Assembly: GCF_037042905.1 (NCBI RefSeq)
Contig: NC_087260.1
Coordinates: forward strand, 22,382,001 to 22,446,000
Length of the DNA: 64,000 nucleotides
Source: Lytechinus pictus
Lineage: Eukaryota
Direction of reading: 5' to 3'
Shown here: piece by piece, positions 1 through 64,000 of the stretch
How the letters are laid out: every line of letters starts with the position of its first letter
Numbering within the stretch: the first letter of the stretch is position 1
Notes under the pieces: model-generated
What the model saw: only the letters and a program-made list of their open reading frames with translations
Databases searched by the model: none
What the model was told of the DNA's origin: nothing
Position numbers and translations under genes: made by a program

Positions 1-334
1 TTTAGACAATTTAGGACACTATTTTTCTTCTAAATTTCTATATTTTAAGTTTTTACCCTCGAACACAAATTTCTTCATATACATGTATATCATCCTTATT
101 TTTTTTTTTTTTTGAAAGGAACAGGTAAAAGTCTTAACATCAATGAAATATGTTAGTTGTGTGGTAATTTTGGATTACAAACTGTTCGTCAGAGTTATAA
201 ATGCAGTCGAGATTCAAGATTCAGGTGAATAAAAGATGTATCTGACAAGTAATAAGTATTTGTTTAAATTGTTTGATTATTTGGTTATTGCACTGACGAT
301 TTCATGTCCTGGATTTTTATGCATTCCATTACAG

Positions 335-369
335 CCAACCGAAATGCAACTCAACATCAAGACAGTATG
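335..369 (+). CDS. Putative small internal exon of an upstream receptor-like gene (5' part lies before the window)
   Basis: Acceptor cattacag at 334 and donor gtatgt at 370. The 35 nt read (x)CC-NRNATQHQDSM and end in phase 0, matching the phase-0 acceptor at 1875. Confidence 0.4.
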
Positions 370-1874
370 GTATGTTCATTATTATCTCCTTGATTATTTT
401 GTTTTTACATAACACTGAATAATGTATTTATAATTAGGTATTTTTTCTAGGTAAAAGAAAAATATAGAGAATGGAAATTATTCAAAAATTAATATGATAA
501 TGGTTCAACTATTAGTTAAGTATAATACTATTATTTGTTTTAAACGTAATAGTGAATAATGCCTTCATTATAAGGTATTTTTTTTCTACTTAAAAAAATA
601 TATCGAAAATGGAAATTAAAAATTAATATGAAAATGGTTCAACGTTTAGTTAAGTATAATAATATTAATGTACTTGTATACCTATGTGTAAACTGTGTAT
701 TGATATTAGTATTTTCCCCCTTGTTTCATATTATGTTTTTAAAACTGATTTAGTATCTTTAAAAATCCATTCTGATAGTTTAGAAAGGCAAAATATGACA
801 AAATAGTTATCGGCACAATGGATATCTTAGCAATTTATCGCTTTTTCGATTAGGTCCTTTACATCTTTATACAAACATTCCAAATAAGATGTCTGTTAAG
901 TATTAAGAATCTTTTTTACGTTCCCGATATAACATGGTTTGCACATTTCTAATGCCCATACATTGAATAGAATACATATAAATGAGAATGCAAAGAGAGC
1001 ATAGTCTGTAATAGAATATTACTCGGGAGTGATGAAATTGTTACCATCATCTGTGTATTCCCATTGGTTTGTTTTTTTAAAATACCCTTTTTAGAGCATG
1101 CGGATACTTACGTCAAGTGCTCATACTTTTTTTTTGCCTTTTTTTTTATTTTGTGGTAATTTATTATTGTGTTCACAATTCATTAGCCTTTTTCAAGATG
1201 CTGCAATGCTCCTGACAAACTTGATTTACCAAACTATTTTATTTTATCAATAGAAGTGCATAATCATATAATCTCATTATCGTCATTTCACAACATACAG
1301 TACATAAAATAATACAGACATGGACGCTAGACGTAGCTTTCAAAGGTATCTCATTTAATGCTAGCTTTCGGCCAGTAGGGCCTTTATCAGGCCTTTATGT
1401 ATTGAAACAAACAAAACCATACTAATAAAATCATAATAACAACAATGTAAATAAAGAGTAACAACAAGTACAGAACAGAAGGATAACAATAAATTACAAA
1501 AAATAACAAAAGAGGAGGTAATGGATTATACGAGATGGTTGAGTACAATAGAAAAAGATTTGATAACTTAAACTGTGAAGAAAGACATATTAAGGCAAAA
1601 AGGCAAGACATGGTATAGCGTTCATGCCTGGATTCTTTTAAGCCATGACGCGCTGCAACACACTTCGTGCACAGGACCCTCTTCATAATATATGTATTGT
1701 TTTTGTGGGGAGGGGGTGAAAATGCCTCTATATTAGAGTCGTAGTAAATGAGATGACAACTACCACCCCATAAAATATGCATGGTCTAAGTGAACATTGG
1801 GGTAACTAAACAATTGCTTTGAGATAATCTCGATCTGTTAAAAAAAAAACAACCCATCCATTTTGTTATCAAAG

Positions 1875-2120
1875 GAGGGACAAGAAATCTATACTGAACT
1901 CGCAAAGGGCCGGCCATCGCACTCCTCAGGGCAAGGTACAAGCTACTACATGGACCTAAAGCCCACCAATCCTACATCAACCGCCGAAGCGACCTCCGAA
2001 GGCAGGGGAGACCATGACTATGAAACTCCCAATGTTTCTAATACCGCATATATGGATGCAGACAGTAAAGACGGACACAGGCCAAACCATGACTACGTAA
2101 GCCCTAGTTCTTCTCCATAG
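1875..2120 (+). CDS. Terminal exon A encoding a tyrosine-motif-rich cytoplasmic tail of a receptor-like protein
   Basis: Acceptor ttgttatcaaag| followed by EGQEIYTEL...YYMDL...DYET...YMDA...DYVSPSSSP*. Spaced Tyr motifs in low-complexity S/T/D/E sequence are typical of receptor tails. Confidence 0.65.
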   Translation, partial: EGQEIYTELAKGRPSHSSGQGTSYYMDLKPTNPTSTAEATSEGRGDHDYETPNVSNTAYMDADSKDGHRPNHDYVSPSSSP

Positions 2121-3020
2121 GGTTCTGAAAGTCAATAGTGGGTTTTCGCCCAGCGTCGTACGACGTAGAACGTACGTGTGCAAAAATCGCCAACTTTCAT
2201 GGAAACAGAGGCCCGAGCGTTCTTGAGCTCAAATCACGGACGGTTCTTCCGCAAATTAGCGGGCGTCCGCATTAGAACGTAGGATTTGTCAACAGCCGTC
2301 AACAGCCAATCAGATCGCTTGTAGAGCGAGCAAGCTGAGCCGATCGATGTAAACACATTCGCCCATCGCGTGCATGCACATGTTGTACTCTACTCTGACT
2401 ACACTGATAGCTGAAAGCTTCAAAACATGGACTCGAATGCGAGTTTTTCGGTGAGTACCATTTCAATTATACTAAAATCAAGCTAAGTATAATTTCAAAA
2501 TGTTACAGTAGAAGTTTAAACGAGTATGATTATTGAAATATGATTGAAAAGCCGTTGCATGGCTCGGTCGACGACGCGACTGCAAGACACATGGCACTGC
2601 CAGTTGTGTGCACATAGTAGGAACATATACAATGCACATGTTGGCGTGTCAACATTACATGCCAACCATGCCAGCCGGTCGATCCGGCCGCGTTCAGCGA
2701 TTTGCGAAACTGCTTACAAGCGAGAGTTGAGCGCGACGGACGCACGAACAAAGAGATCGTTCTACGTCGTAGATAGCGTCGTACGACGCTGGGCGAAAAC
2801 CCACTATTATATGAATACCGACGGTATGGTACTTGAGAGTGAGCCTGATGACCGACAGTCCATCAACCATCTTCACTCGGGAGAAGGAGATGGAGATGAG
2901 ACTACGACTCACATTTATATGGATATGAAACCTATGCAGATGCCGTCAACTTCTCTTGGTGTGTCTTCCATGGAAGATGACCTACCGGATACAGAAGAAG
3001 TTGTGTATGCCAATACATGA
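2121..3020 (+). pseudogene. In-frame continuation or alternative terminal exon B of the same tail, interrupted by a MITE
   Basis: Removing 2138-2804 plus one TA joins GSESQ-YYMNTDG...IYMDMK...EEVVYANT* in the same frame as exon A. Confidence 0.5.
2138..2804. mobile_element. MITE with ~28-bp TIRs and TA target duplication
   Basis: GTGGGTTTTCGCCCAGCGTCGTACGACG at 2138 and its reverse complement ending at 2804, each flanked by TA. The interior is CpG-rich. Confidence 0.85.
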
Positions 3021-6000
3021 TAAATGATAGGAATTTGCGACTCATGAGACTGGGGACATTTTGTTCTTTCGCACGAAATAAGGAGAAATTGTCAATCACC
3101 TAAGATTTCCTCTAAATGAAAGTAGGAACTCGAGTTAAGGTTGAAAATAAACTTTGCCTAAAACAATAGAAATGAGATGATTTTGTTTTGTAATAGGGCT
3201 AGATATACATTTAATATGTTTAATGCTCCAAAAGAGACATATAAAAAACCTTAAAGTTCAATTTGTATTGGTGGCAAAGTTTTATCATATTCAAATAAGC
3301 AATTCAGTATTTTCCATCATTTTGTTTGATTCGATTCCTTCATCTAGTACACAATATGCAAATTTGATTAATAAACCCATCCCCAATTTTGATGCTACAT
3401 ATTTTAAATTTAAGAACTACATGTAGTATATGTCTGATTAAAAACATGACAACACTTTTACACACCTTTTACACGTAAGAATCACATGAATGCCATGTAA
3501 GTTTATTAAAATTAATGATGAAGAACAATCTGTATTAATCGTATATTTTCAAGTGACAAATATGTTTTCTACGCTTTTCCTGATAAGAAGAAAACAAATA
3601 TTATGGCATTGCTGTCATTTATTTAACACATGCTTTCTGTACGTAAATCCATCGATTGATCGTCTTCAATTGAGCGTAAGGTGAATCATGCAGAGTATAA
3701 ATATGTATTTTGTTGTTGCACATGTTTAAACATGTACATATTAAACACCAAAAATATATTGTCTTATTAACAGACGAATTTCAAACTTGTTTCTACTCTG
3801 CTACTGATTTTTTTTAAATATATCATCGATGTTTTTATTTAATAATATATATATATATAATAATTTTGATATCAAATTTTGAATTAAAACATAATATGCA
3901 ATGTAAATTAATAACGGATTATGTTACCCTTACTACGGCGTTTCTAAATTAAGACTTAGAGTCATGTTGTATGATGACTTTGGTGTTTCTTCTACCAAAA
4001 CAAAACGATATCTTTTACCATACGTTTCTTAATGAACAAAATTGCTTCAAAACGAAATCAAGTTGTGAAATATAAATGTTGATATAATTATAAATAAATA
4101 TGTTTATTAGTGTAATTGTTGCTTTCGAATGAAACTGATAACCTAGAAGATTTACCGTTGTGAACTGTATCGATGAAATCAAGATGATATTATGGTGATA
4201 CTGTGAATATATCAACCCCATTACAAATATTGATACTGCATTGCTATGATACTACACGGATGAGCGTTACTTGTCATATCTTTTATTGCAATTTAGAAAT
4301 AAGTAAGTAATCTATGATGAATTGCATTAGTTTAATCCTGTATTAACTTTTTTTGTATATATTCTACAAAAAAGATGAAGTCATCAGTTTCTATATTAAC
4401 CTTCACAATTTCCAATTGTTGAAATTAACTATGAACATTATATCGTAGTATAGTGCCATATATTTTAGCATTTCACATTAAACTCTTGTAGATAAATTTC
4501 AGTTGCAGAGATAATTTCTCTTTTAATTAACGTAGTCATTATTCATTCACTATTATACCAATTAATTTAGGCATACTAATATACGGGATAAGTATATTTT
4601 TAAATGAAAATAACTCAATCTTAATAAACAGTTTTGATTATTAATAAGCATCATCATTCAAATATACTCTACTTTTGTGCAGACATGGTAGAAGCTTAAT
4701 AAACGCACTGTAGATTTATCATTTACATTATTCATTACTATTCTATATTACGTGCGACATTCCCTTGGTAGACAGAGATGTATTTGATGAAAAAGTTGGA
4801 TTATCGATAAACTCCATCATGATAAATGCACTCTATAATGCGTACACATTGAGATTCTTTTATTATTATTTATTGTTCATGCGACATTCCATTGGTAGAC
4901 AAAAATGTTTCTAGTACACTAGTAATGCTATTTTTGTTAAGTCTTGAATATTAATTCATATAATGAAAATGGTATGTTGTAGATATCGTGGTTTTTTTTC
5001 CAAGCATGCCCAGTGCCATATCCATTCTTTTGCTCCCATTGGATGCAAAACACATGACTCTTCTACTATTGTTATGTCATGTCTACGAAGATGTTATTTG
5101 TCTTCGCATTAAACTTTTTTGTTTTAAACCGGTAAAAATTCTGAACATCGTGACGCAAATCAAATTGCAAAAAAGAAAGGAAACAAATAGAAATATTGAT
5201 TAACCGTTGCCAGCATTGGGGTTCACAGCTGCCTGCGTGATGCTCTGCCCTGTGCAGCATTTCATAAAACAAAATAAAAAATGATATGAGCCAATCAGTT
5301 GTAAAGATTTCAGTGGCTTATCACAAATTATAGTCGGTAATATCAATGGATACGTGGAGCAGTTTCATGAAATGTTCCCCCTTTCCACATCAGGCATGTC
5401 TGAGATACCCGTGTCCTACCAGTTACATGTCTTTTGAACGTGGGTAATGTCAAGGAGGTATCGATATAGTGATTCATCCTTGGTAAAAACATCTACTAGT
5501 AGGTCCATGGTAAAATCAATTGTTTGAAAGTATCGCCTGTACGTCATTAAAGATAACATTACCATGCGTCAACATGAAAAATTCTTGCAGTGCACTAATA
5601 AATTGTTCTGTTTCATTATAAAACTCCGTTAAGAATATTTCTTTGTGTGGACTCATTCAATTGATCAGTTTCCTTTGTACCCATGTCAATAAAAAAATGT
5701 GTAATAATGATAAACATACTTTGTTCACTTTGTGAAGAGATTCCTAATTTGGATAGGGACAGAAATAAACAGGGTGGGATGGAAACTGGGAGTATTATAA
5801 TATGTAATACCCCTTATCAAAAAGTTGGGGGTGAGCGACCACTGGGAAATATGGAAGTAAATGAGAAAATTACTCGGAAAATGAATAAAAGAGCAGGGTG
5901 GATGAGTAAGTGGGTGAGTTATCTAAAAGAGATGCATGGGAACATGCAGAGCAAAAGAGAGGGGATGGGATTCCGTAACGCAAGCTATTAAATCAGGACT

Positions 6001-7103
6001 GAAGATTTGATTATTAAAGATGAAGATAGTTTGACCAATTAAATCAAGTTAGATCTGTTCAGGCAAGCACTTTCAAAATGTGATAATGCCAGGCTAGTAT
6101 AGTCCCGTAAACGTGAAAACAAAATCATCCACAACAAGCTAGAAGTAGTTTTATGAGTGATTAGAGAACGATTCTGGTGTTTCTGTACGATGATGCGATC
6201 CTATTACGTAAAGTAAGATCATAATCACTTTTGTAATTAACATGTACTGATAGATTAAACTTCAAATTTTTAAGGGAATTTCTTGAAAACCAATTCATAA
6301 TGGAATAAATGAAACTAAACCATATGTTAATATTGATAAGATTTATGATCTTCACTGGTAGAGAAAACAGGGTACCTCCAAATGTAAACGAAATTGAGGA
6401 TAAATTAATTGAAAATAGAAAATAAGAGAAAATGCTTGCATTGGAAAGGGGAACTTTGTTATTTCACCTTTATAGGAAATGGCAACACTTTGAAGAATCA
6501 TCCTTATAGTCCTCTACCCCAGGAGCAGTCCTTCCGAGGTGAGGTTTTTATTATTTTTGTTTTATTTCATTTGGGTTTTTTGTTCCTGTTTTTATGTGTT
6601 TGTTTTATGTGTATGTTTGTGTTTCATAATTATATAGATTTTTTGTTATATGAAGAATATTTAATTATGCTTTCTTATTCCCTTTGTGATTATAAATTGT
6701 TAAATAAATACTTTTTACGGACGAAATATGTCTTAAGTGCTAGTTTATTCGATCAGGCTAGAATATATATCAAAACCTTCTGCTATAGTGACTGTTGGGA
6801 TTACTCCTTCAAAGAAACAAACCAAAATCAATTTTGAGCTGCTGATGGGGTAACATTATTGGCGGAAGCTGGATCCGCCCCTGATGTGGAGTGTAGGCCT
6901 ATTATAAAAAATGATGTTGATCATTTGTATGTGTTGAAAATGAGAAGGGAAAATTGAACTAGACTTTTGTCAAGACCCTCGGTGTTGCTTTAAGTGTCAA
7001 CCAGGGTCTGTTTTTGCAGACTATAGCATGATGAGTTGGTGAGGCGTGGTTTGCATATTGGCCACCCGGTACAACACTAAGGCCATACCCCTCATTGCGT
7101 GAT

Positions 7104-7153
7104 GTCACTCATAGCGACCGAAAACGCTGTGTTGCCAAGTCTCTTGGACACAC
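7104..7153 (+). promoter_or_regulatory. RFX X-box-like motif(s) in the EFHC2 proximal promoter
   Basis: GTCACTCATAGCGAC at 7104-7118 and GTTGCCAAG within an imperfect palindrome at 7128-7153, about 200 bp upstream of the ATG. RFX factors regulate ciliary genes. Confidence 0.4.
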
Positions 7154-7336
7154 AATAACAACCGGTGATTTGCGTGCAAAGTGAATGGAGTGTGTATAAC
7201 ACATGCGAAAAATAAGTGAAGAAAAGAAAAATCAGTCACTCAGATCAGCCGCAGCTAGTGGAACAAGGCGAAAGGAGAGAATAACACAGCGCTGGACAAG
7301 TTTTAATAGCTAATTTAAGTGACATTAAGTCATAAA

Positions 7337-10300
7337 ATGTCGTTACCATTTTTACCAGGAAATTCCTTCAACCCCAGGGTAAGTTTCATAGACAGAGGAA
7401 AACGAAGTGCTGACTGAATTTTGTGGCAGTGCAGCTCCAGCTAGACTCCCTACCGTAGAGTCCAGTGGGGCAGCGCCAATGGCCCAATTTGATTTTGAGA
7501 ATGAGATGAGTGCCGATGATGGCGATGGTGATGTTGAATGTGTTTTGATTAATCATGCCCGGCATCATGGAGATTGAATTTTGGCGAACTGAAATGAAAC
7601 TTAATATATGGGACTGGGTACACTCACAAGTCACAGTATCACAGCTAAACTGAGATTAATAAATGGGAAAAAATCCAGTGCCCAGTAAGGAAAGAGTTCT
7701 AAACAGTAAACTATTATTATTTGGCCGGCAAGACTTCCAAATGTCCCCTCCGATCGGATTACGGTCCCCTCCAGGCTCCACTAAAAAAGTAAACTAAAAT
7801 TGAAAAAAAAATATGGAGAAGCCAGAAGGTTTATCAAGATTAAGAATTATCTGACAGAGATTTAGGAAGGAAAAGTTAGATACAAATTACCGGTAGGCCT
7901 ACCTCAAGCAATGTTCGTGCAGGCTCCACTCCTCTTCACTACAGTCAGTACAGGCAGCTACACTAGTCACTACGCTCCACCTACCCGAACATCAAGATCC
8001 AAAACTCGCTCTGAATCTGATACTCCCGAGCACTCAGTCACATGTATTGCGAGGTTTACTATTACCTCGCACCATGAGCCGCGTTTGGCAGTGAATTTCT
8101 AACTAGTGGGTTGCACGTGCTGAGATCCCACTTCTGCCTCTGGTGTACAACACACGACTTCTAGTTCTATGGCTTGATTTTTCTGTGCGCGGCGGCATGT
8201 AATGAACCCTGGCCTTGGGTGACTCCCGAGTGGCAAAGTTGGGGAAAAATTGCACATTTTTTGTAAAAATCCTACACCGAAACTTGCTTAAAAAGAATAA
8301 GAAGCTTAATTTCTTACTTCTCATCCTAATTCAACTCCAATTAGTCCAAATCCATTCCCCGGTTAGCCTCAAAATTTGTGATTTAGAGCCAACATCGAGT
8401 TCCTCACGGCTCACAGGTATAAATAATTCGCTGCCGATTTCAAAACATTGCATGCGCGAGGGTCTAGCTCAGAACATCTATGTATTTCAGGTGTAAATTT
8501 TGTTGTCGTTGAGTATCTTCTTTTATTAGAATCGCACAGATATTCGTGTACGCAGACGAGGGCTTTGCCTTTGGGGCACCTTACCATAATAATTAATAGA
8601 TCCACCTCAAAACAGGCCCAAATAAATAAAAAATGGACATCATGCACCCACCTCAATTTTATCGATGTTTTTTCACAGGATCCCTATCATCAAAAAGTAG
8701 TATTCAGGAGCTTGACCCTGAAAAAAAAAAAATAGTGCGGCATCCATTCTCTCCCATTCAAAATTGCACACAAAATGGTAAACTTGTACTTGAACGAATT
8801 CCAAGTTAGAACTGAAGTTAATGATCAGAAGATCTGCCCACGGCAGCTCACCAGTTTGCATGTTTTTGGTTGCTAACTTCAGTCCAAGAGGTGGGTGCAT
8901 GGTTTCCATTTTTTTTCAGTATTTTGGGCGGGTGTTTTGAGGTACATTTCCGGTACTCTGCGTCACAAAAATCAATTTGTGTGACTGCTGGCGTTGAGCC
9001 TACCTGGGTTAACATTAGGTTAGCTGAAATCTGTCTGTTTGGAGGAATTTCTAAACAAGACGTACATGTAATTAACACAGACAATTTTTAAATACTAAGA
9101 GTAGATACTAGGAGTAAATCTACAGGGACAGGGACGGATTTGATTTTAGTCATTTTAGAACAATATCACTGAAGTTCAATCATTTAACATTTATGGGGAC
9201 AATCTCACACATTTGTTGAATGAGTCAACAATTGACATTCTCTAAAAATACGGTATAGAATCTAGATATATAAGTCTTGAGCCAACAAAAACAAAGTGTC
9301 CAATCATGGTATTTAATTTTTGTATCTCATTTTCCTCTCCCATATTTTGTCAGTTGGGGAAAGATAAATTCCACAAGTCGCAGCACTTCGACTACAGTAA
9401 TGAAGTACCCATGATGGTCGGAGAACACAAGCCAGGCATCGGAGGTGACAAACGACTTGGACAGAAGCTCAAGCCTGAGACAAGCAGCATACCCCAGGGC
9501 CAAGGCAACTCATCTCCGTCCTGGGTGGCCTTTGACAAGCAGGTTCTGCACTTTGACGCCTTCTTCCAGGAGGCTGTTCATGAGATGAGGCAACAGTATC
9601 GCATCAGGAAGTGCAAGATCTATTTCTATCTTGAGGACGATTCCATTCAGGTCATCGAACCTCTGGTTGAAAACAGCGGTATCCCACAAGGTATGTGATT
9701 AATGATAATAATAAGGTGCTTATAATGTAATACTGGTATTTCTATGTGCAGAATTTCCAGTACTTGGTACTTGGTATGATGTTCCACCGAAATACTCCAA
9801 GAAGAGTTTTAACTGGAGGTGTACACATCTACTAGTTAATTACTGGAATCAACAATAAAAATGTAATCAATTAACCTCTTATTCATAGGAATCAAATCGA
9901 TAATGAAATATCCAGATATACAGAAAAGAGAATTATTGCGAATACCTACTTCTCCATTTAGGCCAACAAGAGCTTACATACAAAGTGGCAAAATCTAATT
10001 ATAAAGAAGGATAGGTTTTAAGGAAGGGTTGTAATAAAAAACGTTTTTTATTAAAAAAAACAAATAAAACGTTTTTTATTGTTTTAAAACGTTTTAAATC
10101 GTTTTAAAACGTTTTTTTTTCAACGAATGATGCAATTTTCTATAAATCAATTAAACTATACACTAAATACAGTATGATTTAAGCTCTTGATGTTTTAAAT
10201 AAGAGATGACCACAATTTTGTTAATGAATTTCCAACAGAAAAGTTCTTATTTTTCCCAAAATTACTAAATCATGGAAATTGAATGCCTACAAAAAAAAAT

Positions 10301-13300
10301 TTGTTGATATTTTATTCCTAATACATGTACATATACATGTAGTCCTGAGGTATATTAAGTCTTGTCAATGGGGGGGGGGGGGCAAGAAGAATTTGCACAA
10401 TGGAAGAAATTGACGTACATGGGGTTCAAAGCTTAATTTCATTACAGTTGCTTTATTTCATTTGAATCAATTATACCAATTTTAGTGCATGAAATACAAA
10501 TTCTATTAAAATCCATAAATAAAGCCCTTAAACTACTTATTTTTTAATTCAGGAATTCTGATCAAGTGTATATTTAAAAAAAATCAGTATAGAATGTTTT
10601 TTAACCCTAAAAAGACTGGGGGGGGGGGCTGATTCAGCACCCCTCGTCATTTTTTCGCGATAAGTTTGGACAATACATGGGGTTTCAAAGCTTAATTTCA
10701 TAACTGGTAAATCAATATGCTTTATTTCATTTTTCGCGATAAATCCGCTGTGCATTTTTCTCCGCGTCACTCAAATTGTTCTTTTCCGAGTCTCACGCAA
10801 CTTTTGGGACCCCCTGGTATGGGGTTCCGAAATTACGCAACATTTTGTAAGTGCATGCAGACCCAAAATTGCTCAAAAACGTGAATTCGTGTACGAATCC
10901 AATGCAAATAATGTTTTTAGCCAAAATTCATAAATGTGTCATTAGTTTTCCTTTTACCAATGAAAATCAATTAATTTCACCTTGTTTATGGTCAAAATAT
11001 AGCCCCTTACTATTTCCATTGAAAAAATAAAATACATAAAAAATAAATGTGATGTTGGATTTTTTTTAAGAACATTTGATCACATTCATATAAAGAGTTT
11101 GTGAACCAAAAATGAGCATTTCACTTTTTCAGGGGCATTATTTAGATAATTAGAGCAAACTTCTGATCTTACACATAAATTAGCAATGAGATTTATGCAC
11201 AATTTGATTTATAGTTTTTTTTAGATTATGCCATGGGTAATGCATGTGCCAATTTTCGTTGTGATCCCGCGATCGACGACCCAGGTCATAAGCCCCCCCC
11301 CCCCCAGTCTTCTAGGAAACGAAATAGCCCAGTCTATTTAAGTTACTGGTAATGTTTTGTTTTAACTTTTTACTTTTCTAATGTGCAGATTTTTAAACCT
11401 TTTTTTATTAGTAATAGAAATTTTTGGCAATAATTTTAAAATCATAAACAATAAGTAAAATAATGATACAGATACAAATTTTGGCAAGAACTCACATTGG
11501 GTTTATACATGAAATCCCGTTTTTGAGCAATTCGGGATCTGATAATATGCAATTGTGGTGTATATCATAACTGCATACCCATGCATGCATCCCCAAAAGG
11601 CATGGCCCTGTCGTGATTATGGATTTATAATAGAAATTTTTAGGGGCCATTAATGTCTCCTGGAATTGTTAGGGTTAAGGTTTGCTAGCTGATTATCTAA
11701 TACTGTTTAAAGTACCTTTCTTCATCTTTACGAAGCACAAAGTTTTACCTGCTTTTGTGTGTATGGTGTATCTCAAGAGTATGATGTCAGGCTTACAGTC
11801 ATCTGTAAAATATTATTGTGCTTGTGCAACACTTCCATTTCATTCAAGTACTTCTATTACATGTACATGTATTTAAGCTCATTTTAAAGTGTTTCTTTCC
11901 CTGTCCAAAAAGTGAGCACAACACTCAGATATGTTTGTTAAAATGAGAATAATCTTAATATGGATTGATGTGCACAATTGAACAGGGAGAAGAGGAACAT
12001 GACAAAGCAATGGAGAAAGAAAGAATGAAGGGGGAAAGAGAAAGAGGAGAAAAGGAGTGGTGTTGAAAAAGAGTTTTAGTTAGTTAGAAGAAAATAATAC
12101 TAATAACAGTATAAAAAAACAGCATTCATCTAAAATTACATCCAGGCAAATTGTTTTAAAACACGTTTTTTTTGTAAAAAAAACGGGTGTTTTAAAACGC
12201 GTTTTAAAACATGTTTTAAAACACACCGTTTAAAACGCGCCAACCCTGGGAAGGTTGTTAGATGTTATTTGGCATTATTAATGTTTCAGACAATTTGAAT
12301 CATGATTAATTTAATGCAACTTACGGTCATATTGGATATGGTGCATTCCAGAGATAAATTTCTTGTATAGAAATGTCTAAGTTTGATTAATTGAATATTT
12401 AGACAAAGGATGTGATGTCATGTTTTCCAAGAAGTCACTAGCACTTGCTCAGTTCATGGCATGTGATTGTCTAAGCTCTATTGTTTATTCCAGGAACCTT
12501 AATCAGACGGCATCGTATCCCCCTTCCACCTCCAAATGATGACCAGTTCTACACAGTCAATAATTTCAATGTCGATCAGGAAATAACACTTTACGGGCGA
12601 ACATTCAAGATCACAGGATGCGATCAGTTCACTTACAACTTCCTCAAGAAACTTGGAGTTCGCATCAAGGCTCCTGTGGAAACACCAGCTGATCCGTATA
12701 CCAATGTTAGGAAAGGCGTAAGTAGCAGAATTCTTAAAGGTCAAGTCCACTCCAGAAAAATGTTGATTTGAATAAATAGAGAAAAACCAACTCAATGCTG
12801 AAAATTTAATCAAAATCGGATGTAAAAGAAGAGAGTTATGAAATTTTAAAGTTTCGCTCAATTTTCACAAATCATTGATATGCACAACTTAGTGACATGC
12901 AAATGAGACATTCAACGTTCCTCATTAGTTCTTTTGTTTCTTATAATTTGAATTACGGAATACGATATTTAATTTTTACAGATTTGACAATGAGGACCAA
13001 CTTTACTGAACCATAGTATTAAACAATGCTAATTCCGCATGTTCAGGGAGGAAATAATCGTTTCACTTGACATGTCTTACAAACAAATCTTGTGAAAAAT
13101 AGGAATTGGATGGGTACTCTAAGATCCGTTTTACTTTTGCTAATTTGAGGGACTTGATTTGTCATTTTTCTGTTTCAAACATCTGGCCTTTTTAAAAATT
13201 ATCCATTATGTATTGTGTTTTGTAAGTTCATTGGGGATAGAGATTTGGCATTATTATTACTCATTATCTAGAGGTTGCTATATCTGCTTTATCCATGGAT

Positions 13301-16300
13301 TAACTTTACCAAATTGTGATTATCATATGGGATGCATAGCACCATATACAACAACTTGTGTATGGGATTTTGCCAATTTTGTCAAAGTACCAGATGAGAA
13401 TTTTCATAATTTCACATCCTAATTGAGGGATTTAATGACCGACCCCTTCTACAACATCATTTTTTAGCAATAATAGTTCCAATAAAGACCATGTTAGCTG
13501 TAGTTGTTATTTTTATTCAAAATTGAAAGCCAATATGTATACTTGTATAATGTTGTGTGGCTGCATTGATTTTTTGTATGTTACAGATGGATGAATCTCA
13601 ACAGCCACTGCGACCATACGAAAAGGTTGACACACTCAAGCAGTTCCTTGATCACGACCGTCACGTACTGCGCTTCTTGTGCGTCTGGGACGATCGTGAC
13701 AACATGTTTGGTGACCTCAGGGAGTTCTACCTGCACTACTTCCTGGCAGATGACACTATCGAGATCAAGGAGATCATCCAGCCCAACTCTGGCCGCGACA
13801 AGACTCCCATGTTCTTGAGGAGAGGGCGCCTGTCGAAGGTATCCCCAGAAGGCCTGAGACAACCTGGTGAGATCACTGGCAGGACCGTACTCAATGTCTT
13901 CGGACCTACCGGCCATGGAGGAAGATATATACTTGACAGTCTGAAGGTTAGTTTCACAGCTAGTCGTGCCGTAACATTTCCCCTGGCTACAATTGTTCTC
14001 TCCACTCCTATGATGTCTCAATACTATGATAAATATTGCTTGGCTTGGTCGATCAATCGTGCCTAAACAAGGTTTTATTGTGAGAATGGATCACCCATGT
14101 TAGCCATTTCCATTGCATATTTTACTTAATGACCTGTTTCTTTTGATTGTACTAGTCAAGCAATTTTTTAAAAAACTCTGCCCTTATTTTTCACAACCTT
14201 CAGACTGGGGCTGTCCACTCTGAATTCTACATGGACCATGATCTGACAATAGGGAGTACCATCAACGCCAACGGGCGTTGGTTGACCCTGGCGGACTGTG
14301 ATGATTTCACCAAGGAGTACTACACAAGGAAATATGGAGTCAGTAAGTACATGTACCATTTGATAGGAAATTTGGAGGGCATAAGGCAAGTACTCCTTTG
14401 CAGTGGGCCTTCATTTTTACATAATAATCAACATAAATATCATTGAAAAGATTGTGACAGCTCACAGCATATTTTTTTTCGCTGTACACATTGCTTGATA
14501 TTCCCTTCAATTCTTTATAGGCTTTACGCATATGACGTCATAATCTTGTAGTGCCCTCCAAGGCTCCATCAGAGGGTATAGGAATACACGTAAACGGAGT
14601 TTTCAGAGATGTGGCAGGTGCAGATCACCAACGCATGCAAGGCATTGAATTCAGCCTTTTAGATGGCGGCTCAGTGACATCAATGCTTAACCCTAACTAG
14701 GCCGGGCTTTTTTGGCTGTTTTGTGGCCGGGGGGGGGGGTTGATTCAACCCCCCCCCCCTGAGATCTCGGCCGCCGATCGTGTGAGCGCCGCAAAAATTT
14801 GCACGCTGGTAGTGTGCAATGTAATCTACAAGGCTGTATGGTAAAATTTTCCAAAATAATGAGATTTTATTTTATATGAATTAATTATGCTAATTTATGC
14901 ATAAATCATACTTTGCTCTAATTCACTAAATAAAGCTCCTAGAATGCTAATTTTTGGTAAAAATATTCTTTGTAGCATTCTTAACAATGGCAATTCAAAA
15001 AAACTTCGGTTTGGAAATCAATTTCTTATGTATTTTATTGTTTTATGAATTTCTTATGTATTTGTTTTGTTTTTCAACCTTTTGTTTTTCTTTGTTTTTT
15101 TCACCAGATTTATTGCACAACCTTTTTGAAGCATAATTATGCTAAAATCAATTGCTTTCAGCTGTTTAAAGTAAAAATAATAATATCTTTATGAATAAGA
15201 TGAGAAAACTCAATTTGCATTGACTTTGTACACAAAATCACGTTTTGGAACAATTTTTGGTCTGACATGCACTTACAAAATGTTGCGTAATTTCGGAACC
15301 GCGTACCCGGGCATCGTAAGTTTGGTCTCAAAAGATGCGCGAGACTTAAAAGTATAAACTCTGTGAGTGGCGCGGTCAAAAAATTTCGCGCGGGGGAATG
15401 ATCGCAGAAAATGTTGAGGGGGGTTGATTCAACCCCCCCCCCCCCCCCGGCCATTATTTAAGGCTTAAGGTCTATTCTCAATCACAGCGGACTGTAGTCT
15501 GTAAATTATAGGAATGCTCCTCACAGTAATTGTTTTTTTGCCTGACCCTTAATTCAACATTATATTTAAATCTCCATCTCAATTGCAGCAAGTCTAATGA
15601 TGCAATATATAAATCATATATTATTATTATTTTTATTATTATAACCTATATGAATGCTCCTCACTGTAATTGTTTCGCCTTGCCCATAACTTAAAATGCC
15701 CTTTGAATCACTATTCTCAATCACAGATGACTACAGTGCAGTGAACTATAGGAATGCTCCTGCAGGGGGGAGCAAGCGGGAGTGGCCACCATACACCGGC
15801 TTCGGCTCCGAAGAAGATTCCCTCTGCTCCTGCATGGGACTCCTGCCAAAGCCTCCACGTCGGGACTTCATCAAGTTCATGGAGAAAGACAGGTATAAAC
15901 ATGTGATATACGCTTTGCTCAGTCAGCACTTACGCCAACCGCACACACTTTGTGATAAGATTGCACTAAGACCCAATCGTAAAAGTTGCCGATCGTATCT
16001 CAGTGCAATCGCATCCCAGGCCAGCGCACACATTACGACAGCTCTGCAACGCGCTGCATCTCCATGCCACCTCCTCTTTTTCTTGTATGTCGTCTGTACT
16101 GCATCAGCTCAGTAAACTGGTGGTGATGTCAACGGATAGGACAAATCTGAGGCTGAAATTATAAAAAATGCAGGAGAATTGTAGGAAGATATGATATATT
16201 AAAGGACTTAAATTTGCATCTATTTTTATTGAGTCGATTGCTGAATTTAGGGGGCTATTCAAATCATTTGACAGGCTATTTGTTTCTCTCGCAAGAAGCG

Positions 16301-19300
16301 ATTATATGGTATAAATGCTGATATTATTTATTTTGTTAAATGTGGAATATTGATTTTTGAAATATTCTTTTATAGTTTTTTAGGTAAATCTTAGGGGTGA
16401 CTGTAGAAAAGATGGTTGCCCCAAAGTGTGCCATTTGGCAAATTTTAGGGGTGATTTGGATTGTAAGGAGGCTGAAATTGCCGTTTCCCTCATGTATTTT
16501 CCTATGCCGTTAAAAACACAACCAAACTAATGAATTGATTGCTATTGTTACAGACATGGATTGGATAGCAACGTTCTTCGATTTGTTGCCCGTCTCGACA
16601 CGACCAAACCAATCGATGTCGACCGTCGTTTCATCATCTCATACTTCCTGTCTGATGACACCATCGCAGTCTTTGAGCCACCTGAAAGGAATTCTGGTAA
16701 GCAAGGGAAAAATTATCATGAAATAATCTTTCAAGTGGTCAAAAAGGGCTTCTGAGAGAAAAATCATCAAACTCTCCTTAGATGTATGAATTTTGTTTAT
16801 ATTATTAAGTATTTACTGAAAATTTAAACACGTCAACAAATATAATAACAAAGAAAGAAAAGTACAACCATGCACACCAATTTAAAAATCTAGGCATTAT
16901 AGAAGAAAAATAAAAAGTCAAACCTTCATTCATGAAAATGTGCAGAAAGTTTACCTGTGTTTTTTTAAAGATTCTGTATTATAATTTTTTTCATAATGGG
17001 CTAATGTACATGACTAACCAATATTTCAATATTTGATAAATTTGTGGAGGAACAAGATTTTGAACCAATTAAAGAAATATTGAAAATGTATTGATTTTAC
17101 TGATAACTAAAATATTTGATGCTCTAAGACTAAAATATTTATTTCTTGTATTGATTATGAATGTGGTAAGATCTATCTACTTAATCAAATTCCTTTTATT
17201 GAAGTTTAATCCATCCACATGTGACATCTTTTCCCAAATCATTGTTTCGATCAATCCTAGTATTACCTCTTTGTTACATATTTATTTAAAATAAACTTAC
17301 TAACAACCTCTTCCCAAAAAAACTACTGGAGAAAACATTTATCTTGTTGCAAATTATGTACACATTTATCATTTATATAAATGTGAAAGTAATAACTTAC
17401 AGTGGCAACCTAATCCCCAGGAATCATTGGGAGTAAACATATTCTGTTCGACTCATTTTATGTATGTGGACATGAAAATAAAAACGGGCAATCTCATCCC
17501 CATGCAGGAATCATCGGAGGCAAGTTCCTCGAGCGTGGCCGCGTCAAGAAGCCTAACCAGCCGCGGTTTGCAACAAAGCACTCTGAGTATTTCATGGCCA
17601 GCGACCTCTATGTTGGTAGTCGCCTCAATTTCAATAGCTACTACTTCATCCTCATCGATGCCGACGAGTACGCATTCAGATACATGGAGAAAAACGCAGA
17701 TGTGGTAAGGAACGTTTACCATCTGACAAACATGGTAGATTAAATCCCATTTGGGACATAAAGTACACCAAATTTTTTATTTGTTTGAATAACTTTTGAT
17801 GTAAAGCCCCATTAAATATTCAACAATTCTTAAGAAGCATACAAAAATCTACATACATTTTATCAATTTCCTTTGTTTCCCTATTTCATATTCAATGTTA
17901 TGCTGTAAATTTTAAAGGAAATAATCAAACTCTTCAGATTTCCATTGCAAAGTTAATATTAAAATGTATTTTTTTCCTGTACAAATATACAAGACTGTTT
18001 TTTCCTTTATCAATCTTTATTTCAGATGAATAAACTATAGAGCAAAAGAACAGGAATATCAGAATTCTTATGTTGCACACACAAATTTTGCAACATCTGA
18101 CTTCAAAAGATATTCTTCATCAATCTTTATTTCCGATCAATGAACGAAAACTCTCAATAAAGCAAAAATGCATTTCTTTAACAGAATTCCACTGAACATT
18201 TTAAGAAAAGAAATATAAGCTGATAACGGGTTCTAACGATCCAGTGAGCATGTAACTTGAATTGATGTTGACCATTTATTGTTTTTTGTTGTGATTTGCA
18301 GTTTGCGATGGCAAACATTGCTTTCATCACTGATAAGATTGGTAAAATTGCCTCTCAGCACAAGGAGCAAATCAAAGAATTCCTGAGACGCAACGATCCC
18401 AGTAATTCAGGACATCTCGAGTTTGACCTGTTCAGGTGAGTTACAATTTAACAGTGGCCATTCCCCCACACATTAAACCTATGTAGTAAACAAATTTTAG
18501 CAAAGTTAAAGCCATTTTTTTGTAGTCTTGATTGTACGGATCAGATAAAAAAATTCTTTGGGGGGCGTACCTTCTTACAACCTAGTGAACCTTACTGTCT
18601 AAATCTTCCAACATTGGATAAGCTTTAATATTGCTGTGAATGGGGATTTTCGGCGCTCTTTATTACTTTTTGGGACACTTGTTAATTTTAAAATCACCCT
18701 GAGCCTCTGTGTAATTTTTTCCCTGATGCAGATAAGTTATATTACTTGTGATTTTAGTGTTTTTGTGTGTTTTTGGCATATTATTGACATGTAAGCCAAC
18801 TTATTCACATCACTCAGTTAGTTTATACAATTTTTATGAATGTTTACAGAATATTGACGTTATTTGAAGATTAATTTTTGATGATTCAGTGTTTGTGGGC
18901 ATGGTGACCATATTCACAATTCCAACCATTGATTTCTTGACATCTTTAAACAGGAACCTGCTAGTCCAGCTCGGAGGGAGCCATCTATCGGAGCACGAGA
19001 TCGTTGTCCTCGGCCGCTACTACAGCGACACCCAGGATGTCAAACTCAGCATGGAGACTCTAGTGTCCATCGTGCAGGAGCAGCTCAAGAAGAACAGCTT
19101 TGAGAACTTTGCCAAGCTCCTGGAAGGCTTCCTGCAGCATGACACAGACAAGTCTGGCTACCTGGACGCGGCCTTGGTCCGCAGTACCTGCAACGCATTC
19201 CACCTGCCTCTCCCTGATGATCTCCTGAGGGCACTCCTATCAAGGTAAGATCAGTGCCATATATTAGACAACCTGGGCCCCATTGCATAAACATTACCAT

Positions 19301-19900
19301 AATGATAAATTTGCCATCCACTGGTAACTACCATGGCAACAATTATAAATACCCAATGAAAATCTAGGATTCCATGCAAGTTACCATTGCATAGCAAACC
19401 ATTATGGTAACTTCTCATGCAATGGGGCCCTGGGACCTGTTGTAGGAAGGGTAGCGTTTATATGCAACTAAACAAATCAAGCATAAGTCCCTAATACGCA
19501 CATTTCATTGGTTAAAAGTCGAGTTGCGTTTGATTCTGGAGTTGTGTGGATCACCACTCTTTATTCAGTTTTAGACTACTCTCAGACTATTTTACAGCAA
19601 ATTTCTAAATATTTTATTTCAGTACTGTCACAACTCTTTATTGAATTTAAAAAATAGAACACCCTTTTTCTAATTTTTTCTTTTTTTTTCTCCCACACCA
19701 GACTTCAAAAGAACGAAGATGGTCTCGTCAACTACAATGCCCTTGTCACTCACTTGAACTGGTGTGACCACGCTGTGACGACTGCCCAGTACATTCAACC
19801 GCCCGCCAAGTTTGACGAATCATGGACAGGCAAGGAGGACGACCGTGTCAAGAGGGTCAACTACATGGCTCTCCTCCAGTCGGTGTTCCCAGATATGTAA
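7337..19900 (+). CDS. EFHC2: EF-hand domain-containing family member C2 (three DM10 domains plus EF-hand region; ciliary microtubule inner protein, RIB72 family), 743 aa
   Basis: Exons: 7337-7378, 9354-9690, 12494-12717, 13587-13946, 14204-14342, 15727-15892, 16554-16696, 17508-17704, 18302-18435, 18954-19244, 19702-19900. All are GT-AG, phases are consistent and the total is 2232 nt. The N-terminus MSLPFLPGNSFNPRLGKDKFHKSQHF matches EFHC2. DM10 motifs VLHFDAFF..YLEDDSIQV, VLRFLCVWD..YFLADDTIEI and VLRFVARL..YFLSDDTIAVFE are present. Confidence 0.95.
10601..11345. mobile_element. Non-autonomous TTAA-CCCT-type DNA transposon remnant in EFHC2 intron 2
   Basis: Starts ttaaccctaaaaagactggggggg and ends cccccccagtct...cccagtctatttaagtta. 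It shares internal sequence (gttccgaaattacgcaacattttgtaagtgcatg) in inverted orientation with the element at 14688-15461. Confidence 0.55.
12734..13070. mobile_element. Truncated TTAA/AGG-terminus (Kolobok-like) repeat
   Basis: Start reads ttaa|aggtcaagtccactccagaaaaatg, the same terminal style as the intact element at 26863. The right end was not found. Confidence 0.35.
14688..15461. mobile_element. Non-autonomous TTAA-CCCT-type DNA transposon in EFHC2 intron 5
   Basis: Starts ttaaccctaactaggccggg. Subterminal palindromes ggggggttgattcaacccccc occur at both ends and ggccgggggg/ccccccggcc are inverted. Confidence 0.6.
19273..19432. mobile_element. Short palindromic MITE carrying X-box-like motifs
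   Basis: TIRs CTGGGCCCCATTGCAT and ATGCAATGGGGCCCTG. Internal CTACCATGGCAAC and GTTACCAT motifs. Confidence 0.65.
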
Positions 19901-21609
19901 ATGAAAGAACTTTTTGAAAGCTTGATATCTATGAACATGGCAAAAAGAGTATCAAAGACTTTCATTCTACTGACGATCCTCTGTATTGCATGGACAAGCA
20001 ACATTGGTAGATGGATTGCTGAAGACTGCTGTTATTTATGTTAAGTTTAGAATGAGAACACGATGGTCATTTCTTTGGATGGAGAAAGGATGGAATGAAA
20101 TAATGTAAATTATAAAAATATAATCTGATTGCGTGGGATATTGCAACCCTATAGATTGAGGTATTCATGTCAATAAGAAAACACGTTATCAACAGCCCAA
20201 CTTATACTTGTTAACTGCTCCATGTTTTAAAGGTCAAACTTGTTACTTAGTTTGATTTAAACATTTTTTCACTTTGGAAGTTTTTCTCCTTTGTCAATTT
20301 TCAACTCCTCTTGTCAAACAAGTTCAGAGTTTTACATACATGTACACTCATTGAGTTCCATGAATTTAGTTTTTCTTATCCGTCCGTCTGCAAGCCTTCA
20401 TGCCTTTTTTTCTACATAGAAATTTACACCGTCCATCTATCTATGCACTTTTGATGACACGAGTTATGAAAACTTGAAATAAATTCTGATTGCATATTCT
20501 GCCTTACTACCATGCAATATATTTTGCGTCCACTATTTGCATGCTATTTCATAAGCCAGATGATAGGCCTTTGAAAGTGATATACTATTTGCCAGAGGCC
20601 TGTTGCAGAAAAGGTTCATTTGAACGCAATTGAAGATTTAGAAAAATCAAACAGATTCCCAATACGTGCCTCTGAAAATCTAGTTGCGTTTGATTTTGGA
20701 GTTGTGTTTGATCATAACTCTTTTTGCAACTGGCCCTAAATCTCAGATTATCATATTGTGTATTGAATTCTAGAGTTAAATTAATATTTTGTCTTGATAT
20801 GGTACCTGTACTACATGTACCGTTGCCTATTCCAAATTTAGGTAGACTCTTCTATGGAAGATGTAAATATGTCTATATGAAGATTTTTTTCTGTGTGTAT
20901 TATATGCAATTAATGGAATCTGCATCCATGATCATGTGTTAATGTATTTATTATCAGATATTGAACCAACTATTGGCTCAGCAAAACTTCAGTGTCATGT
21001 TGTATAACTTAAATCAAATCAAAATATTTCCCAAGACTATAATTCCATTCCATTGGTTGGTTGAAGTCTTTATAAAGAACCATTTATTATGAATGAACGA
21101 TATCTACATGTACATGTTTTAACTATATATTATGTATATATGCAACAAATAAAGAGCATTTCAAAGACTTTAAGATATGTGTACTTTACATTATTTAATA
21201 TTGTCTTGCATGAAATTCAGGCATCAATAACAATATATCAATGGCATAGTAACATCTACTTCATACATTTACATACATGTAGCTCCATCAAATCAAATCT
21301 ACATAACGTTTACCACTTAAACATAAATCCAAATGTAGTGGCTAGTTATTCTAACATAAATTATAAGAAAAAATAAAAGGAAGAACACTTTTTTTGCCTG
21401 TTATGCGGTATTTTTTTAATACAAGACACTTGTAGAATTTGATACTGAATGCTGGTAATTACATGCGACCTGCATGGATGTGGTTGAAGCAGGCCTCAAG
21501 GCCATATTTTGATGGCCTTGGCCCGAGTCGCATACAAAGTCTATGGGATAAGCTTTCTCCAGCGGCCTTGCGACTCAGAAATACTAAACCCAACAACATC
21601 CCTGAAGAA

Positions 21610-21786
21610 CTGGGGGTCGTTTCATAAAGCTGTGGTTAAGTTAAGAGCAACTTAAAGAACGAATGGTGATCCTTTCTTACGCGCAAAACCATCGCTAATG
21701 AATATACCATTCGCCATAAGAAAGGATCACCAGTCGTTCTTAAAGTCACTCTTAAATTCCAAACAGCTTTATGAAACACCCACCAG
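21610..21786. mobile_element. Short palindromic MITE
   Basis: ctgggggtcgtttcataaagctgt ... acagctttatgaaacacccaccag, with an internal inverted repeat ggtgatcctttctta/taagaaaggatcacc. Confidence 0.65.
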
Positions 21787-23064
21787 AATCCTATTACATA
21801 AAGCTTAGCGATTGATTAAACAGATCATAGGGATGATTTTATGATTGATCTTTTCCCAAAATCAATCCAACCAATCGTATAAATCAGCCCCTTTGATCAA
21901 TCACGAAACCTCATGTTATAGGGCTCCGAGAACGAAAACAATGTACAGAAAAAAATCAATTCCCTTTGCAATACTGTGTGCTGCATGGTTCTTTCATAAC
22001 AGTTGTTTAACTTGGACTATCATTACACCTTCTAAATTCGAAATCAACCAACGTTACAAAAATCATTAATTTGAAACTGAAAATAGTAACTTTCTAAATC
22101 AAATTGCCAATTCATTTTGAGCTATATTATCTATTTTCTACTTTTTCGAACTATGAAAGAGGGTAGAACAATATAATTTGATAAGTGAAAGGTGATTGAA
22201 TTAGACTTTAGGAATTTTTTTTTATATGTTCCTCTGTACGGGTTGTAAAATATTGTGATAAACACCATATCTGAAATGTGAAAGGGGGATATATTCCTCA
22301 AGTTGTGTGTTGTGATTTAATAACAATTGAACAGCTTTGAATTGGGAAATCATCAATATAATTGGGCAAAAAGGAGGCTATGAAAATAAAATTGTAAATA
22401 CTAATACACTATCCATGTAGCCTGTGTATTTCAAATATTCTAGAAACCCCATAAAGTGCTCTACATTTTACATCTTTTAAAGGTAAAGTCCTAACCCTAA
22501 CCCTATGGTTAGATATTTTTATAGTCCAGGATAAGTGAATCAATATAATTACATTTTTGCAGACATACAAAATATTCATATTCTATTCATCCCTAGAGTG
22601 AGTTTGTTAAATGATACATCCTTGCCCCAAAAAGTGTTAATGTTAAAAGGATAAACGTGGGTCAGCTGCTCGACTGCAGATAACAATGGATGTATTAATG
22701 TGCAACCGCTGTTTCTAATGATCGTAGGACTTATGAAGTGATTTTACCAACTGACTGCTGAAGTTTGAAATTACCATAGGCTTTCAACCTGGAAGACTTG
22801 ATTTAAGTAGGTGAGGAGTTAAGCAGCTCCAAGTTCACATCTCTGAATTGATGACTGCAGCTGTCAGTGATATCGAACCATGAAATAAAAACAGAAAATT
22901 CTTCAGACAAGCTTAAACGTTATGAGTGTTTGGGCGATGGACTCATGGTCGTCCTTTCAGCATACTAAGGATATGATTTTTGGTGATTCTTTATTTTACA
23001 GGGCAGGATTTTCAGAGATATAACTTTGAATAGTCCCTTTAATTGTGATTGACGATGACATTCC

Positions 23065-26000
23065 TCATTCCTCTTGAGTGACTTCATGGGGTGGTTTCCA
23101 CTGCCTAAGCTTCTCCAGAACGCTATCAACCTCCTCCTTTCTCTCCAACAGGCCTAGTCTGAAGTTTTCAATTCTCTCATTCTCAGCAGTCAGCATTGAC
23201 CTGCATGGAGAAAGAAAAATGGCATTCAGTTGCCTGGGTGGGATAAGAAACAATTTCATTTCTTGGCTCTTGCTTTATTCCTCTCTCTAAAGCTTAAACC
23301 ACCTCCCCCATCTCTCCTCTATTTTTATTATTATTTTTGAAATCCCCCCATCCCTCTTTCTTTATGTCTATAAATCTTATTCGAACCCATCATCTCCCCC
23401 CTCCCTCTATTCTTCCATCTCTCCTGGGGGGGGGGGGGGCATATGCCGCATTGCCATCAGGTGGACACAAAAGCACTTCAAAAAGATTTTCACAAACATC
23501 AGGAAAAACGGATATACATTTCAACCCAGCCTATGTGAGTATACATTATATCACCCTATCATTAAACTCAGGTAGGGGGAACCGAAAAGTATACGTTGAG
23601 GTCGAATGATGATTACTTGTATAAGGGTTCATTTTGAAAGTCCATGTGCAAGTATTAATTGTATTCACCTTCTAATGACAGAACCCCCCCCCCCTTTTCC
23701 CCGGGCTTCTCTCCCTAGATCCCTTTCTTATCATGTTATTTTTATATATTTTTTAAAAATATATACCAACACTTACATAACTTCTCTCTGCACACTTGCT
23801 GACAATCCTTGCTCTTCCTGTCTTGCTTTGGTTTGTTTGAGTGACTCTTGCAGCTCTGAAATGTGCTGTTTCTTCTTTTCACTTTCCGTCTTTACAGCTA
23901 CCACTTAAAGACAAAATTCAAGACAAAATAACTTTCAACATGCAATCCCTAAAGCAAATGAAATAGTGCCACTCTTCATCAAAATCAAATCAGAGCTGGC
24001 AGCCTAATTGGAACAAAAGTCCCACCATTCTCTCTGAAAAATCCTATTTTGGCCCAATTAACGTAGGGGCAAGTGACATGTAAGTTTTTAAGAACATGTA
24101 AATGAAGGAAAGAAACAACCAAACTGAACATGAGTCTATTAAAACATGACAATTGAAGGAACTTGTGCAAATATTAGGTTGATTTCTGTAAAACATTGCA
24201 ATCGAAACAGTTATGAAAGTGATAAAATGAAATAACTGGCATTCACATGCAAGAAATTTGTGTTCCTGAGCCCACAACTTCATGAAAATTAGAGATAATT
24301 GTTTTTTCAACACTTATGAAGACAAAGCGGTAAACATGTACATGTAGATAAAGTGGCATTTTATCCTAATATCTTATATTTACCTTCTTTATCAAGTTCT
24401 TGTGCCTTCTGTTTCATTAGCTCAATTTCATTCAAGAGAGACTCATCTGTCTGGAAAATCAAAAATAGATTTTAATTAAAACAAGTGGAATGCCTCTGGC
24501 CGTCTCACCTGCATCACGCGATTCAATATAGCAGCAGTGCTGATTTTGAAAACTACTATAACTCGCACAAGATGTTCAGTGATACTTGGTTACTCTTATT
24601 TCCACGTTTTATGAACTAGACCAATACACTTATAGAGATATGATGGCAATTCAACAAATTCCCCCAACGTGGCCAAAGTTCTTTGACCTTACATGACCTT
24701 TGACCTTGATCATGTGACCTGAAACTCGCACAGGATGTTCAGTGATACTTGATTACTATTATGTCCAAGTTTTATGAACTAGACCAACACACTTTCAAAT
24801 TTATGGCTGTAATTCAACAAATACCCCAATTTGGCCAAAGTTCATTGACCCTAAATGACCTTTGACCTTGATCATGTGACCTGAAACTTGCACAGGATGT
24901 TCAGTAATACTTGATTACTATTATGTCCAAGTTTCATGAATCAGATCCATAAACTTTCAAAGTTATGATGGTAATTCAACAGATACCCCCCAATTCGGCC
25001 AAAGTTCATTGACCCTAAATGACCTTTGACCTTGGTCATGTGATGTGAAACTCATGCAGGATGTTCAGTGATACTTGATTAACCTTATGTATAAGTTTCA
25101 TGAACTAGGTCCATATATTTTCTAAGTTATGATGACATTTCAAAAACTTAACCTTAGGTTAAGATTTTGATGTTGATTCCCCCAACATGGTCTAAGTTCA
25201 TTGACCCTAAATGACCTTTGACCTTGGTCATGTGACATGAAACTCAGGCAGGATGTTCAGTAATACTTGATTAACCTTATGGCCAAGTTTCATGAACTAG
25301 GTCCATATACTTTCTAAGTTATGCTGTCATTTCAAAAACTTAACCTCAGGTTAAGATTTGGTGTTGACGCCGCCGCCGCCGTCGCCGTCGGAAAAGCGGC
25401 GCCTATAGTCTCACTCTGCTATGCAGGTGAGACAAAAATAGAGTAAAATTATAAATCAGATTTTTGAAAGGATTAATTGCAATATGCAGAAGTCTAAAAT
25501 AGGATGAAGTTTTCTATAATCGGTTATTAATCACAAAATGCAAAGTTAATTTCATTCAGGCGACCCCCCCATGATGATTAATAGTCTTGTCATGAAATTG
25601 ATGAAGTTAACCCAAGACCTCTTCTTTATGGAGCGTCAGTTACAACTCATTCAAAAAGTATAAATTATTTCAACTCTACAGTGAAATACGCACAAAATGA
25701 TTATTTGGAATGAGAATAGACGGATGATTCATTAGTAAATGATGTCAATCAATTCTTTGGCATGGATATTGAATCCATTAAACATGAATCATCCTTATCA
25801 TGAATTCATTATACTGAATAAGGTAACTAAACTGTAGCAGTCCATACTAAAATTTATTAATTCAGTAGAGTTAAATCTTGATTTACTTTAAGATTAACAA
25901 TCGTTTTCTTATGACAGTCCATGTTACTTTGGTTATTATTACAACTTTTATGAAACAGGATTAAGGAGTTATGCAGGTTACTTTTTTCGTTGTTTGCTAT

Positions 26001-29000
26001 TATGATATCTTTAACAATTCACCTTTGAAAATTTAAACAAGAGTGGGTGGAAAACTTAGAGATGAGGAATAACTTCCAAAATGAGATTTTATTTGTGCAA
26101 ACATCATGTTTAAAGAAAAGAAAGCAAGGCGAACTATCTTACATAGAAATGTCTTGAGCGATGAAACTTGTCAGCCATTTGTGAAAGATGTTCTTCAAAG
26201 TCCTCTCTATGAGATAAGAAAAAAAAAAGCCATGATGCATATAATCGCTAGGTGAACGTTTTGATTAGTTATCCGATTTAAGAAATCAATTTATGTATTA
26301 GGGAGAAAATCTGCTTTTTTTTTTAAAAGCCAAATTGCAACTTTTCAAATTCACCAATATGGCAAAAGCAAGTGGCACATGCGTCTACAAGGTAAACTGG
26401 CCATTGGTCTACAACTACTTTGTCTACTGTCCAGATGATCTAATAACAATTTGTCTACAACCAGTTTGCTTAATAAACTTTTGGTCTAAGGCCACTAATT
26501 CTATATTGTTAGATGTACTGTTTATGAATAATATATTAATTTGACAAAGTACAAAATAGTAAGCAAAGTGGAAATTAGAACATTGTGGTATTAGACTAAG
26601 TTGGTACTAGGTCGAGTGTAGTGTAGACAAAACAGCAATTTACTAAATGGGTTTGTGTACGTGACACTAGACTGTCTGAGACACTGGCGGATTCAGGGGG
26701 GGGGGCAAAGCCAGCCCATGCACCCCCCCCCCCTTTGAGAGGCACAATCAAAATTTGTAATGTCAAAATTCCATTAAAAAAGAAGTGTGCCCCCTTTTGA
26801 AAGTAAAGACCTTTTTTTGGTCAAACGTTTTCGTGGATGAAATCCTCTCAATTTTTGGTTAAAGGGGAATCCAACCCAAATAAAAAATTGTTTTTATAAG
26901 GAAAAGAAAAATCAGACAAGTTGATAGGTGAAAGTTTGAACAATATTGGAAAAACAACAAGAAAGTTATGAATTTTTAAAAGTTGTAAATATTGGTAATC
27001 ACTCTACCCATGGAGACTTCAAATTGGCCGCATATAGGATGTCATAGTGATGTAAGGCAAGGACTACTCTTCCATGTACTCCAATACATATTGTGACTAA
27101 AATGTCATTTTTCCCAAAAGTTTTATTTCAAATTATATTTTTCTTTCATGAGGACATAAAACAATATACTACCTGTGTTATATTTAGATTACTGCCCCAG
27201 GGGGATGGGTATTTAGGAGAAAACCACAAATCCCTGATAATAAAGTACATGGCCTATGGGAAAGTTGTCCTTGCCCCTTGTCATAATTTACTTACCCAGT
27301 TGCCAATTTGAAATCTACATAGTATTAGTGATCTCAATTTTAAAGCAGCTTTAACTTTCTTGTTGCTTGTCCGATTTCTTTCAAACTTTCACCATTCTGT
27401 TTAATTTATTTTTCTCCTTCCCAACACAACATTTTATGGCCAAGGCTGGATTCCCCTTTAAAGCCCCCCCCCCTTTTTTTTGCTTTGTCAATTTTTTCCT
27501 CAGGAAAATGCCCCCCCCTTTAAAGCGATCCTAGATCTGCCCCTGGTCTTCGCTTGTAGACCAAGTAAATATAAACCTTCTAAATTCACCAATATGAGAT
27601 ATCAAGCTATCTACCCCTGATGTGAAACTACTACTATGACCTCTGGCATAAATGAATGATGAATGCTCCTTAAAATTATAGTTGCTCTTTAAAAATTCTC
27701 CCTAGAATAAGATAAGGAGGAAGGTTTGAGGGAATGGAAGGTGGAGTGGGGGGGGGGGGGAGGGGTAGGGGATAGCAAGGAGGAGAGGGGAAATGGGATG
27801 GTAGAGTATTGAGGGGAATGTATAATTGGTAAACAGATCTCCAATAAAAAGTTTTCTACACCTTTTCATCTACACCCGATTTTGAAATACTACTACAAAC
27901 CCTGACAAGATCTAAAGAATGATTTTATGGGGAAGCTGTCATTGGTAGGCACTTGTCCAATTCTTGATTTTATGAATGGAATGCTTTATATCAACAAATA
28001 AGATGAACGGAGAAAATTGCTTGATATCAACAAATAGGATGAAAGGAGAAAATGGCCAGCCAAACGTACAGTATGTCAGCATATATGCTGGCTAAAATGT
28101 CTGGTTGCAACAGCCCCCTTATTAAGTTGGTTAAAGTTAGAGTAATTACATGTCTTTGGTGTGTTGTTCCTTGGTATCCTTTATTGCCTCTTCTATGTGC
28201 TGTACTTGAGCTTGAACCATAGTGTTTGAATTCAGCTGACTGTGCGTAAATTAATAGCATTTGATTAAAAATATACAAAATTTATGAAAAATATGCAAAG
28301 AAATCATATCAATGGCTGACAAGTAAATCCACTTTCCTATAGAATGATACATGAGGGTTTCATATCTGTAGACATTAAACAAAAATTAACTTATAGAGTA
28401 ATAGAAATTCACTTAACAGCAGATAATTATATAGTAATTGTAAAAATTATGAAAATTATGATAGTGATTTTGAATTGATATTAAATCTTTTTCCACATTC
28501 ATGGCAAAGTTATACAAACAGTAGTACAAAGTAAAATGTGCACAAAAAATATATTATATCAATAATATTATTGAAATATTTATGAATATAACAGTAAATA
28601 CAGTGGTAAAGATTTATGGTAATAATTATGACAGTGATTTTGAACTGAATTGAATAAAATTATTCCCACATTTATGAAAATAAACAAATATTTAGCAAAA
28701 TGATTTAAAAAAAATGGTGCAGCATGTAGAGCAACATACATTTTAAACTACATATTCCACAATATTGCACTGAATGAACAGATCACGTTAAATTCATTAG
28801 TCTTTTTTAACAAGTCTTGAACAATATTGATAGCAGTCCAGAATGCATTCATTAATCTTCTCTACTTACCCATCTAATTCAGTCTGAGATTGGAAAACTT
28901 TATGTTGTGCTATCTTCAAGGTCTCGCTTAACTTTGAGATTTTCTCTTCCAACTGGTTATGCTTTGCAGCAGCTTTATTAGTCATAAAGGAGAACAAGAA

Positions 29001-31607
29001 AAAATTAGATACTTCCAAAATAAATAAGATATCATTCTTTTCCCATTATACAAATATGAACTGTACAATATTGAATTAAAAAAAACTTGAACCTTGTGAG
29101 AATTTTTTTATTTTGTTTCTCATGATTACTTAATTTTATACACTTCATTTATTTCCCCATGGGTATTATGACTTTATGATCAATACTTCAAGATATACTT
29201 AAAATTTTATACACCAAATGACAGGCATGATCAAACAATTCCAATTAAGTGTCCTATGTTTGAAACTATATGATACATTCAATTAAACCCCTCACTTGTT
29301 TATGCATTATCATTTTAATCTATGTGTTGCTCCAGGAATGTTTTTGTGTATTAACTTAATTCACTACACAAACGATCATAGATCTAGTGGTATTTTTTTT
29401 CTTCAAATAAATAGTGACCTAAAGATATCCTTGATTTTGGCAGTGCTGATTTCCAGGCTTTAATATAAATTGAAATTATGAAGTAACACAAAAAATACTC
29501 ACAGCTCTCAAATTTTTTAGTCAAGGCTTTCCGTTTGCTCCTCACCTCCCGCAGTTTCTGTTCATTCCTTGCTTTCTCTGATCCAGAAAGAGAAAAAGAG
29601 CATTAATATCCATACAATCTAGTCACTCATGAAATTGATTACAATTTCATCATGGTGTGACCAATATCCCAGGCCATATGATAGTATAAATACTGTGCAA
29701 ACAGTATTTCAGGTGTAGGTATCTGCATGAATGATTCTATCAAAGAAGACTTGCAACCATAAAATTTCCATCCGCAGTATAGAAGACAGATATTCATTAA
29801 AAACTCAGAGTCAACCGGGGAAAAGTGTTTAATCTCGGGCATTTCTTGCAAAACCAAAGGGCACAATGCACCCCCTTTCATGGAAATCCATGAAGTGTGT
29901 GTATGAATGACTTCAAAGTTAGGACACTTTTTTCAGACTCTTATTTGACAGGCTGTAATTTTTTCTAAGGTGCATATTTGTTTGCTTTTATTTTAATTTT
30001 GAAACACTTATTCCTTTAGAATATAAGAACCAATAACAAATGCACTTGTGGAATATTAAAGAATTCATCTTTAATCTTCAGTTCATTAGTCAAGTTAGAA
30101 TTCTAGATCCATAACCATGAAAGACTGGCCCACATCCATCCCCTTCATTTACAGGTAGAGCCTAGAAGATCTAGTACAAACTCAAACTAAAACATTCACT
30201 TCAGTCTCTGTTTTGTAATTTCTAAATCTAACGTGAAAATGTTAACCAAAACTTAGGAATCAGCCTCAGTCATCTGATGTTACTAACTAGGGACTTTTTA
30301 GGGTTGTAACGTTTAATAGTACAAGAGTCAAAGTAACTTAGATCTAAATTCTAACTGTATTGAACGAGCAAACAGTTTAATTTCAGCCAATTTTAAATCA
30401 GGGCAAGGCCAAGGCCAGGGCCTCACTCTGTAAGTTACAGCTCACTCATCACTGCCCTCTGCCTGGCCTCAGGCTCAGCCTCTCAGGCTCAGTGCCCGGG
30501 GGGGGGGGGGTCACTCTCCACATGACCTGCTACGCACCCGCGTCCAGAAAAAATGTCGAAAAGGGTCCCGTTTCAGGCACTCGGGCGGCGTCAACGTCTT
30601 TGGCAAAAAGGGTTGCATTTCAGCACCATTCGCTTGTAAATTGCCAATAAGGGTAGCCTTTTCTTTCTCTCTTCACGCCGTTTAGGGTTGCTAATTTGGT
30701 TATGAAAATTACGTCATTTAGGGGTGCAAATTTGAGGAGACCCGGGAGCAGACATAAGCCATAAACACCATGAAAGGTGATTTTAAGGGATACAAAATAG
30801 ACCTCCCACATGCCGGCGCGGCCTGCGCAGCACTTATGTTATGAGAGCATGGACCTTATAGCTAGTCTCTTACACCTGGCTCTATCCTACTAGGCAGCAA
30901 GCGTTACCCACAACATTAATCAATAATTGATTTTTAGTTTACGCCACTTACATGTAGGGTATCAAATTATGGGATTTCCCTGTTCACGCCACTTAGGGTG
31001 GCTTTTCTCATGGGTTACGCCGTTTAGGGTTGCAAATTTAGTTAATGTACTGTAGTTACGCCGTTTAGGGTGCATTTCTGAGGTTGTCGGACACGGGGGT
31101 GGGTAGCAGTCCAGGCATTGTGGAGAGTGACCCCCCGGGGCTCAGTGTCACTGTCAAGTATCAGTGATTCAGTCAGCTCAATTAGGAATAGGAGTCGAGT
31201 CAAGCCTCATTTTTTCCATTCAATTCAGCTTCAACACATGTTTCCATCAAAGGTCTTTTTTCCTTATAATTTAACGTTACATATAGATCTAGATCTAATT
31301 ATCCACACGTTCAGCTCAAAATCAAATGCATGCAGTCACACTCACACGCACAGGTCATCAACACGAAGCTCAACCGATGGAAAAGCCGCCCGGCCCGCCG
31401 CCCGGAATGGGACAGGGAGACGAGTACGGTACCGTACCGCCTCGCTTCAGTAGTTCACAATCTAACGAAGATATCAAATTTAAACAATTAACCCACGAGA
31501 TACAGGATACTGGTATATATTTCTTAAAATAATATACATTCATTACCTTGTTGAAGTTCATTGATGCTTTTAGTAAGAACCTCCATATGAAATGCATTTC
31601 CAGCCAT
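23065..31607 (-). CDS. SYCE1: Synaptonemal complex central element protein 1-like coiled-coil protein, 240 aa
   Basis: Exons on the minus strand: 31607-31547, 29577-29503, 28972-28870, 28239-28150, 26206-26143, 24450-24384, 23903-23777, 23200-23065. All are GT-AG, phase-consistent and total 723 nt. The protein MAGNAFHMEVLTKSINELQQEKARNEQKLREVRSKRKAL...SETLKIAQ...EDFEEHLSQMADKFHRSRHFY aligns by eye with vertebrate SYCE1 as recalled (VEVLINRINEVQQ...QETLRIL...[20 protein letters not shown]). Confidence 0.8.
24479..25438. mobile_element. Helentron-associated (HINE/DINE-like) non-autonomous element with internal ~160-bp tandem repeats
   Basis: Subterminal IR GTCTCACCTGCAT (24503) and ATGCAGGTGAGAC (25421), a 3' hairpin gtctcac..gtgagac and a (GCC)n tract. 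About five units contain tgacctttgaccttg...gatgttcagt. It is inserted in an A-run with no TSD. Confidence 0.7.
26682..27545. mobile_element. MITE (cactggcggat..gggg / gatc.gcccctg family) interrupted by a nested insertion
   Basis: Same family as the uninterrupted copy at 33371-33656 (shared ctttgagaggcacaat and gaagtgtgcccccttttgaaagt). Confidence 0.7.
26863..27457. mobile_element. Kolobok-like non-autonomous element, TTAA TSD
   Basis: TTAA|AGGGGAATCCA ... TGGATTCCCCT|TTAA, nested in the MITE above. Confidence 0.8.
30495..31139. mobile_element. Non-autonomous DNA transposon with 8-bp TSD in SYCE1 intron 1
   Basis: TIRs CCCGGG(G)nTCACTCTCCACA and TGTGGAGAGTGACCCCCCGGG. TSD GCTCAGTG at 30487-30494 and 31140-31147. 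Internal ttacgccgtttagggt repeats. Confidence 0.9.
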
Positions 31608-31701
31608 TTCTTCCTCACTCTCTCGCTCACAGTTCTTCCACCGACCATTAGATATACCGTTGATATCGATCATAAATATCGTCCATATTTTTTATTCAAT
31701 A

Positions 31702-31831
31702 NNNNNNNNNNNNNNNNNNNNNNNNNNNNNNNNNNNNNNNNNNNNNNNNNNNNNNNNNNNNNNNNNNNNNNNNNNNNNNNNNNNNNNNNNNNNNNNNNNN
31801 NNNNNNNNNNNNNNNNNNNNNNNNNNNNNNN
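31702..31831. other. Assembly gap (130 N)
   Basis: Run of N. Confidence 1.
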
Positions 31832-32958
31832 CTGGCAAAGGAATACGAGACATTACAATGCAAGAAAATCAAAATACCCATCGACCGATGGCCAAGGTCA
31901 AGGATAGGCAAAACGACACTATGAAAATTGCTAAGTGCATTATAACCATAGAGATGTATACTAATTATTAGTATATATCTCTATGATTATAACTAACAAT
32001 GTGTTGAGGGGGCGGTGGCAGGGGACAACCGCCCCCAATGATTTTTTAAGTAGTCTAGTTAAATGAGGGTTGAGACAAAAGAGGAAAGATAAATGACATA
32101 AGAAAAAAAAAGAAAATTGAGTGGTCTGGGCATGTAACTCTTTAATATATCCGTATTGTATTAATATGACGTGCACATTAAGACGACCCTGCACTGGCGT
32201 CCCCCTATCAAAACATCCTAGTGGCGCCAGCACAGACCTACACTTCATGTAAATGTTGCAATCTAAATAATGTGTTGATTCCCATGACTATTCGAGAAAA
32301 GGGACACTTAATTCCCGAAAGGTCGGGTCCAGTTTACCCGATGTTTTACGAAAATTATAGCAAAATTATCGACTGGGTAAACTGGACACAGGCACTGGCG
32401 TTTCGGGGATTTAGGTAATATTATACAAATAATGCATGCAGCCGAGTGCGTTAGTGGAAATGCAGAGCACGCGAGGTTTCTTTAGATAGGAGTCGCACTG
32501 TGCACGAGCCGCTTGCGGCGAGTGCCCATGTGCTCCATCTGAAGAAACCGAGCTTTCTCTGCATTTACTTTTACGCACGACAGAGCAAGTGCATTATTTG
32601 TTTTATAAAATAGCAACACAGAAACAATTTTTTAAAAAGTTACAGTACAGATTTGTTGGACTTAACCGCACTGGTTTGCTCGAGCGTGCAATGTCAATTT
32701 TCGTTGCACACCTTTTGCACTACCGTGCAGTGCACAAAAAAAGTTGGATGTCATGTGACGCGTATTGACCAATCGCGATGCTTGAAATAATACAGCTATT
32801 TTATAAAACCCTTTTCTCGAATGGTCGGGTGTATACGCGATTGCCGGACCCGAGGCGATAATCGGATGTAATGGCACAAGCCCTTTAGTAAGGGGTTGAG
32901 GACATTTTCGGCAGTATAAAAAACACAGTTGGACCTTCTGAGAATCATTCCAACTGTA

Positions 32959-33195
32959 CACTCTTAAAATGTTGGGCAACAATAGGCCTACCGTCCACTG
33001 TGTTGGGTAATGTATGTTGGTAAAAAAATATATATATTCTGGGCAATTATTATCCAATTGAGCAAATTTATTACCCAATTATTATTTTTTGATACCCAAT
33101 TTGGGCAGATTTTAACCAACAGCTGTCGGTGTGGACAGTATGTTACCCAGGGTTGGTTAAAATTTGGGCATTTTTTGCCCAACTATTTTAGAGTG
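32959..33195. mobile_element. CACT-terminus (EnSpm/CACTA-like) MITE, TA flanks
   Basis: ta|CACTCTTAAAATGTTGGGCAA ... TTGCCCAACTATTTTAGAGTG|ta. Confidence 0.75.
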
Positions 33196-33370
33196 TATAT
33201 GAAAAGAAGTGAACAGCCACTCACTCACGAAACTCGAACACACCCTCGATCTCTCTCCTCCCCCTCTCTCCCCCTCCTGCGATCTTATGATCTAGCTCTC
33301 TGAGATCTCTTCTCCTTTCTCTCACTATGACTCCCCTGACTGTCCTCTTTCTATTATCTATCGTCAACCA

Positions 33371-33656
33371 CACTGGCGGATCCAGGGTAGGGGGGCAAAG
33401 CCGGCCCGTACCCCCCCCCCCTTTGAGAGGCACAATGGAAATTATTAATGTAAAAATGCCTTTAAAATAGAAGTGTGCCCCCTTTTGAAAGTGAAGACCT
33501 TTTTTTTGCTTGTCAAACTTTTACGTGGACGAAATGTCCTTAAATTTTGGTTACTCCCCCTTTTTTTGTTGGGGGGGGGGGGGGGGGGGGGACTTGTAAA
33601 AATTTCTCCTCGGAAAATGTGCCCCTCCCCATTTAGAAAATCCTGGATCCGCCCCA
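33371..33656. mobile_element. MITE (cactggcggatccagg / cctggatccgcc family)
   Basis: Terminal inverted repeat GGCGGATCCAGG / CCTGGATCCGCC. Homologous to 26682-27545. Confidence 0.75.
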
Positions 33657-33862
33657 GGTAAACCATCTCACCATATTCAATCAACTTTCTCGGTCCCTCT
33701 GGGTTCCATGCTTTCGAAATTCAGCATTAATTAAGAAAATGTATTTACACTGTCTTGTTTAAACAAAATATGCAACTAGAAACAATGTATACATTTTTTG
33801 TCAATAGTTTAATGATTCTTTGTTAGGTGGTTTTATAATTCTGTGTTTATTTAATGATCATT

Positions 33863-34230
33863 ATACCTCTGTAGAAGTTTCAAGGTTCACATTTTATATG
33901 ACCATTAATTCTGTAATTGTGTAAATGGATGACTTGAACATGGAACTTACACAGTTGTTTTATTTCCGTTGACCAAACAAGAGCCATGTGTCCTTAGAAC
34001 CGACAACCACGATTTACATGGTTTCTGTAATAACTGTGAATTTGGCGTAGAAGGGTATTCATAACAACTAGCATTGCACAATATTCTCCAATGCCATTGA
34101 TCATCTGAGTTTCCATTCCATGCTTTCGGAGTCAGCATTAATTTAGAAAATATAAAATAGGCTCCCATTCATTTGTCATACATCTGTAGCCTACTCAGTG
34201 GAGACAAAACCAACATAATTACGTCTGGAT
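33863..34230 (+). repeat. ~370-bp direct repeat, also at ~37870-38240, ~51399-51766, ~55400-55770 and diverged at ~63430-63730
   Basis: Shared tttcaaggttcacatttt...ggatgacttgaac...gtaataactgtgaatttggcgtagaaggg...aattacgtctgga. Confidence 0.85.
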
Positions 34231-35349
34231 GTCACTTGTTTTATTTTCTGCTATGATTCATCTTTGGTTATGATCAACAATTAAAAAAAGGCATGCCACC
34301 TCTCCTTCAAAAAGGGGGGGAGAAAAAAAGGAAGGGGCAATAGGGTGAAATAAATATAATTTTCTTTTTCAAATATTCTGCACATATTTTGTTGAGTAAA
34401 ATACTGCTCTTTTATCGAGAAATATTTTTACACAACCTGTGTTGTGTCACGTTTTACCCAACAACAACTATGTTCTCTTTTTACCCAACATAAATACAAC
34501 AAATTTTACATTCCCATTGTGTCAAATATTCTGCACATTGGTTGAGTAAAATACTGCACGTTTATTGGTCAATATTTTACACAATCTGCCCTGAGTAAAG
34601 TTTTACTCCAATGGCAACCATGTTCCCTTTTACGTAGGTAGGGTGAAATTTTACTCAATATTGAGTAATTATTTTGTAGAGTGTACTATTCGTGCCAAAT
34701 GTATTCAATTATTGTTTATTATATTTTCAAACATCGTTTCACAGAAATATATAACTGTCAAATCTACGATTTATATCATATTTTCTATCATGATATATCA
34801 CAACTGAACAAAAAAGTGTAATCTGAAATGTTTATGTTTAGAAGTAGCAAGCACAAGAAATGTTTTTTCAATTTTTTATTTTTAATTCGTCTAAAATATG
34901 AAATTTAGGGGGGACAAAAGGTCACCTAAATATTTTTCAGCTCCTGATGACAAAGCAATATGATGAAGGGGCGTGACATACTCATTTGTTTGATATAAAA
35001 TTTGTCATGATAGCAAAAATATTTTATAATATACAGTAAATTTTATGATGTTTGACAAGTGTCAACTTTTTTTTAATTTCCTGGGTGTATGTTAACTTCT
35101 AGCCTGAACTGTATATCACAATCGGTAATAGTAAAGTACCGTAGCAATAAAATCATAGATTTTGAAGGAACGTTGCCAAGGAGCAAGCAGTTCCAGCTTT
35201 TATAAATGGGGGGGGGGGGCGAAAATATTTTCATCCGCATTTCCATGTCACGGCCGCCGAAATCTGTTTTTTTTAAGGGTTAGTCCTAACTAAATTTTCA
35301 TTCTAAGAAACAAGATAAGGTATTTTGTGTGACGTGGATATAAGTTACC

Positions 35350-37625
35350 ATGCGAGTGCAAAGCGTGAGCAAAATTTTTTGGATATTTTATATATTTAGA
35401 CCTTAAAATTGAACATTGTGACCACTTTTGTTATCATAAACTAGAGGGGTATCTAACTAAACAATCCATGCATGTGAGCACAAATTGCGAGCTGAAATTT
35501 TTAATATACTGGTCAGCAAAAGATTAGTTGAAGACTGTTCGCAGTGAGCCGTGAAATAATAAAATTTTCACCTATCCAAAAATGAGAGCGCGAAGCGCTA
35601 GCTGAAAAATGTCATATTTTTACCTGAAAGCTCGATGAAGAGGATAGATACATTAACCAAACAATCGTTGCGAGCGCGAAGCGAGAGCTGAAAATTGTGA
35701 TTCCGACCAGAAAACTGGACATTCTTAGCACTTTTTGTAAGACTAATATGTATATAATTAGACAATCCATGCTAGCGCGAGCTAAAACTTTTAAATAAGT
35801 GTTCTGAAAAAGGACATGTTGATTAACTGTTTGCAGTGACTCATTGATAGAATACATTTCCTACTAATCAAATAGAGCAAGCGCAAAGCGCGAGCTGAAA
35901 AAAATATATATTTCGACGAGAAAATTTGACTGTAATCATGAAGAGGATGGATAACATAACCAAATAATTGATGCGAGCGCGAAGCGCGAGCTGAAAATTT
36001 TGATTTCCGACCAGAAAACTTGACATTCTAAGCACTTTTTGCATGAATGGTATGCGTGTATTACAATTCATGACTGTGATCGTTAACCGATACCCTTATA
36101 TATCTGTTCTGGAAAAGGACATATTAATTAACCGTTTGCAGTGACTCATTAATAGAATACATATCTCACTAATCAAATAGAGCGAGGAAAAACTATCAAT
36201 TTTGGATATTGTAAATTGAAAACTAAACATTTTACACGTTTTTACATTAATACAAACTTAGTTTCTGCATCTGTAATTGAACAAGCTGTGTATCTAAAAA
36301 AAAACATATAATGCAAGCGCGAAGCTCGAGCGGAAATTTTCAATATTCTGAGGGAGAATTTAAGCACTGTCCAACATGAAGGAAAAATGTGGAGAGGATA
36401 CATGGATCTAACTATGCGAGCGCGAAGCTTAGCTTTTAATGTAGATTTAGACCTAAATAACAAAACATTTGAAGCGATATAACCGTGATCAGGATGGATA
36501 TTTTAACCAAAAATATATTACTATATGATGCTAGCGCGAACCGTGAGCTGATTTTTCTTTTCGATAAAAAAAATTATGAAAATGGATTACTAAGCCAAAT
36601 AAAAGACATTAGATATCCAATGTAACAATGCGAGCTGATTTTTTTTGTATTAAGACCTGACAGACTTTAAAAAGGCAACACTCTTTTTGCACTTCTTGTA
36701 ATAATGAAAACGAAGGGTATCATGCTCAACAAATTTTGATATTGTGAAACATTTTTCAATAGGTCCAAAGAACAAACTTTGTATCTCAATAGATAATGTG
36801 AGCGCATAGCGCGAGCTGATATTCATACTGACCCTCTAGGGAACCTTTTAAGCGCTGTCCAAGACGTAAGAATATTGTGAAGATGATATGGATCTCACTA
36901 AATGAATGATGCGAAGTGCTAGCCGAAGTTTTTTGCGATTTAGAACTACTAAATTTTTTTTGCGATTTAGAACCGGGTCATTCTAATCACTGTCGGTAAA
37001 AGCGCGTGTGATTTTTTAGTCGATGTATATCATAAAATCGAGACATCTAATCACTGTCTGTAGATGAAGAAGCCCTTGGGAACAGCCATGGATGACCAAA
37101 CATTTACATTCTAATCACTGTCGGTACATGACGCAGTTAGAAAATTCCAGCGTGAACCGACAGTTTATCATTTTCTGACAGGCGTCGATCTCACTAAAAT
37201 AATGAATAATGCGAGCGCGAAGCGCGAGCTGAAAATTTTGGGTGATAGACCTAAAATCGGGACATTCTAATCACTGTCGGTAGATGAAGCCCTTGGAACA
37301 GCCCTTGGTGACCCGACATTTACATTCTAATCACTGTCGGTAAATGAGGCAGTTGGAAAATTCCAGCGTGACCCGACAGTTTATAATTTTTCTGACAGGT
37401 GTCGACCTCACTAAATGAATAATGCGAGCGCGAAGCGCGAGCTGAAATTTTTTGGCAATTTAGGCCTACAACCGGGCCATTTTAATCACTGTCGGTACAA
37501 AGCGTGTGTTCACTTTTTAGGCGATTAAGACCGAAAATCGGTAAATTCTAATCCCTGTCGGTAGATGAAGCCGTTGGAAGAGCCATAGGTGACCCGACAG
37601 TTTATCGTTTTCCGACAGGCTTCGA
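35350..37625. repeat. Degenerate satellite-like array built around GCGAGCGCGAAGCGCGAGCTGAAAA
   Basis: More than 15 variants of the motif at irregular ~60-190 bp spacing. Later units share ttctaatcactgtcggta. Duplicated at ~52880-55160. Confidence 0.8.
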
Positions 37626-39434
37626 TCCAACAGCCCCTGCTTTTCTTTTTCTTTGTCTTTTTCTCTTTCCTTCTTTCTCTTTCTTTTTTCTGTCTTTTTT
37701 CTCTCCTTTCTTTTTTCTTCCTTCTTTTTCCCTTCCTTCTTTTTTCCCTCTCTCCTTTTTTCATTTTTTTCCCGACGGGCGCGCAGATTTACCGACGATA
37801 TCCAGAGTAGTGGGGGGGGGGGGGTGTTGCACCCCACAACCCCCCCCCCCCTTTAGCGACGGTCCTGATTATATCTCTGTCGAAGTTTCAAGGTTCACAT
37901 TTTATATGACCATTATTTAACTGTGTAAATGGATGACTTGAACTTGGAACTTTTTTTTTACACAGTTATTTTATTTCCATTAACTAAACAAGAGCCATAT
38001 GTCCTTAGAACCGATAACCATGATTTACATGGTTTCTGTAATAACTGTGAATTTGGCGTAGAAGGGTATTCACAACAACTAGCATTGCACAATATTCTCC
38101 AATGCCATTGATCATCTGAGTTTCCATTCCATGCTTTCGGAGTCAGCATTAATTTAGAAAATATAAAATAGGCTCCCATTCATTTGTCATACATCTGTAG
38201 CCTACTCAGTGGAGACAAAACCAACATAATTACGTCTGGACGTCCCTCCCTGCCAACACAAGTAGTACATCTGTGCAAAACAAAAGGAGAGCACCAATAG
38301 ACATCTCTACTTTGATCGATGAACAGGCTTAGTCCTACATCATCGCTGGAGTAAAGTAAAGTATTAATTCTCATAAAGACCGTAAAACTAAGCTCTTAAT
38401 CAAGGCAGGATAATGTTTTTTTTTTCATTTAATCATAAAAACTTTCCAACCTATAACTCGATACATATAGTAATAGCATGTATCAAAGAAACGGATATAG
38501 CCTAAATCACTGTGAATGCATGAATATTCTTTGTTAGTTTCATAGAAAGCATGTAGGAATTGAAAAAGGCCTAAAACATGTTCTACAAAAAGAATGTTGC
38601 TTCAGTAATTATTTGATGTGACTCACACAATACATTTTGGGTTGCACCACCATTATTCTGATGGTATTTGAGTTTCAGTGAATCCCGTGTTCATTCCAGT
38701 TATAGTCGCTTCAATCATTAGAGTCACAATGTGTATTATCAATAGTAATTTCATTTCAGATGTGAATTAAAAGGTAAATCATTTGTCAGTCAACATTTTC
38801 TGATTTCATGCAGGCGTACTTTATTTGAAATTAAGAAACAAGGTCTGAATATATAAGCAGTACATTCAGATCTCCTCAAAAGCATTCACCATATTCAACA
38901 GTAATCATTTGGTCAGAATTAAACTTTATGAAGAATTTATCTTAATGCACACTTAAAAAACACTTTCATTCAATTATTATCTAGAACATGCCGCACGGAC
39001 ATATTGGAATCTTCTGACATTGAACTGAATTGAAGTATTCAATAAACCAGGACGAATATCCAGCTGATGGAACTGCACAAGGAGTAAATCAAGTCAACCA
39101 TCAGTACATCTGCAGACATCGATACACATGTCTGTAGGAAAGAAAGACTTCAATTTCATAGGCTACTGAGAAATAACTTATGAAGTGAATCCACTACCTG
39201 AACACATGATTAAGAAACAGTTTGGATCAAGTGACGTTTTTATCTTCATTTTGGAGTTTATCATTAGAACCCCAAACTGATAAACTCTTTTGTGTGTAAT
39301 CTATTGTAATCCAATTTTTTACACGTTATTTCAATCTATTTTAGGTAATCTATTTTCTAAAATATATTGGGTGATTTTTAATCAATACAATTTTTATCTT
39401 TAATCTGAACTGCTATACATTTACAAATGACACC

Positions 39435-40514
39435 ATGGCAAAACTCGTCATTTTGATAAGTTTACTCGTCATTATTCATGTGTATGAAGCCAAAGGAATA
39501 TCCTTAATGCAAGGTCAAGAAGCCAACTTGATTTTCCAATATCCTTGTGATAGTTCAGAAGTTACATTACAACAATCTAACAGACGACCATTTTATAGTT
39601 CAATAGATGGGTCGTCTCTGTCTTTGCCTGCAAATCAGGCTCAGAGATTTGAGGTTAAGAAACTGATTATCAATGCGAGCTGCTCTCTCGATCTTACCAT
39701 AAAGGATCTAATGAGAGATGATCAAGGAACATACATTTTGTTTGTTTACAAGGATAGGGAAATACTCGGTGATCATACACATAGAATTTACCTGAAAGTA
39801 CATTATCCTCCTGAGAAAGCACTTTGTGTTGTGGGGGAAGATTATGGTAGAGGATGGGTAGAGGTAGACTGTACAGCCGATGCTGGAAGTCTATCAGGGA
39901 AGATTGAATGCTATCAAAATGGTTTATGGATGCCTCACTTAACAGACCCTGTTGTGAGAGGTTCTTTATTGAAACAGACTATTCTCATCAGGAAATCACA
40001 GCCAGCGCTTTGTTGCTCTTCTGCTTTTAATGTATATAAATCAAGATGTGAATGTAATGATACTGTCTTGTTTCAAAATGAATATCATGGAAAAGATCCC
40101 TGTTCGAACATACCAATCACAACACAAATATCAACAGATCATACAGACATGGTAACGTTTATAACATCTATGAACTTTACAGACTACCACTTATCAACAT
40201 CCACTTATCCAAAAAAAATGTTCAAAGTTAAAACAGTAATCATAGTTTGTGCTCTTACAACAGCTGTGGTGTTCATATCATTAATATTCACAATTATCCG
40301 TGGTACCTACATGGAACAGAAGAACCGGAATAGTAATGTTGCATCAGAGCATCCATCTGCGTTAACAGATGTTTATACTGACGCTGAAGAATGTATTGAA
40401 CTGAATCCGAAACAGGATATACCCCGTTGCAGCAAGGACCTCAAGAAATTTGCAGACATCCATGATAAAACATTTTATAAACAAAAAGTTGAATATATTG
40501 TCAGGACGATATGA
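39435..40514 (+). CDS. Intronless type I membrane protein: signal peptide, V-like Ig domain, Cys-rich domain, S/T stalk, TM, cytoplasmic tail (copy 1)
   Basis: 359-aa ORF with caccATGG Kozak context. Hydrophobic N-terminus, Ig F-strand motif SLDLTIKDLMRDDQGTY and TM segment VIIVCALTTAVVFISLIFTII. Confidence 0.85.
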   Translation: MAKLVILISLLVIIHVYEAKGISLMQGQEANLIFQYPCDSSEVTLQQSNRRPFYSSIDGSSLSLPANQAQRFEVKKLIINASCSLDLTIKDLMRDDQGTYILFVYKDREILGDHTHRIYLKVHYPPEKALCVVGEDYGRGWVEVDCTADAGSLSGKIECYQNGLWMPHLTDPVVRGSLLKQTILIRKSQPALCCSSAFNVYKSRCECNDTVLFQNEYHGKDPCSNIPITTQISTDHTDMVTFITSMNFTDYHLSTSTYPKKMFKVKTVIIVCALTTAVVFISLIFTIIRGTYMEQKNRNSNVASEHPSALTDVYTDAEECIELNPKQDIPRCSKDLKKFADIHDKTFYKQKVEYIVRTI

Positions 40515-40692
40515 GGAAATATGAAATATATTCTCCTGGTTAATTCATACATAATGAAATTACCAAGTCATCTTCAAGTGATCTGATCAAGTATATGCAC
40601 CTCAAAGAAAGATTAGTATGTAAATATCAGTTCACTTTAGTATTATTACTTATATTTCCACATTCAATTAGTTGTTCTTATTATTTACAAAT

Positions 40693-41518
40693 GAAGAGTT
40701 TAGTTGCAAAAGGGGTTCGGTCCACTTTAGACCTTTCCGAGAAAACCATGTTTTTATTTTCACTGATTGCAACATTCTTATGAGAAACTAAATTGTCATG
40801 ATGTACTACCCTATCATGTGGACATAAAATTGGGTATAGAAGAAATCTACCGGTCTTCAATTTTTTTTTCTATATATTAAAAAAAAATTATAATTGTGGA
40901 CCTAACCCCTTTTGCAAGTAAACTGAAACGAATCCAATCTCTTTTGATAAAAAAGTGATTTTTCTTTGCAACTTTCATTCACATTTTGCTTTTGAATTTC
41001 AAACTGTCTTTGGCATCATCAGAGTGATTAAAAATTTAGAGGTTTAGAGAGAGAGAGAACAATAAAGTTTATGAAAAAATTGACCTAGCCCCTTTTGACA
41101 AATGAGATCTTCAGAAGAGTTTGGTTGCAAAAGGGGTTAGGTCCGCTCCAAGGAAATCATTATTTTAATTCTCCCATGCATATTTCGATATTCTTATGCG
41201 GAACGAAATTTTCATGATACCCTACCATGAGAACATAAAATTGGGTATAAGAGAAATCTACCTGTCTTCATATTTTTAAAGATATTCTTTTCCAAAAAAA
41301 ATCTGTGTGGACCTAATCCCTTTTGCAACTGAAATGGACCTAACCCTTTTGAAAAAAAGTGATTTTTCTTTGCCACTTTAATTCACTTTTTAATAGGAAT
41401 TTCAATTTTTCTTTGGTATCATCTTATAGAGCTTCTAAACATCTATACATTAAGACCGTGACATAAAAATCAAATTTGATGAAAAATGGACCTAACCCCT
41501 TTTACAAGTGAGCTCTTC
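40693..41518. mobile_element. Head-to-tail dimer of a ~410-bp MITE, 4-bp AAAT TSD (Sola1-like)
   Basis: AAAT|GAAGAG...ATCTTC (40693-41112), A, GAAGAG...CTCTTC|AAAT (41114-41518). The empty site ctacAAATattgc is present in copy 2 (~58228). Confidence 0.85.
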
Positions 41519-42600
41519 AAATACTGCTTTCGAACACATTAAACATCACAGCTGCAACATTCTTTGTAACATTTTGTATAGAATTTATGCTGAGTATGGT
41601 AATGATTTAGATGTGCAATCAAAAACAAGCATTACATAGTATAATAATTACCAATCAAAACTTATCATTTCTATTGAGGTAAGAAATAATACTGTACATG
41701 GGATAATCAACAGTATTTGATTATTATTATTAATCTAACAGAGGAAAAATGTTTTTTTGAATAATTGTATACCAATTGTTCTGACTTCAGAACAAATAGC
41801 AATATTTAACTTGAACAATGGACCCATTCTTAGTAGGGTGCATGCTTGAACAGTGCAATCCAGCTGGCAGGGAGTAACCCATGCCCCGTATAAGCAACGA
41901 TCACAATGACAATGTGCTGTTGGAGTGTCTGGCAAATAATGCATCATATCTCATACACGAAAAGCCTATGTGTAATTTCAGGACCTCTCATTATACTAAA
42001 ATTAAGGCATCAGATGCAGACAACTGAAAACGTATATAAGCAAATATTTCTTTATAAGCAGGTTGACACAGTACAAAATTTGAAGTCTATTAAAAATAAT
42101 TTCTAGCATTTTATTTTTATCATATATCAGCTCAAAACCACCACCACCGCCATCACACCTGATGTTTTTCTTTCTTTTACCTTTTTTGTACTCTTGTCAT
42201 TTTCGTCATTGAAAAGAAATTAATATATCACAGATCATGATAGAGAGTCACTTTGATAGAAAGAGGCACTTTCAACTTACTAAAACATGTCAAAATTCAT
42301 TGTTTTGGTACATGACTTGTATGATACTGTATGTCACACACATTTTTTTTTAGATTTCATTGATATAGAGAAAATTTCACTTGAAAAACAAAGACATTTC
42401 CGTCACAATGACTGAATTGTTTAAACACATCATGAGTTTTATCGCAAATGTTATGTATGACAGACTTGCGGTGATCTAGCTATAGATAAAAAATTTGTAT
42501 GTTCCATATGTTTTAATTTTGCAGAGGAAATACTATGAGCTTCTATATCTGTTATCTGTTACATTCATTCAGTGGATTTGTTTACACTATGTATTCTATG

Positions 42601-43038
42601 ACAATATTTGTATTTGTGAAATGTTTTAATATTCATTGGGAATTAATATTCATTGGGAATATCATTATGAGCTTCCTTATGTGTTGCTGACTTGCAGTAG
42701 ATATGTTCACACTAAAACAATATTTGTATTTGTGAAATGTTTTAATATTCATTGGGAATTAATATTCATTGGGAATATCATTATGAGCTTCCTTATGTGT
42801 TGCTGACTTGCAGTAGATATGTTCACACTAAAACAATATTTGTATTTGTGAAATGTTTTAATATTCATTGGGAATATCATTATGAGCTTACTTATGTGTT
42901 GCTGACTTGCAGTAGATATGTATACACTAAAACAATATTTGTAATTGTGAAATGTTTTAATATTCATTGGCAATCAATATTCATTGGGAATATTATTATG
43001 AGCTTCCTTATGTGTTGCTGACTTGCAGTAGATATGTT
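42601..43038. repeat. Tandem repeat, about four units of 99-116 bp
   Basis: The unit acaatatttgtatttgtgaaatgttttaatattcattggg...gacttgcagtagatatgt starts at 42601, 42717, 42833 and 42932. Only ~1.5 units are present at ~59140-59270. Confidence 0.9.
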
Positions 43039-43164
43039 AGTAGTTAGGGGTTAGACCTCATCCTAATTGACCTTTGACCTTTGACCTTTGACCGCATGAC
43101 CTTTGACCCCAACTTCCGGTCACTGTTGACCCCGTGACCCCACCTTCCGGTCAATCATGACCTT

Positions 43165-43996
43165 TGACCTTTGGGTACGCGGTAAACAGGAAATTGGATA
43201 ATGACTCCGCGTGGGGACGCCATCTTAATTGGATAATGAAGCGCGGGGACACGATTTTAATTGGATAATGACTCCGCGTGGGGACGCCATCTTAATTGGA
43301 TAATGAAACGCGGGACGCGATTTTAATTGGATAATGAGGGTCGGCGTGGGGACGCCACGCTTCAACCCGGAAATGATGGGGGTGACGACGTCACCGGCTA
43401 CGCAAGCACCGTGATGTCATCCCAGGGAATTACCCTTTACCCGGTATTGCACCACCGTGGCGCAATCGTCATCGCCACGTATAGGATACGATGCGCAAAA
43501 TAGACGTATGATTTCTATACAGTTAAAAAGTGAAAAGTTATCTTTCTCCGCCTACCAGCAGATATGTCGAGTGCCTCGCGTGACCTTTGGGTACGCGGTA
43601 AACAGGAAATTGGATAATGACTCCGCGTGGGGACGCCATCTTAATTGGATAATGAAGCGCGGGGACACGATTTTAATTGGATAATGACTCCGCGTGGGGA
43701 CGCCATCTTAATTGGATAATGAAACGCGGGACGCGATTTTAATTGGATAATGAGGGTCGGCGTGGGGACGCCACGCTTCAACCCGGAAATGATGGGGGTG
43801 ACGACGTCACCGGCTACGCAAGCACCGTGATGTCATCCCAGGGAATTACCCTTTACCCGGTATTGCACCACCGTGGCGCAATCGTCATCGCCACGTATAG
43901 GATACGATGCGCAAAATAGACGTATGATTTCTATACAGTTAAAAAGTGAAAAGTTATCTTTCTCCGCCTACCAGCAGATATGTCGAGTGCCTCGCG
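43165..43996. repeat. 416-bp tandem duplication inside the left arm (mirrored at ~48002-48833)
   Basis: tgacctttgggtacgcgg...gtgcctcgcg occurs twice. Each unit has five ATTGGATAATGA motifs. Confidence 0.95.
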
Positions 43997-44510
43997 GTTC
44001 ACGAATCGATCGCCCCATGCACGGCCAACGCGCGTCATTGAACTTGGGATATCCTATTCAAGGTGAAAGCCGGCTCTCTCTGCCTCTTATTACAACAATT
44101 ATTGGTAATCCAACGTGTGATTATTATAGTGACATCTCAAGCTCTACTAATTCCAGACTTTTACACATCAAAACTCTCTGACTTTTTCATACTGTTTTGT
44201 TCATACTTTTCATTTAACTCACATGACCTGCCCGGCTCTCTGACTCGCAAAAAGTATACTATATTGAAACCGGTAGATGCCTCCTTTAAATCAACTTCAT
44301 TCATCCGCATTACAGATGGTGATAACATGAAACACTATACAGTAAAGGATGATTCTTTATTATTCACATCATTTATTCTATTCCATTTCAATGTAGATAG
44401 GTTCAGATAGTGTATAAACTGCAGATTTTGATACAAAGGTAAAATAATGTAAGTTATGTTCTCAAATTATGTTGTAATAACAAACTAATTGTTAACTGTT
44501 AATTGTTAAT

Positions 44511-45078
44511 ATGAAAGTGAAGTTCTCGTTTTTCTATTTCTTCGCTTAACTTAATGGATTGTAACACATGTCTATGGATGGCATTCAGAAAATATGAACA
44601 CAATGAACTTCAAACTGTCATTTATGTTGACGGCGTTTTCTTGGATTATTAATATTTGACAAGCTGATGTTTGTGCCTTTAGTTGTAGACTCCATCTTCA
44701 CCCTCCGTTTCTTCTCCACCATCATCATTATCGTCATCGTCACCTTGATACTGGAATAAGCCATCGAATCGTGAACCATGCCTGGCTAACACTCATGAAA
44801 GTGAAGTTCTCGTTTTTCTATTTCTTCGCTTAACTTAATGGATTGTAACACATGTCTATGGATGGCATTCAGAAAATATGAACACAATGAACTTCAAACT
44901 GTCATTTATGTTGACGGCGTTTTCTTGGATTATTAATATTTGACAAGCTGATGTTTGTGCCTTTAGTTGTAGACTCCATCTTCACCCTCCGTTTCTTCTC
45001 CACCATCATCATTATCGTCATCGTCACCTTGATACTGGAATAAGCCATCGAATCGTGAACCATGCCTGGCTAACACTC
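44511..45078. repeat. 284-bp tandem duplication of the ORF 3' end and 3' flank (mirrored at 46920-47487)
   Basis: atgaaagtgaagttctcg...ggctaacactc starts at 44511 and again at 44795. Confidence 0.95.
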
Positions 45079-45613
45079 TCTGTACGGCTTTCCGGAATTC
45101 CATGCCATTCTCTAATCTTTCCGTGAGATCGGACACGATTTCACGATTGATGTCAGCGTCTTCGAGGTACACGTTCTGCTGCAAGAACTGAGAGTAAAGA
45201 TCGAAAAAGATGCGTTTGACTGCCCAGAGTAGTTTCACGTGAGCCTTTGCTTTAGCGTCTTCTTCTTCCATTCCTTCTGAGATGTATTTCTGATATTTTT
45301 CGTCTCTCAAGTCCTCGGTGGTTGTCATGGCTTGCTCTAACCATCCTCGATAAGCGAGGTTGTCTTCAGTTTCTTCCATGTTTGCTGTCATTGACGATTC
45401 GTGTCCATCGCTTTCTGATACGCTCGTTTCGGAATCATCGTTGGATTCTTCAACTCTTTGCATTTGAGAGGATGGGTCGGAGTCTTCATCTTCACTCGTT
45501 TCTTCTCCAGTATCATGCTCGTTTTGTTCATGCCTCTGCATATCATACTTCCTACTAAAGGTTTTATCGCATCGTGAACAAGCGTAACGGTTGGACATAT
45601 CCAACGTATTCAT
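44963..45613 (-). CDS. Single C2H2 zinc finger + acidic region + helical C-terminal domain protein (left-arm copy)
   Basis: MNTLDMSNRYACSRCDKTFSRKYDMQRHEQNEH has CxxC-x12-HxxxxH. It is followed by a D/E/S-rich linker and an amphipathic helical region. Intronless; the open frame extends to 45661. Confidence 0.8.
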   Translation of the reverse strand: MNTLDMSNRYACSRCDKTFSRKYDMQRHEQNEHDTGEETSEDEDSDPSSQMQRVEESNDDSETSVSESDGHESSMTANMEETEDNLAYRGWLEQAMTTTEDLRDEKYQKYISEGMEEEDAKAKAHVKLLWAVKRIFFDLYSQFLQQNVYLEDADINREIVSDLTERLENGMEFRKAVQRVLARHGSRFDGLFQYQGDDDDNDDGGEETEGEDGVYN

Positions 45614-45705
45614 GTTGACTCGATGATTATTTGCTGGGAAATGAAGAAAATTAGCGTTCAACCTTGTAATAATACGTAATCATGAAACGCGCGCGAAGGT
45701 ACTTC

Positions 45706-46292
45706 GATTCTTACGGATTATTACTGATTTTTACGGATTTTTACGGATTTTTACGGATTCTTACGGATTTTTGCGGATTCTTACGGATTCTTACGGATTT
45801 TTACGGATTCTTACGGATTTTTACGGATTCTTACGGATTTTTGCGGATTCTTACGGATTATAGCTTACGGATGTTTACGGATTCTTACGGATTCTTACGG
45901 ATTTTTTACGGATTCTTACGGATCCTTACGGATTCTTACGGATTCTTGCGGATTCCCATGCTGCATGGGTCATTCCAACGTGGATGAACATATTTTCCTT
46001 GAGATTATATGAAAGCATTAATTAATCCGCAAGAATCCGTAAGAATCCGTAAAAATCCGTAAGAATCCGTAAAAAATCCGTAAGAATCCGTAAGAATCCG
46101 TAAAAATCCGTAAGAATCCGTAAACATCCGTAAGCTATAATCCGTAAGAATCCGCAAAAATCCGTAAGAATCCGTAAAAATCCGTAAGAATCCGTAAAAA
46201 TCCGTAAGAATCCGTAAGAATCCGCAAAAATCCGTAAGAATCCGTAAAAATCCGTAAAAATCCGTAAAAATCAGTAATAATCCGTAAGAATC
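45706..46292. repeat. Inverted 10-bp minisatellite (TTACGGATTY)n / (RAATCCGTAA)n flanking the 69-bp central spacer
   Basis: About 25 units left of 45955 and about 27 units right of 46023. Confidence 0.95.
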
Positions 46293-46384
46293 GAAGTACC
46301 TTCGCGCGCGTTTCATGATTACGTATTATTACAAGGTTGAACGTTAATTTTCTTCATTTCCCAGCAAATAATCATCGAGTCAAC

Positions 46385-47035
46385 ATGAATACGTTGGATA
46401 TGTCCAACCGTTACGCTTGTTCACGATGCGATAAAACCTTTAGTAGGAAGTATGATATGCAGAGGCATGAACAAAACGAGCATGATACTGGAGAAGAAAC
46501 GAGTGAAGATGAAGACTCCGACCCATCCTCTCAAATGCAAAGAGTTGAAGAATCCAACGATGATTCCGAAACGAGCGTATCAGAAAGCGATGGACACGAA
46601 TCGTCAATGACAGCAAACATGGAAGAAACTGAAGACAACCTCGCTTATCGAGGATGGTTAGAGCAAGCCATGACAACCACCGAGGACTTGAGAGACGAAA
46701 AATATCAGAAATACATCTCAGAAGGAATGGAAGAAGAAGACGCTAAAGCAAAGGCTCACGTGAAACTACTCTGGGCAGTCAAACGCATCTTTTTCGATCT
46801 TTACTCTCAGTTCTTGCAGCAGAACGTGTACCTCGAAGACGCTGACATCAATCGTGAAATCGTGTCCGATCTCACGGAAAGATTAGAGAATGGCATGGAA
46901 TTCCGGAAAGCCGTACAGAGAGTGTTAGCCAGGCATGGTTCACGATTCGATGGCTTATTCCAGTATCAAGGTGACGATGACGATAATGATGATGGTGGAG
47001 AAGAAACGGAGGGTGAAGATGGAGTCTACAACTAA
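46385..47035 (+). CDS. Single C2H2 zinc finger + acidic region + helical C-terminal domain protein (right-arm copy)
   Basis: Same protein as the left-arm copy from the first ATG (216 aa). The alternative start MSNRY is at 46400. Confidence 0.8.
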   Translation: MNTLDMSNRYACSRCDKTFSRKYDMQRHEQNEHDTGEETSEDEDSDPSSQMQRVEESNDDSETSVSESDGHESSMTANMEETEDNLAYRGWLEQAMTTTEDLRDEKYQKYISEGMEEEDAKAKAHVKLLWAVKRIFFDLYSQFLQQNVYLEDADINREIVSDLTERLENGMEFRKAVQRVLARHGSRFDGLFQYQGDDDDNDDGGEETEGEDGVYN

Positions 47036-49499
47036 AGGCACAAACATCAGCTTGTCAAATATTAATAATCCAAGAAAACGCCGTCAACATAAATGACAGT
47101 TTGAAGTTCATTGTGTTCATATTTTCTGAATGCCATCCATAGACATGTGTTACAATCCATTAAGTTAAGCGAAGAAATAGAAAAACGAGAACTTCACTTT
47201 CATGAGTGTTAGCCAGGCATGGTTCACGATTCGATGGCTTATTCCAGTATCAAGGTGACGATGACGATAATGATGATGGTGGAGAAGAAACGGAGGGTGA
47301 AGATGGAGTCTACAACTAAAGGCACAAACATCAGCTTGTCAAATATTAATAATCCAAGAAAACGCCGTCAACATAAATGACAGTTTGAAGTTCATTGTGT
47401 TCATATTTTCTGAATGCCATCCATAGACATGTGTTACAATCCATTAAGTTAAGCGAAGAAATAGAAAAACGAGAACTTCACTTTCATATTAACAATTAAC
47501 AGTTAACAATTAGTTTGTTATTACAACATAATTTGAGAACATAACTTACATTATTTTACCTTTGTATCAAAATCTGCAGTTTATACACTATCTGAACCTA
47601 TCTACATTGAAATGGAATAGAATAAATGATGTGAATAATAAAGAATCATCCTTTACTGTATAGTGTTTCATGTTATCACCATCTGTAATGCGGATGAATG
47701 AAGTTGATTTAAAGGAGGCATCTACCGGTTTCAATATAGTATACTTTTTGCGAGTCAGAGAGCCGGGCAGGTCATGTGAGTTAAATGAAAAGTATGAACA
47801 AAACAGTATGAAAAAGTCAGAGAGTTTTGATGTGTAAAAGTCTGGAATTAGTAGAGCTTGAGATGTCACTATAATAATCACACGTTGGATTACCAATAAT
47901 TGTTGTAATAAGAGGCAGAGAGAGCCGGCTTTCACCTTGAATAGGATATCCCAAGTTCAATGACGCGCGTTGGCCGTGCATGGGGCGATCGATTCGTGAA
48001 CCGCGAGGCACTCGACATATCTGCTGGTAGGCGGAGAAAGATAACTTTTCACTTTTTAACTGTATAGAAATCATACGTCTATTTTGCGCATCGTATCCTA
48101 TACGTGGCGATGACGATTGCGCCACGGTGGTGCAATACCGGGTAAAGGGTAATTCCCTGGGATGACATCACGGTGCTTGCGTAGCCGGTGACGTCGTCAC
48201 CCCCATCATTTCCGGGTTGAAGCGTGGCGTCCCCACGCCGACCCTCATTATCCAATTAAAATCGCGTCCCGCGTTTCATTATCCAATTAAGATGGCGTCC
48301 CCACGCGGAGTCATTATCCAATTAAAATCGTGTCCCCGCGCTTCATTATCCAATTAAGATGGCGTCCCCACGCGGAGTCATTATCCAATTTCCTGTTTAC
48401 CGCGTACCCAAAGGTCACGCGAGGCACTCGACATATCTGCTGGTAGGCGGAGAAAGATAACTTTTCACTTTTTAACTGTATAGAAATCATACGTCTATTT
48501 TGCGCATCGTATCCTATACGTGGCGATGACGATTGCGCCACGGTGGTGCAATACCGGGTAAAGGGTAATTCCCTGGGATGACATCACGGTGCTTGCGTAG
48601 CCGGTGACGTCGTCACCCCCATCATTTCCGGGTTGAAGCGTGGCGTCCCCACGCCGACCCTCATTATCCAATTAAAATCGCGTCCCGCGTTTCATTATCC
48701 AATTAAGATGGCGTCCCCACGCGGAGTCATTATCCAATTAAAATCGTGTCCCCGCGCTTCATTATCCAATTAAGATGGCGTCCCCACGCGGAGTCATTAT
48801 CCAATTTCCTGTTTACCGCGTACCCAAAGGTCAAAGGTCATGATTGACCGGAAGGTGGGGTCACGGGGTCAACAGTGACCGGAAGTTGGGGTCAAAGGTC
48901 ATGCGGTCAAAGGTCAAAGGTCAATTAGGATGAGGTCTAACCCCTAACTAAAACTTGAAGAGCCCCGACGGGGGGATTTTGCATTGTAAGTCCCCTAATG
49001 GTGGCTGCACGATAGCGAGCCGTCTGTGTATGAGGAGAAATTTAAAAAATAAAAAAATGTTAAAAAACTCCTCGAAACAGACGGCTGCCAGCTGTCTAGC
49101 CCAGGCCATGCCTCACAGCTCACTACTCAGCCTCAGTCTCAGAGTCTGACGCCCAATATGTTTTCCATTCATTTCAACTTCAACAACATGTTTCCATCAA
49201 AGGTCTTTTTTCCCCTTCTAAACTTAACGCTACATAGTCTAACGTTAGGTCTAATTATCCACACGTTCATCTAAAAATCAAATGCAGTCACAGCCACACA
49301 GGTCATCATCAACACGAACCAAAACCGATGGACAAGCCGCCCCGCCGGCCGGGCTGGGACAGGAGACGAGGTCGAGGAAGAGTCAAAACGTACGGTACCA
49401 TCTCGTCAGTAGTTTACAATCTAACGAAGATATCAAATTTAAACAATAAAGCCATGAGATACAGGCTACATATTTCTTAAAATCATATACATGAATTAC

Positions 49500-49560
49500 C
49501 TTGTTGAAGTTCATTGATGCTTTTAGTAAGAACCTCCATATGAAATGCATTTCCAGCCAT
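49500..49560 (-). pseudogene. Orphan duplicate of SYCE1-like exon 1 with its flanks (~49100-49880)
   Basis: The 61 nt are identical to 31547-31607, with an intact ATG and GT donor. Flanks are homologous to, but diverged from, ~31205-32150. No duplicate of exons 2-8 is present. Confidence 0.85.
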
Positions 49561-50756
49561 TTCTTCATCACTCTCTCAACTCCCAGGAGTCCCGCTTTCT
49601 TTTCACCAATACCGGTATGTCTATCGATCATAAACATCGTCCATCGATCGTAATATAATACATGCGCGATATCAAAATTAATCAATCAAACCTCAGGACA
49701 GGGGCGGCGGCGCCACAGGGATGGGGGCAGGGGGCAACCGCCCCAATGATTTTCCAAGTAGTCTAGTTAAATGGGGGGGGGGGGGGCAAAAGAGGAAAGA
49801 TGAATAAAGTAAGAGAAGGAATAATAATTTAAAAATTGAAAGGTCTGAACATGCAGTGCAACTCTTTAAATATCTCCACAATTCATATGAAATCACATAA
49901 GAGTTGTCTTGCCCCCTCCCCATATCAAAATATCCCAGCTCCGCCCTAGCATGTAACATGAATGTTACAAGCCAAATGATGTGTTAATTAGACAGTATTA
50001 ATTTTCTTTATTCCTTAGAAAATATAAAGATACCATTCCATTTTAATATTTGCCCGTGAGACAAAACTATATATTTTATGCTACGTACAGAAGGGGGGGG
50101 GGGGGAAGGGGGGCTTGGAGGTGCTTGTTCCCCTAAAAAAAATAACGACCAAGAAAAAAAGAAGAGAAGAAACCGAAAGAGAAAAGGGTAAAATACTAGG
50201 CCCCCATATTATTTTCTGAAATAGGAACAGGTCTGGTGAAGGGCCTGAGCATTAAACAAGTCAAAAACTTGTTAAATGTTTAGAACTTTGAGTAGGCCTA
50301 AATTCAGGGGCTGAACCAGCTTTCGCCAATAAGGGGGGGGGGCGAGCGAAAAAAATTCACCCATATTTTCCCCTCAAATATGATTTGTGTTTGTTTCTTC
50401 GTAACAGTCACTTCTTTGCTTTATTCTTATAAAACATAGTAATCTCATAAACCACAATTAAATAGTGCGAGCACGAAGCGCGGGCTATTTTTTTGTGTAG
50501 TTTCATGAATCTTGTCCGCATGCTTGCAAAGTTGATGATTCTATTTGTCATTTTTTTACTGATTGACACTGATAGATTAACGATTAGACCAACTGAATCA
50601 TGCACACGCTCTGTTTGCTAGTCAGTCACGTGTATACTCTGCTTTCGTTTGCATTATTTGGAATTGTATTCAAAATGAGACTGTGTCAACATAATGGATG
50701 GGGGAAGGCGACGCCACGGGCGGAAGGGGGGTGGTCAGAGGGCGACCGTCGCGAGT

Positions 50757-51388
50757 TCCAATTAAAATCGTGTCCCCGCGCTTCATTATCCAATTAAGAT
50801 GGCGTCCCCACGCGGAGTCATTATCCAATTTCCTGTTTACCGCGTACCCAAAGGTCACGCGAGGCACTCGACATATCTGCTGGTAGGCGGAGAAAGATAA
50901 CTTTTCACTTTTTAACTGTATAGAAATCATACGTCTATTTTGCGCATCGTATCCTATACGTGGCGATGACGATTGCGCCACGGTGGTGCAATACCGGGTA
51001 AAGGGTAATTCCCTGGGATGACATCACGGTGCTTGCGTAGCCGGTGACGTCGTCACCCCCATCATTTCCGGGTTGAAGCGTGGCGTCCCCACGCCGACCC
51101 TCATTATCCAATTAAAATCGCGTCCCGCGTTTCATTATCCAATTAAGATGGCGTCCCCACGCGGAGTCATTATCCAATTAAAATCGTGTCCCCGCGCTTC
51201 ATTATCCAATTAAGATGGCGTCCCCACGCGGAGTCATTATCCAATTTCCTGTTTACCGCGTACCCAAAGGTCAAAGGTCATGATTGACCGGAAGGTGGGG
51301 TCACGGGGTCAACAGTGACCGGAAGTTGTGGTCAAAGGTCATGCGGTCAAAGGTCAAAGGTCAAAGGTCAATTAGGATGAGGTCTAAC
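50757..51388. mobile_element. Third, truncated copy of the Polinton-like terminus (same orientation as the right arm)
   Basis: Matches ~48317-48941. It ends ggtctaac, 11 nt short of the full terminus, and is fused directly to duplication copy 2. Confidence 0.9.
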
Positions 51389-54300
51389 AATGATCATTAT
51401 ACCTCTGTAGAAGTTTCAAGGTTCACATTTTATATGACCATTAATTCTGTAATTGTGTAAATGGATGACTTGAACATGGAACTTACACAGTTGTTTTATT
51501 TCCGTTGACCAAACAAGAGCCATGTGTCCTTAGAACCGACAACCACGATTTACATGGTTTCTGTAATAACTGTGAATTTGGCGTAGAAGGGTATTCATAA
51601 CAACTAGCATTGCACAATATTCTCCAATGCCATTGATCATCTGAGTTTCCATTCCATGCTTTCGGAGTCAGCATTAATTTAGAAAATATAAAATAGGCTC
51701 CCATTCATTTGTCATACATCTGTAGCCTACTCAGTGGAGACAAAACCAACATAATTACGTCTGGATGTCACTTGTTTTATTTTCTGCTATGATTCATCTT
51801 TGGTTATGATCAACAATTAAAAAAAGGCATGCCACCTCTCCTTCAAAAAGGGGGGGAGAAAAAAAGGAAGGGGCAATAGGGTGAAATAAATATAATTTTC
51901 TTTTTCAAATATTCTGCACATATTTTGTTGAGTAAAATACTGCTCTTTTATCGAGAAATATTTTTACACAACCTGTGTTGTGTCACGTTTTACCCAACAA
52001 CAACTATGTTCTCTTTTTACCCAACATAAATACAACAAATTTTACATTCCCATTGTGTCAAATATTCTGCACATTGGTTGAGTAAAATACTGCACGTTTA
52101 TTGGTCAATATTTTACACAATCTGCCCTGAGTAAAGTTTTACTCCAATGGCAACCATGTTCCCTTTTACGTAGGTAGGGTGAAATTTTACTCAATATTGA
52201 GTAATTATTTTGTAGAGTGTACTATTCGTGCCAAATGTATTCAATTATTGTTTATTATATTTTCAAACATCGTTTCACAGAAATATATAACTGTCAAATC
52301 TACGATTTATATCATATTTTCTATCATGATATATCACAACTGAACAAAAAAGTGTAATCTGAAATGTTTATGTTTAGAAGTAGCAAGCACAAGAAATGTT
52401 TTTTCAATTTTTTATTTTTAATTCGTCTAAAATATGAAATTTAGGGGGGACAAAAGGTCACCTAAATATTTTTCAGCTCCTGATGACAAAGAAATATGAT
52501 GAAGGGGCGTGACATACTCATTTGTTTGATATAAAATTTGTCATGATAGCAAAAATATTTTATAATATACAGTAAATTTTATGATGTTTGACAAGTGTCA
52601 ACTTTTTTTTAATTTCCTGGGTGTATGTTAACTTCTAGCCTGAACTGTATATCACAATCGGTAATAGTAAAGTACCGTAGCAATAAAATCATAGATTTTG
52701 AAGGAACGTTGCCAAGGAGCAAGCAGTTCCAGCTTTTATAAATGGGGGGGGGGCGAAAATATTTTCATCCGCATTTCCATGTCACGGCCGCCGAAATCTG
52801 TTTTTTTTAAGGGTTAGTCCTAACTAAATTTTCATTCTAAGAAACAAGATAAGGTATTTTGTGTGACGTGGATATAAGTTACCATGCGAGTGCAAAGCGT
52901 GAGCAAAATTTTTTGGATATTTTATATATTTAGACCTTAAAATTGAACATTGTGACCACTTTTGTTATCATAAACTAGAGGGGTATCTAACTAAACAATC
53001 CATGCATGTGAGCACAAATTGCGAGCTGAAATTTTTAATATACTGGTCAGCAAAAGATTAGTTGAAGACTGTTCGCAGTGAGCCGTGAAATAATAAAATT
53101 TTCACCTATCCAAAAATGAGAGCGCGAAGCGCTAGCTGAAAAATGTCATATTTTTACCTGAAAGCTCGATGAAGAGGATAGATACATTAACCAAACAATC
53201 GTTGCGAGCGCGAAGCGAGAGCTGAAAATTGTGATTCCGACCAGAAAACTGGACATTCTTAGCACTTTTTGTAAGACTAATATGTATATAATTAGACAAT
53301 CCATGCTAGCGCGAGCTAAAACTTTTAAATAAGTGTTCTGAAAAAGGACATGTTGATTAACTGTTTGCAGTGACTCATTGATAGAATACATTTCCTACTA
53401 ATCAAATAGAGCAAGCGCAAAGCGCGAGCTGAAAAAAATATATATTTCGACGAGAAAATTTGACTGTAATCATGAAGAGGATGGATAACATAACCAAATA
53501 ATTGATGCGAGCGCGAAGCGCGAGCTGAAAATTTTGATTTCCGACCAGAAAACTTGACATTCTAAGCACTTTTTGCATGAATGGTATGCGTGTATTACAA
53601 TTCATGACTGTGATCGTTAACCGATACCCTTATATATCTGTTCTGGAAAAGGACATATTAATTAACCGTTTGCAGTGACTCATTAATAGAATACATATCT
53701 CACTAATCAAATAGAGCGAGGAAAAACTATCAATTTTGGATATTGTAAATTGAAAACTAAACATTTTACACGTTTTTACATTAATACAAACTTAGTTTCT
53801 GCATCTGTAATTGAACAAGCTGTGTATCTAAAAAAAAACATATAATGCAAGCGCGAAGCTCGAGCGGAAATTTTCAATATTCTGAGGGAGAATTTAAGCA
53901 CTGTCCAACATGAAGGAAAAATGTGGAGAGGATACATGGATCTAACTATGCGAGCGCGAAGCTTAGCTTTTAATGTAGATTTAGACCTAAATAACAAAAC
54001 ATTTGAAGCGATATAACCGTGATCAGGATGGATATTTTAACCAAAAATATATTACTATATGATGCTAGCGCGAACCGTGAGCTGATTTTTCTTTTCGATA
54101 AAAAAAATTATGAAAATGGATTACTAAGCCAAATAAAAGACATTAGATATCCAATGTAACAATGCGAGCTGATTTTTTTTGTATTAAGACCTGACAGACT
54201 TTAAAAAGGCAACACTCTTTTTGCACTTCTTGTAATAATGAAAACGAAGGGTATCATGCTCAACAAATTTTGATATTGTGAAACATTTTTCAATAGGTCC

Positions 54301-57300
54301 AAAGAACAAACTTTGTATCTCAATAGATAATGTGAGCGCATAGCGCGAGCTGATATTCATACTGACCCTCTAGGGAACCTTTTAAGCGCTGTCCAAGACG
54401 TAAGAATATTGTGAAGATGATATGGATCTCACTAAATGAATGATGCGAAGTGCTAGCCGAAGTTTTTTGCGATTTAGAACTACTAAATTTTTTTTGCGAT
54501 TTAGAACCGGGTCATTCTAATCACTGTCGGTAAAAGCGCGTGTGATTTTTTAGTCGATGTATATCATAAAATCGAGACATCTAATCACTGTCTGTAGATG
54601 AAGAAGCCCTTGGGAACAGCCATGGATGACCAAACATTTACATTCTAATCACTGTCGGTACATGACGCAGTTAGAAAATTCCAGCGTGAACCGACAGTTT
54701 ATCATTTTCTGACAGGCGTCGATCTCACTAAAATAATGAATAATGCGAGCGCGAAGCGCGAGCTGAAAATTTTGGGTGATAGACCTAAAATCGGGACATT
54801 CTAATCACTGTCGGTAGATGAAGCCCTTGGAACAGCCCTTGGTGACCCGACATTTACATTCTAATCACTGTCGGTAAATGAGGCAGTTGGAAAATTCCAG
54901 CGTGACCCGACAGTTTATAATTTTTCTGACAGGTGTCGACCTCACTAAATGAATAATGCGAGCGCGAAGCGCGAGCTGAAATTTTTTGGCAATTTAGGCC
55001 TACAACCGGGCCATTTTAATCACTGTCGGTACAAAGCGTGTGTTCACTTTTTAGGCGATTAAGACCGAAAATCGGTAAATTCTAATCCCTGTCGGTAGAT
55101 GAAGCCGTTGGAAGAGCCATAGGTGACCCGACAGTTTATCGTTTTCCGACAGGCTTCGATCCAACAGCCCCTGCTTTTCTTTTTCTTTGTCTTTTTCTCT
55201 TTCCTTCTTTCTCTTTCTTTTTTCTGTCTTTTTTCTCTCCTTTCTTTTTTCTTCCTTCCTTTTCCCTTCCTTCTTTTTTCCCTCTCTCCTTTTTTCATTT
55301 TTTTCCCGACGGGCGCGCAGATTTACCGACGATATCCAGAGTAGTGGGGGGGGGGGGGTGTTGCACCCCACAACCCCCCCCCCTTTAGCGACGGTCCTGA
55401 TTATATCTCTGTCGAAGTTTCAAGGTTCACATTTTATATGACCATTATTTAACTGTGTAAATGGATGACTTGAACTTGGAACTTTTTTTTTACACAGTTA
55501 TTTTATTTCCATTAACTAAACAAGAGCCATATGTCCTTAGAACCGATAACCATGATTTACATGGTTTCTGTAATAACTGTGAATTTGGCGTAGAAGGGTA
55601 TTCACAACAACTAGCATTGCACAATATTCTCCAATGCCATTGATCATCTGAGTTTCCATTCCATGCTTTCGGAGTCAGCATTAATTTAGAAAATATAAAA
55701 TAGGCTCCCATTCATTTGTCATACATCTGTAGCCTACTCAGTGGAGACAAAACCAACATAATTACGTCTGGACGTCCCTCCCTGCCAACACAAGTAGTAC
55801 ATCTGTGCAAAACAAAAGGAGAGCACCAATAGACATCTCTACTTTGATCGATGAACAGGCTTAGTCCTACATCATCGCTGGAGTAAAGTAAAGTATTAAT
55901 TCTCATAAAGACCGTAAAACTAATCTCTTAATCAAGGCAGGATAATGTTTTTTTTTTCATTTAATCATAAAAACTTTCCAACCTATAACTCGATACATAT
56001 AGTAATAGCATGTATCAAAGAAACGGATATAGCCTAAATCACTGTGAATGCATGAATATTCTTTGTTAGTTTCATAGAAAGCATGTAGGAATTGAAAAAG
56101 GCCTAAAACATGTTCTACAAAAAGAATGTTGCTTCAGTAATTATTTGATGTGACTCACACAATACATTTTGGGTTGCACCACCATTATTCTGATGGTATT
56201 TGAGTTTCAGTGAATCCCGTGTTCATTCCAGTTATAGTCGCTTCAATCATTAGAGTCACAATGTGTATTATCAATAGTAATTTCATTTCAGATGTGAATT
56301 AAAAGGTAAATCATTTGTCAGTCAACATTTTCTGATTTCATGCAGGCGTACTTTATTTGAAATTAAGAAACAAGGTCTGAATATATAAGCAGTACATTCA
56401 GATCTCCTCAAAAGCATTCACCATATTCAACAGTAATCATTTGGTCAGAATTAAACTTTATGAAGAATTTATCTTAATGCACACTTAAAAAACACTTTCA
56501 TTCAATTATTATCTAGAACATGCCGCACGGACATATTGGAATCTTCTGACATTGAACTGAATTGAAGTATTCAATAAACCAGGACGAATATCCAGCTGAT
56601 GGAACTGCACAAGGAGTAAATCAAGTCAACCATCAGTACATCTGCAGACATCGATACACATGTCTGTAGGAAAGAAAGACTTCAATTTCATAGGCTACTG
56701 AGAAATAACTTATGAAGTGAATCCACTACCTGAACACATGATTAAGAAACAGTTTGGATCAAGTGACGTTTTTATCTTCATTTTGGAGTTTATCATTAGA
56801 ACCCCAAACTGATAAACTCTTTTGTGTGTAATCTATTGTAATCCAATTTTTTACACGTTATTTCAATCTATTTTAGGTAATCTATTTTCTAAAATATATT
56901 GGGTGATTTTTAATCAATACAATTTTTATCTTTAATCTGAACTGCTATACATTTACAAATGACACCATGGCAAAACTCGTCATTTTGATAAGTTTACTCG
57001 TCATTATTCATGTGTATGAAGCCAAAGGAATATCCTTAATGCAAGGTCAAGAAGCCAACTTGATTTTCCAATATCCTTGTGATAGTTCAGAAGTTACATT
57101 ACAACAATCTAACAGACGACCATTTTATAGTTCAATAGATGGGTCGTCTCTGTCTTTGCCTGCAAATCAGGCTCAGAGATTTGAGGTTAAGAAACTGATT
57201 ATCAATGCGAGCTGCTCTCTCGATCTTACCATAAAGGATCTAATGAGAGATGATCAAGGAACATACATTTTGTTTGTTTACAAGGATAGGGAAATACTCG

Positions 57301-59230
57301 GTGATCATACACATAGAATTTACCTGAAAGTACATTATCCTCCTGAGAAAGCACTTTGTGTTGTGGGGGAAGATTATGGTAGAGGATGGGTAGAGGTAGA
57401 CTGTACAGCCGATGCTGGAAGTCTATCAGGGAAGATTGAATGCTATCAAAATGGTTTATGGATGCCTCACTTAACAGACCCTGTTGTGAGAGGTTCTTTA
57501 TTGAAACAGACTATTCTCATCAGGAAATCACAGCCAGCGCTTTGTTGCTCTTCTGCTTTTAATGTATATAAATCAAGATGTGAATGTAATGATACTGTCT
57601 TGTTTCAAAATGAATATCATGGAAAAGATCCCTGTTCGAACATACCAATCACAACACAAATATCAACAGATCATACAGACATGGTAACGTTTATAACATC
57701 TATGAACTTTACAGACTACCACTTATCAACATCCACTTATCAAAAAAAAATGTTCAAAGTTAAAACAGTAATCATAGTTTGTGCTCTTACAACAGCTGTG
57801 GTGGTCATATCATTAATATTCACAATTATCCGTGGTACCTACATGGAACAGAAGAACCGGAATAGTAATGTTGCATCAGAGCATCCATCTGCGTTAACAG
57901 ATGTTTATACTGACGCTGAAGAATGTATTGAACTGAATCCGAAACAGGATATACCCCGTTGCAGCAAGGACCTCAAGAAATTTGCAGACATCCATGATAA
58001 AAAATTTTATAAACAAAAAGTTGAATATATTGTCAGGACGATATGAGGAAATATGATATAATTTTATATTCTCCTGGTTAATTCATACATAATTATATTA
58101 TCAAGTCATTTTCAAGTGATCTGATCAAGTAAATGCATCTCAAAGAAAGATTAGTATGTAAATATCAGTATACTTTACTATTATTGCTTATATTTACACA
58201 TTCAATTAGTTGTTCTTATTATCTACAAATATTGCTTTCGAACACATTAAACATCACAGCTGCAAAATTCTTTACAACATTTTGTATAGAATTTATGCTG
58301 AGTAATTAAGAAAATATGGTAATGATTTAGATAGGAAATCATAACAATCATTACATAGTAGACTAATTACCAATTAAAACTTATCATTTCTAATGAGGTA
58401 AACAAAAATAATACTGTATATTGGATAATCAACAGTATTTGAAAATCAAACAAAGGGCATATTCTATTTGAATAATTTTATACCCATTCTTTTGACTTAA
58501 AAAATGGAACCATTCATTGTTCTGACTTCAGAAAAAGCAATGTTTGCCTTGAACCATGGACCCTACCACAATGCTTGAGAAGTGCAATCCAGCTGCGTGA
58601 TATACGGCAGGGAGTAACCCATGCCCCGTTTGATCAAAATGACAATGTGCAGTTGGAATGTCTGGCAAATAATACATCATATCATATTATATTGGTTGGT
58701 TGGTTTCGTCATTTTCATCCCGGGTTTTCACCATTGTAAATAAATTAATATATCAGTAATCATGATAGAGGGTCACTTTGATAGAAAGAGGCAATTTCGA
58801 ATTACTAAAACATGTCAAAATTCATTGTTTTGGTACATGACCTGTATGATTATGTATGTCACACACATTTTTTGATAGATTTAATTGATTTAGAGAAAAT
58901 GTATCTTGAAGAACAGAGACATTCCCGTCACAATGAGTGATTTTTAAACACATTTTCTGAATATGACGAGTTGTATCGCATAATGTATTACAGACTTGCT
59001 GTGACCTATATACGATACGATGACAGATTTGTATGTTACATGTTTTATTTTTGTACTGGAAATATCATGATGAGCTTCTATATCTGTTATTTGTTACATA
59101 CATTCAGTGTATTTGTTTACACCATGTATTCAATGAAAATATTTGTATTATTTTGTGAAATGTTTTAATATTCATTGGGAATATTATTATGAGCTTCCTT
59201 ATGTGTTGCTGACTTGCAGTAGATATGTTT
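51389..59230 (+). repeat. Segmental duplication, copy 2 (partner 33853-43038)
   Basis: Begins aatgatcattatacc, which equals 33853. It lacks the MITE dimer and the palindromic element. Confidence 0.95.
56967..58046 (+). CDS. Intronless Ig-domain type I membrane protein (copy 2)
   Basis: 359 aa. It differs from copy 1 at three residues (TYP>TYQ, VVF>VVV, DKT>DKK). Confidence 0.85.
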   Translation: MAKLVILISLLVIIHVYEAKGISLMQGQEANLIFQYPCDSSEVTLQQSNRRPFYSSIDGSSLSLPANQAQRFEVKKLIINASCSLDLTIKDLMRDDQGTYILFVYKDREILGDHTHRIYLKVHYPPEKALCVVGEDYGRGWVEVDCTADAGSLSGKIECYQNGLWMPHLTDPVVRGSLLKQTILIRKSQPALCCSSAFNVYKSRCECNDTVLFQNEYHGKDPCSNIPITTQISTDHTDMVTFITSMNFTDYHLSTSTYQKKMFKVKTVIIVCALTTAVVVISLIFTIIRGTYMEQKNRNSNVASEHPSALTDVYTDAEECIELNPKQDIPRCSKDLKKFADIHDKKFYKQKVEYIVRTI

Positions 59231-61350
59231 ACACTAGAACAGTATCTATATTTGTGAAATGTTTTAATGTTATATCGGTAATATAATAATGAGCTATGCG
59301 TTACAGAATAGTGGACTTTTACATTATGGCAATATTTGTGTTAGTGAAATGTTTCAATGTAATAATAATGGGAATATCATATTATGTTTCTCTAATATCT
59401 CATAATGTTTTACACTTATTGCCCTTTTTTTAGAATATGATAATATTCTTCCTAAGTAAAATATGAAAAGAATTTCAAATCCCTCAGATTTTCTTCATTT
59501 TTCCAGTAAACCTGATATCCCATTTAATTTTATTCTCTGAGCGTTCAGGTCGATTAGTTGGTCTCACATTTATACGTAAGAGTACACCATGTACACTATA
59601 CTCAAAGGATACCATGCATGAGTACAAAGATGAATTTGTTGTCCTATTGTTTTTTTTTTCATTGTTTAATAGTTGCATGTCAGCTAAATTTTTTTTAGTA
59701 AAATTGCAGATGTGATAAGAAGGGAAATATGTATAGAATCACAAACAGGAGGGGAAAAAATTATTTTGAGATTTCCGAGCATTATACCGGATTTTTCTTC
59801 AGTTTTTCAATGGTAGAACAAGAACAGTCTATTTAAGGTTAAGATGCTAGAATCAAAAGTGATTGTCAAACCTGTGTTTCGTCAAATGTGTAGGCTTAGA
59901 TGACAGATGCATTATAATGTTATGTTGTCGTCGGATCGATATTGCACTTTTATTTTCGACCAGACTTAAATGAAACGAATCAATGCAAGATGTAGAGTTC
60001 ATACTGTATATATTTATTAAAGATGATAACTTGATGATGTTGATGATGATGATGACAAATAGATGAGTAAGTCTAATGGTGACTGTACTCTGAAGTATAA
60101 AATAGACTCTGCAAACTAAATGTGATATAAAATGTAAACTCTTCTGTAGCTCTATCTCTAAACCATTCTCGAATCTAACTCCAATCTCTATAATAATGTA
60201 CACGTATACACGGCTTTTGCAAATGTTAAAAACAACAAGAAATAAAGGTACATGTAACTTGCAATACATGACTTCAATGTGATTACTTTGGGAATATCCT
60301 GGCGAGTTCATCTCTATCTCTGGTATAGGATCAGATTGATGAAGGAGACCTAGGAAGGCTTCTCCTGCACAGAGCCTGGTCCTACAAATCTGGCTTGCTG
60401 GATCAGGCACTGTACTATCTTACAGATTCTGGTCCATGAGAGATGGGCAGAGAGGGAGAGAGAGGGGGGGGGGGGGTGGGAGAGAGCACGGGGGGATAGA
60501 AATAGACACAGAGACAAGTAGGGTAAAGAGAGGTAGAGAGGATGGGGGAGAGGGACATACATATATACAGAGAAATAGATTAGGATTGTTGTTCAAAACA
60601 TAGAAAAGGAGGAGAAAACAACAAAAGAGAAAGAGAAAAAGAAGAAATATGTACAAAACGAGAACATGAAGCAGACATGCAGTGCAAAATTGTCAAATGG
60701 AAGGAAATTATATTAAGAAAAATATAGAAAGAAGCAGACAGAGAATGAGAGGACGAGAGAGGAAAGAAGGACAAGAGAAAAGGTAAAAAAAATCAAGAGA
60801 TAAATCAAAGAGGGATAAAAAATACAAAGATCGTGAGAGACAATTGAGAGAATAAGCAAGAGAGTAAAAAGGATGAAAATGGCAAGAAATAAACGGGCAA
60901 TAAAAGAGACATCCCCCGTAGCGTACGTCCATGTTCATTTATCCTAAATGACCTTTATTCTTGTCAGAAAATACATCCGACAAGTCATTTCATTAAAAGC
61001 TCTTTAGAATCTTGGATTATTGTTTGCTGGTGTAATTTTTGACTGATTTTGATTCAAAAGCTTTCTGTCACACCCCCTGCCACACACACAATCACCCCCT
61101 CCCCCATGTAAGTGTGTTGCCTCTGACCGTGTCATCTTCTCCGTTTGGTCTCGTCAACGGCACTGTCTAATCTAATAGACCGTCTACAACCAGTTCGTCT
61201 ACTAACCATTTGGTCTATTCCCAGTAAGGTTACCCCCTTTCTGGTCAATATCCACTTGAACATTTATCAATGGCGCAGTCACATTTCCCTCTACGGTAGC
61301 CGTACGGTGAGTCGATAACAGCCTTTTAAACCCTTTTTTGGCTCCAGCTA

Positions 61351-61645
61351 CACTGTAAAAAAAACACCTGATTTTACAGGGGAAAAAAGAAGATTTTGCA
61401 GAAAGCAGTAACAGAATCATTCTGTAAATTCATAAAACAGGAATTTTTCTGCAATTTATCAGAACAGGTCTGTTTAAAAAGGGGAAAAGGGTGTTTTTTA
61501 AAGGAAATTTGTAAGGTTCCGTACACCAATTACCAATTTCCTGCAATTTTACATGATGTAAAATTACGCAATCTGGTAAGATTACAGGTGTTCTTGAGAC
61601 TCTGCTGCAGGAATTTTTTTTTAAAGGATATATTTTCTAACAGTG
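61351..61645. mobile_element. CACTG-terminus (EnSpm/CACTA-like) MITE, TA flanks
   Basis: ta|CACTGTAAAAAA ... TTTTCTAACAGTG|ta, with internal ttacag/ctgtaa subrepeats. Confidence 0.7.
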
Positions 61646-64000
61646 TACATTATAGGCGGTTTGAATAAAAATTAATAAATCAACTGTTTTTTACTCGCCG
61701 TGGGAAAAATGTGACCGCAGCATAAGTCTCATGATTAGAGAACTGTTTATGGATCAAATTTTCATTTGGCAATGTAGAAACACAATTAACTAGACGAAAG
61801 TTGAAATTATATCATCTGGGCATTACACTTAAAGATATGGTAACAGACAAAGTTTAGTGCTTTACTTAGACCAAGGAGATATAGAGGTGATATCTCCTTG
61901 ATTAGGCCATCTGAGACATAGACTAAGGTCACATGGCCTGATTAAAACTGGCAGGCAAAAAATATTCATTCGACCCAACCCATTCGAAATTTTTAAATTT
62001 GATATTGCTGATTGACAAAAATGAATGAATATGATTGACAATCTAACACTGATTCTAGGGAGGGTACCTACTGAACTTCTTTTTCCAAATTGGAAAAATA
62101 TATCACCACTATGGAACTAAATTTTTACTGGCGGAAGAATAAGGGCCATTTGACTCTCTCAAGTGATGAATTTGATCCCGTCAAGTGTAGTCTTCATAAA
62201 TGCTGATTCATTTTTTAAATGAGCCGGTCGAGATACCCTTTTCTGGTCAGATATGGAATGTCAGACATTTATCCTATCCATAGTAAAGGAAAAGGTCCCA
62301 GACTATAAGGGCAGAAAAATGACGTACAGATGGGGGCGGGGTAGGTCATGGACCCTCAAATTTCACAACCAAACAAAAAAATAATAAAAAGGTTCCCCCC
62401 ATTTATATCTTAACTAAAATTTGATTTTTTATTTACTAACCGAATTACTATTTCCTTGAAGCTGTGATTTCTGACAAGATATTGCGTAAAGTAATCGTAC
62501 GTATCATTCTCTGCCACCCATGTCATGAATGCCTCACAGTTGTACGAAATAAGAATTGAGTAGAGCATAAAGAATTCATGATTTGAATAATTATTTGAAT
62601 TATTGAAACACAATCACAACGTAAATTGAATTGGAGTATATTATCATACTGCTGATTTGAGTAATGAAAATTTGATTTGTTCGATCTAAGTTCTTCTTCT
62701 ATACAACCATTTCGTCTACTAACAATTCCATTTCGAAGTGCTATTAGCACATCACCATTTAGCCTGATATCTATTTAGGCTATCATCATTTCGTCTAATG
62801 CCCACTTGGTCTAATATCAATTAGTATAGGCCCTATTTTGATTGATTTTTTTTAAGTGTAGAACATCTAAAGGGGTGATTATAGGCTAACAACGGTGTAC
62901 GCAGTCGTAATAAGACCAAGTTTGATATAGACCTAACGGCAGTCTTTGGTAGTAGGTTAAATGGACTTGTGGTAGTAGACTTTATGAGAAGTACCACGCT
63001 GTATGAAACAAAACTGCCAGGGCACTGGGAACGATTCTTTTGACTGTGGGGGTGCTGATAAGAAGAAGAAAAAAGTTTTCATTATAAAATGTAGGCAAAT
63101 TGTTTCACAGAAATTTGAAAACAAAAAATAAATAAATAAATAAGATTTTAGAAATCGCTACAAAATGAAGGTCATTATGCATACATTTTTAAAATTGTAC
63201 AAATCTTCCAGAATGCCTGGGGTTGCTGCCTAATACACGCAGCACCCCAATGATTTTTTTGGGGTGCTTTCCAGGGCCATGAAAACTTCAACTCACCCTC
63301 CATCTCTCCCCTCCTCCCCCTCCCTCTCTCACCACCCTGACTATATATCTTACACCTGTTCATAAATATGCTATATCAATATAAAGTCAACATTACTGAT
63401 TATATCTATTTTACACCTGTTTGCAACTAGTAATTCAAGGTTCACATTAATGATTAATGATTCTGTGTCAAATGATTATAATGATTCTGTGTTAAATTAT
63501 TAACGATTCTGTGTTAATAATTGTAGGGAGAATGCTCACATTTTCTTCATCTGTAACTATGCAATCGGATGACTTGAATTTAAAACATTCTGCTACACTT
63601 ATTTTCAAATCCACTAACTGAACAAGACGACATATAAAATTAGACCCAACAACTATGATTTACATGGTGTCTGTAATAACTGTGAATTTGGCGTGGAAGA
63701 GCTTTCACAATAATCAGCATTGCACATTATTCTTTTTTCACCGTTATTGATCTCGACAGAGTAAGTACAGCTCAATTCTTATATGACCCTCATCTCTTGA
63801 TGAACGAAGGATAACTTCCTTGTCTTCATTTAACCATAAAAACTTTCCTAACCTATTACTCGATATATACACAACAAAAAAGTAAGTCCCCCTTGAACAA
63901 ACATCAATAATTTCCGAACCAATGCGAGTTTTTGATATATTTTTACATGAGCTTGTAGGTAATTTTATAAGCTACCATCTGAGTAAATGTTATGGGCTTT

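Follow-up and report, generated by a model that had tools for sequence, protein, structure and literature searches.

A palindromic element with Polinton-type ends and its own zinc-finger gene in Lytechinus pictus, a probable helper-dependent satellite

Polintons (Mavericks) are described in passages of PMC10748475, PMC8097293 and PMC5499653 as elements of 13–25 kb with terminal inverted repeats (TIRs) of 100–1500 bp, an (AGT)2..(ACT)2 end motif and target-site duplications (TSDs) of 6 bp. The non-autonomous Polinton-N1A_NV has a capsid gene, and replacement of TIRs between elements has been proposed for entomopoxvirus-associated PLVs (excerpts of PMC11296320). Transpovirons, as summarized in part of PMC5499653, live as parasites on a larger DNA virus and are linear, bounded by TIRs, about 7 kb long and without structural genes; they encode an SF1 helicase–pDNAP fusion and parasitise mimiviruses. 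In the panhandle model for adenovirus and PRD1, displaced strands fold via inverted repeats, which has been invoked for restored end homology, although the same text states that direct evidence for panhandles is lacking (a section of PMC11886824). Polinton replication and particle formation are still largely inferred from sequence. Our literature search found no paper on gene-bearing palindromic Polinton satellites; Repbase and Dfam, outside that search, may already hold the family described below.

The 5.9-kb element in the window, a 64,000-nucleotide stretch of L. pictus DNA, is a real palindrome, with arms at 43039/43041–45955 and 46024–48951 around a core of 68–69 bp, as in the preliminary description (inverted arms of about 2.9 kb and a 69-bp spacer). 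The features of the element and its surroundings are as follows.

43039–48951, no strand: whole palindromic element, a copy of putative satellite family A; right end 2 nt short
43039–43357, plus: left terminus AGTAGT with subterminal 7-bp and 35/67-bp repeats
43165–43996, no strand: 416-bp tandem duplication, mirrored at 48002–48833
44511–45078, no strand: 284-bp tandem duplication of the ORF end and 3′ flank, mirrored at 46920–47487
44963–45613, minus: 216-aa ORF with a single C2H2 finger, an acidic linker, a conserved helical domain and an acidic tail
45706–45955, no strand: left array, lying upstream of the gene, of 10-bp units that contain TACGGAT; a putative binding site
45956–46023, no strand: non-palindromic core; 30 of 37 copies have it, and both orientations occur
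46024–46292, no strand: right array of 10-bp units, exceeding the left one by two units
46385–47035, plus: second, identical copy of the 216-aa zinc-finger ORF
48633–48951, minus: right terminal region without the last 2 nt and one 7-bp unit, and with no TSD after it
48952–50756, no strand: 1.8 kb of foreign DNA in place of the expected right flank, parts of it 69–79% like 31209–32280
50757–51388, minus: third, truncated end fragment of 632 bp, 99.8% identical to the left arm and adjoining the 6.8-kb duplication
51389–58230, plus: duplicate (99.5%) of host DNA 33853–40692, including an Ig-domain ORF
59027–59229, plus: paralogous copy of the left-flank tandem repeat, continuous without the element and resembling an empty site

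Both ORFs are intact, as had been reported, and have one C2H2 finger each. The three arm differences noted earlier are all real (the extra 7-bp unit at 43067–43073, the SNP at 45654/46344 and the two additional 10-bp units of the right array), and two more mismatches lie at 45924–45925. The claim of Polinton-type ends is supported; in the window copy the left end is complete, and the right end is cut and the TSD lost. The absence of a replicase and an integrase was borne out: the ORF list contains nothing longer than 216 aa within the element, its other ORFs being two of 101–103 aa over the repeat arrays, and the ORFs with their Pfam matches (zinc finger only) include no pPolB, no retroviral-like integrase and nothing of the size or family of an SF1 helicase–pDNAP fusion. 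Capsid, ATPase and protease ORFs are likewise missing from the ORF list of this copy.

The mirrored 416-bp and 284-bp duplications, each private to the window copy among the 37 copies compared, were overlooked in the preliminary description, as were the 632-bp end fragment and the 6.8-kb host duplication. The latter starts exactly where the end fragment stops, and long palindromes of this type seem to bring about rearrangements of host DNA, of which this locus is an example.

A genome search, which scores the best candidates only, returned 107 full-length matches to the 216-aa ORF at 94–100% identity. Family A elements range from 2.5 to 7.4 kb, and their core of about 69 bp is common to 30 of the 37 copies compared. 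All 36 other copies whose limits were determined have AG..CT termini with the (AGT)2 motif, on which their selection was partly based. An exact 6-bp TSD, anticipated for further copies, flanks 32 of these 36, compared with 3 of 1260 cross-paired control flanks. Over their first 30 nt the 37 copies fall into 22 variants, but in 34 of them one end matches the other. The core and promoter of family A had no match in the other families or helpers that were fetched. Our preferred explanation, which we consider probable, is that the element is a multi-copy, non-autonomous unit with Polinton ends and a selected zinc-finger gene of its own.

A search for autonomous elements with the same end had been suggested, and three Polintons of 16–17 kb (C21, C17 and C6) were found to carry these ends together with TSDs. 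Their homology to the satellite is 82–89% over about 320 bp, extending to position 347 in one helper end, and nothing else is shared; two of the helper ends match particular satellites without a difference over 36 nt. Because the first 320 bp or so are common to all three, a helper exists, and the satellite defines a minimal Polinton end of about this length. Pfam analysis of one of the three identified pPolB, an rve integrase, an A32 ATPase and PC4. The C6 helper has unlike ends, yet a TSD is present. The shared ends and the missing enzymes suggest helper-dependent replication, and a 17-kb Polinton with the same ends is likely to supply the enzymes in trans, in line with the mobilisation in trans proposed earlier.

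The zinc-finger gene is missing from all nine helper-type loci of four Polinton lineages: the best domain-HMM score in them was 7.1 bits, versus 150–162 in members. Therefore, the element is not a simple deletion derivative, and its interior, where homology ends after some 320–350 bp, was not derived from the autonomous partner. The earlier idea of a one-off snap-back or internal deletion that retained a "regulator" of the helper is thus not supported, also because the gene's family is old and under selection and occurs between several termini that are unrelated to one another.

Homologous genes are carried by long-armed elements whose termini fall into at least seven types, and 16 of 18 copies of these other families have a 6-bp TSD. 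Three of the other families (B2, C and C2) have termini that correspond to those of other Polinton loci; the search for a helper of family D found none. Families B1 and B2 show no change in 137 codons, but their ends and gene orientation differ, and in one copy (L085) the TIR extends right up to the stop codon. We treat co-divergence of satellites and helpers as weak, since it depends on four pairs, one quartet out of three that are possible. None of 16 distant gene loci had a match to helper proteins in the 10 kb fetched around it. A search of viral contigs gave 517 pattern matches and no relatives, and among 455 metagenome candidates a single contig of 1.4 kb, with no ends visible, was a relative, the only metagenomic homologue whose DNA context was seen.

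The zinc-finger gene is under purifying selection. Homologues are 50–100% identical, dN/dS between families is 0.09–0.28 (137–138 codons), and 54 of 61 full-length genes are intact; within family A, pN/pS is 0.43 for shared variants and 0.62–1.76 for three private classes. For the protein we predict a regulatory, DNA-binding role. Its finger matches Pfam zf-C2H2 at E 9e-5, under the curated cut-off, and the predicted model of the helical domain has a pLDDT of 61, a best BFVD hit at E 0.012 and a best PDB Z of 7.1, none of which amounts to a clear fold match. The ESM Atlas gave no usable match for this domain; a homologue led to zinc-finger or unnamed clusters only, and the clusters of 20 homologues carried neither taxa nor informative names. 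The protein family is unannotated, and automatic annotation has merged members into host gene models.

Upstream of the gene, ACGG is enriched in 7 of 8 promoters relative to dinucleotide shuffles, a motif picked after looking. From the R-D-R residues of the finger, the zinc-finger recognition code predicts a GCG target; this was enriched in 0 of 8 promoters, and the idea was dropped, though GCG is enriched in the ends of family A and helper A. RNA support is weak, at 95 and 40 reads from 8.7 and 8.3 million records, on both strands. Under the usual library convention there is an excess antisense to the gene, so that transcripts are probably mostly antisense. The sequencing-run search yielded no gene-containing run recorded as RNA.

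Comparison of arms bears on how the palindrome is maintained. Private SNVs present in both arms outnumber those in one arm by 18 to 12 in the ORF and by 49 to 32 in a 513-bp flank, and mirrored lesions, a stop and a start loss, occur in two copies. The mirrored variants look neutral (14 nonsynonymous and one stop, against two synonymous). A copy's own arm is its closest match in only 16 of 29 copies, with 7 ties and 6 cases in which it is farther than another. The sole duplicated-insertion pair compared (L016/L017) had no informative SNVs. Mutations common to both arms fit fold-back replication, and chromosomal gene conversion also explains them.

We propose that the helper pPolB would start at either end and displace one strand, which may then fold into a hairpin of about 2.9 kb, rebuilding a duplex origin; repair or template switching would copy one arm onto the other and could also extend the TIRs inward until the gene is duplicated. 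We favour this part of the scheme, with some reservation. Terminal modules, and at times entire termini, would be exchanged by recombination with helpers that replicate alongside, and the helper integrase would insert the product with a 6-bp TSD. Finally, the protein may act on the ACGG-rich repeats of its own element, favouring that element's replication or expression; this regulatory role is the weakest step and is put forward tentatively.

The main competitor to strand displacement and hairpin formation, and to those steps only, is that host gene conversion across the palindrome in the chromosome matches the arms once the element has inserted. Gene conversion between palindrome arms is known in other genomes, and the unselected nature of the mirrored variants, stop and start loss included, would suit it. 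Two copies stay unconverted, however: L023 has 20 ORF differences between its arms and differing ends with an intact TSD, and in L014 the arms are 4.4% apart; the C6 helper likewise combines unlike ends with a TSD. We regard host conversion as unlikely, though a serious contender. Less probable still is that the element simply derives by deletion from a Polinton, extinct or not yet sampled, that had the gene in its TIRs, with selection on the gene acting in that parent. The restriction of genome searches to best candidates leaves room for such a parent, homologues occur on metagenome contigs of up to 16.7 and 46.9 kb on which the context is not visible, and the private variants of family A look near neutral. 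Against it stand the nine helper-type loci without the gene and the absence of core genes from the 10 kb fetched around the distant loci; moreover, the gene spans at least seven termini, and therefore many gene-bearing parents would all need to be missing.

On another reading, the palindrome mainly supplies hairpin RNA to silence the helper, and the host tolerates it for that reason. The reads from both strands, with their apparent antisense excess, speak for it, and a read-through transcript would, judging from the sequence, fold over about 2.9 kb. Only about 320 bp are in common with the helper, though, and selection on the protein and recent near-identical insertions are left unexplained, which makes this reading very improbable. 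The long modular inverted repeats look similar to those of Drosophila FB and sea-urchin TU, two foldback elements, which raises the question whether an unrelated DDE transposase moves the element as a foldback DNA transposon, its Polinton-like ends being coincidental. The identity to full Polintons over some 320 bp, the identical terminal 36-mers and the recurrence of a Polinton match for other termini have already largely refuted this. An assembly or library fold-back artefact is the least credible explanation: the right junction of the window copy is rearranged, but dozens of loci each have a TSD of their own, the core is fixed and occurs in both orientations, the arms show specific differences, and contigs from two DNA runs labelled as other organisms cover the gene.

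A broader proposition, which we consider evenly balanced, is that Polintons have a true satellite class: an old lineage of linear mini-replicons with long arms and, as its defining feature, a single conserved zinc-finger gene. This lineage would have diversified alongside several helpers, changed helper by terminus swaps, become palindromic via fold-back replication and perhaps used helper particles to move from host to host. With a young satellite in many copies, and helpers to match, in a laboratory sea urchin, Polinton replication and the making of particles become testable by observation, and the arm-mirrored mutations and swapped termini would record a replication intermediate.

The satellite shares with Polintons the end motif, the 6-bp TSD, TIRs and the terminal sequence of full elements in the same genome. 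It differs in lacking pPolB, integrase, ATPase, protease and capsid, in its size (2.5–7.4 kb versus 13–25 kb) and in its arms of about 2.9 kb, which exceed the 100–1500-bp TIR range and have a gene inside. Further non-autonomous Polinton entries exist in Repbase, and dependence on the enzymes of an autonomous family via shared ends would apply here as well; unlike Polinton-N1A_NV as portrayed in the cited excerpts, with its capsid gene, the satellite has as its only gene one that is foreign to the helper, selected and recurring with the ends of several helpers. Adenovirus mini-genomes are reportedly formed between inverted repeats, whereas, set against the panhandle account in the section cited, the product here is a natural, inherited, integrating family. 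Like transpovirons, in the part of the source drawn on, the satellite would be a linear, TIR-bounded parasite of a larger, virus-like element, without structural genes and of similar size; unlike them, it has no replication protein and is integrated in an animal genome. In the entomopoxvirus-associated PLVs, as far as the excerpts extend, ends travel with helicase and recombinase genes and the elements encode capsids, whereas here it is a gene cassette that changes ends.

Self-alignment of the window copy of family A confirmed that two inverted arms surround a short spacer, as the preliminary description had claimed, and delimited them as follows:

43039/43041 to 45955, left arm
between the arms, core of 68-69 bp
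46024 to 48951, right arm

The differences previously noted between the arms (one 7-bp unit, one SNP upstream of the ATG, and two extra 10-bp units) are present, together with two further mismatches in the arrays, and the outward-pointing ORF reported for each arm is intact and identical in both, encoding 216 aa with one C2H2 finger. The claim of Polinton-type ends held for the left end, which reads AGTAGT; the right end stops two bases short and is followed by no TSD. Tandem duplications of 416 bp and 284 bp are mirrored in both arms and were found in none of 36 other family A copies. The element lies within one unit of a host tandem repeat (~100 bp), the rest of which is absent to the right; its place is taken by 1.8 kb of other DNA, followed by a third end fragment, of 632 bp, and by a duplicate of 33853-40692 (99.5% identity) that starts at the exact edge of this fragment. 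This arrangement shows the window copy to be secondarily rearranged, its right junction being either a real event or an assembly join. Other features of the window are as follows:

9306-19248, host-gene exons encoding a DM10-domain (EFHC-like) protein
35397-37625 and 52931-55159, clustered dispersed repeats, 37-48 nt long and GC-rich in the core
39435-40514 and 56967-58046, duplicated 359-aa ORF for an Ig-domain membrane protein

Past 58230, the two duplicated segments are only 72-78% alike (BLAST) and have large indels, as might result from a duplication of greater age or from a haplotype join.

The genome searched is 812 Mb in size, and the named proteins nearest to the ORF product bear the label Lytechinus pictus. 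Among the best 150 of 332 candidates, at least 107 full-length matches to the family A ORF were found (94-100% identity), seven of these 107 containing stops, and the exact 20-nt end pattern matched the genome 56 times forward and 43 times in reverse (control, 0). The 36 other copies, chosen via end or ORF matches and delimited at 2.5-7.4 kb, exclude L017, L055, L067, and L068, which yielded no end pair, and the cluster L024-L028. Exact 6-bp TSDs, a suggested check on other palindromic copies, flank 32 of the 36, compared with 3 of 1260 cross-paired flanks; L013, L041, L045 (inner end), and L058 have no matching TSD. The core, in either orientation, is present in 30 of 37 family A copies, and 27 of the 37 have two full-length genes. 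The end motif and TSD of family A are the ones that PMC8097293 gives for Mavericks. The cluster L024-L028 (G000:C17:8134560-8181441) consists of nested and tandem copies over 47 kb, with ~20 gene and 15 end matches, and L068 (G000:C8:34722000-34731999) is an array of end fragments without the gene. The database gene models P0001, P0012, and P0015, in which pieces of the ORF are duplicated, fused to host genes, or named dentin-matrix-like, are probably annotation chimeras.

A search for autonomous elements with the same end, as had been proposed, yielded three end pairs 16-17 kb apart that enclose pPolB matches, all with 6-bp TSDs. These helpers (C21, C17, and C6) are 82-89% identical to the family A arm over the first ~320 bp, with no match further inward. 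In Pfam, the C21 copy matched pPolB, rve integrase, A32 ATPase, and PC4, and we take ORFs of 445 and 177 aa, which have no Pfam match, to be capsid-like and protease-like, respectively; the polymerase matches are spread over several frames (introns or breaks). The PC4-like gene lies just inside one TIR (L029:1341-2036) and gave weak tblastn matches in two other helper lineages. The helper-matched ends and 6-bp TSDs support the proposed mobilization of family A in trans, which we regard as probable. Despite an ORF that is nearly invariant in many copies, the first 30 nt of family A occur in 22 variants among 37 copies, as reshuffled short modules. In 34 of the 37, the two ends carry the same 36 nt, and the satellites L050 and L058 have ends identical to the C21 ends and to one C6 end; together, these observations point to continuing exchange of ends between helper and satellite. 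The satellite L023 and the helper L033-L035 each have two unlike terminal variants within an intact 6-bp TSD, suggesting recombinant molecules.

The alternative that family A arose by internal deletion was not borne out, as the helper match stops ~320 bp in and the gene is missing from all nine helper-type loci. The helical-domain profile scored at most 7.1 bits in these loci and 150-162 bits in members; by sequence comparison, the zinc-finger gene is not helper-derived. Further gene loci came to light with a distant homologue as the query; the 16 fetched contained no helper-protein matches, and all except L098 lie in long inverted repeats. There are at least seven terminus types, B families included, every one of them AG..CT; of the 18 elements delimited in other families, 16 have 6-bp TSDs.

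Gene arrangement by family
Two divergent genes: families A, B2, D, E, and F
Two convergent genes: family B1
One central gene between 1.4-2.3-kb TIRs: C, C2, and one E

For B2 and C, the ends are 94-96% identical to 17-kb Polintons over 377-961 bp, the C2 end matches a third Polinton locus, part of which was fetched, at 78% over 232 bp, and the B1 end matches a polymerase-only element; a helper for family D was looked for and not found. Families B1 and B2 do not differ at any of 137 codons and are 98.6-99.6% identical over 1.8-1.9 kb, but are unlike in ends and gene orientation, from which it seems that the termini changed recently. Between families, dN/dS was 0.09-0.28; within family A, pN/pS was 0.43 (20 N, 11 S) for variants common to several elements and 0.62-1.76 (small counts) for private variants. 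Homologues are widespread among metagenomic proteins, many of the 3128 matches being zinc-finger arrays only, and several branch among the families of this genome in the gene tree. In this tree, A groups with B, and C with C2, as the helper polymerases do by identity (51% and 63% vs. 43-47%), a weak sign, from four pairs, of co-divergence between satellite and helper. L069-L070 (G000:C19:4647614-4662238), which has a relative in L071-L072 (C29), is a 14.6-kb element with 3446-bp TIRs (100% identical) and a 6-bp TSD. One of its ORFs encodes several C2H2 fingers, and a frame of 1340 codons bears a weak resemblance to pPolB (27% over 126 aa); the element gave no integrase, capsid, or ATPase matches, and its first 813 bp are common to B1. 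At G000:C15:2051527-2099092, the B1 terminus was matched 20 times on the same strand in 48 kb.

Of the variants private to one element, 18 in the ORF and 49 in a 513-bp flank were found in both arms, against 12 and 32, respectively, in a single arm. As each mirrored variant arose in one arm, sequence is copied between the arms. Of 29 copies, 16 have the partner arm as the strictly closest match, 7 show a tie, and in the other 6 the partner is farther away than another arm. The mirrored variants, which include a stop and a start loss, look unselected, so that they could be explained either by a decayed parent, one of whose arms served as the template for both at mobilization, or by host gene conversion, which could mirror variants in place. 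Copies with clearly unlike arms (L023 and L014) persist, and this favors templating at mobilization over in-place conversion, without proving it. In PMC11886824, the adenovirus/PRD1 panhandle model is put forward to account for restored end homology, with the remark that it lacks direct evidence; for family A, we consider fold-back replication somewhat more probable than not. In L085, the TIR extends up to the stop codon, with its mirror image upstream of the promoter, making this locus a plausible intermediate towards a full palindrome.

The predicted protein model (pLDDT 61) comprises the finger, an acidic linker that is disordered, and a helical region predicted with confidence, and fold searches gave no clear match. 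In zinc fingers, helix residues predict the DNA target under the recognition code; a finger could be parsed in 29 of the 45 homologues aligned, and Arg occupies helix position 6 in all 29 and position -1 in 26, which suggests DNA binding. The target predicted from the finger, GCG, was not enriched in promoters and was rejected. ACGG was enriched in 7 of 8 promoters (p < 0.03), as a motif picked after inspection and with p uncorrected for multiple tests. Neither of the two helper A copies checked contains the TACGGAT unit. The predicted role of the protein as a regulator acting on its own element is offered tentatively. The metagenomic homologue L083:64-1204 carries N in place of D at position 3 of the finger helix, and upstream of it lies an array of ATGAG repeats, with GAG enriched (p 0.003); this single case would fit a gene and array changing together.

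Family A is nearly silent in two RNA samples, one arm of L012 having 95 and 40 reads (two runs, about 6% of each) and its ORF a depth of at most ~12 on one strand and 4 on the other. Under the usual library convention, the excess strand is antisense to the gene, and, judged by eye, those reads that fall on the terminal repeats resemble RNA from the helper. In two DNA runs that are labelled as other organisms (X9 and X11), contigs also cover the gene at ≥90% identity.

Taken together, family A is real, mobile, and helper-matched, a non-autonomous Polinton that also shows true-satellite features. By the definition in PMC5499653 and PMC10748475, an autonomous Polinton encodes its own polymerase and integrase, and family A falls outside this class, whereas it has the ends, TSD, and autonomous partner of a non-autonomous Polinton. 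No description of a class of gene-bearing palindromic Polinton satellites was found in the literature, in a search outside which Repbase and Dfam lay. Transpovirons, although they carry a helicase without a counterpart in family A, are the closest to it in lifestyle.
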